Notes under the pieces: model-generated
What the model was told of the DNA's origin: nothing
What the model saw: the letters and a program-made list of their open reading frames with translations, nothing else
Database searches by the model: none
Position numbers and translations under genes: made by a program
Source: a virus
Lineage: Duplodnaviria > Heunggongvirae > Uroviricota > Caudoviricetes
Direction: 5' to 3' (one strand)
IMG/VR virus record: IMGVR_UViG_3300000176_000003
Span: 1 to 64,000 of that record
Length of the DNA: 64,000 nt
In this document: positions 1 through 64,000 of the stretch, one piece after another
Layout of the letters: every line of letters starts with the position of its first letter
How positions within the stretch are numbered: position 1 is the first letter of the stretch

Positions 1-110
1 TGTATATGCATATGATGATGAGCATAATAAAAATGAAGCAAAAAGAAATATTATTCTATTAAATAGAGTATTAATTCCATCATTGGATTCGCAATTGAAA
101 GATATTTTGA

Positions 111-1643
111 ATGGTTAGTAATGTTAATGGACCCAAAAGTTATAGAGGTCCAGGCTCTGTAGAATCCTTTAAGATTATACTCAAAAACGTAGATAGTTCA
201 AAGTCTTACGATATTACTTCTATGGTTACTGACGTTTCTCTTTATGAAGATATCTTCAAGAAGGCTATCTATGGTGTTATTGCTATAAAAGACGGTATCA
301 ATCTTATGAATGGTATGACACAAGATAAACAAAATGGAACCTCTTCGTTTCCTATTGTAGGCGAAGAATTCATAGAGATGTCTTATACTGTAAGTGGGTT
401 TGAACAAGTTAATAGAAGATTTGCTGTTAATGCAATAAAACAAGTAACTATTGATAAGACATTAAAGTCTAGAAATTATGTAATCGATATTTGTTCCGAA
501 GAATATTTAATTGATGCTACAACTCTTGTTCAAAAAAGCTATCAAGATCAAATTAGTAATATGGTCGAAGATATTCTTAAAAAGTATCTTAAGGTAGATA
601 AAGAAATTCCTAATGCTAAACGAAAGAAAGCATATGATATTCAAGCAACAAAGGGACAACAAAATTTAGTAATTCCAAGATTAACACCATTTGAAACTTT
701 AGATTTTTTGGCTAAGCGATCTCTTGCTGAGACTGTATTCCAATCTGGAAGTTATCTGTTCTTTGAAAATAAAGATGGATTTAATTTTTGCGATATTGAA
801 TATCTAATTCGTCGCGGTAAGCAAAGATACAGTAAAGATATTACTAGATATCAATATTATTACCAAGACCCGAATCTACCAAATCCGACACATGAGGGTA
901 GTGGTGTTCAAGATGATTCTAAAACTTTTAAGACAGTCATTTCTATGGTACAAAAGCATAAGTTTGATACTATTGAGAAACTTAGACGTGGATATTTTGA
1001 AAATGATGTGTTAGTATATGACTTTGTTGCTAAGCGAGTAAAAGAAACAGTATTTAAATTTTTAGATCACTACCAAGATTTGAACACCCTTGGTGCCTCA
1101 AAGGTTGAATCTGTATCTGAAGCCTCGTATCCAGAAAACAGCATCGATTTTATCAGAACAGTAACTAAGGATGCAGAAAAACCACAAGGAATTCTTGGAT
1201 TTTTAGGTTTAACAAAAGATTTTCCGAGTACAGATAAACACACAAAACTATTCTTTATTCCTAAAGATTCTACTCAGCCCGATACATATCTAGAAACTAT
1301 CTATTCAAATAGAGCGTCTTATATGACCAGACTTGCTCAGAATATGTTTACCGTAGAAGTTATTGGCGATCCTTTGATTGCGGCTGGTGATGTTATTACA
1401 ATCAATCTACCAGAAATTATTGGTACCACAATAGATAGAAAAATTTATGACGTATTCCTATCTGGATACTTTATGGTAACTACTATTCACCATAGAATAA
1501 ACTCTGATAGTTATATGTGTACTTATGATCTATATAAGAATGGCTTTTCGAATCCAGTTATTACTACAGATAAGGGTGAAGCACCGCAGCCATCTAGCTC
1601 TGCGTTCTTAAATAATACGACACAGCTTGGAGTCAACAAATAA
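111..1643 (+). CDS. virion structural protein, possibly baseplate hub subunit (gp27-like) encoded just upstream of the gp5-like spike gene
   Basis: 510-aa ORF. Its stop overlaps the ATG of the gp5-like gene (ATAATG at 1640-1645), so the two are translationally coupled. Assignment is by position only; I cannot name a motif. Confidence 0.4.
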   Translation: MVSNVNGPKSYRGPGSVESFKIILKNVDSSKSYDITSMVTDVSLYEDIFKKAIYGVIAIKDGINLMNGMTQDKQNGTSSFPIVGEEFIEMSYTVSGFEQVNRRFAVNAIKQVTIDKTLKSRNYVIDICSEEYLIDATTLVQKSYQDQISNMVEDILKKYLKVDKEIPNAKRKKAYDIQATKGQQNLVIPRLTPFETLDFLAKRSLAETVFQSGSYLFFENKDGFNFCDIEYLIRRGKQRYSKDITRYQYYYQDPNLPNPTHEGSGVQDDSKTFKTVISMVQKHKFDTIEKLRRGYFENDVLVYDFVAKRVKETVFKFLDHYQDLNTLGASKVESVSEASYPENSIDFIRTVTKDAEKPQGILGFLGLTKDFPSTDKHTKLFFIPKDSTQPDTYLETIYSNRASYMTRLAQNMFTVEVIGDPLIAAGDVITINLPEIIGTTIDRKIYDVFLSGYFMVTTIHHRINSDSYMCTYDLYKNGFSNPVITTDKGEAPQPSSSAFLNNTTQLGVNK

Positions 1644-2578
1644 TGAATAACTTTATGGGTAAAGATGGCTTTCATTGGTTCTTTGGGAAAGTTGTTGATA
1701 GATTTGATCCATTGATGCTTGGTCGTGTTCGGGTTCGTGTTTATGGTATTCATCCTGATGATGAAACTTTAGTTCCCAATGACCATCTGCCTTGGGCAAT
1801 GCCTATTCAACCTATCAACTCGGCGGGCATCTTTGGTGTCGGCCATTCTCCTGTAGGACCGATTGAAGGAACGCAAGTATTTGGATTTTTTGCTGATGGT
1901 AAAGATTGTCAAATTCCCTTTATTCTTGGTACAGTAGCAACTGGTCTTGGGCATTTTGCATTGAATGTTATTTCTACAGCTTCTGATGCATTAAAAGCAG
2001 TAACAGATGCAACATCTCCTGTGCAGACCTTAGGACAACTCTCTAAATCCTTTGTAGTAAAGGCTGGACCAATCGGTCAAAGACTTATGGCAGACCTAAG
2101 TCTTCACGATTATCAAGCTGCCGCTATTTTGGGTAATGTTGCGCATGAATCTGGTGGAATGTTCTGTGATATTCGAGAAGGGGGTAGCCACGGTCCATGC
2201 TGGCCTATAGATACTAAATCAAAAGGTTATGGTTGGGTTCAGTGGACCAATAGTCGAATGAATGACTTTGTGCATTTTGTTAAGACGAACTTTAATGGTT
2301 ATGATATTACACAAAATGCAGCAACGGATGATCATAATTATTCGTTTCTATTATATGAATTAAAAAATACTCCTAGATATACTAAGAATCTTAAGGCTGC
2401 ATCAACCATCGAATCTGCAACCGCAGCATTTATGAATGATTTTGAAAAGCCTAAAGCGGAATACGCATTCCTTGATAGAAGAATTGGATATGCTAAGCAA
2501 GCATTAGCATCAATGAATGGTTCTGGACCACCAACCAGAGCAACAGGAAAGAATCTGGAAACAACTAAAAATGGCTAA
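1643..2578 (+). CDS. gp5-like baseplate hub/spike N-terminal protein: OB-fold domain plus GH19-like lysozyme domain
   Basis: N-terminus FHWFFGKVVDRFDPLMLGRVRVRVYGIHPDDE..LPWAMPIQP matches the T4 gp5 N-terminal OB domain (NWFVGVVEDVMDPLKLGRVRVRVHG..LPWAMV). The C-terminal half carries AHESGG...GYGWVQWT, which resembles the GH19 chitinase-class lysozyme signature (HETGG...GRGPIQLT). Confidence 0.8.
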   Translation: MNNFMGKDGFHWFFGKVVDRFDPLMLGRVRVRVYGIHPDDETLVPNDHLPWAMPIQPINSAGIFGVGHSPVGPIEGTQVFGFFADGKDCQIPFILGTVATGLGHFALNVISTASDALKAVTDATSPVQTLGQLSKSFVVKAGPIGQRLMADLSLHDYQAAAILGNVAHESGGMFCDIREGGSHGPCWPIDTKSKGYGWVQWTNSRMNDFVHFVKTNFNGYDITQNAATDDHNYSFLLYELKNTPRYTKNLKAASTIESATAAFMNDFEKPKAEYAFLDRRIGYAKQALASMNGSGPPTRATGKNLETTKNG

Positions 2579-4550
2579 TACAACAAACACAATCCCAAAT
2601 ACCTCTATTGTTTCTGTAACTGATTTTATTAGTTCGGCCGTTGTTTCTAATGATCCAACATTAACTATAATAACTAGCGGGTTACTCTCTGCTACAGATG
2701 GTTCTGTTCAAGTAGACCCAGCATTATTAAATCTCAATAATGGTATACCCGATACTTTTCTATCGCAATTCTATTCTGGTAATGCATCGGCAAACACTCT
2801 AACCTTAAATTATGACCAATTAAACAGTATAGATTCAGATCAACAAGTTGCTTCTACTGTAGTAGACCCAACAACAGTTCCTATTACGTCTACCCCATCT
2901 TCTCCTACATTGGCTAGAGCGGCTTCTAATGTTGTCACATCTATTGCTGCAACACAACCTTCAGATATTTCTGTGACTCCGGTTGGTATAGAACCACCCC
3001 TTGCCTATAAAGGGCAATATCCATATGTGCATACTCAAAAGTCGGAGTCTGGTCATATTAAAGAAATAGATGATACGCCTGGAAATGAAAGATTATTTGA
3101 TTATCACAAGTCCGGTACATATCAAGAAATTGCTGCTGATGGTCGTAGAGTAACTAAAGTAGTTGGTGATAACTATAGTATCGTTGTTCATGATGATCAT
3201 GTTTACATCGAAGGTTCTCAGGACGTTTATGTAAAAGGAAATATAAACATCACATGTCTTAACGATGTTAATATTAATGTTGGGGGCAGATTAGAAATTA
3301 ATGCAAAAGAAGATGTTCGTATTAGGGGTAGTGCAATTTATCTAGAGGCATATGATGGAGACATCAATATGTATTCTTCAGGTAATACAAATATGCATAG
3401 TACACAAGACACAAATATTTTTTCTAATGCTAATGTTCAAGTACAATCAGCAGTAGGAAGCAACTTTACAGCACAATCTTTTGATGTTAAGACTACACAA
3501 GATGTGAATTTGTATTCTGGTGCTAATGTACAGATTCAATCTACTACAGATACTAACATTAAATCTGGTGCTGGAATCTTTTCATCTTCTACACAAGATA
3601 CTAATATTAAATCTAGTGGAGCATTTGTCGTATCTGCTACGTCAGCTTCTTCAGTCAAGTCTAGCTCTACTGTAGCTTTCGATGGTTCTCACATTTCCTT
3701 AAATGAAGGAATTTCAATTACTGCTACTGATGCAAATCCCGCAGCACAAGCAATTGGTGCTACAGATGCAAAAACTTCGGGTCTATCAAACCCACCAAGT
3801 AGAGAAGGAACTGTTCCTGCTGTTACAGATTCTATTATTCAGGGAACCGATGATGACCAAGAAAACGCACAAGCGCAAATAAATGCGGCTGTGGCTTCTG
3901 GAAGAATTACTCAGGCTCAAGCTGATGCTTTAAAGAATGAGCCTTCAACTACAGGACAAACTGATACTTCTCCTGCAGCCAATATTGTTCCAACTGGCAC
4001 AACCGGCGGTATTGAAAATCTTCCAGATACATCTATTTCTGGCGATTTGAGGTTATCAAAGAATTATAGATTATCTGATCTTACTTATCCTGGTCCGGTA
4101 TTTCCTTATGCGATTATGTCTCAAGTTGCTGGTGGTTCTTTAATGAGTAAAGCCAGACTCGCTGCAAATCTAACATTGCTTGCTCAAAATGTTCTAGAAC
4201 CAATTAGTCAAAAATGGGGACCAATTCGGATCAATTCTGGATTAAGAACCGGCGCTAATATTGGTGCTGGTCAACATGGAACCGGACAAGCAGTAGATAT
4301 TACATTTGGTGCAAGATCATCTGACTACAAAACCATGTACGAAATTGCTCAATGGATCAAAGATCATATTGCATTCGATCAATTAATTCTTGAATATGGC
4401 GCATCACAAATTTGGATTCATATATCATTTGCAAGTCCTGATAGCGGATGTAAGTTTAAGGCAAATAGAAAAATGATATTGACTTGTGCGAATGCTCCAA
4501 CCGGAGACTATAAACCAGGACTTATTGAATTTGCCTGGAGTCCTAAGTAA
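2571..4550 (+). CDS. central spike protein: Thr/Ser-rich linker, beta-helical repeat region and C-terminal peptidase M15 (zinc D-Ala-D-Ala carboxypeptidase-like) domain
   Basis: The frame is open from 2517, but ATG 2571 overlaps the upstream stop (ATGGCTAA). The middle region has a repetitive beta-strand pattern (NVQVQSAVGSNF..NVQIQSTTDTNIKSG..). The C-terminus has SGLRTG..GAGQHGTGQAVDI and a later WIHISF, matching the M15 SxHxxGxAxD...H zinc-ligand pattern. Confidence 0.65.
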   Translation: MANTTNTIPNTSIVSVTDFISSAVVSNDPTLTIITSGLLSATDGSVQVDPALLNLNNGIPDTFLSQFYSGNASANTLTLNYDQLNSIDSDQQVASTVVDPTTVPITSTPSSPTLARAASNVVTSIAATQPSDISVTPVGIEPPLAYKGQYPYVHTQKSESGHIKEIDDTPGNERLFDYHKSGTYQEIAADGRRVTKVVGDNYSIVVHDDHVYIEGSQDVYVKGNINITCLNDVNINVGGRLEINAKEDVRIRGSAIYLEAYDGDINMYSSGNTNMHSTQDTNIFSNANVQVQSAVGSNFTAQSFDVKTTQDVNLYSGANVQIQSTTDTNIKSGAGIFSSSTQDTNIKSSGAFVVSATSASSVKSSSTVAFDGSHISLNEGISITATDANPAAQAIGATDAKTSGLSNPPSREGTVPAVTDSIIQGTDDDQENAQAQINAAVASGRITQAQADALKNEPSTTGQTDTSPAANIVPTGTTGGIENLPDTSISGDLRLSKNYRLSDLTYPGPVFPYAIMSQVAGGSLMSKARLAANLTLLAQNVLEPISQKWGPIRINSGLRTGANIGAGQHGTGQAVDITFGARSSDYKTMYEIAQWIKDHIAFDQLILEYGASQIWIHISFASPDSGCKFKANRKMILTCANAPTGDYKPGLIEFAWSPK

Positions 4551-4798
4551 TGCCCGGAGTAACAAGAGACAATATTGATCATTGTGGAAGCCACTTAATT
4601 CTTGGTGGTGGGCAATTCACAGTTTCTTGTGAGGGGCAATTAATAACTGTTGTAAATGATCAGTTACAGTCTTGTACTGCTATAATGTCTACTGGTTCTT
4701 CTACAATATCAATTGCTGGTAAAGCTATATGTAGAGCCGGTGATACTGCAACAGATGGTACACATGCCACAGGAAGTTCGACGGTTTCTGCCACATAA
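4550..4798 (+). CDS. PAAR-repeat spike tip protein (gp5.4-like)
   Basis: 82 aa, Gly/Thr/Ser-rich, with a PAAR-like segment KAICRAGDTATDGTHATGS. ATG overlaps the stop of the spike gene (TAATG). Confidence 0.8.
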   Translation: MPGVTRDNIDHCGSHLILGGGQFTVSCEGQLITVVNDQLQSCTAIMSTGSSTISIAGKAICRAGDTATDGTHATGSSTVSAT

Positions 4799-4924
4799 AT
4801 ATATGAAATTGTTGGGGAGAATTCATTATGAAATTGTCCTGGAAATTTGTGTGTGCTTTTTTAACAGTCTTTGTGTGGTTATCTTGGGTAATATATATTA
4901 TAATAAGTGACCTAATTTTACACT

Positions 4925-4932
4925 TATAAATA
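4925..4932 (+). promoter_or_regulatory. T4-type late promoter TATAAATA upstream of the nuclease gene
   Basis: Exact TATAAATA lies about 29 nt upstream of ATG 4961. The RBS AAGGAAA is at 4949-4955. Confidence 0.55.
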
Positions 4933-4960
4933 AAGAGTTGTTTTAATTAAGGAAATTATT

Positions 4961-5731
4961 ATGTATAAATTGTTTTTAGCATTACTGTTTGTACCATCTA
5001 TAGCTCTCGCAAATCCTATAGATGATAAGTGTCCCCAATTTTCATTTGAAGGTGCTCCAATATCTTCAATCACAAAGAATGATGATTATCTATGTAAGCA
5101 AAATTATGCTATACATTATCGAGAAGATACGAAGACCCCTGAATATGTTGTAGAACATCCAACAAAGGATGCTGTCAGTGGACCAGCAAAAAGAAAGGAC
5201 AATTTTCGTCCCGACCCAGCCATTCCAAAGGCAGGAAGTGCAACCCTTGCAGATTATTCCTCCGAAGGGTCTATCTACGACAGAGGACATATGGTGCCAG
5301 CCGGTGATAATACTCAGTCGGTTGCCATTATGTCCGAATCTTTCTTTCTCACTAACATGGTCCCGCAAGTGGGTAATAACAACCGTGGAATTTGGAAGCA
5401 GTTGGAAACTGCCGTTCGAAACTGGGTTCTAGAAGGTAAGGATGTTTATGTATCTTCTGGTTCTATATATGATGCTGGATACAAATCTATTGGTCCGGGT
5501 AAGGTAGGTGTTCCAACTCGCCTATTTAAAGTCATCTTTGATGCCACAGATAATAGGGCTATTGGATTTATTTTTCCAAATACGGCTCTTGATGTGAAAG
5601 ACCTTCCGAAGTATGCTGTATCTGTTGAAGCTGTTGAACAGGCTACCGGAATTGAGTTTGCACCAAAGCTCGCTACTGTTGCAGAAAAGACTGCTGCACC
5701 AGATTTAACTAAGTGGTCTAGTTTAAAATAA
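4961..5731 (+). CDS. secreted DNA/RNA non-specific endonuclease (NucA/Serratia nuclease family)
   Basis: N-terminal signal peptide MYKLFLALLFVPSIALA. Active-site motif DRGHMVPAGD (DRGH, beta-beta-alpha-Me nuclease). Confidence 0.8.
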   Translation: MYKLFLALLFVPSIALANPIDDKCPQFSFEGAPISSITKNDDYLCKQNYAIHYREDTKTPEYVVEHPTKDAVSGPAKRKDNFRPDPAIPKAGSATLADYSSEGSIYDRGHMVPAGDNTQSVAIMSESFFLTNMVPQVGNNNRGIWKQLETAVRNWVLEGKDVYVSSGSIYDAGYKSIGPGKVGVPTRLFKVIFDATDNRAIGFIFPNTALDVKDLPKYAVSVEAVEQATGIEFAPKLATVAEKTAAPDLTKWSSLK

Positions 5732-5753
5732 TTAATAATAACGGAGAAATAAA

Positions 5754-6014
5754 ATGGTTCTATTTGGTGTCTTTTTAGTTGTTGCTGTGCTTGCGGTCGG
5801 ATTTTTGCTAATCGATAAGCAACGCAAGAAGGAATTGCAACAAGATTTTGCATTAGAACTTCAACGCATTAGTGAAGATGTTGAAAAGTTTAAGGCTGAA
5901 GCTGAAGCTGAAGAAAAGAAGTTAGTAGAAGAAGTCGCTAAGGCTAAGCAAGCTTTAGAGACTGCGGAAGAGGTTATCGTAAGTAAGGTAAAGCGCAAGC
6001 CTGCAAAGAAGTAA
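5754..6014 (+). CDS. small membrane-anchored coiled-coil protein
   Basis: N-terminal TM helix (VLFGVFLVVAVLAVGFLLI) followed by a charged, Ala/Glu/Lys-rich helical tail. RBS GGAGAAA upstream. Confidence 0.5.
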   Translation: MVLFGVFLVVAVLAVGFLLIDKQRKKELQQDFALELQRISEDVEKFKAEAEAEEKKLVEEVAKAKQALETAEEVIVSKVKRKPAKK

Positions 6015-6194
6015 TTTATTTTGGATAAAAGAATCGCCTATACCTTTATCTTGAATAATAAGACTATGGATGTTTTGACCGAAACGGCAAATCATGCATT
6101 ATATGTCGTAGGAAATCTGTTCCCACTACCAGAAACAGGAAATTGGGAACTTTCTAAACAAGATCATACGACATATCATTGGGTCTATTGATCT

Positions 6195-6246
6195 GATTTA
6201 GAAAAATATCCTCGTCCCCTTTTGGGTATGGGGATATTTTTTTGTC
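6195..6246 (+). terminator. putative rho-independent terminator
   Basis: GC-containing dyad (atatcctcgtcccc...ggggatat) followed by a run of 8 T. Confidence 0.45.
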
Positions 6247-6265
6247 CGTTTGAAAATTTTTATGA

Positions 6266-6293
6266 TTGACATGAATTTTAAATGGCGTATGAT
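6266..6293 (+). promoter_or_regulatory. sigma70-like promoter TTGACA-N16-TATGAT
   Basis: TTGACA at 6266-6271 and TATGAT at 6288-6293, preceded by an A/T-rich stretch. This is the first of a series of similar promoters in the early block. Confidence 0.55.
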
Positions 6294-6310
6294 ATCCCTA
6301 CATTAATTAA

Positions 6311-6583
6311 TTGGAGGGAACTGTGGTCCTAATAACTGTGTTAACCATTTTCTTTGTAATCAGCCTCTACAACATTTTAAAGATTATCCAGATTTATTAT
6401 TTTGATAAGCATTTTGCTAAGCGTATTGATGCGTATTGGGATAGTGTTGAGTCGCGCATAGAGAAGGGTGAGATTATCGATTGGGATAATGAACCTCGAT
6501 TTGCGGTCCACCAATCTTTCGATAAGTTTTCGAGTTCTATGCCTTGGGACTATAACTTTGATAGGATGATTATCTATGTCTGA
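6311..6583 (+). CDS. hypothetical small membrane protein
   Basis: N-terminal TM helix (VVLITVLTIFFVISLY). Lies directly downstream of the promoter. Confidence 0.4.
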   Translation: MEGTVVLITVLTIFFVISLYNILKIIQIYYFDKHFAKRIDAYWDSVESRIEKGEIIDWDNEPRFAVHQSFDKFSSSMPWDYNFDRMIIYV

Positions 6584-7364
6584 AATGATTGATTTTGGTT
6601 CTGGCCCAGTTCCAGCACATCGACACTCTAATGGAGGTGGATGGGTTGCCGACACTGCTCTTGTCACCGCCTCCGCTTATATCTCTGGTAGTGCTTGTGT
6701 CTATGGCAATGCTCATGTCTCTGGCGATGCTAGAGTCTATGGCAATGCTAGAGTCTATGGCAATGCTAGAGTCTATGGCAATGCTAAAATCCATGGCGAT
6801 GCTAATGTCTCTGACAATGCTTATGTCTCTGGCAATGCTTGTGTCTATGGCAATGCTCATGTCTATGGCGATGCTCATGTCTATGGCGATGCTTATGTCT
6901 CTGGCAATGCTCATGTCTCTGGCAATGCTAATGTCTATGGCGATGCTAATGTCTCTGGTAGTGCTCGAGTCTATGGCGATGCTAAAATCCATGAGCATAT
7001 GTGGGTATCATTCTCACATGTAACCACTGATCTCAGTACTGATTTAGTGGCTTCACTGCGTACTCAATGCAATCTCATGTTTATGAGAGATGAAGTCATC
7101 TGCTTTAAACGTGTTAAAGCTGATCTAAGCTCTGAATACGATGATAACTTCAAGTACGTGATAGGAGAATGGGCCAAAGTCAAAGATCCGGATATGTCTA
7201 ATAAGTCATGCGCACCTGGCCTCCACTTCTCTCATGCTACCTATTATGATGTAACACCTTCTAGCAAGACCCTGATATGCAAAGTTCTAAAAGATGACAT
7301 CATTACTATTCAACAAGGCAAGATTCGAGCCAAGAAAGCTTTAGTGCTGGGAGTATGTGAGTAA
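6576..7364 (+). CDS. hexapeptide-repeat (left-handed beta-helix-like) protein, paralog 1 of 4
   Basis: About 18 tandem 6-residue repeats V[YS]G[ND]A[xx] (VYGNAHVSGDARVYGNARVYGNAR...), followed by a roughly 110-aa non-repeat C-terminal domain. Confidence 0.7.
   Translation: MSEMIDFGSGPVPAHRHSNGGGWVADTALVTASAYISGSACVYGNAHVSGDARVYGNARVYGNARVYGNAKIHGDANVSDNAYVSGNACVYGNAHVYGDAHVYGDAYVSGNAHVSGNANVYGDANVSGSARVYGDAKIHEHMWVSFSHVTTDLSTDLVASLRTQCNLMFMRDEVICFKRVKADLSSEYDDNFKYVIGEWAKVKDPDMSNKSCAPGLHFSHATYYDVTPSSKTLICKVLKDDIITIQQGKIRAKKALVLGVCE
6699..7020 (+). repeat. tandem 18-bp coding repeats (gtctatggcaatgctaga-like)
   Basis: Near-identical 18-nt units encode the hexapeptide repeats. Units recur at 6716/6734/6752/6770. 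Confidence 0.8.
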
Positions 7365-7633
7365 TGGCTAAACAATATCGACTAAGAGAAACATTCAATT
7401 ACAATAACACTGGACCTACATACTGGGTTGTAGAAGAAAAGACGCTTTTTGACTGGAAGAATGTATATGGTGACGCTTGTTCTTATAGGTATGGTGGCCG
7501 CGATTCCTTTCCGTATGATGAAGCCAAACAAAGGCTAGAAAATTGTGTCAAACAAGCAGCACTAGACGAAGAAGCCAGTACATTTAAGCCTCGTATTCTC
7601 ACTCCACCCCTACCTGAAAGTGAACCGGAATGA
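7364..7633 (+). CDS. small hypothetical protein ending in KPRILTPPLPESEPE
   Basis: 89 aa. The C-terminal motif is shared with the 55-aa ORF at 9665..9832. Confidence 0.5.
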   Translation: MAKQYRLRETFNYNNTGPTYWVVEEKTLFDWKNVYGDACSYRYGGRDSFPYDEAKQRLENCVKQAALDEEASTFKPRILTPPLPESEPE

Positions 7634-7812
7634 GTAAGAAAAATCTTCCAACTAAAGTGTATCGTGATCATGCCATTGAAGAAGTCAAACGTTTGCGGTA
7701 TTGGTTTGCTGGCTTTAAAGCCGCTGGTGGAAAACTACCACAATGTATCGAAACTTTAAACTGTTTGGTTAAAATTCAAACCCTTCTAGAAAAGGTAGAA
7801 GTATCAGAATGA
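7630..7812 (+). CDS. hypothetical protein
   Basis: 60-aa ORF, translationally coupled (ATGA). Confidence 0.4.
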   Translation: MSKKNLPTKVYRDHAIEEVKRLRYWFAGFKAAGGKLPQCIETLNCLVKIQTLLEKVEVSE

Positions 7813-7985
7813 ATAACCATTATAAAGCTTTTCTATATGCCTGTATAATTTGGATAACTATTGCTGCGCTAATAGGCTTGCTGTATATAGCATCAACACA
7901 TTTTTGGTTGCTATTAGTGCTTGTAGGTATAGGAATATTTTGGCTTACCCATACTATTATTATGGATTATCTAGATCATGGATAG
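7809..7985 (+). CDS. small hydrophobic membrane peptide (58 aa, not in ORF track)
   Basis: ATGA overlap with the upstream stop. Two predicted TM helices (CIIWITIAALIGLLYI / WLLLVLVGIGIFWL). Confidence 0.4.
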   Translation: MNNHYKAFLYACIIWITIAALIGLLYIASTHFWLLLVLVGIGIFWLTHTIIMDYLDHG

Positions 7986-8316
7986 CCTATTTCTTTTAAT
8001 CTGGTTTCATTTCCTAGCAGACTTTCCTTTTCAAGGAGAATTTCTAGCAAAGGCCAAGAATCGATATAATCCAATCAAAGGATTCAATCCACTCCTTGCT
8101 TTATTTGCACATGCATATATTCATGCTGGTGCAGTATACATTATCACAGGCAGTTCCTTACTGTCTCTAATCGAACTGATTACTCATATGTGGATAGACG
8201 ATCAGAAGTGTAAGGGAGAAATTGATTCAGAAACCGATCAATTATACCATATTGTATTGAAGGTACTTTACTTTTTATATATGATTATTTTCCATACGAA
8301 AGGAATTATCTCGTGA
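7978..8316 (+). CDS. hypothetical membrane protein
   Basis: 112-aa ORF with hydrophobic segments. Confidence 0.4.
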   Translation: MDSLFLLIWFHFLADFPFQGEFLAKAKNRYNPIKGFNPLLALFAHAYIHAGAVYIITGSSLLSLIELITHMWIDDQKCKGEIDSETDQLYHIVLKVLYFLYMIIFHTKGIIS

Positions 8317-8660
8317 ATGTAGGATATTCGCCTCTTGAAGACATTCAATATGAACTACAATACATGCTTGACCCTACGTTTCGAGTTAATGATAATTTTT
8401 CTGATTGGCTCGAATTAGTCCCTTGCGTTGTGTGTAAGAATGGTCTAACATTCTCTATGCAAGCGTCATCTAGCCATTTTTGTACACCCAAGAGCAATGA
8501 TGGCCCTTGGACGCATGTTGAGATTGGATATCCATCAGAACACCTTTATGATTTGGAATTGTATCGGGGTGATAATGAAGAGGGTGTTTTTGGTCGAGTT
8601 CCTATTGAACTTGTCACACAAATTGTTTATGCTGCTGGAGGATTGAAAGACGATGCTTAA
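8313..8660 (+). CDS. hypothetical protein (GTG start)
   Basis: 115-aa ORF overlapping the upstream stop. Confidence 0.3.
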   Translation: MNVGYSPLEDIQYELQYMLDPTFRVNDNFSDWLELVPCVVCKNGLTFSMQASSSHFCTPKSNDGPWTHVEIGYPSEHLYDLELYRGDNEEGVFGRVPIELVTQIVYAAGGLKDDA

Positions 8661-8859
8661 GAGGAATCCTATTAGTGTTCTTGATGTTTCTGATGAAATC
8701 AATAACGTCAAGGTCATTCTTATGGTAAGGAATGGTGTAAAATTGGTTTATTCGCCAAACTATCTTACGATTATGCGTCGAGATAAAATCGACAGCGTTT
8801 TTAAAAATGATAGCGAAATCCAACTTGCCGTAGACCGATTTAACGATTTGGTGGGCTGA
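8653..8859 (+). CDS. hypothetical protein
   Basis: 68-aa ORF in an operon-like tight array. Confidence 0.35.
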   Translation: MLKRNPISVLDVSDEINNVKVILMVRNGVKLVYSPNYLTIMRRDKIDSVFKNDSEIQLAVDRFNDLVG

Positions 8860-9075
8860 CATATGATAACTACTGATGTTTGTGGAAATTGTATTTATTT
8901 TAAGAAAACTACATCTCAATGTCATGGCCTTCCTCCAACGACATTTGTTTTTAAGAATAGGAATGATGATCTAATTTTTGAACAGGCTCGGCCTTATGTG
9001 TCGGCTAATGATCTCAAATGTTCACTTTTTAATTGACACCGATCTGATTCCTGATATTATTGCTATATAATAAAT

Positions 9076-9309
9076 TTGGAGAAACCTATGACACGGCCTA
9101 TCACAATTACCTCGTCTAGTTCTAAGAACGGCACTCAGATTACTACACGATTTGTAGATGACGGAAGAGTGTCTGAGCATATCGAAATTTATGGTGATGA
9201 TACCTTTGCCTATGTGGATACAGGGTTTGAATCTACGGCTATGTTCCAGATCGAATGCATTCCGGCTATTATTAAGGGTCTAAAGCACCTGCAAAGGAAG
9301 ACGAAGTGA
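9076..9309 (+). CDS. hypothetical protein
   Basis: The likely true start is ATG 9088 after RBS GGAGAAACC. Confidence 0.4.
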   Translation: MEKPMTRPITITSSSSKNGTQITTRFVDDGRVSEHIEIYGDDTFAYVDTGFESTAMFQIECIPAIIKGLKHLQRKTK

Positions 9310-9497
9310 GCAATTATTATTCGTATCTGTACGTCGTTATGTGCGAGGATACTGGTGCTAGTGATATGCACCCTGGTGTCTCGGCTGTATTTGAAAGCCG
9401 TGAGAAGGCAGACGCATATGTCGAAAAGTGTATGGATGCTCAATATCAACTCAGGTATTATATCGATACATCTTTTCTAAACGTTTTTGAGGATTGA
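9306..9497 (+). CDS. small protein of the 'EKADAYVEK' paralog family
   Basis: 63 aa with motif F..REKADAYVEK. The same motif type appears in the ORFs at 9665, 15959 and 18187. Confidence 0.4.
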   Translation: MSNYYSYLYVVMCEDTGASDMHPGVSAVFESREKADAYVEKCMDAQYQLRYYIDTSFLNVFED

Positions 9498-9501
9498 TAT
9501 C

Positions 9502-9651
9502 ATGATCATTATGAATATTCTAAACATTTTTTTCATTATAATTGGTATTTTTTATCTAAACAAAATGGACCTAAATCCTTGTATAAGGGTAGTTTGGTGG
9601 CTATCGGTTGTTCTCAGTGCTATGTCTCTAGGTATGCGCCTGTTTAATTAG
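9502..9651 (+). CDS. small hydrophobic membrane peptide (49 aa)
   Basis: MIIMNILNIFFIIIGIFYL... Not in the ORF track. Confidence 0.35.
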   Translation: MIIMNILNIFFIIIGIFYLNKMDLNPCIRVVWWLSVVLSAMSLGMRLFN

Positions 9652-9664
9652 GGTAGTTTGGTAT

Positions 9665-9832
9665 ATGAATAAGGTATGGCTAGTTATTGAGAATTATGTC
9701 GCTCGTTATGAAGGCGACTATGACAGCACCGATGTAGATAAGATTTTTGCGACGAAAGAAGCAGCAGAAGCTTATCTAGAAGGTAAGCCTCGTATCCTGA
9801 CTCCTCCTCTACCGGATAAGGAACCGGAATAA
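9665..9832 (+). CDS. small protein (55 aa) ending in KPRILTPPLPDKEPE
   Basis: Shares its C-terminal motif with ORF 7364..7633 and the F.TKEAAEAYLE motif with the small paralog family. Confidence 0.45.
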   Translation: MNKVWLVIENYVARYEGDYDSTDVDKIFATKEAAEAYLEGKPRILTPPLPDKEPE

Positions 9833-9962
9833 TCTCATGATTAAAGACCTCTCCTTTAAAGCAATATGTCTAATAGTGGCTTTCTGGTTAGTGGTCATTA
9901 CTCTAAGTTATGCTGTTAAATGGTTGATGTAATATATTCTTTAAAACAGGAAAAAGTAAAAC

Positions 9963-10283
9963 ATGACATATTCTCTTTATAGGGTTTCTGATGGTATGGG
10001 GGACTCCGGTCCTATGTCAATGGCTCTTTGGCCATCCGACAACACAGAGGCTGAGAACTATCACATTTCGGGTGTAGAGTACGAGCATAGTGCTCGTCCT
10101 AGAGTGGGTGTAGCCATGAGAGTCGGAAGTATCGGCGTCAGGACTTTTCTGCAGGACTGGTGGCAGACGACTTTGATTACCGAGATTACTGATGAGTGGA
10201 AAGATACCACAGCTAATGGCGACGAAGTCGAATGCGTTCGATTTAAGACCGGTAACTCAACATATATCTGGAAGAAGTTTTAA
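9963..10283 (+). CDS. hypothetical protein
   Basis: 106-aa ORF with A-rich RBS context. Confidence 0.4.
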   Translation: MTYSLYRVSDGMGDSGPMSMALWPSDNTEAENYHISGVEYEHSARPRVGVAMRVGSIGVRTFLQDWWQTTLITEITDEWKDTTANGDEVECVRFKTGNSTYIWKKF

Positions 10284-10341
10284 CTTATAATAATCTTAGA
10301 TAAATTATTAGTATATTCCTCAATACAGTCGGAGACAAAAA

Positions 10342-10629
10342 ATGTTTAAGCGAATTATGTTGGGAACTGCTGTTCTCTGTACCATAGGTCTTACTATGGC
10401 ATTTAGCCAACCTAAGACCAGTAATATCATGCATAATACCTATCACCCACAAGTCGAACGTGAGATCGAGAGTATGCAGCTTGCCTATAGCGGTGTATCT
10501 ACCAAGGAAGATAAAGCTATGATCCGCACTCTGGCATGGAACCTAGTTCGAGATGATGATATCTCGTCTCTTCCTCCTAACCTACAGAATTTCTATAAGA
10601 CACTAGAAAAGGACGCAGTAAAGCAATGA
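10342..10629 (+). CDS. secreted/periplasmic small protein
   Basis: Signal-peptide-like N-terminus MFKRIMLGTAVLCTIGLTMAFSQ. RBS GGAGACAAAAAATG. Confidence 0.45.
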   Translation: MFKRIMLGTAVLCTIGLTMAFSQPKTSNIMHNTYHPQVEREIESMQLAYSGVSTKEDKAMIRTLAWNLVRDDDISSLPPNLQNFYKTLEKDAVKQ

Positions 10630-10832
10630 GTTATTCAGTTGAACTAACTTATGAAATGGTTGACACGATTATCTTAAAAGAACTTAAGTTGTGTCGGCAG
10701 AATTTTGTTGATGATTTGGCTAGGGGTAATGCTCGTGTCTTCTCTATTGATCCCGAAGAAGATGCTGTAGAAATTCAAAGGATGGTCGATGCTCTTAATC
10801 TTATCATTTCTTGGTATAGTGTACCCGAATGA
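10626..10832 (+). CDS. hypothetical protein
   Basis: 68 aa, coupled (ATGA). Confidence 0.35.
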   Translation: MSYSVELTYEMVDTIILKELKLCRQNFVDDLARGNARVFSIDPEEDAVEIQRMVDALNLIISWYSVPE

Positions 10833-10976
10833 GCCTAAATGATGAACCTTTAGATGGTCGTGCAGAATTAGTTCTTGAAATGAGTCGTGAAGAAATCTAT
10901 AATCTCATGATGATGGCTCATAGGCAAGATATTACTCTTAACAAGCTTATTGAAAAGCTGATAATCGATTATATAC

Positions 10977-11216
10977 ATGAATGGAGATATGACTGATATG
11001 AAGACATATTCTTATAATGAACCAGAATATGATGATGTCGGCAATATTGTAGGTAATCTGGTATATACTTTAACTGAAGAAGAGATTATCGATTCATATT
11101 ATGTTCATTGGTCTAGAGAAATGTGCCATCAACGCAAGGATCATCTAGTTACTAAAGACAATTGTATTGATGATTGGGTTGCGGTTAATTGGGCTTGGGA
11201 AGTTAATAATGACTGA
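10977..11216 (+). CDS. hypothetical protein
   Basis: 79-aa ORF. Confidence 0.3.
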   Translation: MNGDMTDMKTYSYNEPEYDDVGNIVGNLVYTLTEEEIIDSYYVHWSREMCHQRKDHLVTKDNCIDDWVAVNWAWEVNND

Positions 11217-11550
11217 AGAACCCAAAAAGACGATTGATTGGGATGAACTACAAAAACTTTCTGAACACATGAGAGAAAGTACTAATCAATACGAAAAGGA
11301 CTGTGATACCTATTGGAAGAACCTTTCTTATGATGATCAACTAAAGGCTTTCTATTCTGTAGTTAAACGTATACATAAAGGCGAACTTGAAGATCGTGGC
11401 TCTTATCGTTGGATTCTTTATGATGTATTTGGATTTGGTCCAGATTCTTATGTTATAGGTATGGATTGTGGATTTCTAGAGTTGCATAATTCTATCTATG
11501 ATGAAAAAGACTTAGAAGAATATTCTAAGCGAAAAGTTATTTACAAATGA
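11167..11550 (+). CDS. hypothetical protein
   Basis: 127-aa ORF. The start may be an internal ATG (MTEEPKK). Confidence 0.35.
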   Translation: MMIGLRLIGLGKLIMTEEPKKTIDWDELQKLSEHMRESTNQYEKDCDTYWKNLSYDDQLKAFYSVVKRIHKGELEDRGSYRWILYDVFGFGPDSYVIGMDCGFLELHNSIYDEKDLEEYSKRKVIYK

Positions 11551-11699
11551 AAGATCAATATGATCCTAATTCATGGGAAAACAGGTTCTTAATAGCTTGT
11601 ACTATTTGGGGTATGGGCACTTTACCTATGGCCATTGTTTGGGTTATCATGTATATTATCTTTTGGATCGTACAACATGTTAGAATTGGAATTATATAA
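11547..11699 (+). CDS. small hydrophobic membrane peptide (50 aa)
   Basis: ATGA-coupled. TM helix LPMAIVWVIMYIIFWIV. Confidence 0.35.
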   Translation: MKDQYDPNSWENRFLIACTIWGMGTLPMAIVWVIMYIIFWIVQHVRIGII

Positions 11700-12118
11700 T
11701 GACTATTTTTGAAACTATCAAAGCTGATGTCCTTCAGGCTCGTAAGGATCGTGACCAAACTAAGGTGAACGTACTTAATACGCTTATTGCAGAACTATGC
11801 CGAGAAACTAAGGAACCGAATGACGACCAAGTTGTAAAGGTTGTTAGGAAGTTTCTTAAGAATCTTGATATCAGTATGTACGCTGTTGCTAAGGCAATTC
11901 ATCTTACTCGTGAAAGTGATCTGAATACCCTTTCTCGTGAATATAAGATTGTGTCGGTATACAATAAGGAAGATGAAGCGGTTGATTTTCACTCCGTCGT
12001 TGATCAATTAATTGACGATAACCCTGGCAAGTCTATGGGTTGGTATCTTGGTCAAACCCTAAAGGCAGTAGGTGGAAATCCAATTGCTATTAAGACATAT
12101 CTAGAAAGCAAAATTTAA
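11699..12118 (+). CDS. GatB/YqeY-domain protein
   Basis: 139 aa. IKADVLQARKDRDQTKVNVLNTLIAEL ... KSMGWYLGQTLKAVGGNPIAIKTYLESKI matches the YqeY/GatB C-terminal domain pattern. Confidence 0.55.
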   Translation: MTIFETIKADVLQARKDRDQTKVNVLNTLIAELCRETKEPNDDQVVKVVRKFLKNLDISMYAVAKAIHLTRESDLNTLSREYKIVSVYNKEDEAVDFHSVVDQLIDDNPGKSMGWYLGQTLKAVGGNPIAIKTYLESKI

Positions 12119-12384
12119 TGAATAAGATTTTAGTACTAGCTATGGTTCTAACACTTACAGCCTGTCATAAGGTAGAACCACCAAAACAATATGATACCCT
12201 AGATAAGGTAAAAGATCGAATTGAAAACGGCGAAGCTGCAGTTGTGAGGGTGTGTCTTGAAGAAACCTATATCGTTAAGCTAGACGATAAGTATTATGTT
12301 CAGCATATTCATAGCGAACATAATATAGTAGGTGTACTAGAAGACGGTGTGCCTGTAGATAGCGTTTGTCAGGAAAAGAAGTAA
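12118..12384 (+). CDS. small lipoprotein
   Basis: Lipobox MVLTLTAC after the signal peptide. Confidence 0.5.
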   Translation: MNKILVLAMVLTLTACHKVEPPKQYDTLDKVKDRIENGEAAVVRVCLEETYIVKLDDKYYVQHIHSEHNIVGVLEDGVPVDSVCQEKK

Positions 12385-13181
12385 TGAAGATTAAACTAGC
12401 AAGTGACATACATTTGGAATTTTCTCCACATACAACTATTCGGCAAAATGAAACTCCGGTTGATGTATTAGTTCTTGCTGGTGATATTTGTGTTGGTGAC
12501 TATTTCACACGTCCTGTCGAGAGTCCTTATTATCAAGTAGCACACAATTTTGATCGGTTCTTTGCTATTGTTTCTGATGAGTTTGAGAATGTAATCTATG
12601 TTCCCGGCAACCATGAATATTATCGTGGTTATATTGATAGAACGCTAGATGATATCCGCGAAGCTCTGTCCAAGTACAAGAACATTCATATTCTAAATGA
12701 TCAGTTTGTTGATATTGGTGATACTCGATTTATTGGTTCTACTTTGTGGACTGATATGCATAGGGGTGATCCTCTTACTATGGAAACTCTTCGACATGGT
12801 ATGAACGACTTTAAGTTGATTGAGAATAAGGCTACTCATCGGAAGTTTCTACCCAAGGATGCTTTAGCGGTTCATATTCAATCAAGAAAGTTTATCTTTG
12901 ATACTGCTAAGACTCACGATAAGTGTGTGGTAGTTTCTCATCATGCTCCTTCTGAAATGTCTGTCCATCCTCGGTATCGTCATGATTATCATATGAATGG
13001 TGGTTATTATTCTAATATAGAAGACGAGATCATCGATCATCCTTCTATTAAAGCCTGGATGCATGGACATATGCACGACTCATTTGTTTATATGTTAGGG
13101 TCTACTTCGGTCTATTGTAATCCAAAAGGCTACAATGACCAGAATCCACATTATAATAGGAACTTTGTTTATGAGTTATAA
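12384..13181 (+). CDS. calcineurin-like metallophosphoesterase
   Basis: Motifs ASDIHLEF, GDICVGD, GNHEYY and GHMHDS. The open frame extends up to 12366. Confidence 0.75.
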   Translation: MKIKLASDIHLEFSPHTTIRQNETPVDVLVLAGDICVGDYFTRPVESPYYQVAHNFDRFFAIVSDEFENVIYVPGNHEYYRGYIDRTLDDIREALSKYKNIHILNDQFVDIGDTRFIGSTLWTDMHRGDPLTMETLRHGMNDFKLIENKATHRKFLPKDALAVHIQSRKFIFDTAKTHDKCVVVSHHAPSEMSVHPRYRHDYHMNGGYYSNIEDEIIDHPSIKAWMHGHMHDSFVYMLGSTSVYCNPKGYNDQNPHYNRNFVYEL

Positions 13182-13443
13182 GGATTTATCTGCTCGTCTT
13201 AGAGTACAAGCAGAGAACGTAGAAGAGGACGGGTGGTTCAATGCTGCTCGTCTAATGCGGGGTGCTGCTGATGAACTTGAAGAACTTAAAGCCAGAAATG
13301 CCGAGTTAACAAAACATCTTCTAATTACTACAGAAGAGTCTTGGCCTTATATTCATCAATGGTGTTCTATTGACCGAGTAAAAAAGAATTGGCTTGATGC
13401 CAGAGAATTTTTGCGTGGCAATGATCCAAAGGTTAACTATTAA
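13135..13443 (+). CDS. hypothetical coiled-coil protein
   Basis: 102-aa ORF. The likely start is the internal Met in MSYKDL. Confidence 0.35.
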   Translation: MTRIHIIIGTLFMSYKDLSARLRVQAENVEEDGWFNAARLMRGAADELEELKARNAELTKHLLITTEESWPYIHQWCSIDRVKKNWLDAREFLRGNDPKVNY

Positions 13444-13445
13444 TC

Positions 13446-14192
13446 ATGAATAATGCAGTATTCTATCACTACTTTATTCCTGATGGGTCTATTGTTATGT
13501 GGTCATATTGGCTAGATGAACAGGCTCGTCTTATGATAGAGAGTGGACTTAAGGATAATGCCAAGGTCTATATGTGTATTACTATGCCAACTCATTATGG
13601 TAGTATGCACAATATGGAATTTCATGCAGACAGGAGTTCTAATAAATTCAACTTTGCTCAAAAAGTAGTAGAGTATATCAATAACAGATATCCTTGGATT
13701 ATCATTCTTAGTGTGCGGTCTACTCAAGAATTTAATCTATTTGAGGGACCAACCCTAGAAAAAATGTGGGAATATTCAAAAGTTCACAATGGTTCTGTTC
13801 TTTACATTCACAGCAAAGGTTCTCATAGTATTAATCTTGGCGGTCTTGCTGTAAAAAATTGGTTCGAAGTCCTCAATCACTTTCTAATCACTGAATGGAG
13901 AGAATGTCTAAAAGACCTAGAAAAGTTTGACCTTGTTGGTGTTCAGGATGCTAACCCGGTCAAAATTAAATACTTAAATGATATGAAAACTAACAATTTA
14001 GTCTCTGGTAATTTTTACTGGACAACCACCGAATACTTGGTTAATCTACCAAAACCTAAATTGTTAGAAAGTCGATATGATTTTGAACGATGGGTGTTGA
14101 CAAACGATCCTGTGGTGGGTTATAGAGTCGATACTAAAACAAACCACTACCGAGACTATTGTTTCGTGGAAAATCTTTTGGAGATAAAATGA
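13446..14192 (+). CDS. hypothetical protein
   Basis: 248 aa with no confident motif. Confidence 0.45.
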   Translation: MNNAVFYHYFIPDGSIVMWSYWLDEQARLMIESGLKDNAKVYMCITMPTHYGSMHNMEFHADRSSNKFNFAQKVVEYINNRYPWIIILSVRSTQEFNLFEGPTLEKMWEYSKVHNGSVLYIHSKGSHSINLGGLAVKNWFEVLNHFLITEWRECLKDLEKFDLVGVQDANPVKIKYLNDMKTNNLVSGNFYWTTTEYLVNLPKPKLLESRYDFERWVLTNDPVVGYRVDTKTNHYRDYCFVENLLEIK

Positions 14193-14767
14193 TTACCGTT
14201 CCATTTAAACGAGTTGCCGACCGTCTGATTCTTGATACCGACGTTATGAGTATCATTCGTAAGCGTGATGTCTATCTGGCTGGGGGTGCTCTTCGGGGTA
14301 TCTTCGGTAAGGACGAAACCATTATGGATTATGATGTTTTCTTTCCTAATGGATTGGTTTCTCATGAAGTTGGTCTTGACCTTGAAGACATTGGATTTGA
14401 AGTCATTTTCAAGTGTCCTGAAGGCAAGCTTACTTCCTATAAGCGCGGTGATCTTAAGGTTCAGCTTATCACCGAAAATTTCTATCCTTCTCCCGAAAAT
14501 CTGATCGACACCTTTGATATTAATGCCTGCCGCATTGCATTTTGGGCTGATATGATCTACACTGACCGAAACGCTATTCGAGATATGCGTAGGAAGCGAA
14601 TTACCCTGCATAAGGTGGATTTTCCTATGGCTACCTTTAAGCGTATCGTAAAATACACAAAGAAGAATTATGTGCTTGACAATCGAGCCGTACAATTCTA
14701 TGTTAGCGATATTGTTGATAAGACCCTAAAGGGTATTCCGGTGGATGGGAGATTTTACATTGACTGA
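14189..14767 (+). CDS. minimal nucleotidyltransferase (pol-beta superfamily, CCA-adding/poly(A)-polymerase head-like)
   Basis: DVYLAGGALRGIFGKD..DYDVFF is GG[AS]xR plus DxD, typical of the tRNA-NT/PAP head domain. Strong RBS GGAGATAAAATG at 14181-14191. Confidence 0.55.
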   Translation: MITVPFKRVADRLILDTDVMSIIRKRDVYLAGGALRGIFGKDETIMDYDVFFPNGLVSHEVGLDLEDIGFEVIFKCPEGKLTSYKRGDLKVQLITENFYPSPENLIDTFDINACRIAFWADMIYTDRNAIRDMRRKRITLHKVDFPMATFKRIVKYTKKNYVLDNRAVQFYVSDIVDKTLKGIPVDGRFYID

Positions 14768-14942
14768 CATTGGTCCTGGTGATCTAGTGGAATGTATTGA
14801 TGCTGATGGATATGTCCCTTATATCGCGGCTATCGGGGGTGGCGATTATATCGTAATTGATATTGACAACGAAACCGGTAAGGTGGTAGGGTGGGTTCCT
14901 CTCACGGAAGATGAACTCCGTGAAGCTGCAAAGGAAATGTAA
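14745..14942 (+). CDS. hypothetical protein
   Basis: 65 aa, acidic. Confidence 0.35.
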   Translation: MGDFTLTDIGPGDLVECIDADGYVPYIAAIGGGDYIVIDIDNETGKVVGWVPLTEDELREAAKEM

Positions 14943-15133
14943 TGAAGGTATCTGAACTGATTGAAGCTCTATCTAAGCTTCCTCCTGATATGGACGTTGT
15001 GGTGATTGATGATCTAACTGATGGGACGTATAATAAGATCGATGATATCATATACCATACTGTAGAAGAATTAGCTAATTACATGCATCTTTCTGCCGTA
15101 TATCCCAATGGCGTCGTTTACTTGGATTCATAA
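14942..15133 (+). CDS. hypothetical protein
   Basis: 63 aa, ATGA-coupled. Confidence 0.35.
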   Translation: MKVSELIEALSKLPPDMDVVVIDDLTDGTYNKIDDIIYHTVEELANYMHLSAVYPNGVVYLDS

Positions 15134-15389
15134 TATGGAACATTATATTCTCGAACTAACTAAAGAAGAAGTTGCTACTCTATATGTCGTACTGCGTAAT
15201 ATTTCTGGTAGTCCCACAGAGTCTCCTAGAAAGTATGTTGATGATATCTATGATGCAGTATGTACTTTGATGGATATGTCAAAAGATGATGGGCGTGGAA
15301 TCGATTGCTCAGACATCTGTGATGGTGATATACATTTTAAGAAATTTTATGATGGAAATTTTCATGATGCCGTAAAGGCTGTTAAATAA
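15108..15389 (+). CDS. hypothetical protein
   Basis: 93-aa ORF. Confidence 0.35.
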   Translation: MASFTWIHNMEHYILELTKEEVATLYVVLRNISGSPTESPRKYVDDIYDAVCTLMDMSKDDGRGIDCSDICDGDIHFKKFYDGNFHDAVKAVK

Positions 15390-15535
15390 TTGTTATTTGT
15401 GGTAAGGAAAGTTCTGTCGTGATGCTCTGGCCAGAGTCTCGATGGAAAACGGATTGATCTACCGTTAAAAGGAGGATGGGCAAGAGCCGGGCAAGAGCCG
15501 GCTCCAGATACCCCACCTGCCACAAGCTTTTTTTG

Positions 15536-15563
15536 TTGACACCATTTTTTGATCGTATATGAT
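15536..15563 (+). promoter_or_regulatory. sigma70-like promoter TTGACA-N16-TATGAT
   Basis: ctttttttgTTGACAcc...TATGAT has the same architecture as the 6266 promoter. It follows GC-rich dyads and direct repeats (gcaagagccgg x2). Confidence 0.5.
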
Positions 15564-15776
15564 GATTTTACGCATTATGGAGAACGAAATGACCACCAAT
15601 TACGTCCTAACCACGGCTGAAGGCCTTCGCCAATTCTATGCCGAGTTTGCCAGCCTTTTGGCCGACATCGACTACCTTGGTCTGACCGAGTACGAGATCG
15701 AGGTCGAAACCGCAGATTGACATTAATTCGAGGCCTGATAAAATGGTCTTACAAAATCGGAAACAAGGAAACGAAC

Positions 15777-15962
15777 ATGGCTTTTATCGAAAACCCTATG
15801 AATGTCTATGGCAATGCTTATGTCTCTGGCCATGCTAATGTCTCTGACAATGCTAATGTCTTTGGCGATGCTGTAGTCTCTGGCAATGCTGTAGTCTTTG
15901 CTCGCGGTACAGTCTTTGATGCTCCCCAACTATTCTCTTTTGATGATTCAGGAGTAATGTGA
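15777..15962 (+). CDS. short hexapeptide-repeat protein, paralog 2 of 4
   Basis: MAFIENPMNVYGNAYVSGHANVSDNANVFGDAVVSGNAVV. The N-terminus MA[FY]IEN is shared with paralogs 3 and 4. RBS AAGGAAACGAAC. The ORF-track start at 15717 is probably too early. Confidence 0.55.
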   Translation: MAFIENPMNVYGNAYVSGHANVSDNANVFGDAVVSGNAVVFARGTVFDAPQLFSFDDSGVM

Positions 15963-16180
15963 TGTCTACAAACATTAACGATCATACTTCATACTCATAT
16001 GTTGTATATGTTAGTGACTATAATAATGGTGATTGTACTCTAAATTCAGTCATGTTTCATGAACATCAAGCTAAGGCTTATTGTGAATATATGAATACTA
16101 AAGCTGAAAAAAATATCAAATACTCATATGAACGCGCCATCAATCGTGTATGGCCTATTGAAGGATTTTATGGTGAATAA
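15959..16180 (+). CDS. small protein of the QAKAYCEYM paralog family
   Basis: 73 aa with ...YVVYVSDYNNGDC...FHEHQAKAYCEYM. Confidence 0.4.
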   Translation: MMSTNINDHTSYSYVVYVSDYNNGDCTLNSVMFHEHQAKAYCEYMNTKAEKNIKYSYERAINRVWPIEGFYGE

Positions 16181-16394
16181 AGAAACTGGACTAATTATTA
16201 AGGCCGTATGTTATATTACGATCCTTATCACTATTGCTTATTTTATGTTTCGTGTGGCTATTCCCTTTACTCTGGGTATGCCGTCTGATCTAGTGGTCCT
16301 CGCTATTCCTCTGCTTGTCGGTGGAACTATCGTTGGTCTGTTCTACCTCGGCTCTATCTTTTTCAACGACTTTACTTCTAAGAAGGATCAATAA
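16170..16394 (+). CDS. small two-TM membrane protein (possible NfeD-like partner of the SPFH protein)
   Basis: Two hydrophobic helices. Immediately upstream of, and 3 nt from, the SPFH gene. The frame is open from 16128. Confidence 0.4.
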   Translation: MVNKETGLIIKAVCYITILITIAYFMFRVAIPFTLGMPSDLVVLAIPLLVGGTIVGLFYLGSIFFNDFTSKKDQ

Positions 16395-16397
16395 TAC

Positions 16398-17228
16398 ATG
16401 CAACTTCGTAATGTAATTCTGTCTGTCTCTGCTGCTATGCTGCTTACTGCTTGTGGTCCTAATGTACAAGTAGGTAATGTTGGCTTTCTAGTTAAGACTG
16501 TTGGTGAAGGTGCTGGTGTTCAACCACAACCGCTTGCTGTTGGGTATCACTTTACTGGTCCTAATGAGTATATCATCGAATACCCTGCTATCACTCGTAC
16601 TTATCAGTGGACTAAGCCTGGGGATGGTGATAACAAGAACGCAAATGAAGAGTTTGCTTTCAATGACTCTACTGGTCTGCCTCTGACTGCTGATGTATCT
16701 GTTACTATGCACGTCGATCCTTCCAAGGTTGCAGAAATCTATACCAAGTATAAGCTTGACTTTGATGCTCTGCGTGATGGTCCTGTGCGTGCATATGTTC
16801 GTACTTCTATTGCTCTGGAAGCTTCCAAGCTGACTTCAGATCAACTTTATACTGCTGCTCGTCAACAAGTCATTACTAATGCTCTGAAGGACGTTCAACA
16901 ACACTTTGCTGGTTCTGGTATTGAAATCTCTGATCTACAGTGGATCGGGTCTATTCGTTTCCCTGCTGCTGTAACTCAAGCAATTGAGAACAAGACCAAG
17001 GCTGACCAGGAAGCACAAGTTGCTGAGCGCCAAGTACAAGTTGAAAAGAATCGTGCTGATGCTGCTGTTGCTAAGGCTCGTGGTGAAGCTGATGCTACTC
17101 GTATCAAGGGTGAAGCACTGCACGCTAACCCCCAAGTGCTGCAACAAGAGTGGATTTCCAAGTGGAATGGCGTTCTTCCAACCACTGTGACTGGTAGCAA
17201 TACTATGATGATGGTAAAGCCCGACTGA
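16398..17228 (+). CDS. SPFH/band-7 (prohibitin-like) lipoprotein
   Basis: Lipobox LLTACG. The C-terminal region AQVAERQVQVEKNRADAAVAKARGEADATRIKGEA resembles an HflK/C-type SPFH domain followed by a coiled coil. Confidence 0.6.
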   Translation: MQLRNVILSVSAAMLLTACGPNVQVGNVGFLVKTVGEGAGVQPQPLAVGYHFTGPNEYIIEYPAITRTYQWTKPGDGDNKNANEEFAFNDSTGLPLTADVSVTMHVDPSKVAEIYTKYKLDFDALRDGPVRAYVRTSIALEASKLTSDQLYTAARQQVITNALKDVQQHFAGSGIEISDLQWIGSIRFPAAVTQAIENKTKADQEAQVAERQVQVEKNRADAAVAKARGEADATRIKGEALHANPQVLQQEWISKWNGVLPTTVTGSNTMMMVKPD

Positions 17229-17315
17229 TATATAGTAAATAGTACATTGAAACAGCGTATTAGTAACCGTAAACCTATTAAACCCACAAAATCTAAGAAG
17301 ATCGGAAGGTAAAAA

Positions 17316-17429
17316 ATGGAATTTGATGATTATGACTATGATGTTGATGCTGATTATGACGACTATGATGATTATGACTATGACATGCAAGAGGATTACC
17401 CGGAAGACTTTGGGGATTTCGACTACTAA
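17316..17429 (+). CDS. hyperacidic Asp/Tyr-rich peptide (37 aa, not in ORF track)
   Basis: MEFDDYDYDVDADYDDYDDYDYDMQEDYPEDFGDFDY. RBS GGAAGGTAAAAAATG. A terminator follows directly. Confidence 0.5.
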   Translation: MEFDDYDYDVDADYDDYDDYDYDMQEDYPEDFGDFDY

Positions 17430-17441
17430 CCTTTAACCAAA

Positions 17442-17479
17442 GGGGATATGGGAAAAATTCCATATCCCCTCATTTTTTT
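17442..17479 (+). terminator. rho-independent terminator
   Basis: ggggatatgg-gaaaaatt-ccatatcccc followed by an 8-T run, immediately followed by promoter tttttttgTTGACG. Confidence 0.75.
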
Positions 17480-17552
17480 GTTGACGGTCGATTTAGCCTC
17501 TGTTAGCTTAGGGTCATAGGCGAAACGGTTTGCCTCCAAACAAGGGACTAAG

Positions 17553-17738
17553 ATGAAACTTCAGATGTGTTGTTCAGAATGTGGATCAAAAGATGTTTTG
17601 GTCGATGCCTGGGCAAGTTGGGATGAAGTAAACCAAGAATGGGAACTGTCTTCTACTTTTGACCAAGCTTTTTGTGAAGACTATAACAGTGAAACCTCTA
17701 TTGATGAAATCGAGATTGAAGATGAAGCAAATGTCTAA
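17553..17738 (+). CDS. small Cys-containing protein
   Basis: 61 aa with CCSECGS near the N-terminus and an acidic C-terminus. Confidence 0.4.
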   Translation: MKLQMCCSECGSKDVLVDAWASWDEVNQEWELSSTFDQAFCEDYNSETSIDEIEIEDEANV

Positions 17739-17925
17739 TCGTGATTACGGCGTCTATGATGACGATGGTGAATTTTATGCGGCTCTTTTCCTTGACGATA
17801 AGGAAGTTGATGGTATGAACTTCTATAAGCGCAAGGAAGCTAAGGAATTTGGTAAGAAATGGGTCAAGGGTGGATGGAAGTCTATCTATCCTCACACTCC
17901 TGAAATGTGGGACAATGCAGAATGA
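17659..17925 (+). CDS. hypothetical protein
   Basis: The start is probably the downstream ATG (MSNRDYGV). Confidence 0.35.
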   Translation: MTKLFVKTITVKPLLMKSRLKMKQMSNRDYGVYDDDGEFYAALFLDDKEVDGMNFYKRKEAKEFGKKWVKGGWKSIYPHTPEMWDNAE

Positions 17926-18173
17926 ATGAAAATGAAACGCTGTTCTCATTTAATGTGAACAAGAAAAAGACTAAGATTGTTGCTCTAACTGCTAGTGATG
18001 CAATGTATCAGGCTGTTAATCATTTCGATCTAGTCGAAGACTCTGGTGAATGGCTGATGGTTTCTCCCGGTAATTGGGCTGTTCCTACGGATGGTCCTGA
18101 ATATACCTGGGTTACTGGTGATAATATTCTTAAGACTACAAAGAGTCCTTGGGAAGCCTCCTGGCGTCATTAA
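17907..18173 (+). CDS. hypothetical protein
   Basis: 88-aa ORF. Confidence 0.35.
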   Translation: MGQCRMNENETLFSFNVNKKKTKIVALTASDAMYQAVNHFDLVEDSGEWLMVSPGNWAVPTDGPEYTWVTGDNILKTTKSPWEASWRH

Positions 18174-18186
18174 TAGGAAAGTAGTT

Positions 18187-18345
18187 ATGAAAATCTATTG
18201 GGTATTGGGATATGACCAATATTATCCCTTGGCTGATAACTTTATGGATTCATTTGAAACCTATGAGGAAGCGGCTGAATATGCTGCTAAACGTCCGGGA
18301 AATCGTGACCATTACAACGTGATAAACATTTCGGATAGGCTCTAA
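18187..18345 (+). CDS. small protein of the EEAAEYAAK paralog family
   Basis: MKIYWVLGYDQYY...FETYEEAAEYAAKRPG. RBS AGGAAAGTAG. Confidence 0.4.
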   Translation: MKIYWVLGYDQYYPLADNFMDSFETYEEAAEYAAKRPGNRDHYNVINISDRL

Positions 18346-18512
18346 AAAACTTGTTGACGGGGCGATAGGATTGTGAGAGATTGTGGTTATCAAGAAAGGG
18401 AACGACATGAAATCGAGAAATCCTATCGCCCGCTTTGCACACAAATGTAATGTGGCAAAGGCTTTCCCTGCCAAAAAGGGAAAGGGTTCCGTTTTTAAAC
18501 GCGATAAAAAGG

Positions 18513-18541
18513 TTGACACCGATGTTTAAAGAATTTAAGAT
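18513..18541 (+). promoter_or_regulatory. sigma70-like promoter TTGACA-N17-TAAGAT
   Basis: aaaaaggTTGACAcc ... TAAGAT. There is another TTGACG at 18354. Confidence 0.45.
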
Positions 18542-18743
18542 GCGCGAAGGTCTGGAAATTTTTAATAGGTCTCATGGCGGCGGTGGGTCGTCATGGTCTA
18601 TGAAGGGATTTAATGACTTGACTGAAGCTGAAGCATATGCTAAGTATATCCAGGAATCTCTTTGGGGATATGGTAGTACGGCTAATGTTCACACTAAGCC
18701 GGAACTTTATGTTTCGTGCCATTGCTATAATTCTTGTGATTAG
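18540..18743 (+). CDS. hypothetical protein
   Basis: The frame is open from 18435. The true start is uncertain because the promoter overlaps the first ATGs. Confidence 0.3.
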   Translation: MREGLEIFNRSHGGGGSSWSMKGFNDLTEAEAYAKYIQESLWGYGSTANVHTKPELYVSCHCYNSCD

Positions 18744-18751
18744 GGGATAGT

Positions 18752-19075
18752 ATGTCGGTTAAGGCTAGGATTGAACTTGAGCAACGTATTGTCAAGATGA
18801 CTATTGATGCCAGTCTAAAGGCTGGTTATGCTCTAGGCGTCTATGATGGTGAAGAATTTGTTGTTAAAAATTCCAAAGATGCTGATGAAATCTTTGGTGC
18901 TATGTTTAGCACTGATGAGGATACACTTTGCTTTTACAATGAATCGAAAAAACGTATCGGCTGGGTTTACTTTATCTATGGCAATGATGGTTATGATGTC
19001 ATCAGTGATTACACCACTAATCTTGAAGATGTCTTGAAGCCGATTAACGAATATTGCGATAGCTATATGGATTGA
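18752..19075 (+). CDS. hypothetical protein
   Basis: 107-aa ORF. Confidence 0.4.
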   Translation: MSVKARIELEQRIVKMTIDASLKAGYALGVYDGEEFVVKNSKDADEIFGAMFSTDEDTLCFYNESKKRIGWVYFIYGNDGYDVISDYTTNLEDVLKPINEYCDSYMD

Positions 19076-19110
19076 TCTAACTCTCTGATTTTCCCAACGA
19101 AATTTTTTTG

Positions 19111-19139
19111 TTGACACCCTGATTGGCCTATGAGATTAT
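19111..19139 (+). promoter_or_regulatory. sigma70-like promoter TTGACA-N17-GATTAT
   Basis: aatttttttgTTGACAccc...GATTAT. Confidence 0.45.
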
Positions 19140-19167
19140 GGGTCATCGAAACAAACGGAGATACCAA

Positions 19168-19479
19168 ATGGCCTACGCTTCTATTAATGTCGAAGTTGAT
19201 CTGGATCAAGTGATTGAAAATTTCGATGTGTCTGACATCCTGTGTGGACTTCTGTCTAACGATATCATTGAATATATCGTGGAAGACGCGCCTAACCGAC
19301 TGATTGCTGCTTTGCGTGATGCTGGCGAATTGCCCGAAAATGCTGGAATTTTCTTTGAAATTGAGGAAAAGACTGCTATGCTTCAGGCTCTTGACATTTA
19401 TGTCGCTGTCCAAAAGGCTACTGGTACGGGAATTATGACCCAAAGCGAAATTTCTAGCTTGCGTGAAAAGCTGATCTAG
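19168..19479 (+). CDS. hypothetical acidic protein
   Basis: RBS GGAGATACCAAATG. The frame is open from 19123. Confidence 0.4.
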   Translation: MAYASINVEVDLDQVIENFDVSDILCGLLSNDIIEYIVEDAPNRLIAALRDAGELPENAGIFFEIEEKTAMLQALDIYVAVQKATGTGIMTQSEISSLREKLI

Positions 19480-19494
19480 GGTATGGTGACTTTA

Positions 19495-19528
19495 TGGGAA
19501 GGCAATCGCGCCTTCCCATATTTTTCTG
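19495..19528 (+). terminator. rho-independent terminator
   Basis: atgggaaggc-aatcgc-gccttcccat followed by ATTTTTCT, then promoter TTGACA at 19540. Confidence 0.7.
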
Positions 19529-19716
19529 AAAAAAGATTGTTGACAGATGAAAACTTATCGGTTAGTCTGGGAAATAGATATTGAGGCCGATAGCCCGACT
19601 GAAGCGGCTATCATTGCCAGAAATATTCAGCTTGACAGTGTGTCAACTGCTACTGTATTTGATGTATATGATGGTAATATCTTCGTCGAGTCTGTTGATT
19701 TAATCGGATAAGGTCA

Positions 19717-20154
19717 ATGATGAATAACGATCAAAAGCAAGCGATTGCTCAATATATCAATGCACCTAAGCATATCTATGCTTGCGCTGATGCAATTCGA
19801 TATGATCTGATGCATGGTCCCTGCTGGTCACTGATTCCGCAAGGTATCATTGAAGACTTTACTATGGATCATGTTGCAACCTTTTATGATGATCTGGTGG
19901 ATGCTATCATTGAAGGTGATGTAGTAGAAGAAACCTATACCGGAATTGTTGCGGATACTCTGCGACAATATATTGACGAATTGCCTTGCGAACTGTATAT
20001 TGAATGTGATACCGATTGCGTGATGGACAGTGAGCCGCAATGGGATTGGGATGAAGAATTGGGCGAAGATATCGAGCCTATGCCTTACTACATTGTGACG
20101 CATAAGTCTATTGTTGAAGCGGTGTTTGGTCCTACTATTGCAAAGGAATTCTAA
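19717..20154 (+). CDS. hypothetical acidic protein
   Basis: 145-aa ORF. Confidence 0.4.
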   Translation: MMNNDQKQAIAQYINAPKHIYACADAIRYDLMHGPCWSLIPQGIIEDFTMDHVATFYDDLVDAIIEGDVVEETYTGIVADTLRQYIDELPCELYIECDTDCVMDSEPQWDWDEELGEDIEPMPYYIVTHKSIVEAVFGPTIAKEF

Positions 20155-20156
20155 TA

Positions 20157-20423
20157 ATGATTGCCTTTACTAAGATTAGTAATATCAAGATTAGCTATAG
20201 TGCTGATGATTGGCAATTGTATAATATTGATGGTCGTGATCGTGCGGCTGATGAATTGAATGCTGGTATGGCTGAGCTTATGTCTAATTGGCCTAGTAAG
20301 GCTGATGTAAATTGGAAGGAAATTGAAAATCTTCTGTTCAGCTATGCTGATTATGGCGCGGCGTATAGTGAAGGTTATCAAATGGTTGACTATATCTTTA
20401 GCAAGGTTTATGGAGAATACTAA
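20157..20423 (+). CDS. hypothetical protein
   Basis: 88-aa ORF. Confidence 0.35.
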   Translation: MIAFTKISNIKISYSADDWQLYNIDGRDRAADELNAGMAELMSNWPSKADVNWKEIENLLFSYADYGAAYSEGYQMVDYIFSKVYGEY

Positions 20424-20809
20424 TGCGCGCTCAAGAAATCTTTGATACTGTAGCGACTCATCTGTTTACTCAAGGTAGACGAGCAATTACTATCGATGAG
20501 CAATGTGCGTATAAGACCAATGACGGTCTTAAGTGTGCTGTCGGTTGTCTTATTCCTGATGATATGTATTCTTCTAAGATGGAAAATACGGATGTTGTGA
20601 CTCTTTTAGCATTTCAATCTGATTATGGGTATACTATTCCTAAGTATTTTGCTCGAAATCAAGACATGCTTTCTCAGCTTCAGACTATTCATGATGATGA
20701 GTATTCTTGGTTATCCACTGAAGATATGAAGGATGCACTTAAGAAAGTTGCTCGAAATCATCATCTTAAGATGTCTGTACTGAATAACCTTTCCTTCGAG
20801 GACCGATAA
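20423..20809 (+). CDS. hypothetical protein
   Basis: 128 aa, ATG overlapping the upstream stop. Confidence 0.4.
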   Translation: MRAQEIFDTVATHLFTQGRRAITIDEQCAYKTNDGLKCAVGCLIPDDMYSSKMENTDVVTLLAFQSDYGYTIPKYFARNQDMLSQLQTIHDDEYSWLSTEDMKDALKKVARNHHLKMSVLNNLSFEDR

Positions 20810-20827
20810 TACTCCACAAATACTTTA

Positions 20828-20869
20828 GCCCATATGTGAGAGATTTTTTTCACATATGGGCATTTTTTC
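20828..20869 (+). terminator. rho-independent terminator
   Basis: gcccatatgtga-gagattttttt-tcacatatgggc followed by ATTTTTT, then promoter TTGACA at 20872. Confidence 0.7.
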
Positions 20870-20929
20870 GTTTGACATAGTGTTTTAGCTAGTGCATAGT
20901 TAGTCCATCGAAACACGGGAAACACGGAT

Positions 20930-21568
20930 ATGATCCGCCTCTCTAAAGCTTCTAAAATGCCGGGTAAGTCGTGGTCATTACAGGCGCGGGAAACATGTCC
21001 CGGCTCTATTGATCCGGCGACTAAGACGCTATTGCCGGTTTGTGCGGGCTGCTATGCCACGCAAGGGAACTATGTTTTTCCTAATGTCAAAGCGCCGCGC
21101 GAAGAAAACCGCAAGGATTGGAAACGCGAAGACTGGGTTTCTGATATGGTTGCTGCTATCGCCAAAGAAAAGTTTTTTCGTTGGTTTGATAGTGGCGACG
21201 TGTATCATCCTGGTTTGGCTGAAAAGATTTACTATGTGATGGAACAAACGCCGCACGTTAGGCATTGGCTCCCTACTAAGTCTTACAATATCCCCAAAAT
21301 TCGCTTTTGGCTGAATATGATGAAAGAATTGCCTAATGTGGCGGTTCGCTTTTCTTCGCCTACGGTAGATGGTATGTTTAGCGCGGAACATGGTTCCTGC
21401 GTAGTGCCAAGTTTTGATAGTGACACGCAAGCTAATGCCGTTTGCGATGCTTATGAACGGGACGGTAAATGCGGCGATTGTCGCGTTTGTTGGGATAAAA
21501 CGGTTGACGTTGTTGCGTATGTGGCGCATAGTAAGAAGCTGATTAAGCAATTGAAGGCTGCGGCATAA
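20930..21568 (+). CDS. Cys-rich hypothetical protein in a G+C-richer block
   Basis: 212 aa with CPGS...CAGCYATQGN and a C-terminal CGDCRVC (possible metal site). The surrounding DNA is visibly more GC-rich than its neighbours. Confidence 0.45.
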   Translation: MIRLSKASKMPGKSWSLQARETCPGSIDPATKTLLPVCAGCYATQGNYVFPNVKAPREENRKDWKREDWVSDMVAAIAKEKFFRWFDSGDVYHPGLAEKIYYVMEQTPHVRHWLPTKSYNIPKIRFWLNMMKELPNVAVRFSSPTVDGMFSAEHGSCVVPSFDSDTQANAVCDAYERDGKCGDCRVCWDKTVDVVAYVAHSKKLIKQLKAAA

Positions 21569-21569
21569 A

Positions 21570-21752
21570 ATGAAAAGCGTTAGCGAACGGTTTGAAGACT
21601 TTGTAAATAGCGGCGCGAAGGAACAATATCCTGATGATAGGGAAAGGCAATATGCCTATTCATATGGATATATGAATAGTATTATCGAAATACTGTCTGT
21701 GCGAGTCCCCGGAGTAGCTGAATACCTCGAAAACTATATTAAGGAAAATTGA
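21570..21752 (+). CDS. hypothetical protein
   Basis: 60 aa, coupled to the upstream gene. Confidence 0.35.
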   Translation: MKSVSERFEDFVNSGAKEQYPDDRERQYAYSYGYMNSIIEILSVRVPGVAEYLENYIKEN

Positions 21753-21757
21753 TAGCT

Positions 21758-22243
21758 ATGGCTTATATTGAAAATTCTAACAAAGTCTCTGGCAATGCTA
21801 ATGTCTATGGCGATGCTCTAGTCTATGGCGATGCTGTAGTCTCTGGCAATGCTAATGTCTTTGGCGATGCTAAGATCCATGGCGATGCTCATGTCTATGG
21901 CGATGCTCTAGTCTATGGCGATGCTGTAGTCTCTGGCAATGCTAATGTCTCTGGCAATGCTTTTGTCTCTGGTGAAGCGAATATTTCATCTAATGATGAT
22001 TGGTTTAGCCTGATCTATAGTGGTAAGACTTTGACTGGATATCGCTCTCGCAATGCTGATGGTTATGAACTGAATATTGATGGTCTCGCGGTCACTATTG
22101 GTGATGTGGCTGATGATCTGACGCCCAATCAATTGAATGCGATTGATAAGTGGTCTAAGCCTACAAAGTCTGAGATTGATATTAGGATTGAAGCCCTGAA
22201 GACTGAATTGGCTGCTTTGGAACAAGCTATTAAGGATCGTTAA
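21758..22243 (+). CDS. hexapeptide-repeat protein, paralog 3 of 4
   Basis: MAYIENSNKVSGNANVYGDALVYGDAVVSGNANVFGDAKIHGDAHVYGDA..., then the conserved C-terminal module SSNDDWFS...SRNADGYELNIDG. RBS AAGGAAAATTGATAGCTATG. Confidence 0.65.
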   Translation: MAYIENSNKVSGNANVYGDALVYGDAVVSGNANVFGDAKIHGDAHVYGDALVYGDAVVSGNANVSGNAFVSGEANISSNDDWFSLIYSGKTLTGYRSRNADGYELNIDGLAVTIGDVADDLTPNQLNAIDKWSKPTKSEIDIRIEALKTELAALEQAIKDR

Positions 22244-22437
22244 TACAATGCACCGAGTAGGAATTCCTGATGATCTACTGGAACAAGCTATTGCAATACT
22301 GTATAGACTTGAGGAAGATGCCGAAGAACTTGGTTATTATAGTAGATCAAACGAAGCGATTAGAATCGCTGATGAACTAAAAGTATATTTTAATGAAAAC
22401 AAACAATAATCTACTAAAATAACTAAGGAACGCACAA

Positions 22438-22761
22438 ATGGCTTATATTGAAAACGAGAATAAGGTCTATGGCAGTGCTTATGTCTCTGGCAATGCTAAG
22501 GTCTATGGCAATGCTAATGTCTATGGCAATGCTGTAGTCTCTGGCGATGCTAGTGTCTATGGTGAAGCGAATATTTCATCTAATGATGATTGGTTTTCTA
22601 TTACTATTCAGAATAAGATCATTACTGCCTATAAGTCTCGTAATGCTGATGGTTACGAAATCAATATCAATGGAATCAATAAAACCCTGGATGAAGTGAA
22701 ACAATACTTCGGTTCTATTCAATGTGAACTAATCGAATCCTGGAATAAACAATTGAACTAA
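22438..22761 (+). CDS. hexapeptide-repeat protein, paralog 4 of 4
   Basis: MAYIENENKVYGSAYVSGNAKVYGNANVYGNAVVSGDASVYGEANISSNDDWFS...SRNADGYEININGI. Confidence 0.65.
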   Translation: MAYIENENKVYGSAYVSGNAKVYGNANVYGNAVVSGDASVYGEANISSNDDWFSITIQNKIITAYKSRNADGYEININGINKTLDEVKQYFGSIQCELIESWNKQLN

Positions 22762-22954
22762 TAATGATATAATAAAGTAGTGTAAACATAAGACTCAATA
22801 CACACTGAATACACACTGAAATAAAAAACTGTACTACACACCCAATGTGTATAGTGAAAAGTGATGTATTTAGACTTAGAAAAGAATGCCCTTTATTATG
22901 GGTTTGGCTTCTGTATGAGGCATGTGATTGATTTCTATGGGGAAAAATAATTTA

Positions 22955-22983
22955 TTGACACGCAAACGCTGATAGGCCATTAT
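22955..22983 (+). promoter_or_regulatory. sigma70-like promoter TTGACA-N17-CATTAT
   Basis: aataatttaTTGACAcgc...CATTAT. Confidence 0.4.
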
Positions 22984-23017
22984 GGGGACATCGAAACGCG
23001 GCTAGGGAATAACGGAT

Positions 23018-23203
23018 ATGGAATTCGCCTCTGGTGCTGAAGCTGTGGCCTATTATTATTCCAAAGGTTTTTTCTATCGTGCGGAAGATATCTCTCGCTT
23101 AGATTATCGGATCATGTATAATCCCGATACGAATCAGGCGGTGGAAATCGAGCACAAAGGTTTTCTTTCTTGGGTTGCGGCTGAAATTCAAAATTTTTAT
23201 TAA
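23018..23203 (+). CDS. hypothetical protein
   Basis: 61-aa ORF downstream of the promoter. Confidence 0.35.
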   Translation: MEFASGAEAVAYYYSKGFFYRAEDISRLDYRIMYNPDTNQAVEIEHKGFLSWVAAEIQNFY

Positions 23204-23266
23204 AAAAAGGTTTGACAGACTAAATCGCCTCTGATACCTTAGATAAATCGAAGCAAGGAACACAAA

Positions 23267-23542
23267 ATGTCTTACAATGGTTGGACTAATCGCGAGACTT
23301 GGTTGGTCAATATCTGGTTTGGTGATGATGATTACCTTACGGATATGTCTGCGGCTGAAATTCAGAACGTCGTTGCTGAATACGTCGAAGAAAAGATCGG
23401 CGAAAGCGGCGGTTTCATCTATGATATGATCAATTTTGAATGTATTGATTGGGATGAGCTCGCCGACCATCACAAGTCTGATGATGAACTGGAAGATGAT
23501 GACGATACTATTCAAGACGAAGATGATGAAATCGAAGAATAA
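23267..23542 (+). CDS. hypothetical protein with strongly acidic C-terminal tail
   Basis: The N-terminus MSYNGWTNRETWLVNIWF is followed by a DDELEDDDDTIQDEDDEIEE tail. Confidence 0.45.
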   Translation: MSYNGWTNRETWLVNIWFGDDDYLTDMSAAEIQNVVAEYVEEKIGESGGFIYDMINFECIDWDELADHHKSDDELEDDDDTIQDEDDEIEE

Positions 23543-23747
23543 CTAAATAGAATTAGAATTAAAGCTTGGTCTAAGCCTTACCAACCTACGGGAATTTGGA
23601 GTAGCTTAGACCAAGCGGATATTCTAGACTAATCTAGTGCTCCCCGGCAGGTATATCCTAGGCCATGATAGGGCACTACAGGAACAATAGAACAAAAGAG
23701 AACTGCGGTCTTTGACAATTAAATAGAAATTCTTCTATCAGAAACAA

Positions 23748-23972
23748 ATGCGTTTCATGATATACTTTTTTTTGTTTGAAAGGTGTGGATCAATGCTTGG
23801 TTATATTGCGGGATATAATGGTAAAACTGTTGAAATAACTGCGAGTAGTTTATATGCGGCCAAAATTGCTGCGACCATGCTACTAAATGCGCCTAAGTCT
23901 AAGGTGCATATGGTATGGGTTGCTTTGGCTGAAAAGGATGGTGAGCCCGTTATACACATGGCGGTTGATTAA
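23748..23972 (+). CDS. hypothetical protein
   Basis: The likely start is ATG 23794 after GAAAGGTG. Confidence 0.35.
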   Translation: MRFMIYFFLFERCGSMLGYIAGYNGKTVEITASSLYAAKIAATMLLNAPKSKVHMVWVALAEKDGEPVIHMAVD

Positions 23973-24000
23973 AGGTGCGGCAATGAAGCAAAAAAGTCTC

Positions 24001-24029
24001 TTGACACGCGCTGAAAGACAAGCTATCTT
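24001..24029 (+). promoter_or_regulatory. sigma70-like promoter TTGACA-N17-TATCTT
   Basis: aaaaagtctcTTGACAcgcg...TATCTT. Confidence 0.4.
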
Positions 24030-24094
24030 ACGTGAGTACTTAGGCAAGCGCAACGTGCTCTCGCCTATTCCCAAAGCGGCTTAAGGATCACAAG

Positions 24095-24331
24095 ATGAAT
24101 CGCCCTCTCTATACTATCGCCTCGGATATCCGCAAGGCTTGGCCCAAGGTTAACTTTGCAGCTAAACCTTACCTTGACGCAATGTCTTCTCTGAATACTA
24201 TGCAAGATGACTATTATTGCGACTCTGCTAAGTCTGTTGTTCTCTATTTCCTTTCCAACGCTTCGACCTTTCGCGGCGAACAAGCAAAGTCGCTGAAGGA
24301 TGAACTAAAGGCAATGCTTAAGAGCGCCTAA
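24095..24331 (+). CDS. hypothetical protein
   Basis: 78-aa ORF followed by a perfect 12-bp-stem hairpin at 24343-24371. Confidence 0.4.
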   Translation: MNRPLYTIASDIRKAWPKVNFAAKPYLDAMSSLNTMQDDYYCDSAKSVVLYFLSNASTFRGEQAKSLKDELKAMLKSA

Positions 24332-24342
24332 TACTTGAACCG

Positions 24343-24371
24343 GAGGGGATTAGACTTGATCTAATCCCCTC
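24343..24371 (+). terminator. hairpin terminator-like element
   Basis: gaggggattaga-cttga-tctaatcccctc. The downstream U-tract is weak. Confidence 0.45.
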
Positions 24372-24756
24372 TATACTTTGGAGCAAATACAAATGGCCCG
24401 TTTGATTGTTGAATTTGCAGTATTGACGATTTTTTTGATCGTTCTTACTTGCCTATATATGACCTATACCTAACTAGACTGTATAGAGCAAAGCAGATTA
24501 AGGTTAAATTTTCGCGATTTCCCCATTGTTCCCTAACCCATTGAAATTGCAGAGAAAAATAATTTTTCGGAGCATGTATTGAAGGGTTGACACCAAGTAT
24601 TGTTATTGATAAGGTGGCTTCGCCACCGGGGGATTCGCCCCCGGCCGGCGGGGACGGACTCCCCGGCGATCTTTGACATTGTGAACCCCTAACCAAGGCG
24701 CGCGGCATTCCGTTGCGCGCCTAATCCTTCACATCACATCAAAAGGAACTAAACAA

Positions 24757-25017
24757 ATGTTCGCTTCTCTCAATATCGGTTACGGCGCTACCTTCGCCCT
24801 CTCGATCGCCGATGCCGCCAAGGTTATGGAAATACTCGGCAAGGCGAAGCGCATCGAGTCAACCTATGTCGGCGGCGAAGACTATCGCACGGTTACTTAT
24901 GAAATCGAGCCGGCTAATATTGAAATGCGCGTGTTGAACGGTGAAATCTACTCGAAAGAGCAAGTTGAACAATTCAAGGCGGAAGATAAGGCGCGAAAGG
25001 AACAAGAGCAAGCCTAG
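24757..25017 (+). CDS. hypothetical protein
   Basis: 86 aa with RBS AAAGGAACTAAACAAATG. A terminator follows. Confidence 0.45.
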   Translation: MFASLNIGYGATFALSIADAAKVMEILGKAKRIESTYVGGEDYRTVTYEIEPANIEMRVLNGEIYSKEQVEQFKAEDKARKEQEQA

Positions 25018-25030
25018 TCGAAAGCAATAC

Positions 25031-25063
25031 AGAGGCGGATTAAACCCCGCCTCTGTTCTTTTC
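25031..25063 (+). terminator. rho-independent terminator
   Basis: agaggcgg-attaaacc-ccgcctct followed by GTTCTTTTC. Confidence 0.6.
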
Positions 25064-25086
25064 AATACAACAAAAGGTCAAAGCAA

Positions 25087-25272
25087 ATGCAACAAACGAC
25101 GCTCGCCCAAAGCATTCGCCACGGTTTCTTTAGCGAACGCGAGACTTTAAAAGACGCTATGCAGTACGCCTACAGTATTGCGCAAGCGTCGAATTCGCCT
25201 ATTCATGTAATGACGGCAATACATGTCGTCATGAATACTCTAGCTAATGAAATGGAGAAGCAAACGGCCTAG
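25087..25272 (+). CDS. hypothetical protein
   Basis: 61-aa ORF. Confidence 0.35.
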   Translation: MQQTTLAQSIRHGFFSERETLKDAMQYAYSIAQASNSPIHVMTAIHVVMNTLANEMEKQTA

Positions 25273-25395
25273 TATCTGTCAAGTATAGAGCAAGTCTAGT
25301 TTGGCGATTAGACTTGCTCTATACTTCCGAAAAAAACAGTTCTATTTGGCTATATTGTATTGGGTTCCCATACGAGATGCTTCGAGCGGTTTAGT

Positions 25396-25650
25396 TTTTC
25401 CATTTTTCCTTTTTCTATGGGTCCCCCCCAGGAAAATATAGGATTTCAATTTTCCATTTTTCCTTTTTCTATGGGTCCCTTTCAGAAAAGTATAGGGTCC
25501 CCCCTTTTCGTATACGGGTCCCTTTCAGAAAAGTATAGGGTCCCCCCCCACCTTATATTGGGTCCCCTTACGGGTCCCTTTCAGAAAAGTATAGGGTCCC
25601 TTTGATCCGTTCTACGGGTCCCTTTGATCCGTTTCACGGGTCCCTCTCTC
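25396..25650. repeat. intergenic iteron-like array: about 10 copies of GGGTCCC embedded in three families of 30-bp direct repeats
   Basis: ttttccatttttcctttttctatgggtccc occurs twice, gggtccctttcagaaaagtatagggtcccc three times and gggtccctttgatccgtt..acgggtccc twice. These contrast with the AT-rich surroundings. Confidence 0.8.
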
Positions 25651-25660
25651 AGGGTTTTAC

Positions 25661-25668
25661 TATAAATA
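25661..25668 (+). promoter_or_regulatory. T4-type late promoter TATAAATA upstream of gp25
   Basis: ctaTATAAATAaata lies 35 nt upstream of ATG 25703 and marks the start of the late structural block. Confidence 0.6.
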
Positions 25669-25702
25669 AATACAGATTTCCTTTTCTCATCGGAGAACTT
25701 TA

Positions 25703-26113
25703 TTGTCTGTTTCTGCATTACAAGCAAATACCATATATTCTGATTTTAACACAAACTTTAATGTTCATCCCATTAAGAAAGACTTAACACGTTTTACTAA
25801 TGAGGAAGCCGTTAAGCGTTCTATCAAGAATATCATACAGACAAATTTTTATGAGCGACCTTTTCAGCCTATGTTTGGATGTAATATACGAGCATACCTA
25901 TTTGAGCTTATTACACCTATTACACTACAGCTTATTAAAAAAGATGTAACCGCAGCAATCAATAACTATGAACCCAGAGCAAATATTTTGGATGTAATTG
26001 TTTCAGTTGCTCCAGATAATAATCAGATTGCCGTATCAGTTACATTTTCTATCATAAATAGTCTACAGCCAACTACAGTAAATGCTACTGTTGCACTGAA
26101 CGGGGTTCGTTAA
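25703..26113 (+). CDS. baseplate wedge protein gp25-like (lysozyme-fold)
   Basis: ...NYEPRANILDVIV...VTFSIIN aligns with T4 gp25 (...NYEPRIDKLAVNV...IRFSVID). Confidence 0.75.
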   Translation: MSVSALQANTIYSDFNTNFNVHPIKKDLTRFTNEEAVKRSIKNIIQTNFYERPFQPMFGCNIRAYLFELITPITLQLIKKDVTAAINNYEPRANILDVIVSVAPDNNQIAVSVTFSIINSLQPTTVNATVALNGVR

Positions 26114-27870
26114 TGTCATCAAATTCTGCTCTTGTCGTATCTTCTCTAGATTTCGATACAATAAAAAATAATTTAAAGACTTTTCTCAAATCTCAAAATC
26201 AATTTGCCGATTACGATTTTGATGGTTCAAATTTATCAGTACTGATTGATTTGCTTTCATATAATACCTATATGAATAACTTCTATACCAATATGGCAAT
26301 CTCTGAATCATTTTTGGATTCTGCACAGATTATGGATTCCGTGGTATCACGAGCCAAAGAGCTTAACTATACTCCCAGATCATACTCATCAGCAGTAGCC
26401 TATATCGATTTTACAATTCAAGCAAATGATAGTCCCTCTGTAATTGTAGTACCAAAGGGAACAGCTTTTAATGCTCGTCTTGATAATAACATCTATACCT
26501 TTACCACAGATCAGAGCGTCCTAGTATATGATCACAATAATTACTCAGCAGCCAATGTGGCAATCTATGAAGGCGTATACGTAACAGAAAGCTTTACAGT
26601 AGATTCATCAGTAACCCAACCACACTACATTCTGAATAATTCACAGATTGATACATCCTCTCTCTCCGTCACAATTCAAAATTCTCAATCAGATACAACT
26701 ACTGTGAATTTTGCACAGGCAACATCAATGCTTGGTTATAATTCTACATCAACAATCTACTTTGTGCAAGCCACAAACAATGGAAAATATGAATTAGTAT
26801 TTGGTGATGGAAATGTCGGCAAGGCCCTACTAAACGGTAATATAATTCAAGCAACATATAGAGTTGCTTCTGGATCAGATGCTACTAAGGCGATTAACTT
26901 TTCACCAGCATCTAGTATTGCTGGATATAGTACCGTAACTGTTACTAGCAATACAGCAGCATTTGGTGGTGCAAATTCTGAATCAATTTCTTCTATCAAG
27001 TATAATGCACCTCGCCATTATCAAACACAAGATAGAGCTATTATTCCAGAAGATTATAAAACTATTCTTAAGGCACATTATCCAGACATTCGTGCTTTAA
27101 ACGTATATGGTGGAGAAAAGATTTATCCTCCTCAGTTTGGTAAAGTATTCATCTCTATTGATTTTAGTAGTTTTGTAGGAATTCCTAATGTAATTGCTGC
27201 AGACGTAGTATCATTCATTAAAACTAAAATGCCTGTAGAAATGAATCCTGTTATTGTATCTCCAGATTATCTTTATGTTTCAGTTGTTGCTACAGCAGAA
27301 TATAATATTAATATATCAGCATTAAGTCCGTCTGATATTAAAGCAGAAATGATTTCTGCTATCAATGGATATAACAATGCAAGCCTAAACAATTTTGATA
27401 TTACATTTAGACACAGTAAGTTGGCTGCAACAATTGATAACGCAGATACATCAATTGTAAGTTCAAACCTAACAACTAATATGATTAAAAGAATTGTTCC
27501 TGCATTAAATACTACAGAACTATATACCATTAATTATAACAATCCAATTGTTCCAAAAACTATGTACTCTTCACTTCTGACCTATAACAACATATCATCA
27601 ATGTTGCAGGATCAAAATGGATTGGGTTATTTAGACCTTATTACAGTTTCGTCCGGGGGAAATATAACAACGGTACTTAGCTCAATTGGTACAATTGATT
27701 ATTCATCAGGAATAGTTAATTTATCTTTACCAGCACTTTCAGATTATGTAGGAAATTACATCAGTCTTTATGTACAACCAACAATTTTGGATTTTGCTGC
27801 AATTAATAATACAGTTTTATTAATCGATCCTGCCGATATCAACGTATCAGTTACCGCAGTAAGAGCATAA
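26113..27870 (+). CDS. baseplate wedge protein gp6-like (baseplate J family)
   Basis: 585 aa, translationally coupled to gp25 (TAATG). Position and size are consistent with gp6. Confidence 0.55.
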   Translation: MSSNSALVVSSLDFDTIKNNLKTFLKSQNQFADYDFDGSNLSVLIDLLSYNTYMNNFYTNMAISESFLDSAQIMDSVVSRAKELNYTPRSYSSAVAYIDFTIQANDSPSVIVVPKGTAFNARLDNNIYTFTTDQSVLVYDHNNYSAANVAIYEGVYVTESFTVDSSVTQPHYILNNSQIDTSSLSVTIQNSQSDTTTVNFAQATSMLGYNSTSTIYFVQATNNGKYELVFGDGNVGKALLNGNIIQATYRVASGSDATKAINFSPASSIAGYSTVTVTSNTAAFGGANSESISSIKYNAPRHYQTQDRAIIPEDYKTILKAHYPDIRALNVYGGEKIYPPQFGKVFISIDFSSFVGIPNVIAADVVSFIKTKMPVEMNPVIVSPDYLYVSVVATAEYNINISALSPSDIKAEMISAINGYNNASLNNFDITFRHSKLAATIDNADTSIVSSNLTTNMIKRIVPALNTTELYTINYNNPIVPKTMYSSLLTYNNISSMLQDQNGLGYLDLITVSSGGNITTVLSSIGTIDYSSGIVNLSLPALSDYVGNYISLYVQPTILDFAAINNTVLLIDPADINVSVTAVRA

Positions 27871-27871
27871 C

Positions 27872-30832
27872 ATGGCATTAAATATTGAAAAAGATATTGC
27901 AAATCTAGTTCAAAGCCAATTTCCTGAGTTTTATTACTCGGATGGACCAGAATTTGTTGCATTTGTTAAGGCTTATTATGAATTTTTAGATGCTGGTGGT
28001 TCAGAATCTAGAGAAATACTATCTTATAGAGATATAGATACTACTTTAGATCAATTTGTATCGAAATTTCAAGCAGAATATTTAACAGGTATTCCAGCAA
28101 AGACTGCTGCATCAAAATCAACTCTTGTAAAACACATTCAAGATTTATATAAGGCAAAAGGAAGTACAGATTCTTTCAAATTACTATTCAGTCTAGTATT
28201 TGGAGATGATATTGAAGTATATAATCCATTTACAGATGTTATCAAGCCTTCTGATGGCATATGGCGTATTCCACAATACTTAGAATGTACTGTTTCATAT
28301 AGAACCGTAGAATTTATTGGTACTCAAATTACTGGTGCTACTTCTGGAGCTACTGCTTTCGTAGAAAATATTACTCGAAAAAATATTAATGGTAGATTTA
28401 TTGATGTTGTCTATCTTTCAAATATTGTGGGTGAATTCCAGACCAATGAATATATCACTAATACAAATAGTTTAATTGATGCTCCACAAGTAACTGGGTC
28501 TTTAAATAATATTATTATTACTGAAGGTGGTGCAAACAATAAAATTGGTGACTTGTTTAATATTTATGGGCCTGAAGGTCTTGGTGGACAAGCTATTGTA
28601 AGAGCCACAATCTCTGGGACCGGAAAAGTTGCGTTTAATTTAATTAATGGCGGATATGGTTATGAGACAAACTCTTCAATTCTTATATCTAATGCAGTAA
28701 TTGGTTATGCCAATAGTACAGGAACAATTATTCCTCTTATGTCTGTTGTACAACCGCTTCAAAGTATATACTATCAAAATTTAAACGTTGGATCATTTGC
28801 AAATCTTTTGCCTGTAACCGGCTATAATTCTAATAACCTATCACTTCCAGTAGCTACCGGATATGTTGTAGGCGTTCTTCCTATTAGTAATACAACAGGA
28901 AATTTAGTTATTAGTACAACAAGTGGTATCTGGAATAATGCAAACGGAACTATTGTTGTTACTAGCAACAACGCAGTAAATGCAACTATTCATACATATT
29001 CTAATGTATCTGCTCATGCTACAGTTGTTGGAGCAAACGTAGCATTTATGGGACTTTCTAGTATTTCTGGAACACTATACCCAGAGGCTTCATTGCTATT
29101 TTATATTGGTCAACCAGTCGGGCTTGTTACTACAAATACAAATACAAATATTGTAATGGGAAATACTGCTAATTTTACTTATCCACAAATAAATGCGGGT
29201 GATAATTTATATTTTAGAGCAAATAATGGATTTATTGGAGTAGTAAATTCAGTAACAAACTCCTCATATCTAACCCTTTTATCTAACTCAAATTATAATG
29301 TTTCTAATAATACTGTTTGGCGCACCTTTGTAACAGGAGCAGCCAATACTGGAGCAGTTTATAATACTGGTTCTGGAGCCACATTTAATATTGGTACATT
29401 AATAAACCAAGAAACAATTGTCTCGCAACCAGATGTTCTTATTGGAAACAATTCTTCTGCTATTGCAATTTTAGACTTACTAATTAGTGGAAGCAATTCT
29501 GGACAACCAACAAGAAGATTTTCTACAGCAAGCGGAACAATTACTTGCAATACGGCAAATGTTATTGTTACGGGTTCTGGAACTCAATTTACAAACACAC
29601 AACAAGGATTTGGCATTGGTAGTACGCTTAATGCACCTAATGGTTCTTCAGTAGGTATCATTAATACTATTGTAAGTAATACTATTTTATATCTATCATC
29701 TAATGCTTCTATTAATTTAACATCAAATCAATGTACTTGTAATACCACAGAATATGGATTTTCTGGAGATGGCACAATTGGTTATTTAAATGGTCTTATT
29801 ATAGATGCATTAACAACTAATACAACTATTATTGGAACTATACAATCTCTATCTGCAGTTAATCCGGGTTCCAATTATAATGCTGCACCATTTACATATA
29901 TCTATGATAAAAATACCGCTGCATATAATTACAAAGATGTATTTTTAGATCTTTCATCTACAAACTTTAATTTTAGTCCTGGCCAAGCAATTTTTGAACA
30001 AACAACAGTATCTTCTACATTATTAATATTACATACAAATAGCGGTGGATCATTTAAGGTTGGTGAAGGCATTATTCAAGCCACTACTGGAGCTACGGGT
30101 GTTGTAACAGCAAAAACCACAAATACATTGACTATAACAGTATTATCTGGAACATTCTTAACTACATATTCTATTACTGGGCAATCTACACATACTACAG
30201 ATACTGTAGATACTGTAACAACAACCTCTTCACCAGTTCTAGCTAAAGGATTGATTAAAAGCGTATCTTCCAATACAATTTCTGTGCGTAGACAATCATT
30301 TAATTATGCATTTAGTAATAATTCGCAAGTCTATAGCCAAGATTCTCTAGGAACTCGATTCGGTAATGGTTATATCAATACAGTTTCATCAGATTATACA
30401 AGTAATACTTGGATGGGATTCAATGCTGTAATTACTGACAATGTGGTTACCGCTAATGCTATTGCTACTACATTACAAGTATTATCTTCTGGTTATGGAT
30501 ATCCTAATGGTGCTTCTCTAGTTCTTACTGGTGTAACAAATGCTAATGCTCAAGATATTTTTGGTACCGCTAGTGTAGAACATCAGGGTATTGCAAATGG
30601 ATATTGGGAAAATACAAACGGCCAATTAAACTCTAATAAATATATTCACGACAACCAATATTATCAAGAGTATTCCTACGAAATTCAAACTAAACTATCA
30701 TTGAACAAGTATTCTGATATGGTAAAAAAACTTGTTCACGTTGCGGGAACCGAATTATTTGGTAAAGCAATTATTAAATCTGAATTAAACGCACCATTAA
30801 ATACACCGGGGGTTAGTATTACAATATCATGA
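27872..30832 (+). CDS. baseplate wedge protein gp7-like
   Basis: The N-terminal region FPEFYYSDGPEFVAFVKAYYEFL...KAKGSTDSFKLLFSLVFGDDIEVYNP resembles the conserved T4 gp7 segment FEAFCEAYIQYL...STKGIEASYKFLFKVLYNEEVEIE. Confidence 0.55.
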   Translation: MALNIEKDIANLVQSQFPEFYYSDGPEFVAFVKAYYEFLDAGGSESREILSYRDIDTTLDQFVSKFQAEYLTGIPAKTAASKSTLVKHIQDLYKAKGSTDSFKLLFSLVFGDDIEVYNPFTDVIKPSDGIWRIPQYLECTVSYRTVEFIGTQITGATSGATAFVENITRKNINGRFIDVVYLSNIVGEFQTNEYITNTNSLIDAPQVTGSLNNIIITEGGANNKIGDLFNIYGPEGLGGQAIVRATISGTGKVAFNLINGGYGYETNSSILISNAVIGYANSTGTIIPLMSVVQPLQSIYYQNLNVGSFANLLPVTGYNSNNLSLPVATGYVVGVLPISNTTGNLVISTTSGIWNNANGTIVVTSNNAVNATIHTYSNVSAHATVVGANVAFMGLSSISGTLYPEASLLFYIGQPVGLVTTNTNTNIVMGNTANFTYPQINAGDNLYFRANNGFIGVVNSVTNSSYLTLLSNSNYNVSNNTVWRTFVTGAANTGAVYNTGSGATFNIGTLINQETIVSQPDVLIGNNSSAIAILDLLISGSNSGQPTRRFSTASGTITCNTANVIVTGSGTQFTNTQQGFGIGSTLNAPNGSSVGIINTIVSNTILYLSSNASINLTSNQCTCNTTEYGFSGDGTIGYLNGLIIDALTTNTTIIGTIQSLSAVNPGSNYNAAPFTYIYDKNTAAYNYKDVFLDLSSTNFNFSPGQAIFEQTTVSSTLLILHTNSGGSFKVGEGIIQATTGATGVVTAKTTNTLTITVLSGTFLTTYSITGQSTHTTDTVDTVTTTSSPVLAKGLIKSVSSNTISVRRQSFNYAFSNNSQVYSQDSLGTRFGNGYINTVSSDYTSNTWMGFNAVITDNVVTANAIATTLQVLSSGYGYPNGASLVLTGVTNANAQDIFGTASVEHQGIANGYWENTNGQLNSNKYIHDNQYYQEYSYEIQTKLSLNKYSDMVKKLVHVAGTELFGKAIIKSELNAPLNTPGVSITIS

Positions 30833-33537
30833 CTGTAGTCAGCAATACAAAATTATTTAATGTTAGAACCTCTATTGATTATTACAATCCTATTAAGGAT
30901 ATAGCGAATACTCAATATTACGTTTTTGCGGCAACTCCTGGTTCAGGTCTTGCACTAAACAAACTTTCTGGAACAGTAACTTGTAATACAGCAAATAATT
31001 TGGTAGCAACATCGGTCGATGTGTCTTCAAATATTTCAAATGGATATTATCTGTATCAGACTGATGCTGTATTATTAGGAACTGTCTTAACTGTCAATAG
31101 TACATTTATTACTCTTACTACACCAGCAACATCAAATTTAATTACAAATAGCATATATTATGCAGTATCATCTCCAGCATTAATAAATGAATCAGTTAAT
31201 AACGTAGAATATAATTTGTTTGAACAAATGATTTTTGGTAAAATTATTACACCATCAAATTTATCTATGATGATTAATAGATATGATTGGATATCTGGCA
31301 CAGTTTATGCAAAATATGATGATAAAGATAATGATTTATATTCAAAGAACTTTTTTGTATCATCATTTGATGGTACAAATTATAATATTTTTAAATGCAT
31401 TGATAATGCTGGCGGTTCTCCTTCTACACATAAACCATTACTTGTAGAAACTTCTGCTGTTGATGATTTATATACAAATCCTACAGATGGCTATACTTGG
31501 AAGTATATGTATACTGTAGATGGTACAACATATAATAATTTTACTACAGCATCTTACATTCCAATCGTCGCTAATAGTATTGTTACTCAATTTGCTGTCA
31601 ATGGCGCATTAGACTCGATTACTATAGATATTGGTGGTAATAATTATGTTTCTTATGCAACAGGATATTTTAATTCAGTTTCTGTTGGTGGTAATACGCA
31701 AGTATTAGCTCTAGCTAACGGGTCATCTGGTAATGTTGGATTCTATACTGGTTCTGCACTTTATATTAATTCTGGAACTGGTGCTGGTCAAATTCAGCCA
31801 ATCATTAACTACCAAGTAACTCCAGACCAATATCTAGTAACAACACAAAATGCATTTAATCCTTTACCAGATTTTACTTCAAATTATACAATTGCACCAA
31901 ATGTAGTTATTCTTGGGGATGGAACTGGCGCTAAAGCAATTTCTGTGGTTAATACTCAAAGCCAATCTATTTCTAATATTAAAATTATAGATAGAGGTTC
32001 TGGATATACCTACGCAAATGTAAATGTAATTGGTAATACAGGAAGTCTTGTTGCAAATAGTGCAGTTGCTAGAGCGATTATTTCACCCAGAGGTGGACAT
32101 GGGGCAAATGTATATTCAGAATTAAATGCGAATAAAGTTGGTATCAGTGTTACCTTTTCCAATAATGAGAATGGTACAATTTCTACTAATAATGAATATT
32201 CTACAGTTGGTGTTTTAAAGGCTCCTTTATTTGCAAATGTTCAATTGACTTATAATACTGCAAATGGAGCATTTAGTCCTGGCGAAAATGTAATTGAATA
32301 TATTGGTTCCGTAAATACTTCTATGGACACTTACACAAGCCTTCTAAAACAATTTACCTATAATATAGGAAATTACATTACTATTAAAACAAATGAAAAT
32401 TCTGTGGCCTTTGCAGTAAATACACAAATTTATCAAGTAACGCCTGCTGCAAATGGAACTGTTATTTTTGTAAATGCTAATACTGCAATCATAAGGCAAG
32501 ATGTTGGAAATTTTGTTCCTACAGGGTCTATTTTAGCTTTAGCAAATAATCTACAAAATAATACAATATATTCAACTAATTCAGGATTTACAACTGCAGT
32601 ATTTGGTTTAGATTCAGCAAACAATTTATTTGCCGCAAATAGTACAACTACAGTTTCAGTACAAATTAATGGAAAAAGTATTTTAAGTCATACAGTAGTT
32701 CCTTCAAATACTACGGCTCAAAACTATACATCAAATTCTACAGCAATTCAATTTTATAATACAACATTATCTAATACAGACGTTGTATCAATATCAGAAT
32801 ATATTACAACTACAATGTTATCAAATGTACAACATTCTGCTACCGGAACATTTATCACAAGTAATGGTACTGTTATGCAATTGACTAATGTAAAGGGCCA
32901 ATTTATATCTAATAATACAATTTTAGGAGCTTTAACTTCTGCTACAGCAAATGTCACATTAGTATCTCAACCAACAACGGCATTCAACCAGACATTGAAG
33001 TTAACTGGGCAATATACAACAGTAAACCAGTTTTCTTTAAATCAATATGTACAACAAGGTCTTCCTGGAAATGGTGGAGCTTTTGGATACTTACAAGATA
33101 TCAGACCAACTACTGGTTATGTAACATGTAATACAGTAAGTAATTTAGTTACTGGAACAAATACAAACTTTACTTCTATTGCAACTGGAAGCAAACTTAA
33201 AGTTACTGCAAATTCATTTTTAATTGGAACAGTGTTAAGTGTATCTAATGATACAACCATCACATTGACCAGTAATGCTACAGCAAACTTAACGAATACT
33301 TCTGTTACATTTACAGAATATGATTTCTATTTGATCGGTGTAAAAGGAACTTTTTATGTTGGACCAAATGACCAACTTCAGTCATCGGATGCAAGTATTA
33401 TATCCACTGTTACAGGATTGAAAGCACCAGATTTGGTACCATATACTGGTGAAATAATATATGCTGAAAATATTGTTCCTATTACTAGATCAAACAACCA
33501 AACCGAAACAATTAAATTGGTAATTCAATTTTTTTAA
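30829..33537 (+). CDS. large baseplate/structural protein
   Basis: 902 aa, Thr/Asn/Ser-rich and beta-rich. ATGA-coupled to the gp7-like gene. Confidence 0.5.
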   Translation: MTVVSNTKLFNVRTSIDYYNPIKDIANTQYYVFAATPGSGLALNKLSGTVTCNTANNLVATSVDVSSNISNGYYLYQTDAVLLGTVLTVNSTFITLTTPATSNLITNSIYYAVSSPALINESVNNVEYNLFEQMIFGKIITPSNLSMMINRYDWISGTVYAKYDDKDNDLYSKNFFVSSFDGTNYNIFKCIDNAGGSPSTHKPLLVETSAVDDLYTNPTDGYTWKYMYTVDGTTYNNFTTASYIPIVANSIVTQFAVNGALDSITIDIGGNNYVSYATGYFNSVSVGGNTQVLALANGSSGNVGFYTGSALYINSGTGAGQIQPIINYQVTPDQYLVTTQNAFNPLPDFTSNYTIAPNVVILGDGTGAKAISVVNTQSQSISNIKIIDRGSGYTYANVNVIGNTGSLVANSAVARAIISPRGGHGANVYSELNANKVGISVTFSNNENGTISTNNEYSTVGVLKAPLFANVQLTYNTANGAFSPGENVIEYIGSVNTSMDTYTSLLKQFTYNIGNYITIKTNENSVAFAVNTQIYQVTPAANGTVIFVNANTAIIRQDVGNFVPTGSILALANNLQNNTIYSTNSGFTTAVFGLDSANNLFAANSTTTVSVQINGKSILSHTVVPSNTTAQNYTSNSTAIQFYNTTLSNTDVVSISEYITTTMLSNVQHSATGTFITSNGTVMQLTNVKGQFISNNTILGALTSATANVTLVSQPTTAFNQTLKLTGQYTTVNQFSLNQYVQQGLPGNGGAFGYLQDIRPTTGYVTCNTVSNLVTGTNTNFTSIATGSKLKVTANSFLIGTVLSVSNDTTITLTSNATANLTNTSVTFTEYDFYLIGVKGTFYVGPNDQLQSSDASIISTVTGLKAPDLVPYTGEIIYAENIVPITRSNNQTETIKLVIQFF

Positions 33538-33572
33538 TAAATAAATTATAGTTGATATTATAAAGGACCGCC

Positions 33573-36500
33573 ATGCCTCTGGATACTAATTTAAATGTTT
33601 CACCATTCTTTGATGATTTTTATGCCGCAAATGGTGCGCAAAATAACAATTATCATAGAATTTTGTTCAGACCTTCTGTAGCTATACAAGCGCGTGAACT
33701 AACACAACTACAAACAATTTTACAAAATCAGGTTGAGCGTTTTGGTGATAGTATTTTTGTTGAAGGTACGATTATTAAGGGATGCAACTTCCTTTATGAT
33801 AACCAATACTATTATGCAAAGATTTCTGACACACGTATTGATGGAGAACCAACAAATCCAGATCAATATGTTAATACTCGTGTAGTATGCCCAGCATCAA
33901 ATCTACAAGCTATTGTAGTAAATTCCGTTCAAGGGTTACAATCACAAGCACCAGACTTAAATACAATCTTTATTAAGTATATCAATTCGGGTAATGGGCA
34001 ATCTCAATTTTCACCAACAGATACCTTAAATTTTTATACAAATACAAACCCTAATGATACAGCAAGTATTGTTACAGCATATTCAGTAACAATCGTCAAT
34101 AATTCTATTTCGGGAAATAGTTCTAGTCCTGCTGTAGGAACTGGCTATTCCTTTAGAGTAACTGATGGTATTGTTTTCCAAAAAGGATTCTTTATTGATG
34201 TCGCAAACTCCACATCAGTAGTCGTATCTAAATATTCAAATGCACCAAATAATGTAGTAGTTGGATTTGATATCCAAGAGAATATTATTAATGAGTTGCA
34301 GGATAATTCATTATATGATAATGCGGCTGGATTTACAAACCAAAATGCTCCTGGCGCAGAACGCCTACAATTAATTCCAACTCTTGTTGTTGCAAATACA
34401 GATGCTCTTCCATCAAACAACTTTTTCTCTCTAGTAGAATGGCAAAATGGAAGTATTGTTCGTTCATCTCAACAAACCGAATACTCTTCTCTTGGACGCG
34501 AACTAGCCCGTAGAACATATGAAGAATCTGGAAATTATGTGGTAAATCCGTTCTCATTGTCTACAGAATCTATTGTTGGAAACACAACAAGTCTAAATCT
34601 AGTAACCAGTTCTGGACTAGCATATGTAGATGGTTATCGCGTAGAATTACTCAACAATCTAAGAATTCCAGTTCGCCAAGGAAATGATACCAGAACGGTA
34701 TCTAATCAAACTTTGTCAGTATCTTATGGAAATTATGTTTTAGTTCAAGAATTTGTTGGTAATTTTGCATCAAATATTGGTGCTACAATATCTCTTCGTG
34801 ATACTGCATTACAAGCATTAACAAATAATACATTTACACCAATATCTGCTGGGTCTGAAATTGGACAGGCTAAACTATTGGCTGTAGAATTAATATCTGG
34901 TATTGCTGGAACATATAATGCACAATATGCATTATATCTAGGCGATATTACTATGAATTCTGGACAGAATTTTGCAAGTGTAAAATCAATTTATTATAGT
35001 GGAGCCACATCTGGTGCTGCGGACACCGTTTTGGTTGGTGGATTAGCAACATTAAATGAAACAAATTTTAGCAGTTTAGTATTCGACACAACTAAAATAG
35101 CACTCAAAACACTTAGAAACAATTCGATTAATAACAACCAATATATTTACAGAACTATTTCTACCGGAGTAACTATTGCCAATACTGGTGTTATGGGGTC
35201 TATAAACAAAAGTGGCTCTGAGCAATTTGCTTATGGTTCTGGATCTTTAGATAGTATAGTAAAACAAAATATTTTAGTAATCCCAACTACTTCTGCGAAT
35301 GTAGTGAATACAGGAATTTCGGGCACAGTTACCGCATCAAATACTGCAGGGAATACTCAAGTTGTTGGTTCAAGCACACTTTTCACAACTACATATGCCA
35401 TTGGTGATTATATTAATGTTAATGGTCAACCAAGACAAGTCGTTTCTATTTCTAATAATACTCTTTTAAATGTTAATGCACCATTTACTGGTGCGCAACC
35501 AACTTCAAATACACACAACAAGTATTATCCTGCTTACGTTCCAATCCCAATTGCTTCAAGACCAACTAAAGTAAATATTGCATCATCTAATAGTATGACA
35601 ATTACTCTTGTATCTGCCAATGGCGCACAAGAAACTCTGTCTTCAGCATTAACAGGAACAATCGTACACTATGATGTTCGAGTTAGTTCTGCGCCAGAAA
35701 TCAGTAAGAAAGTAAATAATAATATTGTTGTTCTATTTGATACTGCATATAATAATCCAGGTTCAGGAACACTTTCATGTAATTTGACAAGCAATACAGT
35801 AACTGGAACTAACACATTCTTCCAAAGAGATGTATACCCAGGTTATACTTTAAAGTTGGCAAATGGTTCTAGTGTTGGAACTGTCAATAGCGTTATTTCA
35901 AATACTTCATTAACATTGTCTACATCAAATGCTGCAATTGCTGCAACAACAAATGCGTACACGTATACTGCTGTCAACGTATCAAATACAACTGGGCCTT
36001 GGGTTCTAGGTGTTCCCGATGCATATAAGATTAATGCAGTATATAAAGGTATTACCTTTGCAAATACATTAGTTTCTGGTGTAACAGATTCTACAACTTT
36101 ATTTAGTCTGGATAGTGGACAAAGGGATGCTGTATACGATCTATCGACTATCAATCTACGTCCAGGTTCTGGAGGATTTGTAAAATCGGGCGACAAAATT
36201 TCAGTCGTATTTAATGCATTCACTTCAACTACAGGCACTGGTCATGGATATTTTTCAGTAGATTCATACCCAATTGATGATGCAAACACAGCTAATACAT
36301 CAGCTATTCAAACAATTCAAATTCCAAGATATACATCAACTACTGGTCAAATATTAGATCTACGTGATGCTATCGATTTTAGGCCTGTAGTAAAAAATAC
36401 TGCAGTATATGCGACTACTGTTGCAACAGCATCAATCAATCCACAAAATACTCAAACATTTTCTGGATCAGAACTTTATATCGCAACACCAAATCAATTA

Positions 36501-37979
36501 TTCAAATATGACTCTCAATATTATCTTGGTCGTATTGATAAATTAATTATAAACTCTCTAGGAAGTTTCTTGGTTCAAGAAGGAATTTCCTCAGAAAATC
36601 CAATAAATAATTCAAACGGATCAATTACATCTATGGCTTTAGGGACAATTGTGGTTCCTGCATATCCATCTCTCTCTGTTTTAGATGCGCTAAATACTGG
36701 AAGAACTGACCACCAAGTAAAGGCAACGACATCACAAAATCGTCGTTACACAATGAAAGATATTGGAAAGATTGATTCTCGCGTAGCAAATCTAGAATAT
36801 TATGCAGCATTGAGTCTTCTTGAATCACAAACAACCGCACTTGCCATCAAATCTGGTGCAAATACTTTCATAAACAGATTTAAGAATGGTATTTTTGTTG
36901 ATCAGTACAACGATTTTACACTATTAAATACTACTGACCCAGAATTTAGTATTGCTTTAGATCCAGTAGAATCTGCCATTATTCCAAGATTTGACCAACG
37001 CAATATTAAATTAAAATTTGTATCACAAACTTCTTCTAATACAATAGTACAAACAAATAGTACCTTATCTTTAGCCTATTCAAATAATCTATTATTCTCA
37101 CAATCTTCAGCAACACAACAAAGAAATGTTGCAGAAAGTGTTTGGAATTGGCAAGGTGTTGCATATTGTTTCCCATCATATGACAGCTTTATTGATACTC
37201 GTGTTCAAATCCCCCCAACACCAATTGTCAATTATGTACCAAATACTACAACCCAAGTAGTACAAGTTGTAGAAAGTTCTACTGGAGTAGTAACCCCACC
37301 AGCAGCACCAACTCCAGTACCACAACCACAACCAAACCAAATTCAAGGGCGTTTAAAACTTGATTTTTATACTGGATATGAATCATCAACCCCATTAGCG
37401 CCTGGATCAGATACATATTATACTCCATATTCTGGATATTTCTTAGGTTCAGTATATACCAGTACTCCATTTTTTAATACAGCAGATACAGCATCATATT
37501 TTAATTCTCTATATAACACAGCCGTATCAATTCCACATAGTTGTGTATATACTGGTTGGATTGTATTTCCAACAACCGATACATATGCGATTAGTGGTTA
37601 TAGCGATGATGGAATGGAAGTGTATATTAATGGTCAACAAATGTTTGGTGGCAATGGTTGGAATCTAGGAAATGGATTGACTCCACCTAATGGCCATTCT
37701 GACCCAATCGGTCCAAGCAATTTTTCTGCAACTGCTGGAACATTCTATCCAATTACAATATATTACTTTAATGCAATTGCTTTAGGTCATATGAGTTTAT
37801 CTTGGAATGATAGTTCAAATCTTTATAGTGGAACAATTCCAATGTCTGCATTCTATTCCGATAATATAGCACTTCCAGCATTATCACAAGCAGATACAGT
37901 ACAATATCTATATAATACAGCACTAAGCGAACAATATGGACCAGATTATGCATATTATGCAGCTATGGGCTTAATTTAA
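33573..37979 (+). CDS. giant structural protein (1468 aa) with C-terminal PA14 carbohydrate-binding domain
   Basis: The C-terminus ...YTGWIVFPTTDTYAISGYSDDGMEVYINGQQMF...ATAGTFYPITIYYFNAIALGHMSLSWN fits the PA14 pattern (SDDG..L.I.G... Y.I.I.Y...G...L.LSW). Confidence 0.55.
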   Translation: MPLDTNLNVSPFFDDFYAANGAQNNNYHRILFRPSVAIQARELTQLQTILQNQVERFGDSIFVEGTIIKGCNFLYDNQYYYAKISDTRIDGEPTNPDQYVNTRVVCPASNLQAIVVNSVQGLQSQAPDLNTIFIKYINSGNGQSQFSPTDTLNFYTNTNPNDTASIVTAYSVTIVNNSISGNSSSPAVGTGYSFRVTDGIVFQKGFFIDVANSTSVVVSKYSNAPNNVVVGFDIQENIINELQDNSLYDNAAGFTNQNAPGAERLQLIPTLVVANTDALPSNNFFSLVEWQNGSIVRSSQQTEYSSLGRELARRTYEESGNYVVNPFSLSTESIVGNTTSLNLVTSSGLAYVDGYRVELLNNLRIPVRQGNDTRTVSNQTLSVSYGNYVLVQEFVGNFASNIGATISLRDTALQALTNNTFTPISAGSEIGQAKLLAVELISGIAGTYNAQYALYLGDITMNSGQNFASVKSIYYSGATSGAADTVLVGGLATLNETNFSSLVFDTTKIALKTLRNNSINNNQYIYRTISTGVTIANTGVMGSINKSGSEQFAYGSGSLDSIVKQNILVIPTTSANVVNTGISGTVTASNTAGNTQVVGSSTLFTTTYAIGDYINVNGQPRQVVSISNNTLLNVNAPFTGAQPTSNTHNKYYPAYVPIPIASRPTKVNIASSNSMTITLVSANGAQETLSSALTGTIVHYDVRVSSAPEISKKVNNNIVVLFDTAYNNPGSGTLSCNLTSNTVTGTNTFFQRDVYPGYTLKLANGSSVGTVNSVISNTSLTLSTSNAAIAATTNAYTYTAVNVSNTTGPWVLGVPDAYKINAVYKGITFANTLVSGVTDSTTLFSLDSGQRDAVYDLSTINLRPGSGGFVKSGDKISVVFNAFTSTTGTGHGYFSVDSYPIDDANTANTSAIQTIQIPRYTSTTGQILDLRDAIDFRPVVKNTAVYATTVATASINPQNTQTFSGSELYIATPNQLFKYDSQYYLGRIDKLIINSLGSFLVQEGISSENPINNSNGSITSMALGTIVVPAYPSLSVLDALNTGRTDHQVKATTSQNRRYTMKDIGKIDSRVANLEYYAALSLLESQTTALAIKSGANTFINRFKNGIFVDQYNDFTLLNTTDPEFSIALDPVESAIIPRFDQRNIKLKFVSQTSSNTIVQTNSTLSLAYSNNLLFSQSSATQQRNVAESVWNWQGVAYCFPSYDSFIDTRVQIPPTPIVNYVPNTTTQVVQVVESSTGVVTPPAAPTPVPQPQPNQIQGRLKLDFYTGYESSTPLAPGSDTYYTPYSGYFLGSVYTSTPFFNTADTASYFNSLYNTAVSIPHSCVYTGWIVFPTTDTYAISGYSDDGMEVYINGQQMFGGNGWNLGNGLTPPNGHSDPIGPSNFSATAGTFYPITIYYFNAIALGHMSLSWNDSSNLYSGTIPMSAFYSDNIALPALSQADTVQYLYNTALSEQYGPDYAYYAAMGLI

Positions 37980-38002
37980 TTAATTAATAAGAAAGAAAAT
38001 AT

Positions 38003-40495
38003 ATGACAGACATGATCTCAACCTTTACTGGAGTTGGTAACTTTGTTACTGATAGTAGAACTCTAGCATTTATTAGAGAACAGGCTATTGGTATATATGC
38101 TAATGGACTAAAACCTAATAGTGTGGTACATGTTTATTTTGATAATAAAAATGTAGATGCATTTGTTCGTCCTGCTGGGTTTGATCCTACTACATCGAAC
38201 CCAACAATTGATTCATTCAATCCTACTGGAACTGTAGGATCTACATTAATTACTAATTCTATCGGCTCTGTTGCTGGCATATTTTATATCCCACCAGGAA
38301 AATTTTTCACAGGAGATAGACAAATAGTAATTTCAGATGCACCTAGCATCTCATCTTTATCTTCTTCTTCTACCACAAATGCAACTACATTTTTTCATGC
38401 ATTTAATTATCCGTTGGTAACATCTGATCAATCAATTGTATCACCACGTCCCGCAGATGCTCCAGTATCAGTAACGTCAAATCGTGGTAGCGGAACTTCC
38501 GCTACGGTTGATACTACTAGATTTGACCCATTATGTCAATCCTTTTATATTGGAACCGATATGGCAAATGGTCAAGATGGGGTATACCTAAGTTATATTA
38601 ATGTATATTTCCAAGCTAAAGACCTCAATCTTGGAGTATCCTTTGATATTAGAACTATGGAAAATGGCACACCAACAACAAAAATTGTTCCATTTTCTAA
38701 AACACATTTAACAGCAGCACAAGTTAATATTGATCCAAATGCATTACTAGCAACACAAATTGTATTTTCAAGTCCAGTATTTCTTCGCTCTGGTTATGAA
38801 TATGCTTTATCAATTATTCCAGATGGCGCATCTGCAAATTATGCAGTATGGACTGCAGTTGTGGGTGGGACTGATGTTGCAACAAACAATTCAGTTGTCA
38901 GAAATTGGGGACAAGGCGTATTATTTACATCATCTACAGGTTCTACATGGACACCAATTCAAAATGAATACTTGAAATTTGATGTCTATTCTGCACAATT
39001 TCAAGCATCAGGAAATGCAACTTTTGTAAATGCTGATTATGAATTCTTATCTGTAACAAATACTTCTGCATTTTTTACACAAGGAGAATGGGCATATCAG
39101 CAAACCGCAAATTCCACTGGCACAATTTCTATCAATACTACAAGTCAAATTGTTACTGGAACTGGAACATCATTCCAAACAACTTTGACTTCTGGTCAAT
39201 ATATCGCAGTAACTAATGGAAGCGTATCCGATGTTCTACTAGTACAAAGTGTTGCTAATAACACACAATTTACATCAGCAAATATTCCTGATTTTGCAAG
39301 CGCATCAGCAAGTTATCAACTGGCTCCATGCGGAAAAGTTGAATTGTTTGATGCAAATAAATCAGAACTATTCTTAATCAATTCTACGGCATCAAATTCT
39401 AATTTTTGTTTCATTGCAAATTCTATTATAATTGGTGCTCAAAGTAATGCCAATACTAAAATTGTGGCTGTAAAAGATAAAGTTATTAATAGATTCCAAC
39501 CACAAATTTATACATCTTCTGTTCACGGTTCAGAAATTGTAATGGCTGTTTCTGGTGTAACTTCAAATTATACCTCTATTCAAGCAACATCATATGATTT
39601 GGGGTCTACTAATATTGTTCTAGGAAATGAACAAATTGTTGCATCAAAAACAAATGAAATTTTGAATAATAGTGGAAATAAATCTTTAAATGTAAATTTA
39701 AATCTTTCTTCAAATTCATCAACTATTTCACCTATAGTTGATTTGCAATCTACATCTTTAATTGCCTATAAGAACAAGATCAACAAATCTACAAACAAAG
39801 AAAATACAAAAAGCGGAGAATCTTGGTCAAAAGCAATTACACAAACTATTACTTTGGCTGAAGGCCAAGATGCAGAAGATATTGTTGTATATATTAATGC
39901 ATATAGACCAGTTGGCTCTGATATTAAAATTTATGCAAAGATTCAAAGTTCATTGGATACAAATACATTCGATTCTAAAGATTGGTCGGAATTGGACAAG
40001 GCAAATACAACAGCAACAGCATTTTCAGACCCAACCAACATTTATGATTATATTGAATATAGTTATACATTTAAAGCATCTCCACCATCATATCTATTAA
40101 GTGGGGTTTTAACAACCAATACAACTAATAATTATATAACTGGAGTAGGCACTAATTTTGTTACCGACGCCCCAGTAAATAGTATTATTAAAATTTGGTC
40201 AGATTCTACAAAAACATCATTCCAAATTGGAAGCGTAACTTCAGTAACAAATAGTACAGCATTAACAATCGATAATATTGGATTATCTAATAGTTCTGTT
40301 GCCACATACGAATTTGTTACCCAACCAAAAACTGCTTTCCACAATCCAAGCACAGGTATCGTAAGATATTATGGCTCGGGCGGAAGTCCATATGATAGTT
40401 ACAGAACATTTGCTATCAAAACTGTATTGACCTCAAATTCATCATATCAGGTCCCTCGTGTAATGGATATTAGAGTCATTGCGATGTCTGTATAA
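38003..40495 (+). CDS. large baseplate/structural protein
   Basis: 830 aa, Ser/Thr/Asn-rich. No specific motif recognised. Confidence 0.5.
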   Translation: MTDMISTFTGVGNFVTDSRTLAFIREQAIGIYANGLKPNSVVHVYFDNKNVDAFVRPAGFDPTTSNPTIDSFNPTGTVGSTLITNSIGSVAGIFYIPPGKFFTGDRQIVISDAPSISSLSSSSTTNATTFFHAFNYPLVTSDQSIVSPRPADAPVSVTSNRGSGTSATVDTTRFDPLCQSFYIGTDMANGQDGVYLSYINVYFQAKDLNLGVSFDIRTMENGTPTTKIVPFSKTHLTAAQVNIDPNALLATQIVFSSPVFLRSGYEYALSIIPDGASANYAVWTAVVGGTDVATNNSVVRNWGQGVLFTSSTGSTWTPIQNEYLKFDVYSAQFQASGNATFVNADYEFLSVTNTSAFFTQGEWAYQQTANSTGTISINTTSQIVTGTGTSFQTTLTSGQYIAVTNGSVSDVLLVQSVANNTQFTSANIPDFASASASYQLAPCGKVELFDANKSELFLINSTASNSNFCFIANSIIIGAQSNANTKIVAVKDKVINRFQPQIYTSSVHGSEIVMAVSGVTSNYTSIQATSYDLGSTNIVLGNEQIVASKTNEILNNSGNKSLNVNLNLSSNSSTISPIVDLQSTSLIAYKNKINKSTNKENTKSGESWSKAITQTITLAEGQDAEDIVVYINAYRPVGSDIKIYAKIQSSLDTNTFDSKDWSELDKANTTATAFSDPTNIYDYIEYSYTFKASPPSYLLSGVLTTNTTNNYITGVGTNFVTDAPVNSIIKIWSDSTKTSFQIGSVTSVTNSTALTIDNIGLSNSSVATYEFVTQPKTAFHNPSTGIVRYYGSGGSPYDSYRTFAIKTVLTSNSSYQVPRVMDIRVIAMSV

Positions 40496-40710
40496 TGAAA
40501 TATGCAAAAACTGATAAACAAGATTTAGTCAAAGACCTTACTACTGGAGCAATTTTAAATATTAATAATGAAGAATATGAAGCATATAAAGCACACCGAG
40601 ATAAAATGGTACATGCGTTTAAGGCTTCAGATGAACTTGATGAATTAAAAATTAAATTTTCCAAGTTAGAAAAGATTTTAGAAAGTATCATAAATACTAA
40701 AGGTTCTTAG
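40495..40710 (+). CDS. small hypothetical protein
   Basis: 71 aa, TAATG-coupled. Confidence 0.4.
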   Translation: MKYAKTDKQDLVKDLTTGAILNINNEEYEAYKAHRDKMVHAFKASDELDELKIKFSKLEKILESIINTKGS

Positions 40711-40724
40711 GAAAGTAAAAGTTA

Positions 40725-43700
40725 ATGGCAATAAATACAGCTAATATTCAACCACAATTTGACACTTTTGCTGGTTGGATCACAAAAACAAATATTATAG
40801 CATATGATATGTCAACTATTGTAGTAACAACAGATACTACAACAAATGGGGCTATTACTACAGGCAATGCTTATGTAAATGGTATTTTTAGTGCTAATAC
40901 CTTCACTGTATTAAATGATATACGAGGTGGTAATGGATCAACTCCAGCGACCTTAACCATTTCGTCAAATGTAGCAATGTCAAATGCCTTGGGTATTTCT
41001 ATCGGAAATTCTTCAATCAATACGACGATTTCTTCCTCCAATTTAAATACAACCTCAGTATTTGCAAATACAGCATCAATAATTTCTACTTTAACAGTAG
41101 GATCAAATGTTGGTTTAACTACAACTACAGTATTCGTAGGCAATTCTACAACCAACTCATTTATTAATTCTACGGCATTTTCATCAAATTCGTTTATTGC
41201 AAATTCAGCATTAACAGTAGGATCAAATGTTGGTTTAACTACAACTACAGTATTCGTAGGCAATTCCACAACAAATACAATTATCAATTCAACTTCAGTT
41301 ACTACTAATGCTGTAGTTGCTAATGCTTCTGTGAGTGTCGGCGCTAATGTTGGTTTAACTCCATCTACAATATTTGTAGGTAATGCCACAATTAATACTA
41401 TTGTAAATGCTACATCATTCTCTGGCACAGCCAATAATACAACAAACTTTGCTGGATTATCTTCTTCGACCTGGGCTGGATATATTACAGGTAATGCTGC
41501 TAGTGCATACTCTAATGCTGTTACTAATGCTGCATTTATGGCTGGTCAAGCTTATTCTAATGCTGTCGCCAATGCTGCTGCCATTTACCAAACTACTGCA
41601 GGATTAGCCGCCAACGTATTAACATTAGCCTCAAACTCAACAACATATCATGGAAATTCTTCTGGTACATTAGCAAATGTTGCATCTTGGATTACCGGTA
41701 ATGCTGCTAGTGCAGCAGCAACAGCATATTCTAATGCGATAGCTATTGCAGCAAATGCAAGCAATATAACAAATGGAACAATTCCTACAGCAAGATTACC
41801 AGCAACAATTAATGCAACAGCCCAACTTAACGTTGGCGGAAATGTAAATATTAACACCACAGGAATCAGCATTTCAACTGGAGGATCTATTACACTAATA
41901 GATCCGTCAAACGTTTCCAATTTTACAACCATTAGTGCTGGTGGTCTAACCTTACCGGCTGGAAGTAATAGTGCAGTTACATCATTTAATGGTAGAGCAG
42001 GAATTGTAGTATTAACTTCATCTGATATTGTGGGTAATACTACAGTCGGTTTAAATTACACACCGTTATCGGCAAACTCTTCTGGCACAATTAATGGATC
42101 ATTAACTCTAACAGGAAGCGATCTTCTAGCCAGAAGTGTTGTTGCTAATGGGCAATGTATTGTGGGAAATACCACAACAAATACAACAATTACAGCCACT
42201 TTATTCAGTTTAGGAAATAGTACAGCTAATGTAACTATTAACTCTACAGCATTTTCTGGCACATCCAACAACTCATTAAATCTTGGCGGATCTTCTTTAT
42301 CAACTATACAAAGCCAAATTACTGGAAACTCAGCCACTGCTTATTCTAACGCAACATCTTATGCTGACACAAAATCTTCTGCGGCTTATTCTAACGCAAC
42401 ATCTTATGCTGACACAAAATCTTCTGCGGCTTATTCTAACGCAACATCTTATGCTGACACAAAATCTTCTGCGGCTTATTCTAATGCTGTTGCTAATGCT
42501 GCAGCACTATATCAAACTACTGCAGGATTAAGTGCTAACGTATTAACACTTTCAGCTAATATGGCTACTTATCATGGAAACTCTTCTGGTACATTAGCAA
42601 ATGTTGCATCTTGGATTAGCGGTAATGCTGCTAGTGCCTATGCAAATGCTGTCGCCAATTCTGCTGCGATTTATCAAACTACTGCAGGATTGTCTGCAAA
42701 CGTAGCAACATTAACAGCAAACAATTCTACCAATCTAAATGGTCAACCAGCGTCATATTATACTAATGCTACCAATATTTCAACAGGAAAATTGCCTGTT
42801 GCACAAATTAATACAACTGCACAATATACATATACAAATACATTCACCGTCAATGCCGTACTAATTACAGCCAATAGCACAGGAACAGTAGGGTATTTTG
42901 GAGCTAATGGTAATGTTGGTGTAGGAACAAGTTCTCCAGCTTATACACTAGATGTAGCAGGAAATTTACATAGTACTGGTATTGCTCAATTTGATTCCAA
43001 TTTAACCGTTTCTGGATCATTAGTTGTTAGTGGAAATCTAACAATAGCTGGATCTACTACCTACGTAAACACATCAGTAATCAGCACATCAGATAAAGCA
43101 ATTTATCTTTCTGCAAATTCAATAAGTGCAGCTATATCAGATGGTTCAGGAATTGTCGCAACATCTGCATCATCTTTACTATTTAACAATGCAACAACAT
43201 CTTGGCAGTCAAATGTTGCAATTACACCATTAGCAAATAATGCTTTAAATTTGGGTGGTCCATCCAACTATTGGGCTAATGTTTATGCTAACCAAATTTA
43301 CGGCACTTTAGTAACTACATCTCAACCAAATATTACAGCAAATAATTCTACAAATTTCAATAGCCAACCAGCATCATATTATACTAATGCCACCAATATT
43401 TCAACAGGAACTGTTCCTACAGCAAGACTTGGTTCTGGTACAGCCAACTCAACTACCATTCATGTAGGAAATAGTAGTTGGGCTACTATTCCAACTGTTC
43501 TTGGATATACTCCATATAATGCAACAAATCCATCTGGATATATTACTTCATCAGCGTTGAGTCCATATGCATTATTAAGCGGTGCAACATTTACCGGAGA
43601 TATTACAAGCTATCGTTCGGGTTCTCCAACTACAGGCTTAATATATCTTGGTAATAATTCTGGTAATACATATTTGTGGTATGATGGAGCAAATTTTAGA

Positions 43701-44039
43701 TTAAACGGTGGACCATTATTGGTAGCTAGTAGTATTACAGCTACTGGTGACGTAACAGCATTCTCAGATTCTAGATTGAAGACAGATTTACAAAAGATTG
43801 AAAATGCATTAGATAAAGTAGATCAATTAACTGGTTATACCTTTAATCGTAATGATACAGATTCAAATAAACGATCAACGGGCCTTATTGCTCAAGATGT
43901 GCAAAAAGTACTTCCAGAAGCAGTTATCGAAGGCGATGAATATTTGTCTCTAGCATATGGCAACCTTGTCGGTCTTCTGGTAGAAGCCATTAAAGAACTA
44001 AAAGATCAGGTTGAAGAAATTAAGGCTAAGTTAGCTTAA
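40725..44039 (+). CDS. tail fibre protein with C-terminal peptidase-S74 intramolecular chaperone domain
   Basis: The C-terminus SDSRLKTDLQKIENALDKV..GYTFNRND..GLIAQDVQKVLPEAV..LSLAYGNLVGLLVEAIKEL matches the endosialidase-type autoproteolytic chaperone domain. The body contains many ITGNAASAYSNAVANAAA/YQTTAGLSANV repeats. Confidence 0.7.
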   Translation: MAINTANIQPQFDTFAGWITKTNIIAYDMSTIVVTTDTTTNGAITTGNAYVNGIFSANTFTVLNDIRGGNGSTPATLTISSNVAMSNALGISIGNSSINTTISSSNLNTTSVFANTASIISTLTVGSNVGLTTTTVFVGNSTTNSFINSTAFSSNSFIANSALTVGSNVGLTTTTVFVGNSTTNTIINSTSVTTNAVVANASVSVGANVGLTPSTIFVGNATINTIVNATSFSGTANNTTNFAGLSSSTWAGYITGNAASAYSNAVTNAAFMAGQAYSNAVANAAAIYQTTAGLAANVLTLASNSTTYHGNSSGTLANVASWITGNAASAAATAYSNAIAIAANASNITNGTIPTARLPATINATAQLNVGGNVNINTTGISISTGGSITLIDPSNVSNFTTISAGGLTLPAGSNSAVTSFNGRAGIVVLTSSDIVGNTTVGLNYTPLSANSSGTINGSLTLTGSDLLARSVVANGQCIVGNTTTNTTITATLFSLGNSTANVTINSTAFSGTSNNSLNLGGSSLSTIQSQITGNSATAYSNATSYADTKSSAAYSNATSYADTKSSAAYSNATSYADTKSSAAYSNAVANAAALYQTTAGLSANVLTLSANMATYHGNSSGTLANVASWISGNAASAYANAVANSAAIYQTTAGLSANVATLTANNSTNLNGQPASYYTNATNISTGKLPVAQINTTAQYTYTNTFTVNAVLITANSTGTVGYFGANGNVGVGTSSPAYTLDVAGNLHSTGIAQFDSNLTVSGSLVVSGNLTIAGSTTYVNTSVISTSDKAIYLSANSISAAISDGSGIVATSASSLLFNNATTSWQSNVAITPLANNALNLGGPSNYWANVYANQIYGTLVTTSQPNITANNSTNFNSQPASYYTNATNISTGTVPTARLGSGTANSTTIHVGNSSWATIPTVLGYTPYNATNPSGYITSSALSPYALLSGATFTGDITSYRSGSPTTGLIYLGNNSGNTYLWYDGANFRLNGGPLLVASSITATGDVTAFSDSRLKTDLQKIENALDKVDQLTGYTFNRNDTDSNKRSTGLIAQDVQKVLPEAVIEGDEYLSLAYGNLVGLLVEAIKELKDQVEEIKAKLA
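42339..42490 (+). repeat. three perfect tandem 45-bp coding repeats (SNATSYADTKSSAAY x3)
   Basis: gcttattctaacgcaacatcttatgctgacacaaaatcttctgcg is repeated exactly 3 times, followed by a partial copy. Confidence 0.85.
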
Positions 44040-44545
44040 TGACTTTACCTACTTCTGGAGCATTATCATTATCTCAGATTCAAGGTGAGTTTGGTGGATC
44101 AAATCCAATCTCATTATCTGAATATTATGCTGGGGGATCATTCGTGCCTTCAGGTACTTCGGGTACTAATGGATCAGTTCCATCTTCGGGTGCAATAGAT
44201 ATTAATATATTTTATGGGACTAGTGCTTATATAGCCATTTCTTCAGTTGATATTGGTACTGATCAAGAAAATGATACCCTATCAAATGTTGGAGAATTGA
44301 GTTCTGCTGCTACCGTTACTGGTGGTACTCCTGCTTCGTATACCTATACTTGGAATTATACACAGTTTAATGGTAGTTATCCAGTTCTATCTGCTACTGG
44401 TGCAAATACATCAGCATTCGATCTCAAAATATTATTTGATAATACTGACGAAGTATCTCAATGGCATGTCAATTGTACTGTAAGTGATGGTAGATCATCA
44501 TTGACAAGTTCTACAGTCGTATGGACTTATCAAACAGTATATTAA
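44039..44545 (+). CDS. hypothetical structural protein
   Basis: 168 aa, ATG overlapping the fibre gene stop. Confidence 0.4.
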   Translation: MTLPTSGALSLSQIQGEFGGSNPISLSEYYAGGSFVPSGTSGTNGSVPSSGAIDINIFYGTSAYIAISSVDIGTDQENDTLSNVGELSSAATVTGGTPASYTYTWNYTQFNGSYPVLSATGANTSAFDLKILFDNTDEVSQWHVNCTVSDGRSSLTSSTVVWTYQTVY

Positions 44546-44630
44546 TATAATCTTGTTACTAACATTATACTGCTATAAAAAATGGTGTCAAGAGAAAAAA
44601 ACATAAATACTCCATATAAAGGAGTAAAAT

Positions 44631-44993
44631 ATGGCGGCTAAGGCAAATATCATTGTTGATCAAGGTTCTACATTTACAACATATCTGTCTCTATCAGATA
44701 CAGATGGTAATATCTTAGACCTTACTGGATATACTACATATGGACAAATCCGTAAGTGGTATACCTCAACTTCATATGTTACATTAAATCTATCAATTAC
44801 AAACCCAACTCAAGGAAACATTTCTTTGGTGCTTGATGCTAATACTACGGCATCTATGAGTCCAGGAAAGTATGTCTATGATATCGATACCATAGACAGT
44901 TTTGGTACGATTACCCGAGTTATTGAAGGCATTCTTACTGTAACTCCAACAGTAACTCAATTAGCAAATACTACATATTCTATGGGGTTATAA
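44631..44993 (+). CDS. small beta-sandwich-like structural protein
   Basis: 120 aa, Thr/Ser-rich. RBS AAAGGAGTAAAATATG. Confidence 0.4.
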   Translation: MAAKANIIVDQGSTFTTYLSLSDTDGNILDLTGYTTYGQIRKWYTSTSYVTLNLSITNPTQGNISLVLDANTTASMSPGKYVYDIDTIDSFGTITRVIEGILTVTPTVTQLANTTYSMGL

Positions 44994-44996
44994 GAC

Positions 44997-45233
44997 ATGG
45001 CCATAAATGCTGTAGTAAAACAAAATTTAAATTTTGCCAAAGTTTCATTTGCTCAGCAATCAAACCCTATTGTCTTAAAAAATCAGGTTCCTCAAGCAGC
45101 ACTGCATGGAACTATCAAAACCTTGACAGACGTTGTTCTTGATAATCCTATAAATAATAGTGTTCTAATTTATAATTCAACTGACGAAAATTTCCATTTA
45201 GACCAACTTCAGTTAGATTGTGGTACTTTTTAA
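44997..45233 (+). CDS. small hypothetical protein
   Basis: 78-aa ORF. Confidence 0.35.
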   Translation: MAINAVVKQNLNFAKVSFAQQSNPIVLKNQVPQAALHGTIKTLTDVVLDNPINNSVLIYNSTDENFHLDQLQLDCGTF

Positions 45234-45242
45234 AATAAATAT

Positions 45243-45250
45243 ATAAATTC
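45243..45250 (+). promoter_or_regulatory. possible late promoter TATAAATT (7/8 match)
   Basis: aaataTATAAATTcac lies about 42 nt upstream of ATG 45292. Confidence 0.3.
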
Positions 45251-45291
45251 ACACCAAACCCTCAGTATATACTGAATAATAGGGGAGCCAT

Positions 45292-48200
45292 ATGGCAAAT
45301 ACAAAGATTCAACACAAGAGAACTTCCGTATCTGGAAGGCTTGCTAATACTACTGATCCATCTAACTCAGCATTTATTGATGCTGGTGAGTTTGCAGTAA
45401 ATCTTGCTGATAATAAAGTATTTGCCTCAAATGGAACTGTTGCTTTTGAAATTGGTTCAAATTTATCAAATTTAAGTGTTAGTGGTACTATTACTGTTAA
45501 TGGTACTTCTATTAACAGTACTAATTATTCTGGTACTGCCAATAATGCAAATTATTTAAGTAATATATCATTATCCACATTACAATCACAAATTACTGGT
45601 AATGCTGCCACAGCTTTTGCTAATGCTATTGCTAATGCTGCATCAAATGCAGCTAGTATTTACCAGACTTATGCTGGATTGCCCGCAAATGTTTTAATGC
45701 TTACAGCCAATTCTACGACATATCTAAGCAACTCTTCTGGAACCTTGGCTAATATTTCTTCATGGATTACTGGAAATGCTGCAACATCGTATGCTAATGC
45801 TGTAGCAAATGCCGCTGCGTTATATCAAACTCATGGTGGTCTTGCATCAAATGTTCTAATATTAGCTGCAAATTCTGCAACATATCTAAGTAACTCTTCT
45901 GGTACTTTAGCTAATATTGCTTCATGGATTACTGGAAACTCAACAACCGCATATACAAATGCAATATCATATGCCAATTCTGCTGCAGTAATAGCTTATT
46001 CTAATGCAATTAATTATGCGGCTAATGGTGTAACTAATGGTGCTATCGTTGCTGCAAATTCCACATATTCTTCTAATTCTGGTGCATTAGGTGGACTTTC
46101 GTTAGCAACTTTACAAAGCCAAATTACCGGTAATGCTGCGACAGCATTTTCTAATGCTATTGCTAATGCAGCTTCTAATGCTGCTGGTATTTACCAAACG
46201 CATAGCGGTCTTGCATCAAATGTTTTGGTATTAGCTGCAAATTCTGCAACATATCTAAGTAACTCTTCTGGTACTTTAGCTAATATTGCTTCATGGGTTA
46301 CAGGTAATGCTGCAACAGCTTATGCTAATGCTGTTGCTAATGCTGCAGCTGTTTATCAAACAACTGCTGGTCTATCAGCAAATATTCTAACATTAACAGC
46401 AAACTCTGCCAATTATATTGGAACTCTTCCAGCAGCCAATGTTGTATCAAATGCGCAATTACAATCAAATCTAGCAAGTTATGCTCTATTATCTGGAGCA
46501 ACATTTAGTGGAGTAGTTAATACTTCATCAAACGTTAATATAACAGGATCTTTAGTAGTTACTGGCAATCTTACAATTGCCGGTCAGACTACATATGTTA
46601 ATACTACAGTAATTTCTACATCAGATAAAGCCATCTATCTTTCTGCAAATTCAACCAGTTCATTAAACTCTGATGGATCTGGTATAGTTGCTACAAATGC
46701 TGCGGCTCTTCTTTATAATGATTCTACTAAATCTTGGCAAGCAAATATTTCTATAACACCAACTACAAATTCTACATTCAACTTAGGTGGATCTGCTAAT
46801 TATTGGTCAAACGTATACGCTAACCAAGTATACGGAACACTGATGACAGTATCACAACCAAATATTACTGCTAATAATTCTACAAACTTTGGTGGACTAA
46901 GCTTAACAACAGTTCAAGGACAGATTACAGGTAATGCTGCGACAGCATTTTCTAATGCTATTGCTAATGCAGCTTCTAATGCTGCTGGCATTTATCAGAC
47001 AATGGCCGGACTTTCTGCAAATGTTGCGACATTAACAGCTAATGCTTCCGGCTATCTTGGTAATTCATCTGGAACTATTGCTAATATTTCATCTTGGGTA
47101 TCTGGTAATGCCGCTACAGCATACTCTAATGCGGTAGCCAATGCCGCTGCGTTATATCAAACAACTGCTGGTCTTTCTGCAAATGTTCTAACACTTACAT
47201 CCAATAATGCTTTAAACTTAGGTGGTGTTACTGCATCAAAGTATGTTAATACTTCTGGCACATATACATTATCTGGAGTAATTGATTTCGCGGGTAATAC
47301 TATATTCCAAGGCGGCATTTCTGCTAATGGAGTATATGGTAATACTGACCAAGCTTTAACATCTAATGGTTCTGGTGGAGTATACTGGAGAGACAATCCT
47401 CCTGTTGCTATAGATCAGCAAATGAATGGTTTTCTTGATGGAAATGCAGAAACTTCAATATCATTTGATGGAACAAATACATTTACTCTTACTGATACCG
47501 GTTCTGGATGGCATATCTATATAAGTGGTAAAAAGTATTATTTCACTGGAAATAGAACTGTAACTCTTAGTGCTTCTCCTCCAGCCACTGCAGGCCGCTA
47601 TTTTGTTTCAATAAATTCTACTGGAAATCTTTCTGTATCATCTTCAAGTTGGGATTGGACAGATCCTTCAATAGCTTCTGTTGCATTTATCAACTGGAAT
47701 AACAGTAATACTCCAAAATATTTTATGTCTGATGAAAGACATACAGTATTAATGACTCTTAGACATCGTTATAATTTGCATACTACTGTTGGACCCCGCA
47801 TTCAAACATTTGGTGCATTGGGATATACTTTAGGCGGTACAACAAGCGCAAATAACCTAGTTACTGTATCAACATCAGTTATTGAACAAGAAGATCTTAT
47901 TAAAAGTATTACTGCTATAACAGCAAATACTGTCGGTGTTGTTAATAACTACACGACTTTTTATAGAACGGCGGTGAATCCAGATGTTTGGACCTGGGGT
48001 CAAAGTGATATGCCATTCGTTTACCAAACTGGTGGTGGATATATTTATTGGGATAATAATGGTGTATTGACTTCAGGAACAAATAACCATTACTATAATT
48101 CATATGTATTAATGACTACATATGGATCTTATACAATTGTTACCGGTAGAGGATCATATAATACTCTTGCTGATGCACAAGCAGAAGATATTACTTCATG

Positions 48201-51200
48201 GGATTGGTCAGTCGTTACTGGCGTTGAATTGGTTTTTGCATACCAATTAACTTGGCAAGCAAAATCTTCTAGTAGTCAAGAAGGTAGAGTTGCTCTACAA
48301 GCAGTAAGAAAAATTGCCGTTTCAACATCATCTGCTGTTTCTTCTCTTAGCTCAGCAGTACACAATCAGTTATCTGGCCTACAAGGTGGATATGGTGCAA
48401 GTGAATTTTATCACTTAAATGCTACATCATATTCTGCAGTACTAAATACCGCAGCTCTTGGATTAGGCATTGGCAATGGATTGACATCAAATTCTACATA
48501 TTTCTATGTTAATTCTAATACTGGAATAATTGCAAATGCCACTGGATTATATATTGATCCATCCTATACAGTTAATTCAGCAAATTACTTAGCAAATAGT
48601 TCTGGAACATTATCAAACATTCAATCTTGGATTACAGGAAATTCGGCTACAGCATATACAAATTCTGTTAATTACATCGCAAATGGCGTAACCAATGGAA
48701 CTATTTTAGCAGCTAATGCTACATACGCAACTAATTCTGGTGCTCTTGGTGGGTTAAGCTTAACAACTATTCAAAGCCAGATAACTGGAAATGCGGCTAC
48801 TGCATATTCTAATGCGACAACATATTCATCTAATGCTTCAAATCTTTCAACAGGAACAGTTTCAACAGCAAGACTTGGTTCTGGTACCGCAAATTCTACT
48901 ACTGTATTATATGGAAATGGTGTTTGGTCTACAGTATCTGGTGGAGGATCAGTCAACACTGCTGCTCAATATACCTGGACAAACACACAGATTTATTCTA
49001 GTAATATTGTTATAAACAACAATATTGATATAAACTTTAAAACTACAAATGGAAATACAGTATCATTCATTCAACAGAGTGATGATAACTTTGTATTTTA
49101 TTCAACAAATGCTTCTGGTGCCGCACGAGCTATTTGGTCAGTATTTGCAAATAGTGCAACTTCAAATGTAAACTTTAGTGCTCCGGTAAACTTTAGTGCA
49201 AATGTTGGATTTGGTTCAGTTGCTTTATATGCAAACGGTTCTTCAGGAACAACTGGCCAAGTTTTATCTTCCAATGGAACAGGTTTATATTGGCAATCAT
49301 TAGGTGCAGCGTCAGTAAATACTGCCGCCCAATATACATGGACTAATACCCATTCATTTACAGCTAACGTATCGTTTAGTGGAACAGGACTTGGATTAAC
49401 TACCAATACTACCGCAATATATTTTAATGGTGTATCTGATGCTAATTGGAGAATGTCTAGAAATTCTAGTGCATTTACTAAAGCATATTATACAAATAAT
49501 AGCATTGATATTGCGGTAGCTGGTTCTTCATTAGAAGGATTTTCTATTGGTCAAGTCGGTAATGTATCTTTCTTTGAAACGGGTTATGCTGGTTCTTGGT
49601 TTAGAAGCAATGTTGCTATTGGAAATGTTACATGGTCTTCTGCTATGCTTACTGTTGGTGGAACAGCTAACGTATCTGGTAATTTAATTGCTGGTACTAC
49701 ATCAACTAATGTTCAAGTACAGTTTTTATCAAATTCACAAATTGCTCCATCAGCAGGCTTTACAGGCAACGCTTCTCTATTAATTGGTGGCGGTGGTGGT
49801 AATTATTTGGCTATTGGCCAATCTAACAGCACTCTTGGTAATTCATATTGGATGCAATCAGGATTTAATGGTGCTTCTCCAGTTTATTACCCAATCAATT
49901 TGAATCCTCTCGGTGGAAACGTTTCAATTGGTTCAACTTCAATTCCAACAGCAACTTTGAGCGTTACTGGCACAGCTAATATTTCTGGAAATGTTGCATT
50001 TGCGTCAAATGTATCAATAACTGGCAATTCTACATCAGAACTTTTAATTTCGACTATTAATACTACTTCATCTGGTATAATTGCTAATGGAACAATTATT
50101 ACATTAGGAAATTCATCAGTTAATGTAAGTATTAACTCAACAGCATTTTCTGGTACATCTAATAATTCTACAAATTTTGGCGGATTAAGTTTAACAACAC
50201 TTCAAGGTCAAATTACAGGAAATTCTGCTACCGCTTATTCAAATGCTACTTCATATACTGATACAAGTGCTTCTACCACTTATACAAATGCAATTAATTA
50301 TTCCGCCAATGGGGTAACTAATGGTGCTTGGGTTGCTGCCAATTCTTTATATTCTTCTAACTCTGGAGCATTAGGTGGTATTTCCTTAGCGACATTACAA
50401 AACCAGATTACCGGCAATGCGTCTACTGCTTATACAAATGCCGTTACACGTTCTGCAAACGCATCTAATATTACAACTGGAACATTGCCATATGCACAAC
50501 TTCCAGCCAACGTAGTAATTTGGTCAAATAATAACGTATTTGCTGGAAATCAAAGTTTTTCAAATGCCCAAATTACAGTAAAACTTCAAGTCGGACCAAT
50601 TTCAGGATTTGATTTTGGGTCAAATTCATTGATTCAAATTGATGGTACAACAAATACGTATCTTCAAAGTGTAATTCAAAATGCTAATTCTGGAACAAAT
50701 GCTTCAGGTGACTTAGTAATTACCTCTGATACCGGAAATGATTCTGTAAATTATGTCGATCTGGGTATTAACAGTTCAACATATAACCAAGCTGGATTTA
50801 ATATTACCGGTATTGGTGATGCTTATCTATATTCATCCAACTCAAATCTAGTAATGGGTACAGCATCAGCTAAGGAAGTAGTTTTTCATGCTAATGGTAC
50901 TACAAGCACTGATCGTAAATTTACTATTAATGCCACATCAATAACTGTTGCAAATACTGTATCATTTGTAGCAAATGGTTCTGCTGGTACTAATGGACAA
51001 GTATTGTCTTCAAATGGAACTGGATTGTATTGGTCAACCCCTGCGGTTAACACAGCCGCACAATATACATGGACTAATACACATTCATTTACATCTAACG
51101 TATCATTTAGTAGTACTATTACCACAAAGTTAATTTCTGCTAACTCATCTACTCAAACACAAGCATCTCCGACAATTTCATCTAATATTTTAACTCTAGA

Positions 51201-51477
51201 TTTAAGTGCCGCATCTGTATTTTCTGTTAATTTGAACTCAAATATTACTACATTGACTCTTAACAATCTTCAAGCATCAGGTAATACTACTTCATTCGTT
51301 CTTAACTTGACTGCTGATGGAACTGCAAGAACAGTTGCATGGCCTGCTGCATTTAGGTGGCCATCTGCTACAGCCCCAACACTTACATCAACACTAAATA
51401 AGACCGATGTTATTGTTGCATTTACATATGATAGCGGTACAAACTGGTTTGCATTTATTTCAGGACAAAATCTATAA
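45292..51477 (+). CDS. very long tail fibre protein (2061 aa)
   Basis: The N-terminus KIQHKRTSVSG...GEFAVNLADNKVF is a common phage fibre N-terminal module. It shares many ITGNAATA(F/Y)(S/A)NA(I/V)ANAA repeat units with the 1104-aa fibre. Confidence 0.65.
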   Translation: MANTKIQHKRTSVSGRLANTTDPSNSAFIDAGEFAVNLADNKVFASNGTVAFEIGSNLSNLSVSGTITVNGTSINSTNYSGTANNANYLSNISLSTLQSQITGNAATAFANAIANAASNAASIYQTYAGLPANVLMLTANSTTYLSNSSGTLANISSWITGNAATSYANAVANAAALYQTHGGLASNVLILAANSATYLSNSSGTLANIASWITGNSTTAYTNAISYANSAAVIAYSNAINYAANGVTNGAIVAANSTYSSNSGALGGLSLATLQSQITGNAATAFSNAIANAASNAAGIYQTHSGLASNVLVLAANSATYLSNSSGTLANIASWVTGNAATAYANAVANAAAVYQTTAGLSANILTLTANSANYIGTLPAANVVSNAQLQSNLASYALLSGATFSGVVNTSSNVNITGSLVVTGNLTIAGQTTYVNTTVISTSDKAIYLSANSTSSLNSDGSGIVATNAAALLYNDSTKSWQANISITPTTNSTFNLGGSANYWSNVYANQVYGTLMTVSQPNITANNSTNFGGLSLTTVQGQITGNAATAFSNAIANAASNAAGIYQTMAGLSANVATLTANASGYLGNSSGTIANISSWVSGNAATAYSNAVANAAALYQTTAGLSANVLTLTSNNALNLGGVTASKYVNTSGTYTLSGVIDFAGNTIFQGGISANGVYGNTDQALTSNGSGGVYWRDNPPVAIDQQMNGFLDGNAETSISFDGTNTFTLTDTGSGWHIYISGKKYYFTGNRTVTLSASPPATAGRYFVSINSTGNLSVSSSSWDWTDPSIASVAFINWNNSNTPKYFMSDERHTVLMTLRHRYNLHTTVGPRIQTFGALGYTLGGTTSANNLVTVSTSVIEQEDLIKSITAITANTVGVVNNYTTFYRTAVNPDVWTWGQSDMPFVYQTGGGYIYWDNNGVLTSGTNNHYYNSYVLMTTYGSYTIVTGRGSYNTLADAQAEDITSWDWSVVTGVELVFAYQLTWQAKSSSSQEGRVALQAVRKIAVSTSSAVSSLSSAVHNQLSGLQGGYGASEFYHLNATSYSAVLNTAALGLGIGNGLTSNSTYFYVNSNTGIIANATGLYIDPSYTVNSANYLANSSGTLSNIQSWITGNSATAYTNSVNYIANGVTNGTILAANATYATNSGALGGLSLTTIQSQITGNAATAYSNATTYSSNASNLSTGTVSTARLGSGTANSTTVLYGNGVWSTVSGGGSVNTAAQYTWTNTQIYSSNIVINNNIDINFKTTNGNTVSFIQQSDDNFVFYSTNASGAARAIWSVFANSATSNVNFSAPVNFSANVGFGSVALYANGSSGTTGQVLSSNGTGLYWQSLGAASVNTAAQYTWTNTHSFTANVSFSGTGLGLTTNTTAIYFNGVSDANWRMSRNSSAFTKAYYTNNSIDIAVAGSSLEGFSIGQVGNVSFFETGYAGSWFRSNVAIGNVTWSSAMLTVGGTANVSGNLIAGTTSTNVQVQFLSNSQIAPSAGFTGNASLLIGGGGGNYLAIGQSNSTLGNSYWMQSGFNGASPVYYPINLNPLGGNVSIGSTSIPTATLSVTGTANISGNVAFASNVSITGNSTSELLISTINTTSSGIIANGTIITLGNSSVNVSINSTAFSGTSNNSTNFGGLSLTTLQGQITGNSATAYSNATSYTDTSASTTYTNAINYSANGVTNGAWVAANSLYSSNSGALGGISLATLQNQITGNASTAYTNAVTRSANASNITTGTLPYAQLPANVVIWSNNNVFAGNQSFSNAQITVKLQVGPISGFDFGSNSLIQIDGTTNTYLQSVIQNANSGTNASGDLVITSDTGNDSVNYVDLGINSSTYNQAGFNITGIGDAYLYSSNSNLVMGTASAKEVVFHANGTTSTDRKFTINATSITVANTVSFVANGSAGTNGQVLSSNGTGLYWSTPAVNTAAQYTWTNTHSFTSNVSFSSTITTKLISANSSTQTQASPTISSNILTLDLSAASVFSVNLNSNITTLTLNNLQASGNTTSFVLNLTADGTARTVAWPAAFRWPSATAPTLTSTLNKTDVIVAFTYDSGTNWFAFISGQNL

Positions 51478-51977
51478 TGGCTAGTTTCGCATATGTAGAA
51501 AATAATGAGATTCAGGGAGTTTATGATCTTCTTCCTGATAATTGGAAGAATTATAGCAACTTCTTTGCCTTAGAAAACGATCTTGATTATCTTAAGTCTT
51601 TGGGTTGGTATAAAATTGAGAAGGTTATTCCTTCTTATGACCCAGCTACACAAAAGCTAGATAATGCTAGACAATGGTTTGAAAATAACATAGTATATGA
51701 AACAGAAGAAGTCATTGATCTTTCTGCAGAGCCAATAATAGAGCCAGTGTCACAAGAAGAATTAACTTTAAGACAATGGAATTTGATTAAAACTCAACGT
51801 GATCAGTTGATAGCAAGTTTTGATTGGAGATATATTCGTTATAATAGAGAAGTTAGACTCAATATTACTCCAAGTGATGATATTACTAAGCTTGATGTGT
51901 ACACCCAAGCACTAGCAGATATTCCTGAAAAACAATCTGATCCCTTTAATATTGTATGGCCAGTATTTAGTGAGTAA
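51477..51977 (+). CDS. tail fibre assembly chaperone (Tfa/DUF4376-like)
   Basis: The C-terminal ...RQWNLIKTQRDQLIASFDWRYIRYNRE...YTQALADIPEKQSDPFNIVWPVFSE fits the R..LL..sDW....YRqaL.D.P....FP..i.WP pattern of tail fibre assembly proteins. It is coupled to the fibre gene (TAATG). Confidence 0.6.
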   Translation: MASFAYVENNEIQGVYDLLPDNWKNYSNFFALENDLDYLKSLGWYKIEKVIPSYDPATQKLDNARQWFENNIVYETEEVIDLSAEPIIEPVSQEELTLRQWNLIKTQRDQLIASFDWRYIRYNREVRLNITPSDDITKLDVYTQALADIPEKQSDPFNIVWPVFSE

Positions 51978-51980
51978 AAA

Positions 51981-54900
51981 ATGCTTTTAGAAAAATGGCT
52001 TCTAGCTAGACAAATCGCATCTGGTCCTATTACAAGTAGATATCTTTATACTGTTGGTGATAACACTTACGGTGAAATTGGTGATAATACAATAGTCAAT
52101 AAATCTTCTTTGACTAAGATTGGCACTCTTTCTTGGCAATCAGTTTCAGTAGGCTCATCTCATACAGCAGCTATTAGATCAGATGGTCTTTTGTTTGCTT
52201 GGGGATTTAATAGCAGTGGTCAATTAGGACTATTGGATACTGTTCATAGATCATCTCCAGTACAAGTAGGTACTTCATCTTGGACATCAGTATCTGCCAA
52301 AAGTATTAATACCTTTGCTATTAGAAGCGATGGGTTGTTATTTGGTTGGGGGGATATGACTTATGGCCAACTAGGTAATAATAGTTTAATTAGTAATTAC
52401 CAAACATCTAGTTGGACAAAAATGTCTTCTGGTGGTAGCCATACAGTAGCTATTAAATCGGATGGAACTCTTTGGGGATGGGGTTATAACGGGTTAGGTC
52501 AATTAGGTTTAAATGATACTAATTATAGATCATCTCCAGTACAAGTAGGTACTTCATCTTGGACTCAAGTATCTGCTGGGCTTAATCATACAACAGCTAT
52601 AAGAACTGATGGTGGCTTGTTTACATGGGGAAATAATCTTTATGGCAATTTAGGTCTAAATGATACTGTTCATAGATCATCTCCTGTACAAGTAGGTTCT
52701 TCATCTTGGACTTCTATATCTTCTGGTGGTAGCCATACAGTAGCTATAAGAACTGATGGTGGCTTGTTTACATGGGGTTATAATAGTTTTGGTCAATTAG
52801 GTTTAAATGATACTAATTATAGATCATCTCCAGTACAAGTAGGTACTTCATCTTGGACTTCTATATCTTCTGGGGTTAATCATACAACAGCTATAAGAAC
52901 TAATGGTGGTTTGTTTACATGGGGTTATAATACTGTTGGTCCATTAGGTTTAAATGATAGAGTTAATAGATCATCTCCTGTGCAAGTAGGTACTTCATCA
53001 TGGACTCTAGTATCGGCTGGATATTATCATACCGCAGCTATTAGATTAGATAATACCTTATGGACATGGGGTTATAACAATAATGGTCAATTAGGTTTAA
53101 ATGATACTAATTATAGATCATCTCCAGTACAAGTAGGCACTTCATCGTGGACATTAGTATCTGCTGGACAATATCATACCGCAGCTATTAGATTAGATAA
53201 TACCTTATGGACATGGGGTTATAACAATAATGGTCAAATAGGTGACAATACTAGTTTTGCTACAAATAAATCATCTCCGGTACAAGTAGGTACTTCATCA
53301 TGGACTCAGGTATCTGCTGGTCAATCTCATACAACAGCTATAAGAACTGATGGTGGTCTATTCGCTTGGGGAAGTAATGGTAGTGGTCAATTAGGTTTGA
53401 ATGATTTGGTTCATAGATCATCTCCTGTACAAGTAGGTAGCAACCCTTATACAGTATCACCAGTACAAATTGGATCTTCATCTTGGACTCAAGTATCTGC
53501 CGGATCTAGCCATGTACTAGCAATTCGCTCTGATAAAGCTTTATTTGCATGGGGTAGCAATAGTATTACACAATTAGGTGATGGTACTGTTGCTCATAGA
53601 TCATCTCCAATACAAATTGGGTCTTCATCATGGTCACAGGTATCTGCTGGTCAATCTCATTCCTTAGGTATCGATACTAATAACAAACTATACACATGGG
53701 GAGGTAGTTCATCTTTATCCGCAGCGGCATACTCATGGAAATTGATATCTTCTGGTCGTTATCATATTACAGCTATTAGATCAGATGGCGGTTTATTCAC
53801 ATGGGGCGATAATAATAATGGTCAATTAGGTCTAAATGATACTGTTCATAGATCATCTCCAGTACAGGTAGGTACATCATCATGGACTCAAGTATCTGCT
53901 GGTACTACTCATACAGCAGCTATAAGAACTGATGGTGGTCTATTCGCTTGGGGAAGTAATGGTAGTGGTCAATTAGGTTTAAATGACGTTGTTCATAGAT
54001 CATCACCAGTACAAGTAGGTACTTCATCTTGGACTCAAGTATCTGCTGGGCTTAATCATACAACAGCTATAAGAACTGATGGTGGTTTGTTTACATGGGG
54101 TTATAATAGTTTTGGTCAATTGGGTTTGAATGATACTATTTCTAGATCATCTCCGGTACAAGTCGGTACTTCATCTTGGACTTCGATTGCAGCAGGTTAC
54201 AGTCATAGTCTTGCAATTCGTGCTGATAATACATTATGGACATGGGGTTATAATACTGTTGGTCAATTAGGTTTGAATGATACTATTTCTAGATCATCTC
54301 CGGTACAAGTAGGTACTTCATCATGGACTTTAGTAAGTGCAGGCTCAAATCATGCGGCTGCCATTAGAATTGATGGTGGCTTGTTTACATGGGGTTATAA
54401 TCTTTATGGTCAATTAGGTTTGAATGATTTGGTTCATAGATCATCTCCTGTACAAGTAGGTACTTCATCTTGGACTCAAGTATCGGCTGGATATTATCAT
54501 ACAGCAGCTATTAGATTAGATAATACCTTATGGACATGGGGGAATAATACTAATGGTCAATTAGGTTTAAATGATAATATTTCTAGATCGTCACCAGTAC
54601 AAGTAGGTACTTCATCATGGACTCTAGTATCGGCTGGATATTATCATATAGCAGCTATTAGATCAGACACTGTATTATTTGCTTGGGGATATAACGGTTT
54701 CGGTCAATTAGGTTTGAATGATACTATTTCTAGATCATCACCTGTGCAAGTATCAACAAGTATTGCTGTACCAGCAAAAGTCGGTACTTCATCTTGGACT
54801 TCGATTGCAGCAGGTTACAGTCATAGTCTTGCAATTCGTGCTGATAATACATTATGGGGTTGGGGAAATTATGCTTCTAATGTGATTCCATCTTATAGTT

Positions 54901-56204
54901 GGAAACTAATTTCCTCTGGTGGTTATCATACATTAGCAATTCGTTCAGATAATATGCTATTTGCTTGGGGACAAAACACTTACGGTCAAATAGGTGACAA
55001 TACTAGTTTTTCTACAAATAAATCATCACCAGTATTAATAGGTATTTCATCTTGGTCTTTAGTAAGTGCAGGTAGGTATTATTCGGCTGCTATTAGAACT
55101 GACGGGGGTTTATTTACCTGGGGACAAAACACTTACGGTCAATTAGGTTCTGGTACTTCTGGCGCAAGCGTAAATAGATCATCTCCAGTACAAGTAGGTA
55201 CTTCATCATGGACTCAGGTATCTGCGGGGCTCTCTCACTTATTAGCTATTAGATCTGATGGTGGTTTATTCACATGGGGTTATAATGGTCAAGGTCAATT
55301 AGGTTCTGGTACAGTTACTAATAGATCATCTCCTGTGCAAGTAGGTACATCATCTTGGACTCTAGTGGCAGGTGGAGGTTATTATTCGTCTGCTATTAGA
55401 ACTGATGGTGGTTTATTTACTTGGGGTCAAAACACTAACGGCCAATTAGGTTCTGGTACAGTTACTAATAGATCATCTCCAGTACAAGTAGGTACTTCAT
55501 CATGGACTCAGGTATCTTCTGGTTGGTCACATACTGTTGCTATTAGATCTGATGGGGGTTTATTTTCATGGGGAGCCAATTCTAATGGTCAATTAGGCTC
55601 CAACGCAACTACTCATAGATCATCACCTGTACAAGTAGGTACATCATCTTGGAATCTTATAGCAACAGGACGTTATCATACAGCAGCTATTAGATCTGAT
55701 GGTGGTTTATTTGCTTGGGGGTATAATGCTTATGGTCAATTAGGTTCTGGTACAGTTACTAATAGATCATCACCGGTACAAGTGGGTACTTTATCTTGGA
55801 CTCAGGTATCTGTTGGTACTACTCATACTGTAGCTATTAGATCAGACACTGTATTATTTGCTTGGGGATATAACGGTTTCGGTCAATTGGGTGATAATAC
55901 AAATAATCTTTATAGGTCATCACCTGTACAAGTAGCTGCAGATAATATTCAGTTTAATCTCCTTAATACAATATTAAGTCCTACACAAATTGGCTCAAGC
56001 TCTTCATGGACAAATATAGCCGCTGGATCTAACTATTCTGTCGGTATAAATAATAATGCATTATATGGTTGGGGTTACAATATCAATAACCAAGTATTAG
56101 GTTCTGACATACATTATGTCACATCCCCAACACAAATAACTTCTAGTTCTCCACTTGTTGTGTCCGCTTCTGAAATTCATACTGGAGTTATTAGTACAAC
56201 ATAA
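51981..56204 (+). CDS. RCC1-repeat (beta-propeller) protein, 1407 aa
   Basis: At least 25 repeats of the form HT.AIR.DG.LF.WG.N..GQLGL.D...RSSPVQVGTSSWT.VSAG, the regulator-of-chromosome-condensation repeat signature. Confidence 0.7.
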   Translation: MLLEKWLLARQIASGPITSRYLYTVGDNTYGEIGDNTIVNKSSLTKIGTLSWQSVSVGSSHTAAIRSDGLLFAWGFNSSGQLGLLDTVHRSSPVQVGTSSWTSVSAKSINTFAIRSDGLLFGWGDMTYGQLGNNSLISNYQTSSWTKMSSGGSHTVAIKSDGTLWGWGYNGLGQLGLNDTNYRSSPVQVGTSSWTQVSAGLNHTTAIRTDGGLFTWGNNLYGNLGLNDTVHRSSPVQVGSSSWTSISSGGSHTVAIRTDGGLFTWGYNSFGQLGLNDTNYRSSPVQVGTSSWTSISSGVNHTTAIRTNGGLFTWGYNTVGPLGLNDRVNRSSPVQVGTSSWTLVSAGYYHTAAIRLDNTLWTWGYNNNGQLGLNDTNYRSSPVQVGTSSWTLVSAGQYHTAAIRLDNTLWTWGYNNNGQIGDNTSFATNKSSPVQVGTSSWTQVSAGQSHTTAIRTDGGLFAWGSNGSGQLGLNDLVHRSSPVQVGSNPYTVSPVQIGSSSWTQVSAGSSHVLAIRSDKALFAWGSNSITQLGDGTVAHRSSPIQIGSSSWSQVSAGQSHSLGIDTNNKLYTWGGSSSLSAAAYSWKLISSGRYHITAIRSDGGLFTWGDNNNGQLGLNDTVHRSSPVQVGTSSWTQVSAGTTHTAAIRTDGGLFAWGSNGSGQLGLNDVVHRSSPVQVGTSSWTQVSAGLNHTTAIRTDGGLFTWGYNSFGQLGLNDTISRSSPVQVGTSSWTSIAAGYSHSLAIRADNTLWTWGYNTVGQLGLNDTISRSSPVQVGTSSWTLVSAGSNHAAAIRIDGGLFTWGYNLYGQLGLNDLVHRSSPVQVGTSSWTQVSAGYYHTAAIRLDNTLWTWGNNTNGQLGLNDNISRSSPVQVGTSSWTLVSAGYYHIAAIRSDTVLFAWGYNGFGQLGLNDTISRSSPVQVSTSIAVPAKVGTSSWTSIAAGYSHSLAIRADNTLWGWGNYASNVIPSYSWKLISSGGYHTLAIRSDNMLFAWGQNTYGQIGDNTSFSTNKSSPVLIGISSWSLVSAGRYYSAAIRTDGGLFTWGQNTYGQLGSGTSGASVNRSSPVQVGTSSWTQVSAGLSHLLAIRSDGGLFTWGYNGQGQLGSGTVTNRSSPVQVGTSSWTLVAGGGYYSSAIRTDGGLFTWGQNTNGQLGSGTVTNRSSPVQVGTSSWTQVSSGWSHTVAIRSDGGLFSWGANSNGQLGSNATTHRSSPVQVGTSSWNLIATGRYHTAAIRSDGGLFAWGYNAYGQLGSGTVTNRSSPVQVGTLSWTQVSVGTTHTVAIRSDTVLFAWGYNGFGQLGDNTNNLYRSSPVQVAADNIQFNLLNTILSPTQIGSSSSWTNIAAGSNYSVGINNNALYGWGYNINNQVLGSDIHYVTSPTQITSSSPLVVSASEIHTGVISTT

Positions 56205-56262
56205 TAGTTGACATTATTTTTAATTTGATATATTATACACTAAACATGATAAAGGAATTACT

Positions 56263-57987
56263 ATGCACGATATTGATTTGATGCTTAAACTACAGCTAGA
56301 AGGCAAGCACAAAGAAGCGAGAGATATTTCAGATAAAATTGAAATGGGTGGACCAGAACAATTAAAAGATGTTCGGGGAAATAGTACTGAAGATATTTGG
56401 TTTAGACATTGCTTCAATAGAGGCTGGTTCATTATTAATGATGGAGATTATCAAGCGGGATGTCAGTTGCTTGAACATGGCCGTTTTCTAAATGTATACG
56501 GTTCTCCACCACTCTATACACAAGCTCCTATCTTTAATCCAGAGCAGCACGACATCACTGATAAGTCTATTATCGTATCACTAGAAGGTGGATATGGCGA
56601 TGAGATTATTCATGCTCGATTTGCTACATCATTCAAGAAGATGGGTGCCAAGGCAGTATACATTGCTGCGGCTCCAGAACTTGTATCTGTATTTGAGCGT
56701 ATTGAGGGGGTTGATGGCGTAATCCTTCGTAATCAAGCCCATACAGTTCCGCATGATTTCTGGGTCCCAGGATTCTCTGCAGGATGGGTCGCTGGACATA
56801 CTTTCGATAACTTCCCAAATGATCCCTATCTATCTCCAAGACACGAATCAGTAGAAGTGTGGAAGACTATGATTAATTCAGATAAGATTAAGGTAGGTAT
56901 TCGCTGGGCTGGTAATCCTAAGTTTGAGCATCAACAATTCCGTAAGTTCCCAGAGAACTTCATTACTAATCTTGTCAAGTATGATGAACTACAAATCTAT
57001 AGTCTACAAAGAGATCATAATCTACTAGAACTGCCTGAAGGTGTAGCTGATCTGCAGCACTTCCTACTTTCTTGGGAAGATACTTTGGCGGCAATTGCTA
57101 ATCTAGATATTGTAATCTCATCCTGTACTTCTATTGCGCATATTGCGGCTGCTATGGGTAAGGAAACTTGGGTCATTACTCCAATCCTTCCATATCATAC
57201 TTGGACTCCAGGAGCCCCGGATTCAAATACTTCGCCTTATTATAAATGTGTAAGAGTATTCAGACAAGATGATTCTAAGACTTGGAATGGCTGTTTCCAA
57301 CAACTGTATGCTGATCTAGAAGAAAAGTTTAACCTAAAGCATATTGATATGCCCAATGAAGATCGTTCTTATAAGAAACTAAATCTTGGTTGCGGGCTTC
57401 AAAAGCTAAATGGTTTTGTGAATGTTGATAAGTCTGATCTAGTTTCACCTGATCAAAAAGTTGATTTAAACATTACTCCTTGGCCTTGGAAAGATAATGA
57501 ATTCGACCATATTGTAGCTAAAGATATTCTTGAACATCTTGGTGATACAAATGAAGAATTTATTGATATACTAAAAGAAATATATAGAGTATCTGAAAAC
57601 GGTGCAATTTGGGAAGTACAAGTACCACATTGGAGATGTGATACTGCGCTAGATGATCTGACACACAAGCGTCTAATTACTCTAGGGATGTTTAATCTAT
57701 TCAATAAGAGAATGCTTATTGAAAGAGCGCGACAAGGTCAATCAGATTCTTTACTTGCCTTTGAGCATGATATGGATATTGAAATTTGTGATGTTCAATT
57801 TGAGTATACTCCACCTTGGCAAGATCGTTTAAAGGCAGGAAAAATTACACAAGAAGAATTAAATTATGCTTTGAATCATTTTAATAATGTTGCTTTATCT
57901 ATGCGTCTATTGGTACAAACACATAAGCCAGGACGAATTGATGATGAAGAATTGAAGAGAGTACTTAATGAACAGTCTATTTTATAG
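56263..57987 (+). CDS. bifunctional glycosyltransferase family 9 (heptosyltransferase-like) / class I SAM-dependent methyltransferase
   Basis: N-terminal half: GGYGDEIIHARF ... IRWAGNPKFEHQQFRKFP ... DTLAAIANLDIVISSCTSIAHIAAAMGKETWVI (GT9 pattern). C-terminal half: LNLGCGLQKLNGFVNVD ... HIVAKDILEHL (Methyltransf_11-like). Confidence 0.6.
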   Translation: MHDIDLMLKLQLEGKHKEARDISDKIEMGGPEQLKDVRGNSTEDIWFRHCFNRGWFIINDGDYQAGCQLLEHGRFLNVYGSPPLYTQAPIFNPEQHDITDKSIIVSLEGGYGDEIIHARFATSFKKMGAKAVYIAAAPELVSVFERIEGVDGVILRNQAHTVPHDFWVPGFSAGWVAGHTFDNFPNDPYLSPRHESVEVWKTMINSDKIKVGIRWAGNPKFEHQQFRKFPENFITNLVKYDELQIYSLQRDHNLLELPEGVADLQHFLLSWEDTLAAIANLDIVISSCTSIAHIAAAMGKETWVITPILPYHTWTPGAPDSNTSPYYKCVRVFRQDDSKTWNGCFQQLYADLEEKFNLKHIDMPNEDRSYKKLNLGCGLQKLNGFVNVDKSDLVSPDQKVDLNITPWPWKDNEFDHIVAKDILEHLGDTNEEFIDILKEIYRVSENGAIWEVQVPHWRCDTALDDLTHKRLITLGMFNLFNKRMLIERARQGQSDSLLAFEHDMDIEICDVQFEYTPPWQDRLKAGKITQEELNYALNHFNNVALSMRLLVQTHKPGRIDDEELKRVLNEQSIL

Positions 57988-58675
57988 TTATAATACACAA
58001 GTAGAATCTGCATATATTATAACAGTAAAAGGCCACCAACAATCAGAAAAGATATCGAGGCGCTGTCAAGAGTCTTGTGGCAAAGTCTCGATGTCTTATA
58101 AAGTTTGGGATGCTTTTGACGGGACTGGTAATAATATTGTAGTTCCAGAACATAGCAAAAACGAGACTATAAGTAATATAGTCAAGGTTACAGATCATTA
58201 TCTTACTCGTGGTGAAGTGGCTTGCGCATTGAGTCATATTAGTCTTTGGGCTCATTGCGCTAGAATTGATCAACCAATAGTTATTCTTGAGCACGATTCT
58301 ATTATGATCAAGAAGTTTGAATCACACGATTCGTTCAATTCAATCATATATCTTGGTGGACAAGAATGGGCGAAGCAGAATTGGCAGATTTATCCAATTC
58401 CACCCCATGCATCTGAGGGGCCAAATTACCATTTCATTTGCAGAGCGCATGCATATTCTATTGATCCAACAATGGCAAAGAATCTTCTTTCATATGTTAT
58501 AAAAGAAGGGATATCTGCCCCACTAGATATTATGCTTAGAGCAGACTTATTCAATATTACTCATCAGGGTCTTTATGCTTATGATGATAATACAAATGCA
58601 ACAAATGATACTACAATCAAAGCTAGGCCTGTTGAGGGTAGAACAACCAAGCGAAATGATAGATTGGAATATTGA
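57968..58675 (+). CDS. glycosyltransferase family 25 (LPS/LOS biosynthesis type)
   Basis: AYIITVKGHQQSEKISRR... and YLTRGEVACALSHISLW match the GT25 motifs (iyvInL..s.eRr; lt.GEiGCalSH..lW). Confidence 0.65.
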   Translation: MNSLFYSYNTQVESAYIITVKGHQQSEKISRRCQESCGKVSMSYKVWDAFDGTGNNIVVPEHSKNETISNIVKVTDHYLTRGEVACALSHISLWAHCARIDQPIVILEHDSIMIKKFESHDSFNSIIYLGGQEWAKQNWQIYPIPPHASEGPNYHFICRAHAYSIDPTMAKNLLSYVIKEGISAPLDIMLRADLFNITHQGLYAYDDNTNATNDTTIKARPVEGRTTKRNDRLEY

Positions 58676-59286
58676 TGTATAAATTTACTATGGATTTTAA
58701 CTACGGTAATGAATTAGGCGGAGCAAAGAGAAACATCGCTCAGTTAATTAATGCTTTTGGTATTCCTAATACTATCATTGAAGTAGGTGTATTTGAAGGT
58801 GGTACTACTTTTTGGATGAATGATGAACTTTGTAAGGTTAATCCTAATCTTAAGATTTATGCCATTGATCCTCATGTTGGCAGTAATGATATGAGTGAAG
58901 ACTTTAATATGGTTGCGGATAATTTTAATCATAACATGCATGTCTGCCCTGATAACAAGATCAAACACATTAAACTTCCTAGTGAAGATGGTCTAATATA
59001 TCTTCGTAATATTGGAGCTAAGGCTGAATTGATTTATATTGATGGGGATCATAGAGCCGGGCCTGTTATGTCTGATCTTGTTCTAGCTTGGAAACTCTTG
59101 CAGAAGGGTGGTGTTATACTTTGTGATGACACTACGGTTTGGAAGTATGATGATGGATCAAATACATTTCCTGCTCAGATGAGCCCCAGAATGGCAGTTG
59201 AATTCTTCATTCAATGTCATTGGCACGAACTTCAATTAATATCACTAGAGAATCCTATTCAAACCGCATTTATGAAAATGGTCTGA
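58672..59286 (+). CDS. class I SAM-dependent O-methyltransferase (TylF/Methyltransf_24-like)
   Basis: IIEVGVFEGGTTFWM ... YIDGDHRAGPVMSDLVLAWKLLQKGGVILCDD. Confidence 0.5.
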   Translation: MMYKFTMDFNYGNELGGAKRNIAQLINAFGIPNTIIEVGVFEGGTTFWMNDELCKVNPNLKIYAIDPHVGSNDMSEDFNMVADNFNHNMHVCPDNKIKHIKLPSEDGLIYLRNIGAKAELIYIDGDHRAGPVMSDLVLAWKLLQKGGVILCDDTTVWKYDDGSNTFPAQMSPRMAVEFFIQCHWHELQLISLENPIQTAFMKMV

Positions 59287-60095
59287 TGATTACTTGTGCT
59301 TATACAATCTGTAAGAATGAACTTCAATTCGTAGAGAAGTGGCTTTATTATACTAAAGACTTTACGTACCGTTGCATTCTTGATACAGGATCGACTGATG
59401 GAACATATGAAGCTTTTCAAAAAGCAGCCGAGACTGATCCGAATCTTATTTTAGAGCAAAAGATCTTTACACCCTGGAAATTCAATGTAGCTAGAAACTA
59501 TAACCTAGACATGATTCCTCAGAATGTTGATTGGTGTCTTTCTCCTGATCTTGATGAGTATTTTTCGATCAATGTTCTAGATGAGATGCAAAATACTATC
59601 AAAGAAAATACAAATGTAACTAATATTGCCTGTGATAGACTTGACCTATATACTAAGAATGTTAGAGTAGGACCACCACACAGCCTTCCTACTAATAAGA
59701 TTCATAGAAGACACGACTATACTTGGGCTCAACCTATCTATGAACATCTCTGGTTTAAACATAAAGATCGCAATGAAGTAGAAATTTATAATGATATGAT
59801 TTACTTAATTCATGATCAAGATTTCAAAAAGCAGTCTAGGCCAGAACTATATACTCAAATGCTTAAGGATGAATTTGAAACTAATCCTACTAATTGCTGG
59901 ACTCTCTGGTTTCTTCTTAATCATTATTTCAAAGAGCAAGATCTTCCAAATTTTATTGAATGTGCTATAGTATTTGTACAGCACGCCAATAAAGATGATA
60001 GAAGAGAGCAAGTCGTTAGTGCCCTTAAAGGTATATACCAAACACAACCTTTAACTATTGACCAAAAACAACAGATATTGAGATCATTAGGATAA
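59286..60095 (+). CDS. GT-A fold glycosyltransferase (family 2-like)
   Basis: MITCAYTICKNELQFVEKW ... ILDTGSTDGT ... DLDEYF (DxGSTDGT and DxD-like). ATG overlaps the upstream TGA. The frame is open from 59214. Confidence 0.5.
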   Translation: MITCAYTICKNELQFVEKWLYYTKDFTYRCILDTGSTDGTYEAFQKAAETDPNLILEQKIFTPWKFNVARNYNLDMIPQNVDWCLSPDLDEYFSINVLDEMQNTIKENTNVTNIACDRLDLYTKNVRVGPPHSLPTNKIHRRHDYTWAQPIYEHLWFKHKDRNEVEIYNDMIYLIHDQDFKKQSRPELYTQMLKDEFETNPTNCWTLWFLLNHYFKEQDLPNFIECAIVFVQHANKDDRREQVVSALKGIYQTQPLTIDQKQQILRSLG

Positions 60096-60898
60096 TGAAG
60101 ACTTTTCACTTTCTATCAGGATTGCCTAGATCGGGTTCTACAGTTCTATCTGCAATTCTCAATCAACGCCCCGAAGTATACGTTACGCCAACGTCTCCTA
60201 TGCTAGATATTCTTATTGAGAACCAAAATGCTTGGAGGAATTTGCCTTCATTTATAGCAAATCCGAATGAAGATCAGCTTACAAATATTACTAGAGCAAT
60301 GATTCATGCTACATGGGAACATAGGCCAGAACAAATTATTATTGATAAGAATCGTGGGTGGGGTAAAAATATGCCAGCATCTACAATCTTGTTTGAAAAA
60401 GAAATTAAGATGATTGCTACTACCCGAGATTTGCCTAGTATAATGGCGTCGTGGCTTACTCTATTACATAACAACCCAAATAGTTATATGACTCAGGTTC
60501 TTCAAAAGCGTCATATTCGCGCAACTGATGAAAATATGATGCTTGAAATGTGGAATAATATGGTTAAGGACTGTATGGAAAGTTTAGTTTGTGCTAAGAG
60601 AGATGCGGGCAATAGGCTTTTATTAATTGATTACGACCAATTAATAAAAAATCCTGAAGAACAAGTCCACTCTATTGAAAAATTTTTAGGATTGATTCCT
60701 TTTAACTATAACTTTACTAATATAAAATCTGAAACTAATGATGATGATTTGAGTGCTTGGGGATTACAGGGTATGCATACCATTAGACCACAACTTAAAA
60801 AAATAGCAAAAAATCCGAGAGAGGTTCTTGGGGACAAGTTATTTGACAAGTTTGTTCAATTGGAAATGTTGTATAAAGGGAAAGATTATAAATACTAA
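60095..60898 (+). CDS. sulfotransferase family protein
   Basis: 5'-PSB-like GLPRSGSTVLSAIL and 3'-PB-like IATTRDLPSIMASW. TAATG coupling with the upstream gene. Confidence 0.6.
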   Translation: MKTFHFLSGLPRSGSTVLSAILNQRPEVYVTPTSPMLDILIENQNAWRNLPSFIANPNEDQLTNITRAMIHATWEHRPEQIIIDKNRGWGKNMPASTILFEKEIKMIATTRDLPSIMASWLTLLHNNPNSYMTQVLQKRHIRATDENMMLEMWNNMVKDCMESLVCAKRDAGNRLLLIDYDQLIKNPEEQVHSIEKFLGLIPFNYNFTNIKSETNDDDLSAWGLQGMHTIRPQLKKIAKNPREVLGDKLFDKFVQLEMLYKGKDYKY

Positions 60899-60918
60899 TA
60901 ATAATTTAGGAGATAATA

Positions 60919-61692
60919 ATGGCTGCACCTGGAACAACATTTCAACAAACTTTAGGAGTTTCTAGCAAAGATCAATTGAAAGATTATTGCTTAAGACGCC
61001 TGGGTGCGCCGGTTATTGAAATCAACGTGGATGATGATCAAGTTGATGATCGTATCAATGATGCCTTAAAGTTTTATTGGGATTATCACTTTGAAGGGTC
61101 AGAAAAACAATATTACAAATATGGACCAATTACAAGCCAAGATGTAGCCAATAGATATATTACATTACCACAAAATATAATTGGGGCTGTTAGAGTATTT
61201 CCTATTGGTCAGGCATTATCGACAAATAATCTGTTCAATATTCGCTACCAAATTGCGCTAAATGATCTATACGATCTGACAGCAACAACGATGGTTCCAT
61301 ATTATATGGCAATGCAACATATTCAGTTTCTCGAACAATTATTGGTTGGGGAAAATGCTATCAGATATAATAGAGTAAACAATATTCTTTATATTGATAT
61401 GGATTGGCATATTGTAAGTGTTGGTCAATATTTTATTATTGAATGTTATCAGGTAGTAGATCCAGACACATATACTTCTGCTTGGAGTGATCGTTGGTTA
61501 CAAAGATATGCTACAGCAATGATCAAACAACAGTGGGGTACAAACCTAAGCAAGTATACTGGTGTTGCTCTTCCTGGAGGATTAAAATTTAATGGTGCTC
61601 AAATCTATAAGGAAGCGACAGACGAAATTGCAGCACTAGAAAAAGAAATGATCAATAGTTATTCATTCCCACCGGATATAATGATTGGCTAG
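60919..61692 (+). CDS. neck protein gp13-like (by position)
   Basis: 257 aa. Lies two genes upstream of the confidently recognised gp15, in the T4 order 13-14-15-16-17. Confidence 0.4.
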   Translation: MAAPGTTFQQTLGVSSKDQLKDYCLRRLGAPVIEINVDDDQVDDRINDALKFYWDYHFEGSEKQYYKYGPITSQDVANRYITLPQNIIGAVRVFPIGQALSTNNLFNIRYQIALNDLYDLTATTMVPYYMAMQHIQFLEQLLVGENAIRYNRVNNILYIDMDWHIVSVGQYFIIECYQVVDPDTYTSAWSDRWLQRYATAMIKQQWGTNLSKYTGVALPGGLKFNGAQIYKEATDEIAALEKEMINSYSFPPDIMIG

Positions 61693-61729
61693 ATTGTACA
61701 CTTTATTATAATACAACTAAGGATATTAT

Positions 61730-62446
61730 ATGCCAACAACATCATTCTTTTTTAACCAAACATCTTTCGCCTCGGAACAAAAATTATTTGATAGTCTTGC
61801 TATCGAAATGATCAAGATTCATGGTGTAGATTTGATCTACATGCCAAGAACGACTCCAAATGTCGATAAACTATTTTTAGAAGATCCGACATCAGAGTTT
61901 AATAATGCAATCCATATTGAAATGTATATTAAGAATTTCCAGGGTTGGCAAGGCGATGGCGATCTTATGTCAAAATTTGGTATTTCTATGGCTGACCAAA
62001 TCACTTTTGCTTGCTCAAGAACTAGATTCCAAGAAGAAATTGGTTCTGTTTATGATATAATTCGTCCTAGAGAAGGCGATCTAATTTACTTCTCTATTCC
62101 AAATACAATATTCGAAGTCAAGTTTGTTGAACATGAATCTACGTTCTATCAGTCTGGCGGTCTAACTTATTTTGATATTAAGTGTGAACGCTTCAATTAT
62201 TCTGCAGAGTCTCTCAATACCGGAATTGAAGATATTGATAAAATCGAAAAGAAATATACTACAGCTATACTACCAGATAGATTAGATACAGAATCTCAAA
62301 CAAATATTATTACTGAAGATGGAATATATATTGATGCTGAAAGTGGAAATATTAAGATTACTGATCCTCTAGCTCAGAATGATTTCTTAGGAACTCAAGA
62401 CTCTATAATAAACTTCAACGTAAGCAACCCATTTGGTGACACATAA
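61730..62446 (+). CDS. neck protein gp14-like (by position)
   Basis: 238 aa, TAATG-coupled to gp15-like. Confidence 0.45.
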   Translation: MPTTSFFFNQTSFASEQKLFDSLAIEMIKIHGVDLIYMPRTTPNVDKLFLEDPTSEFNNAIHIEMYIKNFQGWQGDGDLMSKFGISMADQITFACSRTRFQEEIGSVYDIIRPREGDLIYFSIPNTIFEVKFVEHESTFYQSGGLTYFDIKCERFNYSAESLNTGIEDIDKIEKKYTTAILPDRLDTESQTNIITEDGIYIDAESGNIKITDPLAQNDFLGTQDSIINFNVSNPFGDT

Positions 62447-63252
62447 TGTTAGGATTTAATTGGTATCATGGTCTTGTAAGAAATTATGTAATATTGTTTG
62501 GATCATTATTCAACGATATTCAAATTTCTCGTGTCGATAGTTCTAATACAGAAGTGCAAATTTTAAATGTTCCTGTTGAATATGGTCCAAAAGAAAGATA
62601 TCTTACTAGAGCAGCAGAGAATCCAGATTTGCTTCGTCCAATCTCGTATACTTATCCAAGAATGGCATTTGAAATCACAGATTTTAAATATGATTCCGAT
62701 AGAAAATTAAACAGTATTGGAAAATCTACAACAGGAGGAAGTACTACCGGTACATTAAAAACTCAATTGAATCCTGTTCCATATAATATTAATTTTAGGC
62801 TCTCTATAATAACAAGAAATACTGATGATGCATTGCGAATTGTAGAACAAATAATTCCATATTTCACCCCAGTTCTTAATGTGTCGGTAGACTTGATTCC
62901 AGAAATGAATTATGGGCCTATAACAATACCTATTACACTAAATTCAGTTAGACAAGATGAACAATATGAAGGCGGATTTGAATCTAAAGAGTTTGTTATT
63001 TGGACATTAGATTTTTCAATAAAGGCATATCTATATGGTCCCATTTCTTCTGGAACAGTAATCAAAAATATCAATGTAAACTTTATAATTCCTCCAGGAA
63101 ACACTGTTCAGGAAAGTATAAATATTATACCGGGAGTTGATGCAAATGGAAATCCAACATCACTTCTTGCGAATTCTATACCGCAGGCTAATATATCAGC
63201 CAATTCTAATTATGGATTTATTACAACATTTACAAGTGATATAAATGGATGA
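62446..63252 (+). CDS. tail sheath stabiliser / tail completion protein gp15-like
   Basis: RNYVILFGSLFNDIQISR and LRIVEQIIPYFTP align with T4 gp15 RRYATLMGDLFSNIQIKR and FQIVEQILPYFQP. Confidence 0.8.
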   Translation: MLGFNWYHGLVRNYVILFGSLFNDIQISRVDSSNTEVQILNVPVEYGPKERYLTRAAENPDLLRPISYTYPRMAFEITDFKYDSDRKLNSIGKSTTGGSTTGTLKTQLNPVPYNINFRLSIITRNTDDALRIVEQIIPYFTPVLNVSVDLIPEMNYGPITIPITLNSVRQDEQYEGGFESKEFVIWTLDFSIKAYLYGPISSGTVIKNINVNFIIPPGNTVQESINIIPGVDANGNPTSLLANSIPQANISANSNYGFITTFTSDING

Positions 63253-63658
63253 AGACAATAAAAAAGACCACATAGCAAATATTCTCAATATTACTCCGAG
63301 GGTACGAGAGAATGGTGTGGTGATTTATCAAGAACCAAAAGAAGGTGATACTGAAGCAGAAACGGATGTTAATTATGTTCGAAGTATGATGTATGACACA
63401 ATCGCAACTACAAAAGATGCTTTAGATGAAATTCTTTCTATTGCTAAACAATCTCAGCACCCAAGAGCATTTGAAGTCGTGGCTAATCTTCTTAATACTA
63501 TGAGAGACGCCAATAAAGATTTGTTAGACCTTCACAAAACTAAAAAAGAATTAAGACAAGAAGATAAGCCTGAATCTCCAGGAACAATAAACCAAAATTT
63601 GTTTGTTGGTTCCACTAAAGAGCTTCTTGATATGATAAGAGGTAAAAATGGCAATTGA
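63245..63658 (+). CDS. terminase small subunit gp16-like
   Basis: HPRAFEVVANLLNTMRDANKDLLDLHK aligns with T4 gp16 [27 protein letters not shown]. Confidence 0.75.
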   Translation: MDEDNKKDHIANILNITPRVRENGVVIYQEPKEGDTEAETDVNYVRSMMYDTIATTKDALDEILSIAKQSQHPRAFEVVANLLNTMRDANKDLLDLHKTKKELRQEDKPESPGTINQNLFVGSTKELLDMIRGKNGN

Positions 63659-64000
63659 TAATACAGTTTACTTAGGCAATAAAAACCTAAAAAAAGCTGG
63701 TGTAAATATTGGTTGGAATGGTGAACAATTACAAGAATATCTTAAGTGTTCTGAAGACCCAATTTACTTTATTAAAACATATATCAAAATTGTAAATATT
63801 GATAAAGGTCTTATTCCGTTTGAATTGTGGCCTTTCCAAGAAAAGATGGTTTTGACTTCTATCAATAACAGATTCGTTATTGCTAAAATGCCTCGTCAGG
63901 TTGGTAAATGTTTTTCATTAAACACTACTGTAAAGATTAGAAATAAAAAAACACTAATCGAAGAAACAATTACAGTAGGCGAATTATATGCAAGATCAAT
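63648..64000 (+). CDS. terminase large subunit gp17-like (5' partial, continues past window end)
   Basis: LKKAGVNIGWNGEQLQEYLKCSEDPIYFIKTYIKIVNIDKGLIPFELWPFQEKMV...MPRQVGKC aligns with T4 gp17 [55 protein letters not shown]...LSRQLGKT (Walker A). Confidence 0.8.
   Translation, partial: MAIDNTVYLGNKNLKKAGVNIGWNGEQLQEYLKCSEDPIYFIKTYIKIVNIDKGLIPFELWPFQEKMVLTSINNRFVIAKMPRQVGKCFSLNTTVKIRNKKTLIEETITVGELYARS

Follow-up and report, generated by a model that had tools for sequence, protein, structure and literature searches.

The closest described relatives of the proteins studied here were the YdcK proteins of E. coli and Salmonella, which had solved structures (PDB 2F9C and 2PIG) and whose repeat was represented in Pfam by PF18836 ('YdcK beta solenoid repeat'). 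The hexapeptide acyltransferases LpxA, LpxD, GlmU, PglB and DapD and the gamma-carbonic anhydrases were likewise built on a left-handed parallel beta-helix, in which residue i is aliphatic and residue i+4 small. Bactofilins (PF04519) were similar in having short repetitive beta-helices, which are right-handed and polymerise. For the C-terminal part of one of our proteins, the closest described system was the rIIB protein of phage T4. This early protein is needed to escape prophage-encoded exclusion, e.g., by lambda Rex, and acts with rIIA at the membrane against Rex-type exclusion. Since we know of no molecular mechanism for rIIB or for any member of the YdcK-repeat family, the function proposed below was inferred from context.

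We analysed a stretch of 64,000 nucleotides (the window) from a T4-like phage. Four ORFs that an initial annotation had reported as a family of hexapeptide-repeat proteins were all present on the + strand and were named p1 to p4 (Table 1). Tandem Repeats Finder (TRF), run on the whole window, placed period-18 arrays only at these four sites (p1, 6698-6985, 16.0 copies, score 331; p2, 15801-15890, 5.0 copies; p3, 21785-21972, 10.4 copies; p4, 22461-22562, 5.7 copies), and a six-frame regular-expression scan of the window found hexad arrays at the same sites only. The arrays had been described as 6 to 18 perfect repeats. Hexad arrays were indeed present, but they ranged from 5 to 17 units in register, and the strict pattern V[YSF]G[ND]A[HRKNVYL] was fitted by 12/17 hexads in p1, 3/5 in p2, 8/11 in p3 and 3/6 in p4. 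The remaining hexads deviated from it at one position (e.g., IHGDAN, VSDNAY and VSGEAN), and no residue was conserved among the units beyond V, G and A. Similarly, the 18-nt units were less uniform than 'near-identical', since 32 of the 39 were distinct and the TRF matches were 79-83%, but 11 of the 18 positions were invariant or nearly so. Variation was found mainly at nucleotides 5, 10 and 16-18, and the divergent units were those at the edges of the arrays. The MA(Y/F)IEN start of three proteins and the module ISSNDDWFS...SRNADGYE(L/I)NI(D/N)G common to p3 and p4 were as described. What had been overlooked was the separate C-terminal domain of p1, related to T4 rIIB. All four genes had an AGGA-type ribosome-binding site 8-13 nt 5' of the ATG. 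Two further ORFs, at 6570..6998 on the - strand and at 6589..7023 in the +2 frame, were open only because the repeat had no stop codon in those frames.

Table 1. Positions of the repeat genes, their parts and candidate promoters in the window.
Feature	Position	Strand	Description
Candidate sigma-70-type promoter	6266..6293	+	TTGACA-16-TATGAT, 11/12; 5' of ORF 6311..6583; consensus match only
p1 gene	6576..7364	+	262 aa; N-terminal YdcK-type motif remnant (DFG...GGW), 17 regular hexads, C-terminal globular domain
p1 hexad array	6681..6986	+	17 x 18 bp; includes a 42-bp exact tandem self-repeat
p1 C-terminal domain	6987..7361	+	125 aa; DUF7666-like; almost certainly homologous to T4 rIIB residues 206-302; ADP-ribosyltransferase-like predicted fold
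Candidate sigma-70-type promoter	15717..15744	+	TTGACA-16-TAAAAT, extended TG, 11/12; 33 nt 5' of the p2 ATG; consensus match only
p2 gene	15777..15962	+	61 aa; MAFIEN cap, 5 hexads (15804-15893), short unrelated tail; no C-terminal module
p3 gene	21758..22243	+	161 aa; MAYIEN cap, 11 hexads (21785-21982), module ISSNDDWFS..GYELNIDG (21983-22084), linker, C-terminal helix
p3 heptad-patterned C-terminal helix	22169-22240	+	heptads read off the sequence
p4 gene	22438..22761	+	107 aa; MAYIEN cap, 6 hexads (22465-22572), p3-type module (22573-22674), short tail

The initial annotation recognised no characterised phage family in these proteins. However, the repeat was already catalogued in databases, though uncharacterised, namely as PF18836 and as PHROGs 7964, 5070 and 20532. 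The gathering cut-off of PF18836 (30 bits) was exceeded by p1 (43.2 bits) and p3 (35.8 bits), while p2 (18.1 bits) and p4 (19.2 bits) fell under it because their arrays were short. These two proteins matched phrog_7964 (E 9e-11 for p2 and 5e-15 for p4), and p4 also matched phrog_20532 (E 3e-8). Moreover, the YdcK structure 2f9c was matched by sequence (E 1.8e-10), and single-chain prediction confidently gave the left-handed beta-helix that had been expected from the periodicity, with YdcK as the nearest structure. Sequence and predicted structure together made it highly probable that p1-p4 had the YdcK-type left-handed beta-helix fold and belonged to this family. On the other hand, none of them was a YdcK orthologue, since the NCBIfam equivalog model NF040481 (YdcK_fam) had a cut-off of 350 bits and gave 46.2 for p1 and no more than 24 for p2-p4. 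In comparison to YdcK, the phage arrays were far more regular and the C-terminal ends were unlike; the proteins also came from phages, existed in several copies and varied in length.

More than 6,600 database proteins matched p1, and homologues were found in 72 GenBank phage records with very different hosts. No paper on phage proteins with YdcK repeats, on DUF7666 or DUF5758, or with the Pfam accessions was found by full-text literature search. No near-identical DNA was found in GenBank phages, the exact 24-mer of the p1 5' end was absent from the IMG/VR and JGI metagenome contigs, and the exact p1 protein was not on record in the gene index. The C-terminal module of p3 and p4 had no match in Pfam and was unrelated to T4 rIIB. 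Among PDB sequences it gave only a weak match, to residues 22-85 of influenza HA2 (best E 4.6e-4); homology to HA2 was rejected and the match was put down to the GY..N..GY motif and the coiled-coil composition.

It had been predicted that repeat number would vary, and array lengths did differ among near-identical genomes as assembled. The close relatives were found by exact-protein look-ups. The closest of them, ENA metagenome contig k141_174784, had no substitutions relative to the window across ~32 kb and differed by whole-hexad indels only, a pattern that would also be expected from short-read repeat collapse. Its p1 array had 16 hexads rather than 17, being without one VYGNAR unit, and its p3 array had 6 rather than 11, the 90-bp difference lying between direct repeats with a 60-bp exact core; the p2 gene was identical in both. 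In another group of relatives, with identity of 99.8-99.9%, L007 had 6 hexads while L008, L009, L010 and L022 had 9. At about 98% identity, L013 had 23 hexads and L014-16 had 19, and the proteins P0018 and P0028 differed by 2 hexads. Over the whole family the number of hexads was 3-30, and array indels were multiples of 18 bp without exception. A Logan contig broke exactly at the p1 array and ended just 5' of the p2 array.

The silent sites of the arrays were almost invariant. Valine at position 1 was encoded by GTC in 36/36 units, compared with 8-13% in other genes of the window, and glycine by GGC in 33/37 units, compared with 12%. Valine at position 6 of the same arrays was encoded by GTA, not GTC. 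Arrays in other phages had fixed codon sets of their own, namely GTG/GGC, GTT/GGT or GTC/GGT. Therefore, concerted evolution was suggested, and it was very likely that the arrays evolved in concert and were variable in length. Since each phage had its own codon set, a DNA motif conserved across phages was ruled out. A diversity-generating retroelement target was also ruled out: position 18, where the nucleotide was not adenine, varied in 15/39 units, and, at odds with adenine mutagenesis of this type, variation tracked surface codons and the 39 units lay in four genes rather than in one VR/TR pair. The arrays resembled tandem-repeat contingency genes and intragenic repeats under concerted evolution, in that the silent sites of in-frame units were kept the same, the units at the edges diverged and near-identical genomes carried unequal numbers of copies. 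In contrast to those genes, the unit in p1-p4 was 18 bp long and encoded a structural turn element, and the changes affected how long the protein was without turning the gene on or off.

The C-terminal domain of p1 (its head) was, judging from profile and sequence comparisons, almost certainly homologous to the C-terminal domain of T4 rIIB. It was aligned to rIIB residues 206-302 by hhalign (95.35%, E 2e-8) and matched PHROGs 609, 36818, 2886 and 11221, named 'RIIB' (E 2.8e-12). In addition, the A4 HMM scored 33.8 bits on T4 rIIB (NP_049889), and BLASTP aligned a stand-alone homologue of the head (P0271) to rIIB with E 7e-12. The conserved residues of the head were K178, C212, H217, Y223, D241, K249 and R251 in p1 numbering, and the elements common to it and T4 rIIB were W/Y-K, F, C-x-x-G-L-H, Y, D and K-x-R. 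However, T4 rIIB lacked S49, D52 and Y57, which were invariant in the DUF7666 group. Both proteins came from T4-type phages, and both genes lay outside the structural core. The full rIIB architecture was not found in p1: the N-terminal HTH-like region (HTH matches at residues 7-50 of T4 rIIB) and the middle region were absent, and the beta-helix occupied their place as the N-terminal two-thirds of the protein. A tblastn search with T4 rIIB gave no match in the window, p2-p4 had no rIIB-type domain, and nothing resembling rIIA was found among the ORFs of the 64-kb window (the genome was about 156 kb).

The predicted fold of the head resembled the ADP-ribosyltransferases (ARTs). Their superfamily (SCOP d.166.1) contained PARPs, the diphtheria-toxin group, Tpt1/KptA, BC2332-like proteins, the Rhs toxins TreTu and TreX, and AcrIF11; BC2332 itself was classified as an ART in the literature. 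The conserved residues of the head could not be assigned to a canonical H-Y-E or R-S-E motif. PDB sequence and profile searches with the head were empty, and a Foldseek search of the PDB with its model gave no significant match. Among 233 cluster representatives, the head was almost always C-terminal to a beta-helix or stood alone, and no macro domain or similar NAD-linked fusion partner was present. The only long 'hit' (P0314) was spurious, being a cadherin-repeat protein. Enzymatic ART activity of the p1 head was considered possible but unlikely.

The genes p1-p4 were located in an island of ~20 kb between gp5/PAAR and gp25/gp6. It consisted of small + strand ORFs with GC content above the surroundings and also encoded a nuclease, a phosphoesterase and an SPFH protein. 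The ORF at 6311..6583 preceded p1, and its stop overlapped the p1 start. In T7-like, temperate and T4-like phages alike, homologues fell, as far as their gene neighbourhoods indicated, within accessory or early regions. In the T7-like phage Aer_P220 they preceded the gene for RNA polymerase, in prophage Javan174 they lay between a cro-like switch and RecT, and in another T4-like contig they were close to 30.3, an Rnl1-type RNA ligase gene and a KTI12/AAA_33 kinase-like gene. Strong sigma-70-like promoter matches, by consensus only, were also present 5' of p1 and p2. These observations supported the placement of the paralogues in an accessory, probably early, region, as the initial annotation had it; its suggestion of a dosage-important function found no support. 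PADLOC defence models had no match. A neighbouring gene was labelled 'Gad2' in a precomputed table only, and neither the local Pfam copy nor PADLOC gave the same label.

In our model, p1-p4 would be small proteins of the cytoplasm that form one multigene family and are probably made early, each built around a left-handed beta-helix that a single chain forms, of the kind seen in the YdcK beta-solenoid. In each hexad, V at position 1 and A at position 5 would pack into the core and G at position 3 would form the turn, so that positions 2 (Y/S), 4 (N/D) and 6 (any residue) would be exposed and would hold nearly all of the variation. The length of the rod would change quickly, as the genome comparisons showed with the repeat-collapse reservation for the closest pair, because the DNA units of 18 bp are alike, and unequal recombination or slippage at them could gain or lose whole hexads. 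The rod itself might serve as a scaffold or adaptor, with C-terminal ends that differ by paralogue: an rIIB-C/DUF7666 domain in p1, where K, C-x-x-G-L-H, Y, D and K-x-R are conserved, the conserved module of ~34 residues followed by a short coiled-coil-like helix in p3, the same type of module without the helix in p4, and nothing in p2. We estimated roughly even chances that the proteins were modular early host-interaction or counter-defence proteins built on a length-variable beta-helix scaffold. Their function would be host take-over or counter-defence early in infection; an early counter-defence role in particular was possible but fell a little short of an even chance. Specifically, p1 might counter abortive infection encoded by prophages, as the C-terminal domain of rIIB does, and an NAD-dependent activity or one akin to it might be involved. 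The shorter paralogues p2-p4, in which no effector was recognisable, could be binding partners, caps or decoys.

Several other explanations had to be weighed. It was scarcely credible that the arrays were repeats of non-coding DNA, serving as binding sites or recombination hot spots or arising as artefacts of assembly, with accidental ORFs. Several frames were open through them and assemblies broke at them, but all four genes had the same strand and frame as well as ribosome-binding sites, their N- and C-terminal non-repeat parts were conserved, thousands of homologues existed at the protein level with different codons, the fold prediction was confident, and the indels kept to multiples of 18 bp. 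Trimeric LpxA-like acyltransferases, or gamma-carbonic-anhydrase-like enzymes, would share the beta-helix and would modify a sugar, lipid or metabolite. This was extremely unlikely, as p1-p4 did not match PF00132 (Hexapep, cut-off of 27 bits) even at E<=1 and every NCBIfam score was far under its cut-off, which agreed with the initial expectation that no well-characterised acyltransferase family was involved. Furthermore, the hexads were uninterrupted, with no substrate-binding loops, flanking nucleotide- or CoA-binding domain, other accessory domain, conserved catalytic His or other active-site residues; p2 and p4 had only about 2 helical turns; and array length was unconstrained, whereas length changes of 1, 2, 3, 4 or 5 hexads, as seen in close relatives, would rotate or shift an active site at a subunit interface. 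The location between the gp5/PAAR and gp25/gp6 baseplate blocks, together with weak PHROG matches (E 1e-3 to 5e-5) to beta-helical stretches within proteins of the baseplate wedge and the tail fibre, could point to virion components such as fibres, baseplate decorations or injected proteins. We considered this very unlikely: the PHROG matches spanned the repeat only and the proteins had 61-262 aa, the island of small ORFs differed in composition and contained the genes listed above, there were sigma-70-type promoter matches (by consensus only), and homologues in T7-like and temperate phages were in early operons rather than structural modules.

It was improbable that the proteins were bactofilin-like and polymerised in infected cells to build filaments or scaffolds. 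The score of p1 against PF04519 was near the threshold (27.1 bits, cut-off of 27.9), several phage homologues were named 'polymer-forming cytoskeletal protein' by PGAP, and the very short p2 and p4 might need end-to-end stacking for stability. However, p3 scored 18.7 bits, p2 and p4 had no match, and the predicted handedness was that of the LbH class. The filament-forming role suggested initially had the sub-threshold match of p1 as its sole basis. The best reading was that p1-p4 were not acyltransferases, bactofilins or virion parts. Another alternative was that the beta-helix surface itself was active and the C-terminal pieces were only caps, the proteins being acidic rods that sequester a host factor by mimicry or as decoys, for instance as a DNA mimic, as an anti-restriction protein or by soaking up a defence sensor. 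The acidity of p2 (pI 4.05, net charge -5), p3 (pI 4.38, -11) and p4 (pI 4.61, -4.5) was in favour of this, and the variable residues were all on the surface, with a Tyr/Ser and Asn/Asp alphabet typical of binding surfaces. The early or accessory gene location also spoke for it, and the rapid change in length and surface was consistent with an arms race. On the other hand, p1 was near neutral (pI 6.4) with an array rich in Arg, Lys and His, there was no evident DNA-like periodicity of charge, indels of a single hexad left no face-specific pattern, and neither the PHROG search nor PADLOC matched p1-p4 to known anti-defence or defence families. The C-terminal modules were more conserved than the surfaces and were therefore argued to matter. 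Overall, a decoy of this kind was possible but unlikely; the initial annotation had likewise suggested a decoy or inhibitor.

Repeat proteins of this type were ordinary in that databases already contained thousands of them, and their family turned up repeatedly among the early genes of phages that differ widely, the home of host take-over and anti-defence genes. New here was direct evidence that rod length shifts within very short evolutionary times with the silent sites frozen, a combination that marked the arrays as fast-evolving interfaces. It was also a warning that short-read assemblies misreport such arrays. The modularity of the family was equally relevant, since one type of beta-helix was combined with different C-terminal ends, one of which, with an ART-like predicted fold, was almost certainly a homologue of the domain conserved at the C-terminus of T4 rIIB. 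If the fold assignment holds, it would suggest specific mutants and assays for both this family and rIIB. A bolder version of the model, which we regarded as rather unlikely, would unite DUF7666/DUF5758 and the rIIB C-domain in one unrecognised ART clade, carried in thousands of phages on a recombination-tuned YdcK-type beta-helix. In that case p1 would be an rIIB-like counter-defence enzyme and its head-less paralogues would be modulators or decoys. If true, the 70-year-old question of rII biochemistry would gain a testable handle, namely NAD-dependent modification via C-x-x-G-L-H, Y and D. Of the smaller paralogues, p2, whose 5 hexads make fewer than 2 helical turns, may be the remnant of a gene in decay. 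A protein identical to p4 (P0020) was present on three metagenome contigs.

All four open reading frames assigned to hexapeptide-repeat paralogues by the initial annotation, here p1 to p4, were recovered at the coordinates claimed, all on the plus strand (see the table). Their period-18 arrays, in which each 18-bp unit encodes one six-residue hexad, were the only ones detected by Tandem Repeats Finder in the whole window, and a six-frame regular-expression scan of the window returned the same arrays and no others. In-register hexads numbered 17 in p1, 5 in p2, 11 in p3 and 6 in p4. The strict hexad pattern proposed earlier fitted 12/17, 3/5, 8/11 and 3/6 of them, respectively, with the remainder off at one position. 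The common N-terminus MA(F/Y)IEN at the start of p2, p3 and p4 was confirmed, as was the C-terminal module ISSNDDWFS..(Y/K)(R/K)SRNADGYE(L/I)NI(D/N)G common to p3 and p4. An AGGA motif lay 8-13 nt before the ATG of each gene; p2-p4 were acidic (pI 4.0-4.6) and p1 was neutral. The arrays were clearly coding, and the minus-strand and +2 frame ORFs over the p1 array were by-products of a repeat without stop codons.

Repeat genes p1-p4 and candidate promoters in the window
Feature	Position	Strand	Basis
p1 gene, 262 aa	6576..7364	+	ORF
p2 gene, 61 aa	15777..15962	+	ORF
p3 gene, 161 aa	21758..22243	+	ORF
p4 gene, 107 aa	22438..22761	+	ORF
Candidate sigma-70-type promoter, before p1 operon	6266-6293		strong consensus match only
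Candidate sigma-70-type promoter, directly 5' of p2	15717-15744		strong consensus match only

The family, which had not been recognised initially, was catalogued as Pfam PF18836 ("YdcK beta solenoid repeat"). Against this model p1 and p3 scored 43.2 and 35.8 bits (cut-off 30), and p2 and p4 fell under the cut-off because they were short; PHROGs 7964, 5070 and 20532, with no function assigned, were matched by p1, p2, p3 and p4. The sole solved structure related by sequence was YdcK (2F9C/2PIG; E 1.8e-10), and the earlier call of a left-handed beta-helix was correct. Both family and fold were established, and p1-p4 were real, but they belonged to a family already catalogued and uncharacterised. 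In left-handed beta-helices, i and i+4 are core positions and three hexads form one turn. On this geometry, Val at position 1 and Ala at position 5 would be the core residues, positions 2, 4 and 6 would be exposed, and the predicted rods would comprise about 6 turns in p1, about 3.7 in p3, 2 in p4 and 1.7 in p2. An indel of one hexad would turn the C-terminal end by 120 degrees. Since indels of 1-5 hexads were tolerated and no face-specific pattern was visible in the arrays, the rod was considered a general-purpose spacer or scaffold, not an active surface with exact phasing. Additionally, p2 and p4 seemed too short for stability alone, suggesting stacking or co-assembly or, for p2, decay.

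Array length differed among relatives. A 156-kb ENA metagenome contig (ERZ27271863 k141_174784) spanned window 1-32243 and, base by base, had zero substitutions outside the arrays. It carried 16 hexads in p1 versus 17 in the window (one VYGNAR unit, 18 bp) and 6 in p3 versus 11 (90 bp, flanked by direct repeats that share an exact core of 60 bp), a picture that repeat collapse by a short-read assembler would also give in this 100%-identical pair. A Logan contig (L003), 100% identical to window 6918-15436, began within the p1 array and stopped just before the p2 array; arrays were therefore assembly breakpoints, and repeat numbers from short reads need care. In a second lineage, a paralogue had 6 hexads in contig L007 versus 9 in L008, L009, L010 and L022, with flanks 99.8-99.9% identical, and the count of 9 was the same in four independent assemblies (two ENA contigs, one JGI contig and one IMG/VR record). 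A third lineage showed 23 versus 19 hexads at about 98% identity, and the homologues P0018 and P0028 differed by two hexads. Overall, the p3/p4-type family ranged from 3 to 25 hexads, and one Curvibacter phage protein had 30. Variation in copy number was secure over slightly longer time-scales; a very fast rate was not. Apart from the arrays, the DUF6745 gene of the second lineage encoded 308 aa in L007 (3995-4921) and 420 aa in L008 (3659-4921), contigs that were 99.9% identical.

Silent sites within the units were nearly frozen. Across the window's 39 units, GTC encoded Val at position 1 in 36/36 cases, GGC encoded Gly in 33/37, GCT encoded Ala in 37/39, and GTA encoded Val at position 6 in 5/5. 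In other window genes, the shares were 8-13% for GTC among Val codons and 12% for GGC among Gly codons. Units varied at nt 5 (Tyr/Ser), nt 10 (Asn/Asp) and nt 16-18, always with an amino-acid change, and the divergent units were the first and last of each array. Fixed codons were also found elsewhere, namely GTG/GGC/GCT in Aeromonas phage Aer_P220 (17/17) and prophage Javan174 (22/22), GTT/GGT/GCT in the Curvibacter phage (30/30) and GTC/GGT/GCT in most IMG/VR relatives; the Oceanotoga phage array was codon-heterogeneous. Outside the arrays, p3 and p4 did show synonymous differences. This pattern showed that the arrays evolve in concert, through unequal exchange both among units and among paralogues. 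Codon preference was rejected as the cause; so was a cross-phage DNA motif, since phages differed in their fixed codons. A DGR did not fit either, because position 18, which is not adenine, varied in 15/39 units.

The C-terminal ends of the four proteins were modular. The p3/p4 module (~34 residues), absent from p2, showed strong conservation across about 100 database proteins, with D, W, F, T, Y, S-R-N, G-Y-E and N invariant; p3 and most homologues continued after it with a linker and then a heptad-patterned helix. It matched unknown families at most in Pfam and PHROG and was unrelated to rIIB. A profile of module and tail (21983-22240, 22573-22758) gave weak matches to influenza HA2 22-85 (best E 4.6e-4, one family), most likely due to the GY..N..GY motif and coiled-coil composition.

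The C-terminal end of p1 beyond its array (residues 138-262, here the p1 head) was a separate domain kept in hundreds of homologues, whose usual architecture was an N-domain, YdcK repeats and DUF7666/DUF5758. A single-sequence search yielded 233 cluster representatives, almost all stand-alone or C-terminal to a beta-helix; the invariant residues were K178, S186, F192, Y194, C212, G215, H217, S219, D241, G248, K249 and R251. One stand-alone homologue, P0271, matched PHROGs named "RIIB lysis inhibitor" (E 2.8e-12), and the head was therefore compared with T4 rIIB (from NC_000866). The head profile aligned to rIIB residues 206-302 in hhalign with 95.35% probability (E 2e-8), T4 rIIB scored 33.8 bits with the HMM of this profile, and BLASTP of P0271 against T4 rIIB gave E 7e-12. 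The head and rIIB shared W/Y-K, F, C-x-x-G-L-H, Y, D and K-x-R, and no Pfam model covered the aligned part of rIIB. As judged by these comparisons, the p1 head is homologous to the rIIB C-terminal domain. However, p1 was not an rIIB orthologue because it was without the HTH-like N-terminus and middle region of rIIB, and no canonical rIIB was found in the window.

The predicted head may tentatively be assigned an ADP-ribosyltransferase (ART)-like fold. The ART-type structures listed for it were PARP15 (6.2), Rhs toxin TreTu (6.1), KptA/Tpt1 (5.6), TreX (5.4), anti-CRISPR AcrIF11 (5.2), then PARP13, PARP4 and PARP10, CARDS toxin, diphtheria and pertussis toxins, Arr, scabin, DarT, RES, Tne2 and MbcT. 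SCOP d.166.1 holds BC2332, CC0527, AvrPphF-ORF2 and Tpt1 (PMC3000352), and structural-genomics analysis linked BC2332 to the diphtheria-toxin group (PMC3024214). By eye, DUF5758 resembled a circularly permuted DUF7666: when the DUF5758-type homologue P0030 was set against p1 residues 138-262, its G-[KR]-x-C-R..VLE strand block stood before, not after, the S..D..F.Y...C..G[IL]HF core.

The window came from a T4-like myovirus, encoding gp53-like, gp5 (OB fold and lysozyme), PAAR, gp25, gp6 and gp7-like proteins. By gp6, the closest cultured relative was Caulobacter phage Cr30 (only 43% identity), and no near DNA match was found among GenBank phages. Genes p1-p4 lay in a ~20-kb island (about 4.9-25.7 kb) of small plus-strand ORFs between gp5/PAAR and gp25/gp6, with higher GC (0.37-0.43 versus 0.32-0.35) and positive GC skew. 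Other island products were an Endonuclease_NS nuclease, a metallophosphoesterase, an SPFH/Band_7 protein, a GP88-like protein and DUF3307- and DUF7249-type proteins. The counterpart of the gene at 14159-14767 was labelled PF26128 "Gad2" (anti-Gabija) in a precomputed table for two relatives' contigs; the window gene had no match in the local Pfam copy, a library possibly older than the model, or in PADLOC. At the border of island and structural genes, immediately 5' of the gp25-like gene (25703), intergenic positions 25395-25660 formed the GC-richest spot of the window. There a GGGTCCC(C/T)n motif recurred about 11 times, including the 22-bp units GGGTCCCTTTCAGAAAAGTATA (x3) and GGGTCCCTTTGATCCGTT..AC (x2).

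Homologues were widespread. p1 matched more than 6,600 proteins at least (8,000 candidates scanned in a 90%-clustered collection), and 72 GenBank phage records held homologues, many at several places. Hosts included Streptococcus (Sfi19 orf229 among them), Liberibacter, Bacillus, Vibrio, Xanthomonas, Edwardsiella, Aeromonas, Bacteroides and Mycobacterium. Annotations disagreed: hypothetical, acyltransferase, polymer-forming cytoskeletal, "glycerol kinase" and "MFS transporter". In each of four genomes examined for context the location was early or accessory, namely upstream of the RNA polymerase gene in T7-like Aer_P220, flanked by a cro-like switch and RecT/SSB in Javan174, adjoining a DNA methyltransferase in the Oceanotoga phage, and near 30.3, an Rnl1-type RNA ligase gene and a KTI12/AAA_33 kinase-like gene in another T4-like contig (169 kb). 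In four Vibrio phages of the Nahant collection (MG592510, MG592511, MG592418, MG592579), several depositor-annotated CRISPR-spacer matches lay under beta-helix homologues.

Judging from the candidate promoters and the context in other phages, p1-p4 would be expressed early, and their role may be in host take-over or counter-defence. T4 needs its rIIB protein to get past exclusion systems carried by prophages, lambda Rex for example. In such a role, p1 would act via its rIIB-like, possibly ART-like, head, and the shorter paralogues might serve as partners, caps or decoys. Our analysis added direct evidence of length-variable, homogenised arrays, the modular build of the proteins, and the connection between the p1 head and T4 rIIB, which, with the tentative ART-like fold, offers testable hypotheses for an old problem.

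The most plausible rival, a surface-binding decoy or mimic, was unlikely. A bactofilin-like polymer came next and was rather improbable: the match was just under threshold (27.1 versus 27.9), and the fold class was that of left-handed helices. We gave still less credence to a virion component. An acyltransferase, the characterised family that the initial annotation had named as its refutation, was very improbable since Hexapep did not match, NCBIfam scores were far under cut-off, and the hexads ran without interruption with conservation limited to V, G and A. Least credible of all was a non-coding repeat, which we considered barely conceivable.

Other repeats were observed in the window. In the tail-fibre/baseplate region, a 1407-aa ORF (51981-56204) contained about 20 repeats of 147 nt (49 aa) spanning 52497-55935, RCC1/beta-propeller-blade-like by eye. 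A 1104-aa ORF (40725..44039) contained a perfect 45-bp x 3.2 tandem repeat (42339-42484, 100% matches) and a further 120-bp x 2.6 repeat at 41092-41402.

What the first reader, a model, noticed from the sequence alone, without database searches (positions are those of the whole stretch)
25396..25650. Dense GGGTCCC iteron array immediately upstream of the late baseplate operon
A roughly 250-bp intergenic segment contains about 10 copies of GGGTCCC, organised as 2+3+2 copies of three different 30-bp direct repeats that each begin and end with the motif. It sits directly before the TATAAATA late promoter of gp25 and just after a perfect 17-bp inverted repeat (25282-25324). The G/C-rich periodic motif is alien to the AT-rich genome. 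Candidate functions are an origin of replication (iterons), a binding array for a late-transcription or packaging factor, or a recombination hotspot. The ORF predicted across it (25360..25605) is almost certainly an artefact.
Basis: seen in the sequence. Interest (0 to 1): 0.7.

Follow-up and report, generated by a model that had tools for sequence, protein, structure and literature searches.

The report
Phased GGGTCCC repeat array before gp25
A non-coding stretch of an uncultured T4-like phage carries ten same-direction copies of GGGTCCC spaced two DNA turns apart, just before the baseplate late promoter; it looks like a docking array for an unknown DNA-binding protein, and related arrays occur in a few other freshwater phages.

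Summary
Ten of the window's eleven GGGTCCC copies lie at 25419-25644, all on the + strand, and seven of nine spacings are 21-22 bp. The last copy starts 23 bp before the TATAAATA box of gp25. The ORF called across the array is spurious.

A relative with 90% identical gp6 (L100) has the same array with 12 copies. It differs by two whole 22-bp units and by replaced spacers, yet all 22 cores are perfect. Homologous arrays occur in other T4-like contigs (L074, L361, L374/377/378), beside a TATAAATA-like box in most but not in L361. One more occurs in an unrelated AT-rich phage contig family (L055). About a dozen relatives with 53-60% identical gp6 lack the array.

The array marks the right edge of a ~21-kb accessory-gene insertion between the hub/PAAR genes and gp25.

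Best reading: a phased array of sites for an unidentified sequence-specific DNA-binding protein, acting as a boundary or regulator at the junction between accessory genes and the late operon.

A replication origin is not excluded, but nothing specific supports it. No initiator gene or DnaA box lies nearby, and the GC skew has the opposite polarity. Structured RNA and intrinsic terminators are weakly supported. Function is unproven; interest is moderate.

The parts
25419..25644 (+). Array of ten perfect GGGTCCC cores, all in one orientation, mostly 21-22 bp apart. Extended site is roughly W-H-GGGTCCC-H-T-W.
   Evidence: conserved with 12 cores in L100
25396..25472 (+). Two copies of a pyrimidine-rich leader, TTTTCCATTTTTCCTTTTTCTAT (25396-25418 and 25450-25472), each running into a core. 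Together with the first core they form the 47-nt repeat pair.
   Evidence: family D2
25355..25374 (+). Degenerate outlying unit TTGTATTGGGTTCCCATACG. It has one extra T in the core and is 85% identical to unit 25553-25572.
   Evidence: family D4; identical in L100 and L102
25281..25326 (.). Perfect 18-bp inverted repeat with a 10-nt loop and no T-tract after it. It coincides with the change in identity to L100, from 86% on the left to 97% on the right. In the L100/L102 lineage the left arm carries three tandem 11-bp GCAAGTCTAG copies.
25661..25668 (+). T4-type late promoter box TATAAATA, starting 23 bp after the start of the last core and 35 nt before the gp25 start codon.
   Evidence: same layout in L074
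25703..26113 (+). gp25-like baseplate wedge gene (TTG start, GGAG ribosome-binding site upstream), the first gene of the late operon downstream of the array.
   Evidence: PF04965
26113..27870 (+). gp6-like baseplate wedge gene, used to find relatives.
25087..25272 (+). 61-aa ORF, the last gene of the accessory block. It is linked to the array in both lineages, but its three-helix model has no DNA-binding match, and a 56% homologue (L103) has no array beside it.
25029..25056 (+). GC-rich terminator hairpin followed by a T-run, within a cassette (25018-25066). The cassette flanks a gene indel in L100 (PeSL-like).
25360..25605 (+). Mechanical 81-aa ORF across the array; not a gene.
4800..25700 (+). 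A ~21-kb block of small accessory ORFs inserted between the hub genes (gp5-like 1643-2578, peptidase 2517-4550, PAAR-like 4550-4798) and gp25. The array is its right edge.

Best explanation
The segment is a non-coding, cis-acting DNA element: a phased, one-directional array of sites for a sequence-specific double-stranded-DNA-binding protein that has not been identified and may be phage- or host-encoded. Each site is a 7-bp pseudo-palindromic core, GGGTCCC, with weakly specified asymmetric flanks. Sites repeat every 21-22 bp, about two helical turns, so bound proteins would line up on roughly one face of the helix and could bind cooperatively. I infer that the resulting complex sits at the seam between a 21-kb block of accessory genes and the gp25-gp6 baseplate operon and controls what crosses that seam. 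It could be a polar roadblock or insulator against read-through RNA polymerase, and possibly against sliding clamps, arriving from the accessory block. It could also be an operator that times the late promoter, because its last site covers about -37 to -31 of that promoter. Shown here: the array is non-coding, the core is invariant while spacers and copy number change, phase and orientation are kept, the array abuts a late-promoter box, and homologous arrays exist in other phages. Inferred only: that a protein binds, and what binding does.
For: Ten of the eleven cores in 64 kb are clustered, against 1.5 expected. All share one orientation, and seven of nine spacings are 21-22 bp. The 90% relative L100 has 12 cores. 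It differs by exactly two 22-bp units, one replaced spacer and two swapped units, yet 22 of 22 cores are perfect, and spacers fall into at least seven unrelated types. Across six lineages, 37 distinct sites share only the core plus weak flanks, with 2.0 bits at each core position and at most 1.4 bits elsewhere. L074, a T4-like contig with a gp59-type helicase loader, has three consecutive homologous units whose spacers match at 11/14 and 8/15 positions. It also has the same proximal layout, GGGTCCC-N-AGGGT-N-CTATAAATA, with 24 versus 23 bp from core to box. L374/L377/L378 have TATAAACT at the equivalent place. The cores read in the same direction as the downstream gene in all five T4-like lineages. 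RNA folding of the arrays is only marginally better than shuffles, with z = -2.65, -1.48 and -1.45. No + strand intrinsic terminator lies within the array. The position is a junction: relatives L001, L005 and L007 go straight from peptidase/PAAR genes to gp25, whereas the window has 21 kb of small ORFs in between. From knowledge of T4 late transcription (PMC2988020): the promoter needs only TATAAATA plus a gp45 clamp that reaches it by tracking along DNA, so a bound array immediately upstream is well placed to interfere.
Against: No binding protein was identified. The adjacent 61-aa ORF gives a three-helix model with no significant structural match, and its 56% homologue has no array beside it. 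No DNA-binding domain was found in the ORFs scanned against Pfam or PHROGs. The other five TATAAATA boxes in the window have no core nearby, so this is not a general late-promoter element. L361 has an array with no exact TATAAATA, and L055 has one in a phage with no sign of being T4-like. In those lineages spacings are less regular (52, 77, 24, 29 in L374). The array is missing from most relatives, so it is dispensable for the clade. The high identity of this intergenic region to L100 belongs to a 2.2-kb high-identity block that includes gp25 and gp6, so it may reflect recent recombination rather than constraint. L074, L055 and the other arrays were found by searching for perfect cores, which biases the core counts outside the window and L100.
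Confidence: 0.35

Rival explanations
1. Iteron-type replication origin or priming site. An initiator, or the phage primase, recognises the repeated cores, the A+T-rich stretch at 25327-25418 melts, and replication starts within the baseplate cluster, as T4 oriE does.
For: A 22-bp direct-repeat period with 7-12 copies is the classic iteron format. An A+T-rich stretch and an inverted repeat lie next to the array. T4 oriE lies in the same part of the gene map, in gene 5 just before the variable genes that precede gene 6, and is associated with evenly spaced 12-nt repeats (PMC3016281). In L078, three AGGGGTCCCA repeats 22 bp apart lie inside a gene with a weak winged-helix match, within a replication/recombination module. 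From memory and untested: 5'-GGGTC-3' is the preferred T7 primase site, and it is present in every core on one strand only.
Against: No initiator-like gene lies near the array or in the ORFs scanned. No DnaA box lies within 1.4 kb, and the window count equals chance. The cumulative GC skew peaks at 24-25 kb, the polarity expected of a terminus, although in phages skew mostly tracks gene content. The T4 oriE repeats are coding repeats of the gp5 beta-helix with a 24-nt period, and their role in replication was never established (PMC3016281). The array is absent from most relatives. Known T4 origins work through promoter-derived R-loops, not initiators (PMC3016281).
Confidence: 0.15
2. RNA-level element. 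In read-through transcripts from the accessory block, neighbouring GGGUCCC copies pair with each other (3 bp, a U-U mismatch, 3 bp). The resulting string of hairpins, each followed by C/U-rich sequence, terminates, stalls, processes or stabilises the upstream mRNA.
For: The core is self-complementary apart from its centre, and predicted folds pair adjacent cores. Cores are nearly always followed by (C)TTT or ATAT. In L055 two pairs have 4-5-nt loops followed by T-runs and lie between convergent genes. Orientation relative to transcription is conserved across lineages. In L374, GGGACTCC and its near-complement GAGTCCC occur on the same strand.
Against: Fold z-scores are weak (-2.65, -1.48, -1.45) and no single structure dominates, with MFE ensemble frequencies of 0.002 or less. 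Most loops would be 15 nt, and no + strand terminator inside the array passed the scan. Rfam finds nothing at gathering scores. Gain or loss of whole units is tolerated. The late transcript starts downstream of the array, so the element would not be part of the gp25 mRNA.
Confidence: 0.15
3. Functionless or selfish minisatellite or cassette. This would be slippage-prone repeat DNA that piggybacks on promoter/terminator cassettes shuffled between hyperplastic regions of T4-like phages.
For: Copy number differs between close strains by whole units. The neighbouring hairpin also shows an 11-bp tandem expansion. Distribution is patchy: 5 of 80 loci in the L074 clade and none of about 44 gp6 relatives. 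The array always lies in variable, accessory-gene regions. A PeSL-like terminator cassette flanks a gene indel 300 bp away (PMC2839356, PMC4122927).
Against: Slippage and conversion would homogenise spacers as well as cores, yet spacers are of at least seven unrelated types while 22 of 22 cores are perfect in the window and L100, which were not selected for core perfection. Homologous units in L074 have diverged in their spacers but not in their cores. Orientation and position relative to a promoter box are kept.
Confidence: 0.2
4. A real small protein is encoded across the array (81-aa ORF, 25360-25605).
For: An ORF exists mechanically, and gene callers mark short ORFs here in fragmentary contigs.
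Against: There is no Pfam or PHROG match. The 22-bp indels shift the frame, and all three frames contain stops in L100. The peptide merely echoes the DNA repeats.
Confidence: 0.01

Closest known systems
Iteron arrays of plasmid and phage origins (R6K gamma: seven 22-bp iterons; pPS10: four 22-bp iterons; lambda ori inside gene O)
   Same: Head-to-tail direct repeats with a 22-bp period, 7-12 copies, information concentrated in roughly 12 bp of each unit, and an A+T-rich stretch alongside.
   Different: No cognate initiator gene and no DnaA boxes were found. The array sits in a lytic T4-like phage, a group whose known origins use R-loops. It abuts a late promoter, and replication was not tested.
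T4 oriE '12-nt iterons' (PMC3016281)
   Same: A similar map position, in the baseplate cluster next to the variable genes between gene 5 and gene 6. Function is likewise unexplained.
   Different: The T4 repeats lie inside gene 5 and correspond to its beta-helix coding repeats, with a 24-nt period at NC_000866 79426-79557. They share no sequence with this array. The present array is non-coding and G+C-rich.
PeSL promoter/terminator cassettes of T4-type hyperplastic regions (PMC2839356, PMC4122927)
   Same: A short non-coding motif at the borders of accessory genes in T4-like phages, patchily distributed and linked to promoters and terminators. A true PeSL-like cassette lies 350 bp upstream.
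   Different: PeSLs are single stem-loops with an early sigma-70 promoter, scattered many times per genome. This is one tandem array of a 7-bp core, at a late promoter, with no sigma-70-like match inside it.
Operator or centromere arrays bound cooperatively by small repressors, such as R1 parC (2 x 5 eleven-bp repeats around a promoter) and the omega heptad arrays of pSM19035 (recalled from memory)
   Same: Many short direct repeats in helical phase overlapping or abutting a promoter, with variable copy number.
   Different: No partner gene (ParR, omega or another ribbon-helix-helix protein) was found, and the neighbouring 61-aa protein is predicted all-helical. There is no partition system, and the core and spacing differ.
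Arrays of oriented terminator-protein sites between transcription units, such as the ten TTF-I 'Sal boxes' of mouse rDNA with one promoter-proximal copy (recalled from memory; analogy only)
   Same: About ten same-orientation factor sites between the end of one transcription unit and the next promoter, with the last site just upstream of that promoter.
   Different: A eukaryotic RNA polymerase I system with no homology to this element; no such protein is known in phages.

Membership tests
Iteron-type replication origin | Tandem direct repeats of 17-22 bp in helical phase | tested here: met
   Ten cores, with seven of nine spacings 21-22 bp, all in one orientation; 12 cores in L100.
Iteron-type replication origin | Cognate initiator (Rep, O or pi-type winged-helix protein) encoded next to or around the iterons | tested here: not met
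   The neighbours are 61-aa and 86-aa ORFs and gp25. No Rep-like or DNA-binding domain was found in the ORFs of 111-25272 scanned. The rest of the ~156-kb genome was not available.
Iteron-type replication origin | Host initiator sites (DnaA boxes) and an A+T-rich unwinding element nearby | tested here: inconclusive
   No DnaA box with 1 or fewer mismatches lies between 23958 and 27078, and the window count equals chance. An A+T-rich stretch does exist at 25327-25418.
Iteron-type replication origin | Replication actually initiates there | not testable with these tools
   Needs marker-frequency or nascent-strand mapping. The GC-skew maximum at 24-25 kb is not of origin polarity.
T4 oriE iterons | Evenly spaced 12-nt repeats inside gene 5, with antisense repEA/repEB genes | tested here: not met
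   The T4 repeats are coding, with a 24-nt period in gene 5. The array here is intergenic, has a different sequence, and has no antisense small genes with homologues.
PeSL cassette | Stem-loop terminator fused to an early sigma-70 promoter, repeated at many ORF borders | tested here: not met
   No sigma-70-like site and no + strand terminator lies in 25396-25650. There is only one array locus in 64 kb.
CRISPR array | 28-37-nt repeats separated by unique spacers of about 30-40 nt | tested here: not met
   The 35-nt units are 43-56 nt apart, so 'spacers' would be 8-21 nt. The CRISPR-DR58 match scores 17.9 bits against a gathering score of 38, with E = 4.5.
Structured non-coding RNA | Stable, conserved secondary structure with covariation | tested here: inconclusive
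   Fold z-scores are -2.65 (window array), -1.48 (L374) and -1.45 (L361), with no dominant fold. There is no Rfam match. Too few alignable sequences exist for a covariation test.
Protein-coding gene | Reading frame conserved in relatives, or a family match | tested here: not met
T4-type late promoter (downstream partner of the array) | TATAAATA box about 30-45 nt upstream of the start codon, on the coding strand | tested here: met
   The box at 25661-25668 lies 35 nt before the TTG at 25703. All six boxes in the window are on the + strand, fewer than chance expects (6 against 12), and three (4925, 25661, 60887) lie within ~40 nt upstream of an ORF start. Activity was not tested.

The most novel reading that the evidence does not exclude
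GGGTCCC arrays are a previously unrecognised, horizontally mobile cis-element of freshwater phages, including T4-like phages of probable alphaproteobacterial hosts. They would recruit a dedicated protein to build a polar barrier or loading platform that gates T4-type late transcription, which normally has no sequence-specific upstream control. Alternatively, they would define the first initiator-dependent, sequence-defined origin in a T4-like phage.
Probability: 0.1. Interest if true: 0.8.

Novelty: new variant of a known kind. Interest (0 to 1): 0.5.

Why it matters
T4-type late promoters are thought to need only TATAAATA plus a sliding clamp, with no sequence-specific upstream control. T4-like origins are thought to work without initiator-bound iterons. 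A conserved, phased protein-site array fused to a late promoter would challenge one of these two views. It would also give a handle for finding a new phage or host DNA-binding protein.

There is a practical consequence too. At least seven contigs from six or more samples end inside the array, so it fragments metagenomic assemblies of this phage. Copy number differs between strains, which makes the array a possible strain marker. If it proves to be inert repeat DNA, it still documents how hyperplastic regions of T4-like phages are bordered and reshuffled.

Tried and rejected
- **Nucleotide similarity.** The locus and the array were searched against cultured phage genomes and plasmids. There was no match apart from one chance 37-bp plasmid hit.
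- **Exact 29-mer in JGI metagenome contigs.** None found. The phage is present there, but its contigs stop before that unit.
- **gp25 search in metagenome contigs.** Only three distant loci turned up.
- **Six-frame translation of the array as a protein query**, to catch spurious ORFs over homologous arrays. Nothing scored, and the search was wasted.
- **Most three-core hits in viral contigs** are coding repeats with periods that are multiples of 3, or giant-virus terminal repeats.
- **The 61-aa neighbour as the binding protein.** The three-helix model (pLDDT 73.5) has no structural match with E below 2, and its homologue has no array beside it.
- **DUF1289 zinc-ribbon gene.** It lies downstream of every array in the L074 clade, but it has no homologue in the window and its function is unknown.
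- **Restriction-site avoidance.** GGWCC and GGNCC occur at the expected frequency outside the array.
- **Transposon end.** No inverted copy (GGGACCC) exists in the window.
- **CRISPR mini-array, tRNA or tmRNA remnant.** Rejected.
- **Literature search for the motif.** Only primer sequences came up. The original oriE paper (PMC94188) is not held.

Full report
**What the window is**

All long ORFs lie on the + strand. The gp6-like protein (26113-27870) is at best 43% identical to that of Caulobacter phage Cr30. It matches more than 2,400 T4-like phage records. No nucleotide match exists in cultured phages. The window is therefore part of an uncultured T4-like myovirus.

The same sequence recurs in contigs from Logan, ENA and JGI samples, and the longest contig is 156 kb. 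Relatives carry alphaproteobacterial-type permuted tmRNA genes, which suggests an alphaproteobacterial host.

**The observation**

GGGTCCC occurs 11 times in 64 kb against 1.5 expected. Ten copies lie at 25419-25644. Both strands were searched and every hit is on the + strand, so all copies share one orientation. No other GGGNCCC exists in the window.

Spacings are 54, 22, 21, 22, 22, 12, 22, 22, 22. The repeat families are 2 x 47 nt, 3 x 35 nt (plus two weaker copies) and 2 x 22 nt.

A perfect 18-bp inverted repeat lies at 25281-25326. TATAAATA starts at 25661, 23 bp after the start of the last core and 35 nt before the TTG start of the gp25 homologue.

**Coding or not**

The 81-aa ORF across the array has no Pfam or PHROG match. 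In the close relative L100 the array differs by two 22-bp indels, and all three frames contain stops. The segment is non-coding.

**Genomic setting**

ORFs at 1643-2578 (gp5 OB fold plus lysozyme), 2517-4550 (DUF2345 plus a weak peptidase M15 match) and 4550-4798 (a PAAR-motif match just below Pfam's threshold) are hub and spike genes. In relatives L001, L005 and L007 such peptidase and small PAAR-like ORFs are followed directly by gp25. That reading of the relatives comes from the sequence and was not confirmed by a family search.

In the window about 21 kb of small accessory ORFs lie in between. They include an endonuclease, beta-solenoid proteins, a phosphoesterase, an SPFH protein and several DUFs. 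The array is therefore the right-hand edge of a hyperplastic insertion, immediately before the promoter that restarts the late operon.

In eight other relatives the same junction holds a minus-strand tmRNA gene. This spot appears to be a recurrent landing place for accessory elements.

**Conservation**

- Forty-four viral contigs with gp6 of at most 60% identity contain no array.
- The protein database holds one close relative, at 90% gp6 identity. Its contig L100 carries the array in the same place with 12 cores.
- L100 differs from the window by two whole 22-bp units, one replaced spacer and two swapped units. All 22 cores are perfect.
- Spacers fall into at least seven unrelated types, so the uniform cores cannot be explained by homogenisation of whole units.
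- Identity to L100 is 97% just left of the array, 92.5% plus 44 gap positions within it, 92-98% through gp25 and most of gp6, and 76-90% beyond. It is 86% to the left of the hairpin. The high intergenic identity may therefore reflect a recently exchanged 2.2-kb block. The argument for constraint rests on core invariance, not on overall identity.
- Seven contigs from at least six samples end inside the array, and one chimeric contig has its junction at the array's start.

**Homologous arrays elsewhere**

A three-core pattern search of IMG/VR returned mostly coding repeats. A few non-coding arrays stood out.

- **L074.** This is a T4-like contig with a gp59-type helicase loader and a tmRNA. It has four cores. 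Three consecutive units align with window units including their spacers (TTTTCGTATTC against TTTTCGTATAC). The same GGGTCCC-N-AGGGT-N-CTATAAATA layout is present, at 24 versus 23 bp. That composite pattern is unique to L074 in IMG/VR.
- **L074 clade.** Among 80 loci, L361 and L374/L377/L378 have five-core arrays at the syntenic place. These are mixed with GGGACTCC and GAGTCCC, which share the pentamer GTCCC/GGGAC. The L374 group has TATAAACT where L074 has TATAAATA. The other 75 loci have unrelated genes there.
- **Downstream gene.** Every array in this clade lies upstream of a DUF1289 zinc-ribbon gene. That gene also occurs without an array and is absent from the window.
- **L055/L080/L067.** This is one AT-rich contig family with no sign of being T4-like. 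It has a five-core array between convergent genes. The array includes ATATTGGGTCCCATACGGGTCCCTTT, close to window units 5-7.
- **Consensus.** Over 37 distinct sites from six lineages, only the core is fixed. The flanks are W-H before it and H-T-W after it.

**What it most likely is**

Several features fit a dsDNA site array for a sequence-specific protein better than any alternative. These are an invariant short core, free spacers, a period of two helical turns, a single orientation and tolerance of whole-unit gain or loss. Its place suggests a boundary or operator function. It lies after the last accessory gene and a hairpin, and its last site covers about -37 to -31 of a late promoter.

T4 late promoters are otherwise activated only by a clamp that tracks along DNA (PMC2988020). 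I put about 0.55 on 'protein-site array' and 0.35 on the full statement including the boundary or regulatory role. Binding and its effect are inferred, not shown.

**Rival readings**

- **Origin.** The format is iteron-like, and T4 oriE lies in the equivalent map region (PMC3016281). Against this, the T4 repeats are coding repeats of gene 5. No initiator gene or DnaA box lies nearby. The skew polarity is wrong, and most relatives lack the element.
- **RNA hairpins.** Cores can pair with each other. However, z-scores are weak, no fold dominates, no + strand terminator lies inside the array, and Rfam is silent.
- **Inert or selfish repeat.** This fits the patchy distribution and copy-number change. 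It does not explain perfect cores amid diverged spacers.
- **Coding gene.** Refuted.

**Novelty and verdict**

I found no described element with this motif in Rfam, in the cultured-phage or plasmid collections, or in the literature searched. The kind of element, a phased direct-repeat array at a promoter or origin, is known. I therefore file it as a new variant of a known kind with unproven function and moderate interest. It is real, conserved in its core, recurrent in a phage clade, and directly testable.

Noticed in passing
L003 2642-2954 (-); L074 5568-5927 (+); same position in L002, L004, L006, L009, L010, L043, L044: Phage-encoded permuted alphaproteobacterial-type tmRNA genes (Rfam RF01849/RF04321; tag ANDNESISYALAA in L074). 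In the gp6 relatives the tmRNA sits directly upstream of the gp25 late promoter, at the junction where the window has the GGGTCCC array. This hints at an alphaproteobacterial host.
   Followed up: partly
window 24340-24756: A 420-bp non-coding stretch. It holds a terminator-like hairpin (24341-24372), a TTGACA-N17-TAAGGT promoter-like site (24588), and then a 56% G+C multi-hairpin leader before the 86-aa ORF. There is no significant Rfam match. It could be an unknown leader or small RNA.
   Followed up: partly
window 25018-25066; L100 171-208 and 829-866: A terminator cassette (TCGAAAGCAATACAGAGGCGG...CCGCCTCTGT) occurs once in the window. In L100 it occurs twice, flanking an extra G+C-rich 196-aa gene. 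This looks like a PeSL-type cassette-mediated gene indel.
   Followed up: partly
L102 3975-4040 (and the N-gap in L100 1101-1200): In the sister lineage the left arm of the 18-bp hairpin carries three tandem 11-bp copies of GCAAGTCTAG instead of one. This is a second slippage-prone repeat next to the array, or possibly a second protein site.
   Followed up: no
window 6576-7364, ~15800-15900, 21749-22243, 22438-22761: Four ORFs contain 18-nt (6-aa) tandem repeats, up to 16 copies. They match the YdcK beta-solenoid repeat and, more weakly, bactofilin. They form a paralogous family within the accessory block.
   Followed up: partly
window 51981-56204: A 1407-aa ORF with more than 20 copies of a 147-nt (49-aa) repeat, presumably a fibre or adhesin-like structural protein. 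Long fibre genes at 40725-51477 also carry internal repeats.
   Followed up: no
L095 1-254 and 834-1033: A JGI contig joins G+C-rich bacterial DNA (MscS-like) to phage 24836-25414 and then to unrelated DNA. The second junction falls exactly at the start of the array. It is probably an assembly chimera caused by the repeats.
   Followed up: partly
L374 3409-3629; L377; L378; L361 2388-2538: Arrays in the L074 clade mix GGGTCCC with GGGACTCC and GAGTCCC, which share the pentamer GTCCC/GGGAC. They always precede a DUF1289 zinc-ribbon gene with a basic tail. That gene is a candidate partner protein in that clade, but it is absent from the window.
   Followed up: partly
L078 11109-11159: Three AGGGGTCCCA repeats 22 bp apart lie inside a 254-aa ORF with a weak winged-helix match. 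The ORF follows AAA_24 and DUF669 genes. This may be an origin inside an initiator gene, as in lambda gene O.
   Followed up: partly
L084 1-210: Sixteen GGGTCCC copies with an 11-12-bp period lie at the end of a giant-virus-like contig that encodes a TFIIS-like protein. This is probably a terminal repeat unrelated to the phage arrays.
   Followed up: no
window 4925-4932 and 4961-5731: A TATAAATA box precedes a DNA/RNA non-specific endonuclease gene (PF01223, E = 9e-50). It is the first gene of the accessory block, so an apparently late-expressed nuclease sits inside the baseplate cluster.
   Followed up: no

What the first reader, a model, noticed from the sequence alone, without database searches (positions are those of the whole stretch)
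56263..60898. Five-gene glycan-modification cassette inserted between fibre genes and neck gene 13, where T4 has wac
The consecutive, translationally coupled genes encode a GT9-methyltransferase fusion, a GT25 glycosyltransferase, a TylF-like O-methyltransferase, a GT2-like GT-A transferase and a sulfotransferase. This is the enzymatic repertoire for making a methylated, sulfated oligosaccharide. Its location inside the late structural block, immediately after a PA14 protein, an RCC1 propeller and the fibres, suggests glycosylation of virion proteins, which would amount to a phage-encoded virion glycosylation/sulfation system. The alternative is late remodelling of host LPS or O-antigen to block superinfection or release progeny. 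No nucleotide-sugar synthesis genes are in the window, so host UDP/ADP-sugars and PAPS would be needed.
Basis: partly seen in the sequence, partly recalled or inferred. Interest (0 to 1): 0.75.

Follow-up and report, generated by a model that had tools for sequence, protein, structure and literature searches.

The report
Phage sugar-methyl-sulfate cassette beside RCC1 fibre gene
A T4-like freshwater phage carries five intact, tightly packed genes for sugar-adding, methylating and sulfating enzymes, and comparison with about 100 related loci ties their lead enzyme to the giant RCC1-repeat protein encoded next door, which points to modification of that fibre-like protein rather than of the host cell surface, although this remains unproven.

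Summary
Five translationally coupled + strand genes (56263-60898) encode a TPR/GT9-fold/methyltransferase fusion, a GT25 transferase, a Methyltransf_24 O-methyltransferase, a GT2-like transferase and a PAPS-type sulfotransferase. All are under strong purifying selection (dN/dS 0.04-0.11).

New findings:
- The lead gene g1 has a giant RCC1-repeat gene within 3 kb in 58 of 68 well-flanked loci. These include freshwater and marine phages and Bdellovibrionota contigs, where the RCC1 protein carries a Tat signal.
- GT25 follows in 63% of loci. The O-methyltransferase, GT2 and sulfotransferase are accessory (15-25%).
- Domain fusions elsewhere (GT9-sulfotransferase, sulfotransferase-MT, GT2-MT24) link the enzymes into one pathway.
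- The block has its own history: 86-97% nucleotide identity to its nearest relative, against 40-79% in the flanks.
- It has its own sigma-70-type promoter, not a late one.
- The sulfotransferase's nearest solved relatives are protein-tyrosine sulfotransferases, but their catalytic Glu is absent.

Best reading (about 0.5): cytoplasmic glycosylation, methylation and sulfation of the RCC1 fibre-like protein, analogous to TibC-TibA. Main rival (about 0.27): remodelling of host envelope glycans. It is a new variant of a known kind. No biochemistry exists.

The parts
51477..51977 (+). Tail-fibre assembly chaperone (Phage_tail_APC). In relatives it usually precedes the RCC1 gene and g1.
   Evidence: Pfam PF16778, 8.4e-11. 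Synteny across relatives.
51981..56204 (+). 1407-aa RCC1-repeat protein (about 24-26 blades). It is 26% Ser+Thr and has very low charge, like the fibres. Proposed partner and substrate of the cassette.
   Evidence: Pfam RCC1 3e-276, 24 repeats. Composition and the repeat motif 'RSSPVQVGTSSWT'. An RCC1 gene lies within 3 kb of g1 homologues in 58 of 68 loci.
56045..56052 (+). TATAAATA (T4-type late-promoter motif) inside the 3' end of the RCC1 gene. It could allow late read-through into the cassette.
   Evidence: All six copies in the window are on the + strand.
56208..56236 (+). Sigma-70-type promoter-like site, TTGACA-N17-TATTAT, 26 nt before the g1 ATG.
   Evidence: 11/12 match, the best in 51-64 kb. 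It is the only site of 11/12 or better on the + strand in the 26-64 kb structural block. It is identical in L007. Other relatives have sigma-70-like, TATAAATA or ATAAGTA elements at this position.
56263..56490 (+). g1 residues 1-76: two TPR-like helical hairpins. The same region is longer (140-190 aa) in divergent homologues.
   Evidence: AF2 helices at residues 3-76. A profile of divergent homologues matches consensus TPR proteins at 7.6e-7 to 1e-4, and the alignment runs through the g1 segment 'FNRGWF..GDYQAG'.
56560..57330 (+). g1 residues about 100-356: GT-B domain of GT9 fold.
57370..57987 (+). g1 residues about 370-574: class I SAM-dependent methyltransferase (Methyltransf_11 type). In other lineages it is a separate gene.
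   Evidence: Pfam 22 bits against a cut-off of 21.2; PHROG 6636 at 1.3e-14. Fold hits 3cc8 and 3l8d. Separate 182-202 aa homologues occur in L089, L091 and L087.
57968..58675 (+). g2: GT25 glycosyltransferase. After RCC1 it is the most constant partner of g1.
   Evidence: PF01755, 2.6e-16. Found within 3 kb of g1 in 43 of 68 loci. The 'EHD' motif is invariant in 51 homologues. 49% identical to the Bdellovibrio chromosomal neighbour of a g1 homologue.
58675..59286 (+). g3: Methyltransf_24 (TylF/CmcI-like) O-methyltransferase.
   Evidence: PF13578, 2.6e-15. The 'DGDH' motif and the SAM motif are conserved. In S-SRM01 this domain is fused to a GT2 domain.
59286..60095 (+). g4: GT2-like GT-A glycosyltransferase.
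   Evidence: PF13704, 27.7 bits against 27.5. PHROG 13126 at 3e-32. 'DTGSTD' is conserved. 51% identical to a homologue in an unrelated phage contig, L089.
60095..60898 (+). g5: PAPS-type sulfotransferase.
   Evidence: PF13469, 1.8e-16. 'PRSGST' and 'RD..S' are invariant. AF2 pLDDT 90. The top 13 fold hits are tyrosylprotein sulfotransferases, 9e-9 to 1e-7.
60887..60894 (+). TATAAATA late-promoter motif for gp13. It marks the right boundary of the exchanged block.
60919..61692 (+). gp13-type neck protein (followed by gp14 and gp15). Flank, not part of the cassette.
   Evidence: PHROG 211 at 1.6e-41. Matches to annotated neck-protein genes of cyanophages and Caulobacter phage Cr30.

Best explanation
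The five genes form a cytoplasmic protein-modification pathway. Its main client is the giant RCC1-repeat, fibre-like protein encoded immediately upstream.

Proposed steps:
1. g1 docks on the repeat protein through its TPR hairpins.
2. The GT9-fold domain of g1 puts a first sugar on hydroxyl side chains in the reiterated blade motif (RSSPVQVGTSSWT).
3. The GT25 enzyme, and where present the GT2-like enzyme, extend the glycan.
4. The two methyltransferase domains cap hydroxyls.
5. The sulfotransferase adds sulfate from host PAPS to the glycan or to a side chain.

The enzymes have no membrane segments and would use host nucleotide sugars, SAM and PAPS. The block has its own host-type promoter, so the enzymes would be present before or while the fibre proteins are made.

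Shown here: domain identities, functional constraint, gene linkage, the fusions, and the separate history of the block. Inferred: the substrate, the order of steps, the donor sugars and the consequence for adsorption.
For: - Linkage. Among 100 distinct loci with a g1 N-domain homologue, 68 have at least 3 kb on both sides. In 58 of these 68 an RCC1 gene lies within 3 kb, and in 45 within 300 nt. RCC1 is rare in phages: 18 of 50,697 records. The only three cultured or single-virus phages with a g1 homologue (BUCT-ZZ01, S-SRM01, AG-345-E08) are the top three RCC1 hits.
- Linkage survives rearrangement. In L003 RCC1-g1-GT25 is followed by ribonucleotide reductase genes instead of gp13. The set RCC1, MT11, TPR-GT9, g4-like and sulfotransferase recurs in unrelated phage contigs L089 and L091. 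It also recurs in marine AG-345-E08, where it is interleaved with P4H-type 2OG-Fe(II) oxygenases.
- Bacterial loci. In Bdellovibrionota contigs without recognisable phage genes the GT9-like gene abuts an RCC1 gene, with or without a sulfotransferase. Those RCC1 proteins carry twin-arginine signals (SRREF, SRRGF), so they would be exported already folded. The transferase itself has no signal.
- TPR plus GT-B architecture, and a fold match to the protein heptosyltransferase TibC.
- Fusions. GT9-like with sulfotransferase in L087, sulfotransferase with methyltransferase in P0221, and GT2 with Methyltransf_24 in S-SRM01.
- The nearest solved relatives of g5 by sequence and by fold are protein-tyrosine sulfotransferases.
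- No hydrophobic segment reaches transmembrane level in g1-g5.
- RCC1 composition (26% Ser+Thr, 3.7% Asp+Glu) resembles that of the fibres.
Against: - No direct evidence exists that any protein is modified or that the RCC1 protein is in the virion.
- In a complete Bdellovibrio chromosome the g1N-GT25 pair sits beside PBP1C and alpha-2-macroglobulin with no RCC1 within 8 kb. About 15% of loci lack RCC1 nearby.
- Gene adjacency to a receptor-binding protein is also what a receptor-modifying system would show.
- The TPST catalytic Glu aligns to Thr33 in g5, so Tyr sulfation is not implied.
- Homologous sulfotransferases occur in phages without RCC1, for example S-SKS1.
Confidence: 0.5

Rival explanations
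1. Remodelling of host envelope glycans. The enzymes add and cap sugars, with methyl and sulfate, on the host's LPS core or O-chain, exopolysaccharide or S-layer glycan during infection. This would block superinfection or stop progeny from sticking to infected cells and debris. The linkage to the RCC1 gene would then arise because RCC1 is the receptor-binding protein and the enzymes alter its receptor.
For: - GT25 is Pfam's 'LPS biosynthesis' family. The GT9 fold is shared with WaaC and WaaF.
- The cyanophage literature interprets such genes as host cell-wall modification genes (PMC12801897).
- The sigma-70-type promoter fits early expression.
- The Bdellovibrio chromosomal g1N-GT25 pair lies next to envelope genes and lacks RCC1.
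- From my own knowledge, not tested here: in P22 and epsilon15, receptor-modifying genes lie beside the tailspike gene.
Against: - There is no membrane-embedded component, flippase, polymerase or lipid-carrier transferase. g1-g5 lack transmembrane segments.
- The TPR module is typical of protein-binding transferases.
- RCC1 linkage persists in bacterial contigs, where a phage anti-superinfection logic does not apply and where RCC1 is Tat-exported.
- Related modules are interleaved with prolyl/lysyl-hydroxylase-type oxygenases, which points to protein chemistry.
Confidence: 0.27
2. The RCC1 protein is not the substrate but a partner of the enzymes. It could be a lectin-like scaffold that binds the glycan they make, or a fibre whose folding or assembly needs g1 as a chaperone-like factor independent of catalysis.
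For: - The tight RCC1-g1 adjacency.
- The TPR domain.
- g1 is far more conserved than RCC1: 94% against 62% identity between the window and L007.
Against: - Putative catalytic and cofactor residues of both g1 domains are invariant down to 25% identity, and dN/dS is 0.06. This is not expected for a purely structural role.
- The other four enzymes and the fusions imply real chemistry.
Confidence: 0.1
3. The enzymes hypermodify phage DNA, or make a small-molecule or secondary-metabolite glycoside, and the position in the fibre module is incidental.
For: - Phage glycosyltransferases are known to decorate DNA with diverse glycans (Pyle et al. 2024, as cited in PMC12619734).
- Iyer et al. proposed secondary-metabolite roles for cyanophage oxygenase arrays (PMC2938197).
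Against: - No hydroxymethylase or base-modification gene was found among the window ORFs I scanned.
- The conserved linkage to RCC1 in phages and bacteria is unexplained by this reading.
- From my own knowledge: none of GT9, GT25 or GT2 is among the known DNA glycosyltransferase families.
Confidence: 0.05

Closest known systems
TibC-TibA and AAH-AIDA-I: bacterial autotransporter heptosyltransferases with a GT9-like fold
   Same: - A GT9-fold, soluble cytoplasmic transferase is encoded directly beside a very large protein made of many near-identical repeats rich in Ser/Thr.
   Different: - No sequence-level relationship.
- Only one Cys is invariant in the GT domain, so the four-Cys iron finger of TibC (my own knowledge) is not evident.
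- The client is a beta-propeller array, not a beta-helix autotransporter.
- g1 adds TPR and methyltransferase domains and comes with four more enzymes.
- The donor sugar is unknown.
Mycobacteriophage virion glycosylation (Freeman et al. 2023, Cell Host Microbe; cited in PMC12801897 and PMC12619734)
   Same: Phage-encoded glycosyltransferases sit among structural genes and act on virion proteins in the cytoplasm (as summarised).
   Different: - There the targets are the C-termini of capsid and tail-tube subunits of actinobacteriophages.
- Here the inferred target is an RCC1-repeat, fibre-like protein of a T4-like myovirus.
- The enzyme families differ.
- Methylation and sulfation are added.
- Nothing here is experimentally shown.
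Cyanomyovirus 'LPS / cell-wall synthesis and modification' gene clusters (e.g. P-SSM2, S-SCSM1, S-SCSM2R; PMC12801897)
   Same: Clusters of GT2, GT25 and other glycosyltransferases, epimerases and 2OG-Fe(II) oxygenases in T4-like aquatic phages. The closest cultured relatives of this cassette are Kyanoviridae.
   Different: - Those clusters are interpreted, without experiment, as host-surface modifiers, and are not reported as linked to a specific structural gene.
- This module is anchored to RCC1 genes, has a TPR-GT9-MT lead enzyme and includes a sulfotransferase.
Predicted hydroxylase-sulfotransferase operons with phage tail-collar or collagen-like proteins (Iyer, Aravind et al. 2010, PMC2938197)
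   Same: A computational prediction that a fibre-like protein co-encoded with sulfotransferases (sometimes fused to methyltransferases, and with PAPS synthetase) is the substrate and becomes sulfated. The related modules L089 and L092 carry an APS-kinase-like gene and 2OG oxygenases respectively.
   Different: - Those operons are bacterial and centred on dioxygenases.
- They have no glycosyltransferases and no RCC1 proteins.
- The window cassette has no oxygenase.
OGT/SPINDLY-type TPR-GT-B protein glycosyltransferases (GT41)
   Same: N-terminal TPR repeats followed by a GT-B catalytic domain. In GT41 enzymes the TPR repeats select protein substrates (my own knowledge). SPINDLY appears among the weak TPR hits.
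   Different: The catalytic domain is of GT9 fold, not GT41. There are only about two TPR motifs in g1.

Membership tests
Glycosyltransferase family 9 (PF01075 / heptosyltransferases) | GT-B fold closest to GT9 structures | tested here: met
Glycosyltransferase family 9 (PF01075 / heptosyltransferases) | Sequence match to the family model above its curated cut-off | tested here: not met
   PF01075 scores 11.2 bits, E 0.23, against a cut-off of 22. There is no NCBIfam hit. A Bdellovibrio homologue reaches 17 bits.
Glycosyltransferase family 9 (PF01075 / heptosyltransferases) | N-terminal Gly-Asp catalytic-base motif and C-terminal nucleotide-sugar motif | tested here: inconclusive
   'GGYGDEIIH' (G110, G112, D113) and 'SCTSIAH' (S287, C288, H293) are invariant. 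They resemble the GT9 motifs as I recall them, but no residue-level superposition was possible. The Asp of the canonical 'D-T/S-G' appears to be replaced by Cys.
Glycosyltransferase family 9 (PF01075 / heptosyltransferases) | ADP-heptose as donor | not testable with these tools
   Needs enzymology.
BAHT protein heptosyltransferases (TibC/AAH) | Encoded next to a giant repeat-protein substrate | tested here: met
   An RCC1 gene lies within 3 kb in 58 of 68 loci.
BAHT protein heptosyltransferases (TibC/AAH) | Iron-binding Cys cluster / dodecamer | tested here: not met
   Only C288 is invariant in the GT domain across the family. The TibC feature itself is from my own knowledge. Oligomeric state is not testable here.
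Glycosyltransferase family 25 (PF01755) | Match above the curated cut-off | tested here: met
   60.5 bits against a cut-off of 24.
Glycosyltransferase family 25 (PF01755) | Acidic metal/nucleotide-binding motif ('EDD' in the solved GT25 8xlz) | tested here: inconclusive
   g2 has 'EHD', which is invariant in 51 homologues. It is a conserved variant and its effect is unknown.
TylF/MycF-type sugar O-methyltransferases (PF05711) and the Methyltransf_24 clan | Match above the curated cut-off | tested here: not met
   PF05711 scores 18.4 against 23, so TylF itself is not met. Methyltransf_24 is met (57.6 against 26.3) and CmcI is barely met (23.7 against 23.2). 'TylF-like' therefore holds only at clan level.
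TylF/MycF-type sugar O-methyltransferases (PF05711) and the Methyltransf_24 clan | SAM motif and metal-binding Asp motif | tested here: met
   'E.G...GGT' and 'DGDH' are conserved in 19 homologues.
GT2 (PF00535 / PF13704) | Match above the curated cut-off, and a GT-A nucleotide-binding / DxD motif | tested here: inconclusive
   PF13704 scores 27.7 against 27.5 (marginal). PF00535 scores 17.8 against 23.3 (not met). PHROG 13126 gives 3e-32. 'DTGSTD' is conserved and 'DLD' is present.
PAPS-dependent sulfotransferases (PF13469 / PF00685) | Family match plus 5'-PSB and 3'-PB PAPS-binding motifs | tested here: met
   61.5 bits against 27. P11, R12, G14, S15, T16 and R111, D112, S119 are invariant in 32 sequences.
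Protein-tyrosine sulfotransferases (TPST) | Closest solved structures | tested here: met
   phmmer: TPST1 at 4.7e-5. Foldseek: ranks 1-13 are all TPSTs, 9e-9 to 1e-7, TM about 0.54.
Protein-tyrosine sulfotransferases (TPST) | Catalytic Glu (Glu99 of TPST2) | tested here: not met
   In the HMMER alignment the 'GEET' of TPST aligns to the invariant 'TPTS' of g5, putting Thr33 at the Glu position. The numbering of the TPST residue is from my own knowledge.
Seroconversion-type host O-antigen modifiers (gtrABC, Oac) | Integral-membrane flippase / transferase components | tested here: not met
   The maximum 19-residue hydropathy in g1-g5 is 1.51 or lower, so there is no transmembrane-grade segment.
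Phage virion glycosylation systems (mycobacteriophage type) | Glycan demonstrated on virion proteins | not testable with these tools
   Needs glycoproteomics of virions.

The most novel reading that the evidence does not exclude
A previously undescribed and widespread system in which predators of bacteria glycosylate, methylate and sulfate their RCC1-propeller adhesins in the cytoplasm. The predators are aquatic T4-like phages and Bdellovibrionota. The lead enzyme is a TPR-GT9-fold transferase. This would be the first sulfated virion component in a bacteriophage, and a new client class (beta-propeller arrays) for GT9-fold protein glycosyltransferases.
Probability: 0.35. Interest if true: 0.85.

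Novelty: new variant of a known kind. Interest (0 to 1): 0.68.

Why it matters
Phage-encoded modification of virion proteins is experimentally established only for mycobacteriophages. In aquatic T4-like phages, glycosyltransferase clusters have been assigned to 'host LPS modification' by default.

This module is abundant. The search found 1,663 clusters for the lead enzyme and 928 for the sulfotransferase. It is strongly constrained and mobile as a block, and it is tied to a specific, rare class of fibre-like protein.

If that protein is the client:
- Receptor-binding structures of environmentally dominant phages would carry methylated, sulfated glycans. This would bear on host range, adsorption, particle stability and stickiness, and grazing or immune-type recognition.
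- GT9-fold enzymes would gain a second protein-substrate paradigm besides the autotransporters.
- The shared module in Bdellovibrionota would link phage and bacterial-predator attachment biology.

Two cultured phages make this directly testable: BUCT-ZZ01 on Synechococcus elongatus PCC 7942, and S-SRM01.

Tried and rejected
- Near-identical DNA in cultured phages: none found.
- Sequence-level assignment of the g1 N-domain: Pfam, NCBIfam and a profile against PDB sequences all failed for the GT part. Only the TPR part was found. Fold search was required.
- 'Non-functional remnants': rejected, because dN/dS is 0.04-0.11 and motifs are invariant.
- 'Recent foreign insertion by composition': GC is 0.35-0.38, the same as the neighbours. 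The separate history shows only in the comparison with L007.
- A conserved late promoter for the cassette: not found. Upstream elements differ among relatives.
- Discriminating LPS-type from protein-type GT9 enzymes by fold ranking: not possible. WaaF, WaaC and TibC score within 1 Z unit of each other.
- TPST orthology for g5: rejected, because the catalytic Glu is missing.
- An RCC1/cyanophage literature hit (PMC12906663) turned out to refer to Roscoff culture-collection strain numbers.
- The S-SRM01 paper says nothing on this module. The only held paper that mentions BUCT-ZZ01 is a general review, which I did not open.
- Freeman et al. 2023 could not be opened.
- S-SKS1 sulfotransferase context: uninformative.
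- tRNA and Rfam scans of the window: empty.
- L085/L083, where g1 lacks an RCC1 neighbour: the upstream large proteins have no Pfam hit.

Full report
**1. What is in the sequence**

The window is part of a T4-like myovirus. It carries:
- gp5-type hub/lysozyme and spike at 1.6-4.5 kb
- gp25 at 25703
- gp6, gp7-like and gp8 at 26-33.5 kb
- a DUF4815+PA14 protein at 33573
- an S74-chaperone fibre at 40725
- a 2061-aa fibre at 45292
- a tail-fibre assembly chaperone at 51477
- a 1407-aa protein of 24-26 RCC1 repeats at 51981-56204
- after the region in question, gp13, gp14 and gp15

The same phage exists in public data as a 156,302-bp contig. No cultured phage is close at the DNA level. The nearest cultured relatives are freshwater Kyanoviridae.

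Between RCC1 and gp13 lie five + strand genes:

| Gene | Coordinates |
|---|---|
| g1 | 56263-57987 |
| g2 | 57968-58675 |
| g3 | 58675-59286 |
| g4 | 59286-60095 |
| g5 | 60095-60898 |

Their junctions are a 20-nt overlap, then TGATG, TGATG and TAATG. The g4 start is corrected to 59286, which independent gene calls also use.

**2. Identity of the five proteins**

- g2 is a clear GT25 member (60.5 bits against a cut-off of 24).
- g3 is a clear Methyltransf_24 member (57.6 against 26.3). It is TylF/CmcI-like only at clan level.
- g5 is a clear PAPS-type sulfotransferase (61.5 against 27).
- g4 is marginal for Pfam GT2 (27.7 against 27.5) but strong for PHROG 13126, annotated 'beta-1,4-glycosyltransferase' (3e-32).

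For g1, sequence methods find only the C-terminal class I methyltransferase. GT9 scores 11 bits, below its cut-off of 22. An AlphaFold2 model (pLDDT 87, pTM 0.74) shows three parts:
- two helical hairpins (residues 1-76)
- a GT-B domain (about 100-356)
- a Rossmann methyltransferase (about 370-574)

The g5 model (pLDDT 90) is closest to tyrosylprotein sulfotransferases, which fill ranks 1-13 (9e-9 to 1e-7). Olefin-synthase and heparan-sulfate sulfotransferases follow at about 1e-6. This agrees with the sequence search. However, the TPST catalytic Glu aligns to an invariant Thr in g5, so TPST membership fails and the acceptor stays open.

None of the five proteins has a transmembrane-grade hydrophobic segment.

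**3. Are the genes functional?**

Yes.
- Cofactor and candidate catalytic motifs are invariant across homologues:
  - GGYGDE and SCTSIAH in the g1 GT domain
  - LNLGCG and ILEH in its MT domain
  - EHD in g2
  - DGDH in g3
  - DTGSTD in g4
  - PRSGST and RD..S in g5
- Against the nearest relative (L007), dN/dS is 0.04-0.11 for all five genes.
- The g1 family has 1,663 clusters in the protein collection, and the top 120 are all full length. The g5 family has 928 clusters.

**4. Context in about 100 related loci**

I fetched loci from IMG/VR, ENA/JGI contigs, GenBank phages and GTDB genomes. I mapped the window's proteins onto them. There are 100 distinct loci with a g1 N-domain homologue, and 68 of these have at least 3 kb on both sides. 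In those 68 loci the following genes lie within 3 kb of the g1 homologue:

| Neighbour | Loci (of 68) | Share |
|---|---|---|
| RCC1 | 58 | 85% |
| GT25 | 43 | 63% |
| Methyltransf_24 | 17 | 25% |
| Sulfotransferase | 12 | 18% |
| gp13 | 11 | 16% |
| g4-like | 10 | 15% |

RCC1 lies within 300 nt in 45 of the 68 loci. The constant core is therefore RCC1 - g1 - GT25. Genes g3-g5 are accessory, and proximity to gp13 is incidental.

RCC1 proteins are rare in phages: 18 of 50,697 records at E ≤ 1e-10. The three GenBank phages that have a g1 homologue are exactly the three best RCC1 hits.

The association survives rearrangement and divergence:
- L003 has RCC1-g1-GT25 followed by ribonucleotide reductase.
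- L089 and L091 are other phage lineages. L089 has S74 fibre - RCC1 - RCC1 - MT11 - TPR-GT9 - g4-like (51% identical) - sulfotransferase ×2 - an APS-kinase-like P-loop protein. L091 has a reduced version of the set (S74 fibre, MT11, TPR-GT9, one sulfotransferase).
- Marine virus AG-345-E08 interleaves three RCC1 genes with TPR-GT9, sulfotransferase, GT25, several 2OG-Fe(II) oxygenases (some of P4H type) and a GDP-mannose-dehydratase-like gene.
- S-SRM01 shows a similar set beside its baseplate and fibre genes.

**5. Fusions**

Elsewhere the same domains are fused in other combinations:
- GT9-fold + sulfotransferase-like, with MT11 as a separate gene (L087)
- sulfotransferase + methyltransferase (P0221)
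- GT2 + Methyltransf_24 (S-SRM01)
- GT9-fold + MT11, in 69 of 100 loci

These fusions argue that the enzymes act in one pathway.

**6. Bacterial relatives**

The GTDB scan found homologues mainly in Bdellovibrionota and in MAG bins that look like mis-binned phage contigs.

- In a Bdellovibrio MAG contig of 181 kb, the order is two DUF4423 regulators, a 1729-aa secreted protein, the GT9-like gene, a 765-aa RCC1 protein and a 1140-aa secreted protein. No recognisable phage genes are present.
- The RCC1 proteins there and in L105 begin with twin-arginine signals (SRREF, SRRGF). The transferase has none. Tat substrates are exported already folded, which suits a cytoplasmic modification step. This last point is an inference.
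- Against this, a complete Bdellovibrio chromosome has the g1N-GT25 pair (GT25 is 49% identical to g2) next to alpha-2-macroglobulin and PBP1C, with no RCC1 within 8 kb.

**7. The cassette as a unit, and its expression**

Nucleotide identity between the window and L007 is 0.86-0.97 from about 56,065 (in 200-nt bins; one search places the start of near-identity nearer 56,165) to about 60,860. It is 0.39-0.79 on both sides. At the protein level the cassette is 91-96% identical, against 62-75% for the RCC1 C-terminus and gp13-15. Synonymous divergence is also lower: 0.28-0.86 against 1.1-1.5. The block, including its upstream intergenic region, therefore has a more recent common history than its flanks, which indicates exchange as a unit. 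L007 carries a sixth gene, another class I methyltransferase, between g3 and g4.

The intergenic region before g1 contains TTGACA-N17-TATTAT. At 11/12 it is the best match in 51-64 kb. It is also the only site of 11/12 or better on the + strand in the 26-64 kb structural block. The other five + strand sites lie among small accessory genes at 6-16 kb.

T4-type late motifs (TATAAATA) precede five other genes, including gp13. They occur here only inside the RCC1 3' end, at 56045.

Relatives carry sigma-70-like, TATAAATA or ATAAGTA elements before g1. So g1 generally has its own promoter, but the class varies. 'Late' expression is thus not supported for this phage, although read-through is possible.

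**8. Interpretation**

The evidence best fits a cytoplasmic protein-modification pathway whose principal client is the adjacent RCC1-repeat, fibre-like protein. In composition this protein resembles the fibres (26% Ser+Thr, very low charge). It reiterates an 'RSSPVQVGTSSWT' motif about 23 times.

The closest mechanistic analogue is the TibC-TibA / AAH-AIDA-I pair. There, a GT9-fold soluble enzyme encoded beside a giant repeat protein glycosylates Ser residues before export. That mechanism is from my own knowledge; the structural match is shown. g1 is not a member of that family by sequence or by its Cys pattern.

Two prior works are relevant:
- Phage virion glycosylation has been demonstrated for mycobacteriophages (Freeman et al. 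2023, as summarised in PMC12619734).
- Iyer et al. (PMC2938197) predicted that tail-collar or collagen-like proteins co-encoded with hydroxylases, sulfotransferases and PAPS synthetase are hydroxylated and then sulfated.

I found no paper that describes the RCC1-GT9-GT25-sulfotransferase module.

**9. Rivals**

Host envelope-glycan remodelling remains plausible. GT9 and GT25 are LPS-core families. The promoter is of the early type. The literature default is host-surface modification. The Bdellovibrio chromosomal pair lacks RCC1. A receptor-modifying system could also be linked to a receptor-binding protein.

Against this rival stand four points:
- There are no membrane components.
- g1 carries a TPR module.
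- The RCC1 linkage persists in bacterial contigs.
- Related modules contain protein-hydroxylase-type oxygenases.

A non-catalytic chaperone or scaffold role for g1, and DNA or small-molecule targets, are less likely.

**10. Verdict**

- Observation: confirmed.
- Interpretation: partly supported, and sharpened. The target is probably the RCC1 protein. The cassette is not demonstrably late. The sulfate acceptor is undetermined. g1+GT25 is a lineage fixture, while the block as a whole is mobile.
- Novelty: a new variant of a known kind (phage-encoded protein glycosylation), with a possibly new element, sulfation of a virion component.
- Status: everything about substrates is inference. The experiments listed under next steps would decide it quickly, because two cultured phages carry versions of the module.

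Noticed in passing
window 25360-25650: Short 22-nt direct repeats (GGGTCCCTTT...) lie in an ORF-poor stretch at 23.5-25.7 kb. That stretch includes the most GC-rich kilobase of the window (0.47 at 24-25 kb). The repeats sit just before the TATAAATA at 25661 and gp25. No tRNA and no Rfam family matches there.
   Followed up: partly
window 44564-44591 (minus strand): A perfect 12/12 sigma-70 consensus (TTGACA-N16-TATAAT) points leftwards in the gap between two + strand genes. There is no minus-strand ORF behind it.
   Followed up: no
window 6266-15744: Five of the six strong + strand sigma-70-like sites cluster among small accessory genes (Endonuclease_NS, bactofilin-like, metallophosphatase, Band_7, GP88 and others). 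These genes lie between the gp5 hub and gp25, so they form an early-type island inside the baseplate region.
   Followed up: partly
window, all six TATAAATA sites (4925, 25661, 45149, 56045, 60887, 63117): All six are on the + strand, and five lie just upstream of gene starts. The total count is below chance expectation (6 against 12), which is consistent with a selected late-promoter motif.
   Followed up: partly
L007 3934-4545: The nearest relative has a sixth cassette gene between g3 and g4. It is a 203-aa class I SAM methyltransferase.
   Followed up: yes
L003 12469-13146; L092 10123-10809; L002 12069-12749: A family of about 226 aa with no Pfam hit follows GT25 in about 17 related loci. 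These include marine AG-345-E08 and S-SRM01. The family is absent from the window. It may be a further pathway component.
   Followed up: partly
L089 10783-11283: A 166-aa P-loop protein with weak adenylyl-sulfate-kinase similarity lies directly after two tandem sulfotransferase genes in an unrelated phage contig. This hints at phage-supplied PAPS.
   Followed up: partly
L104 9041-11338; L105 9059-11272: In Bdellovibrionota, the RCC1 proteins next to the GT9-like gene have twin-arginine (Tat) signal peptides. The flanking proteins of more than 1100 aa have Sec signals.
   Followed up: yes
L092 (marine virus AG-345-E08) 2000-17000: Three RCC1 genes are interleaved with six 2OG-Fe(II) oxygenase genes, DUF6445 and a GDP-mannose-dehydratase-like gene. 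The arrangement resembles a hydroxylation-plus-glycosylation pathway of the collagen kind.
   Followed up: partly
window 13446-14192: This 248-aa ORF has no Pfam hit. It is homologous (31% identity, 6e-10) to S-SRM01 gp342, which lies inside that phage's RCC1/transferase module.
   Followed up: no
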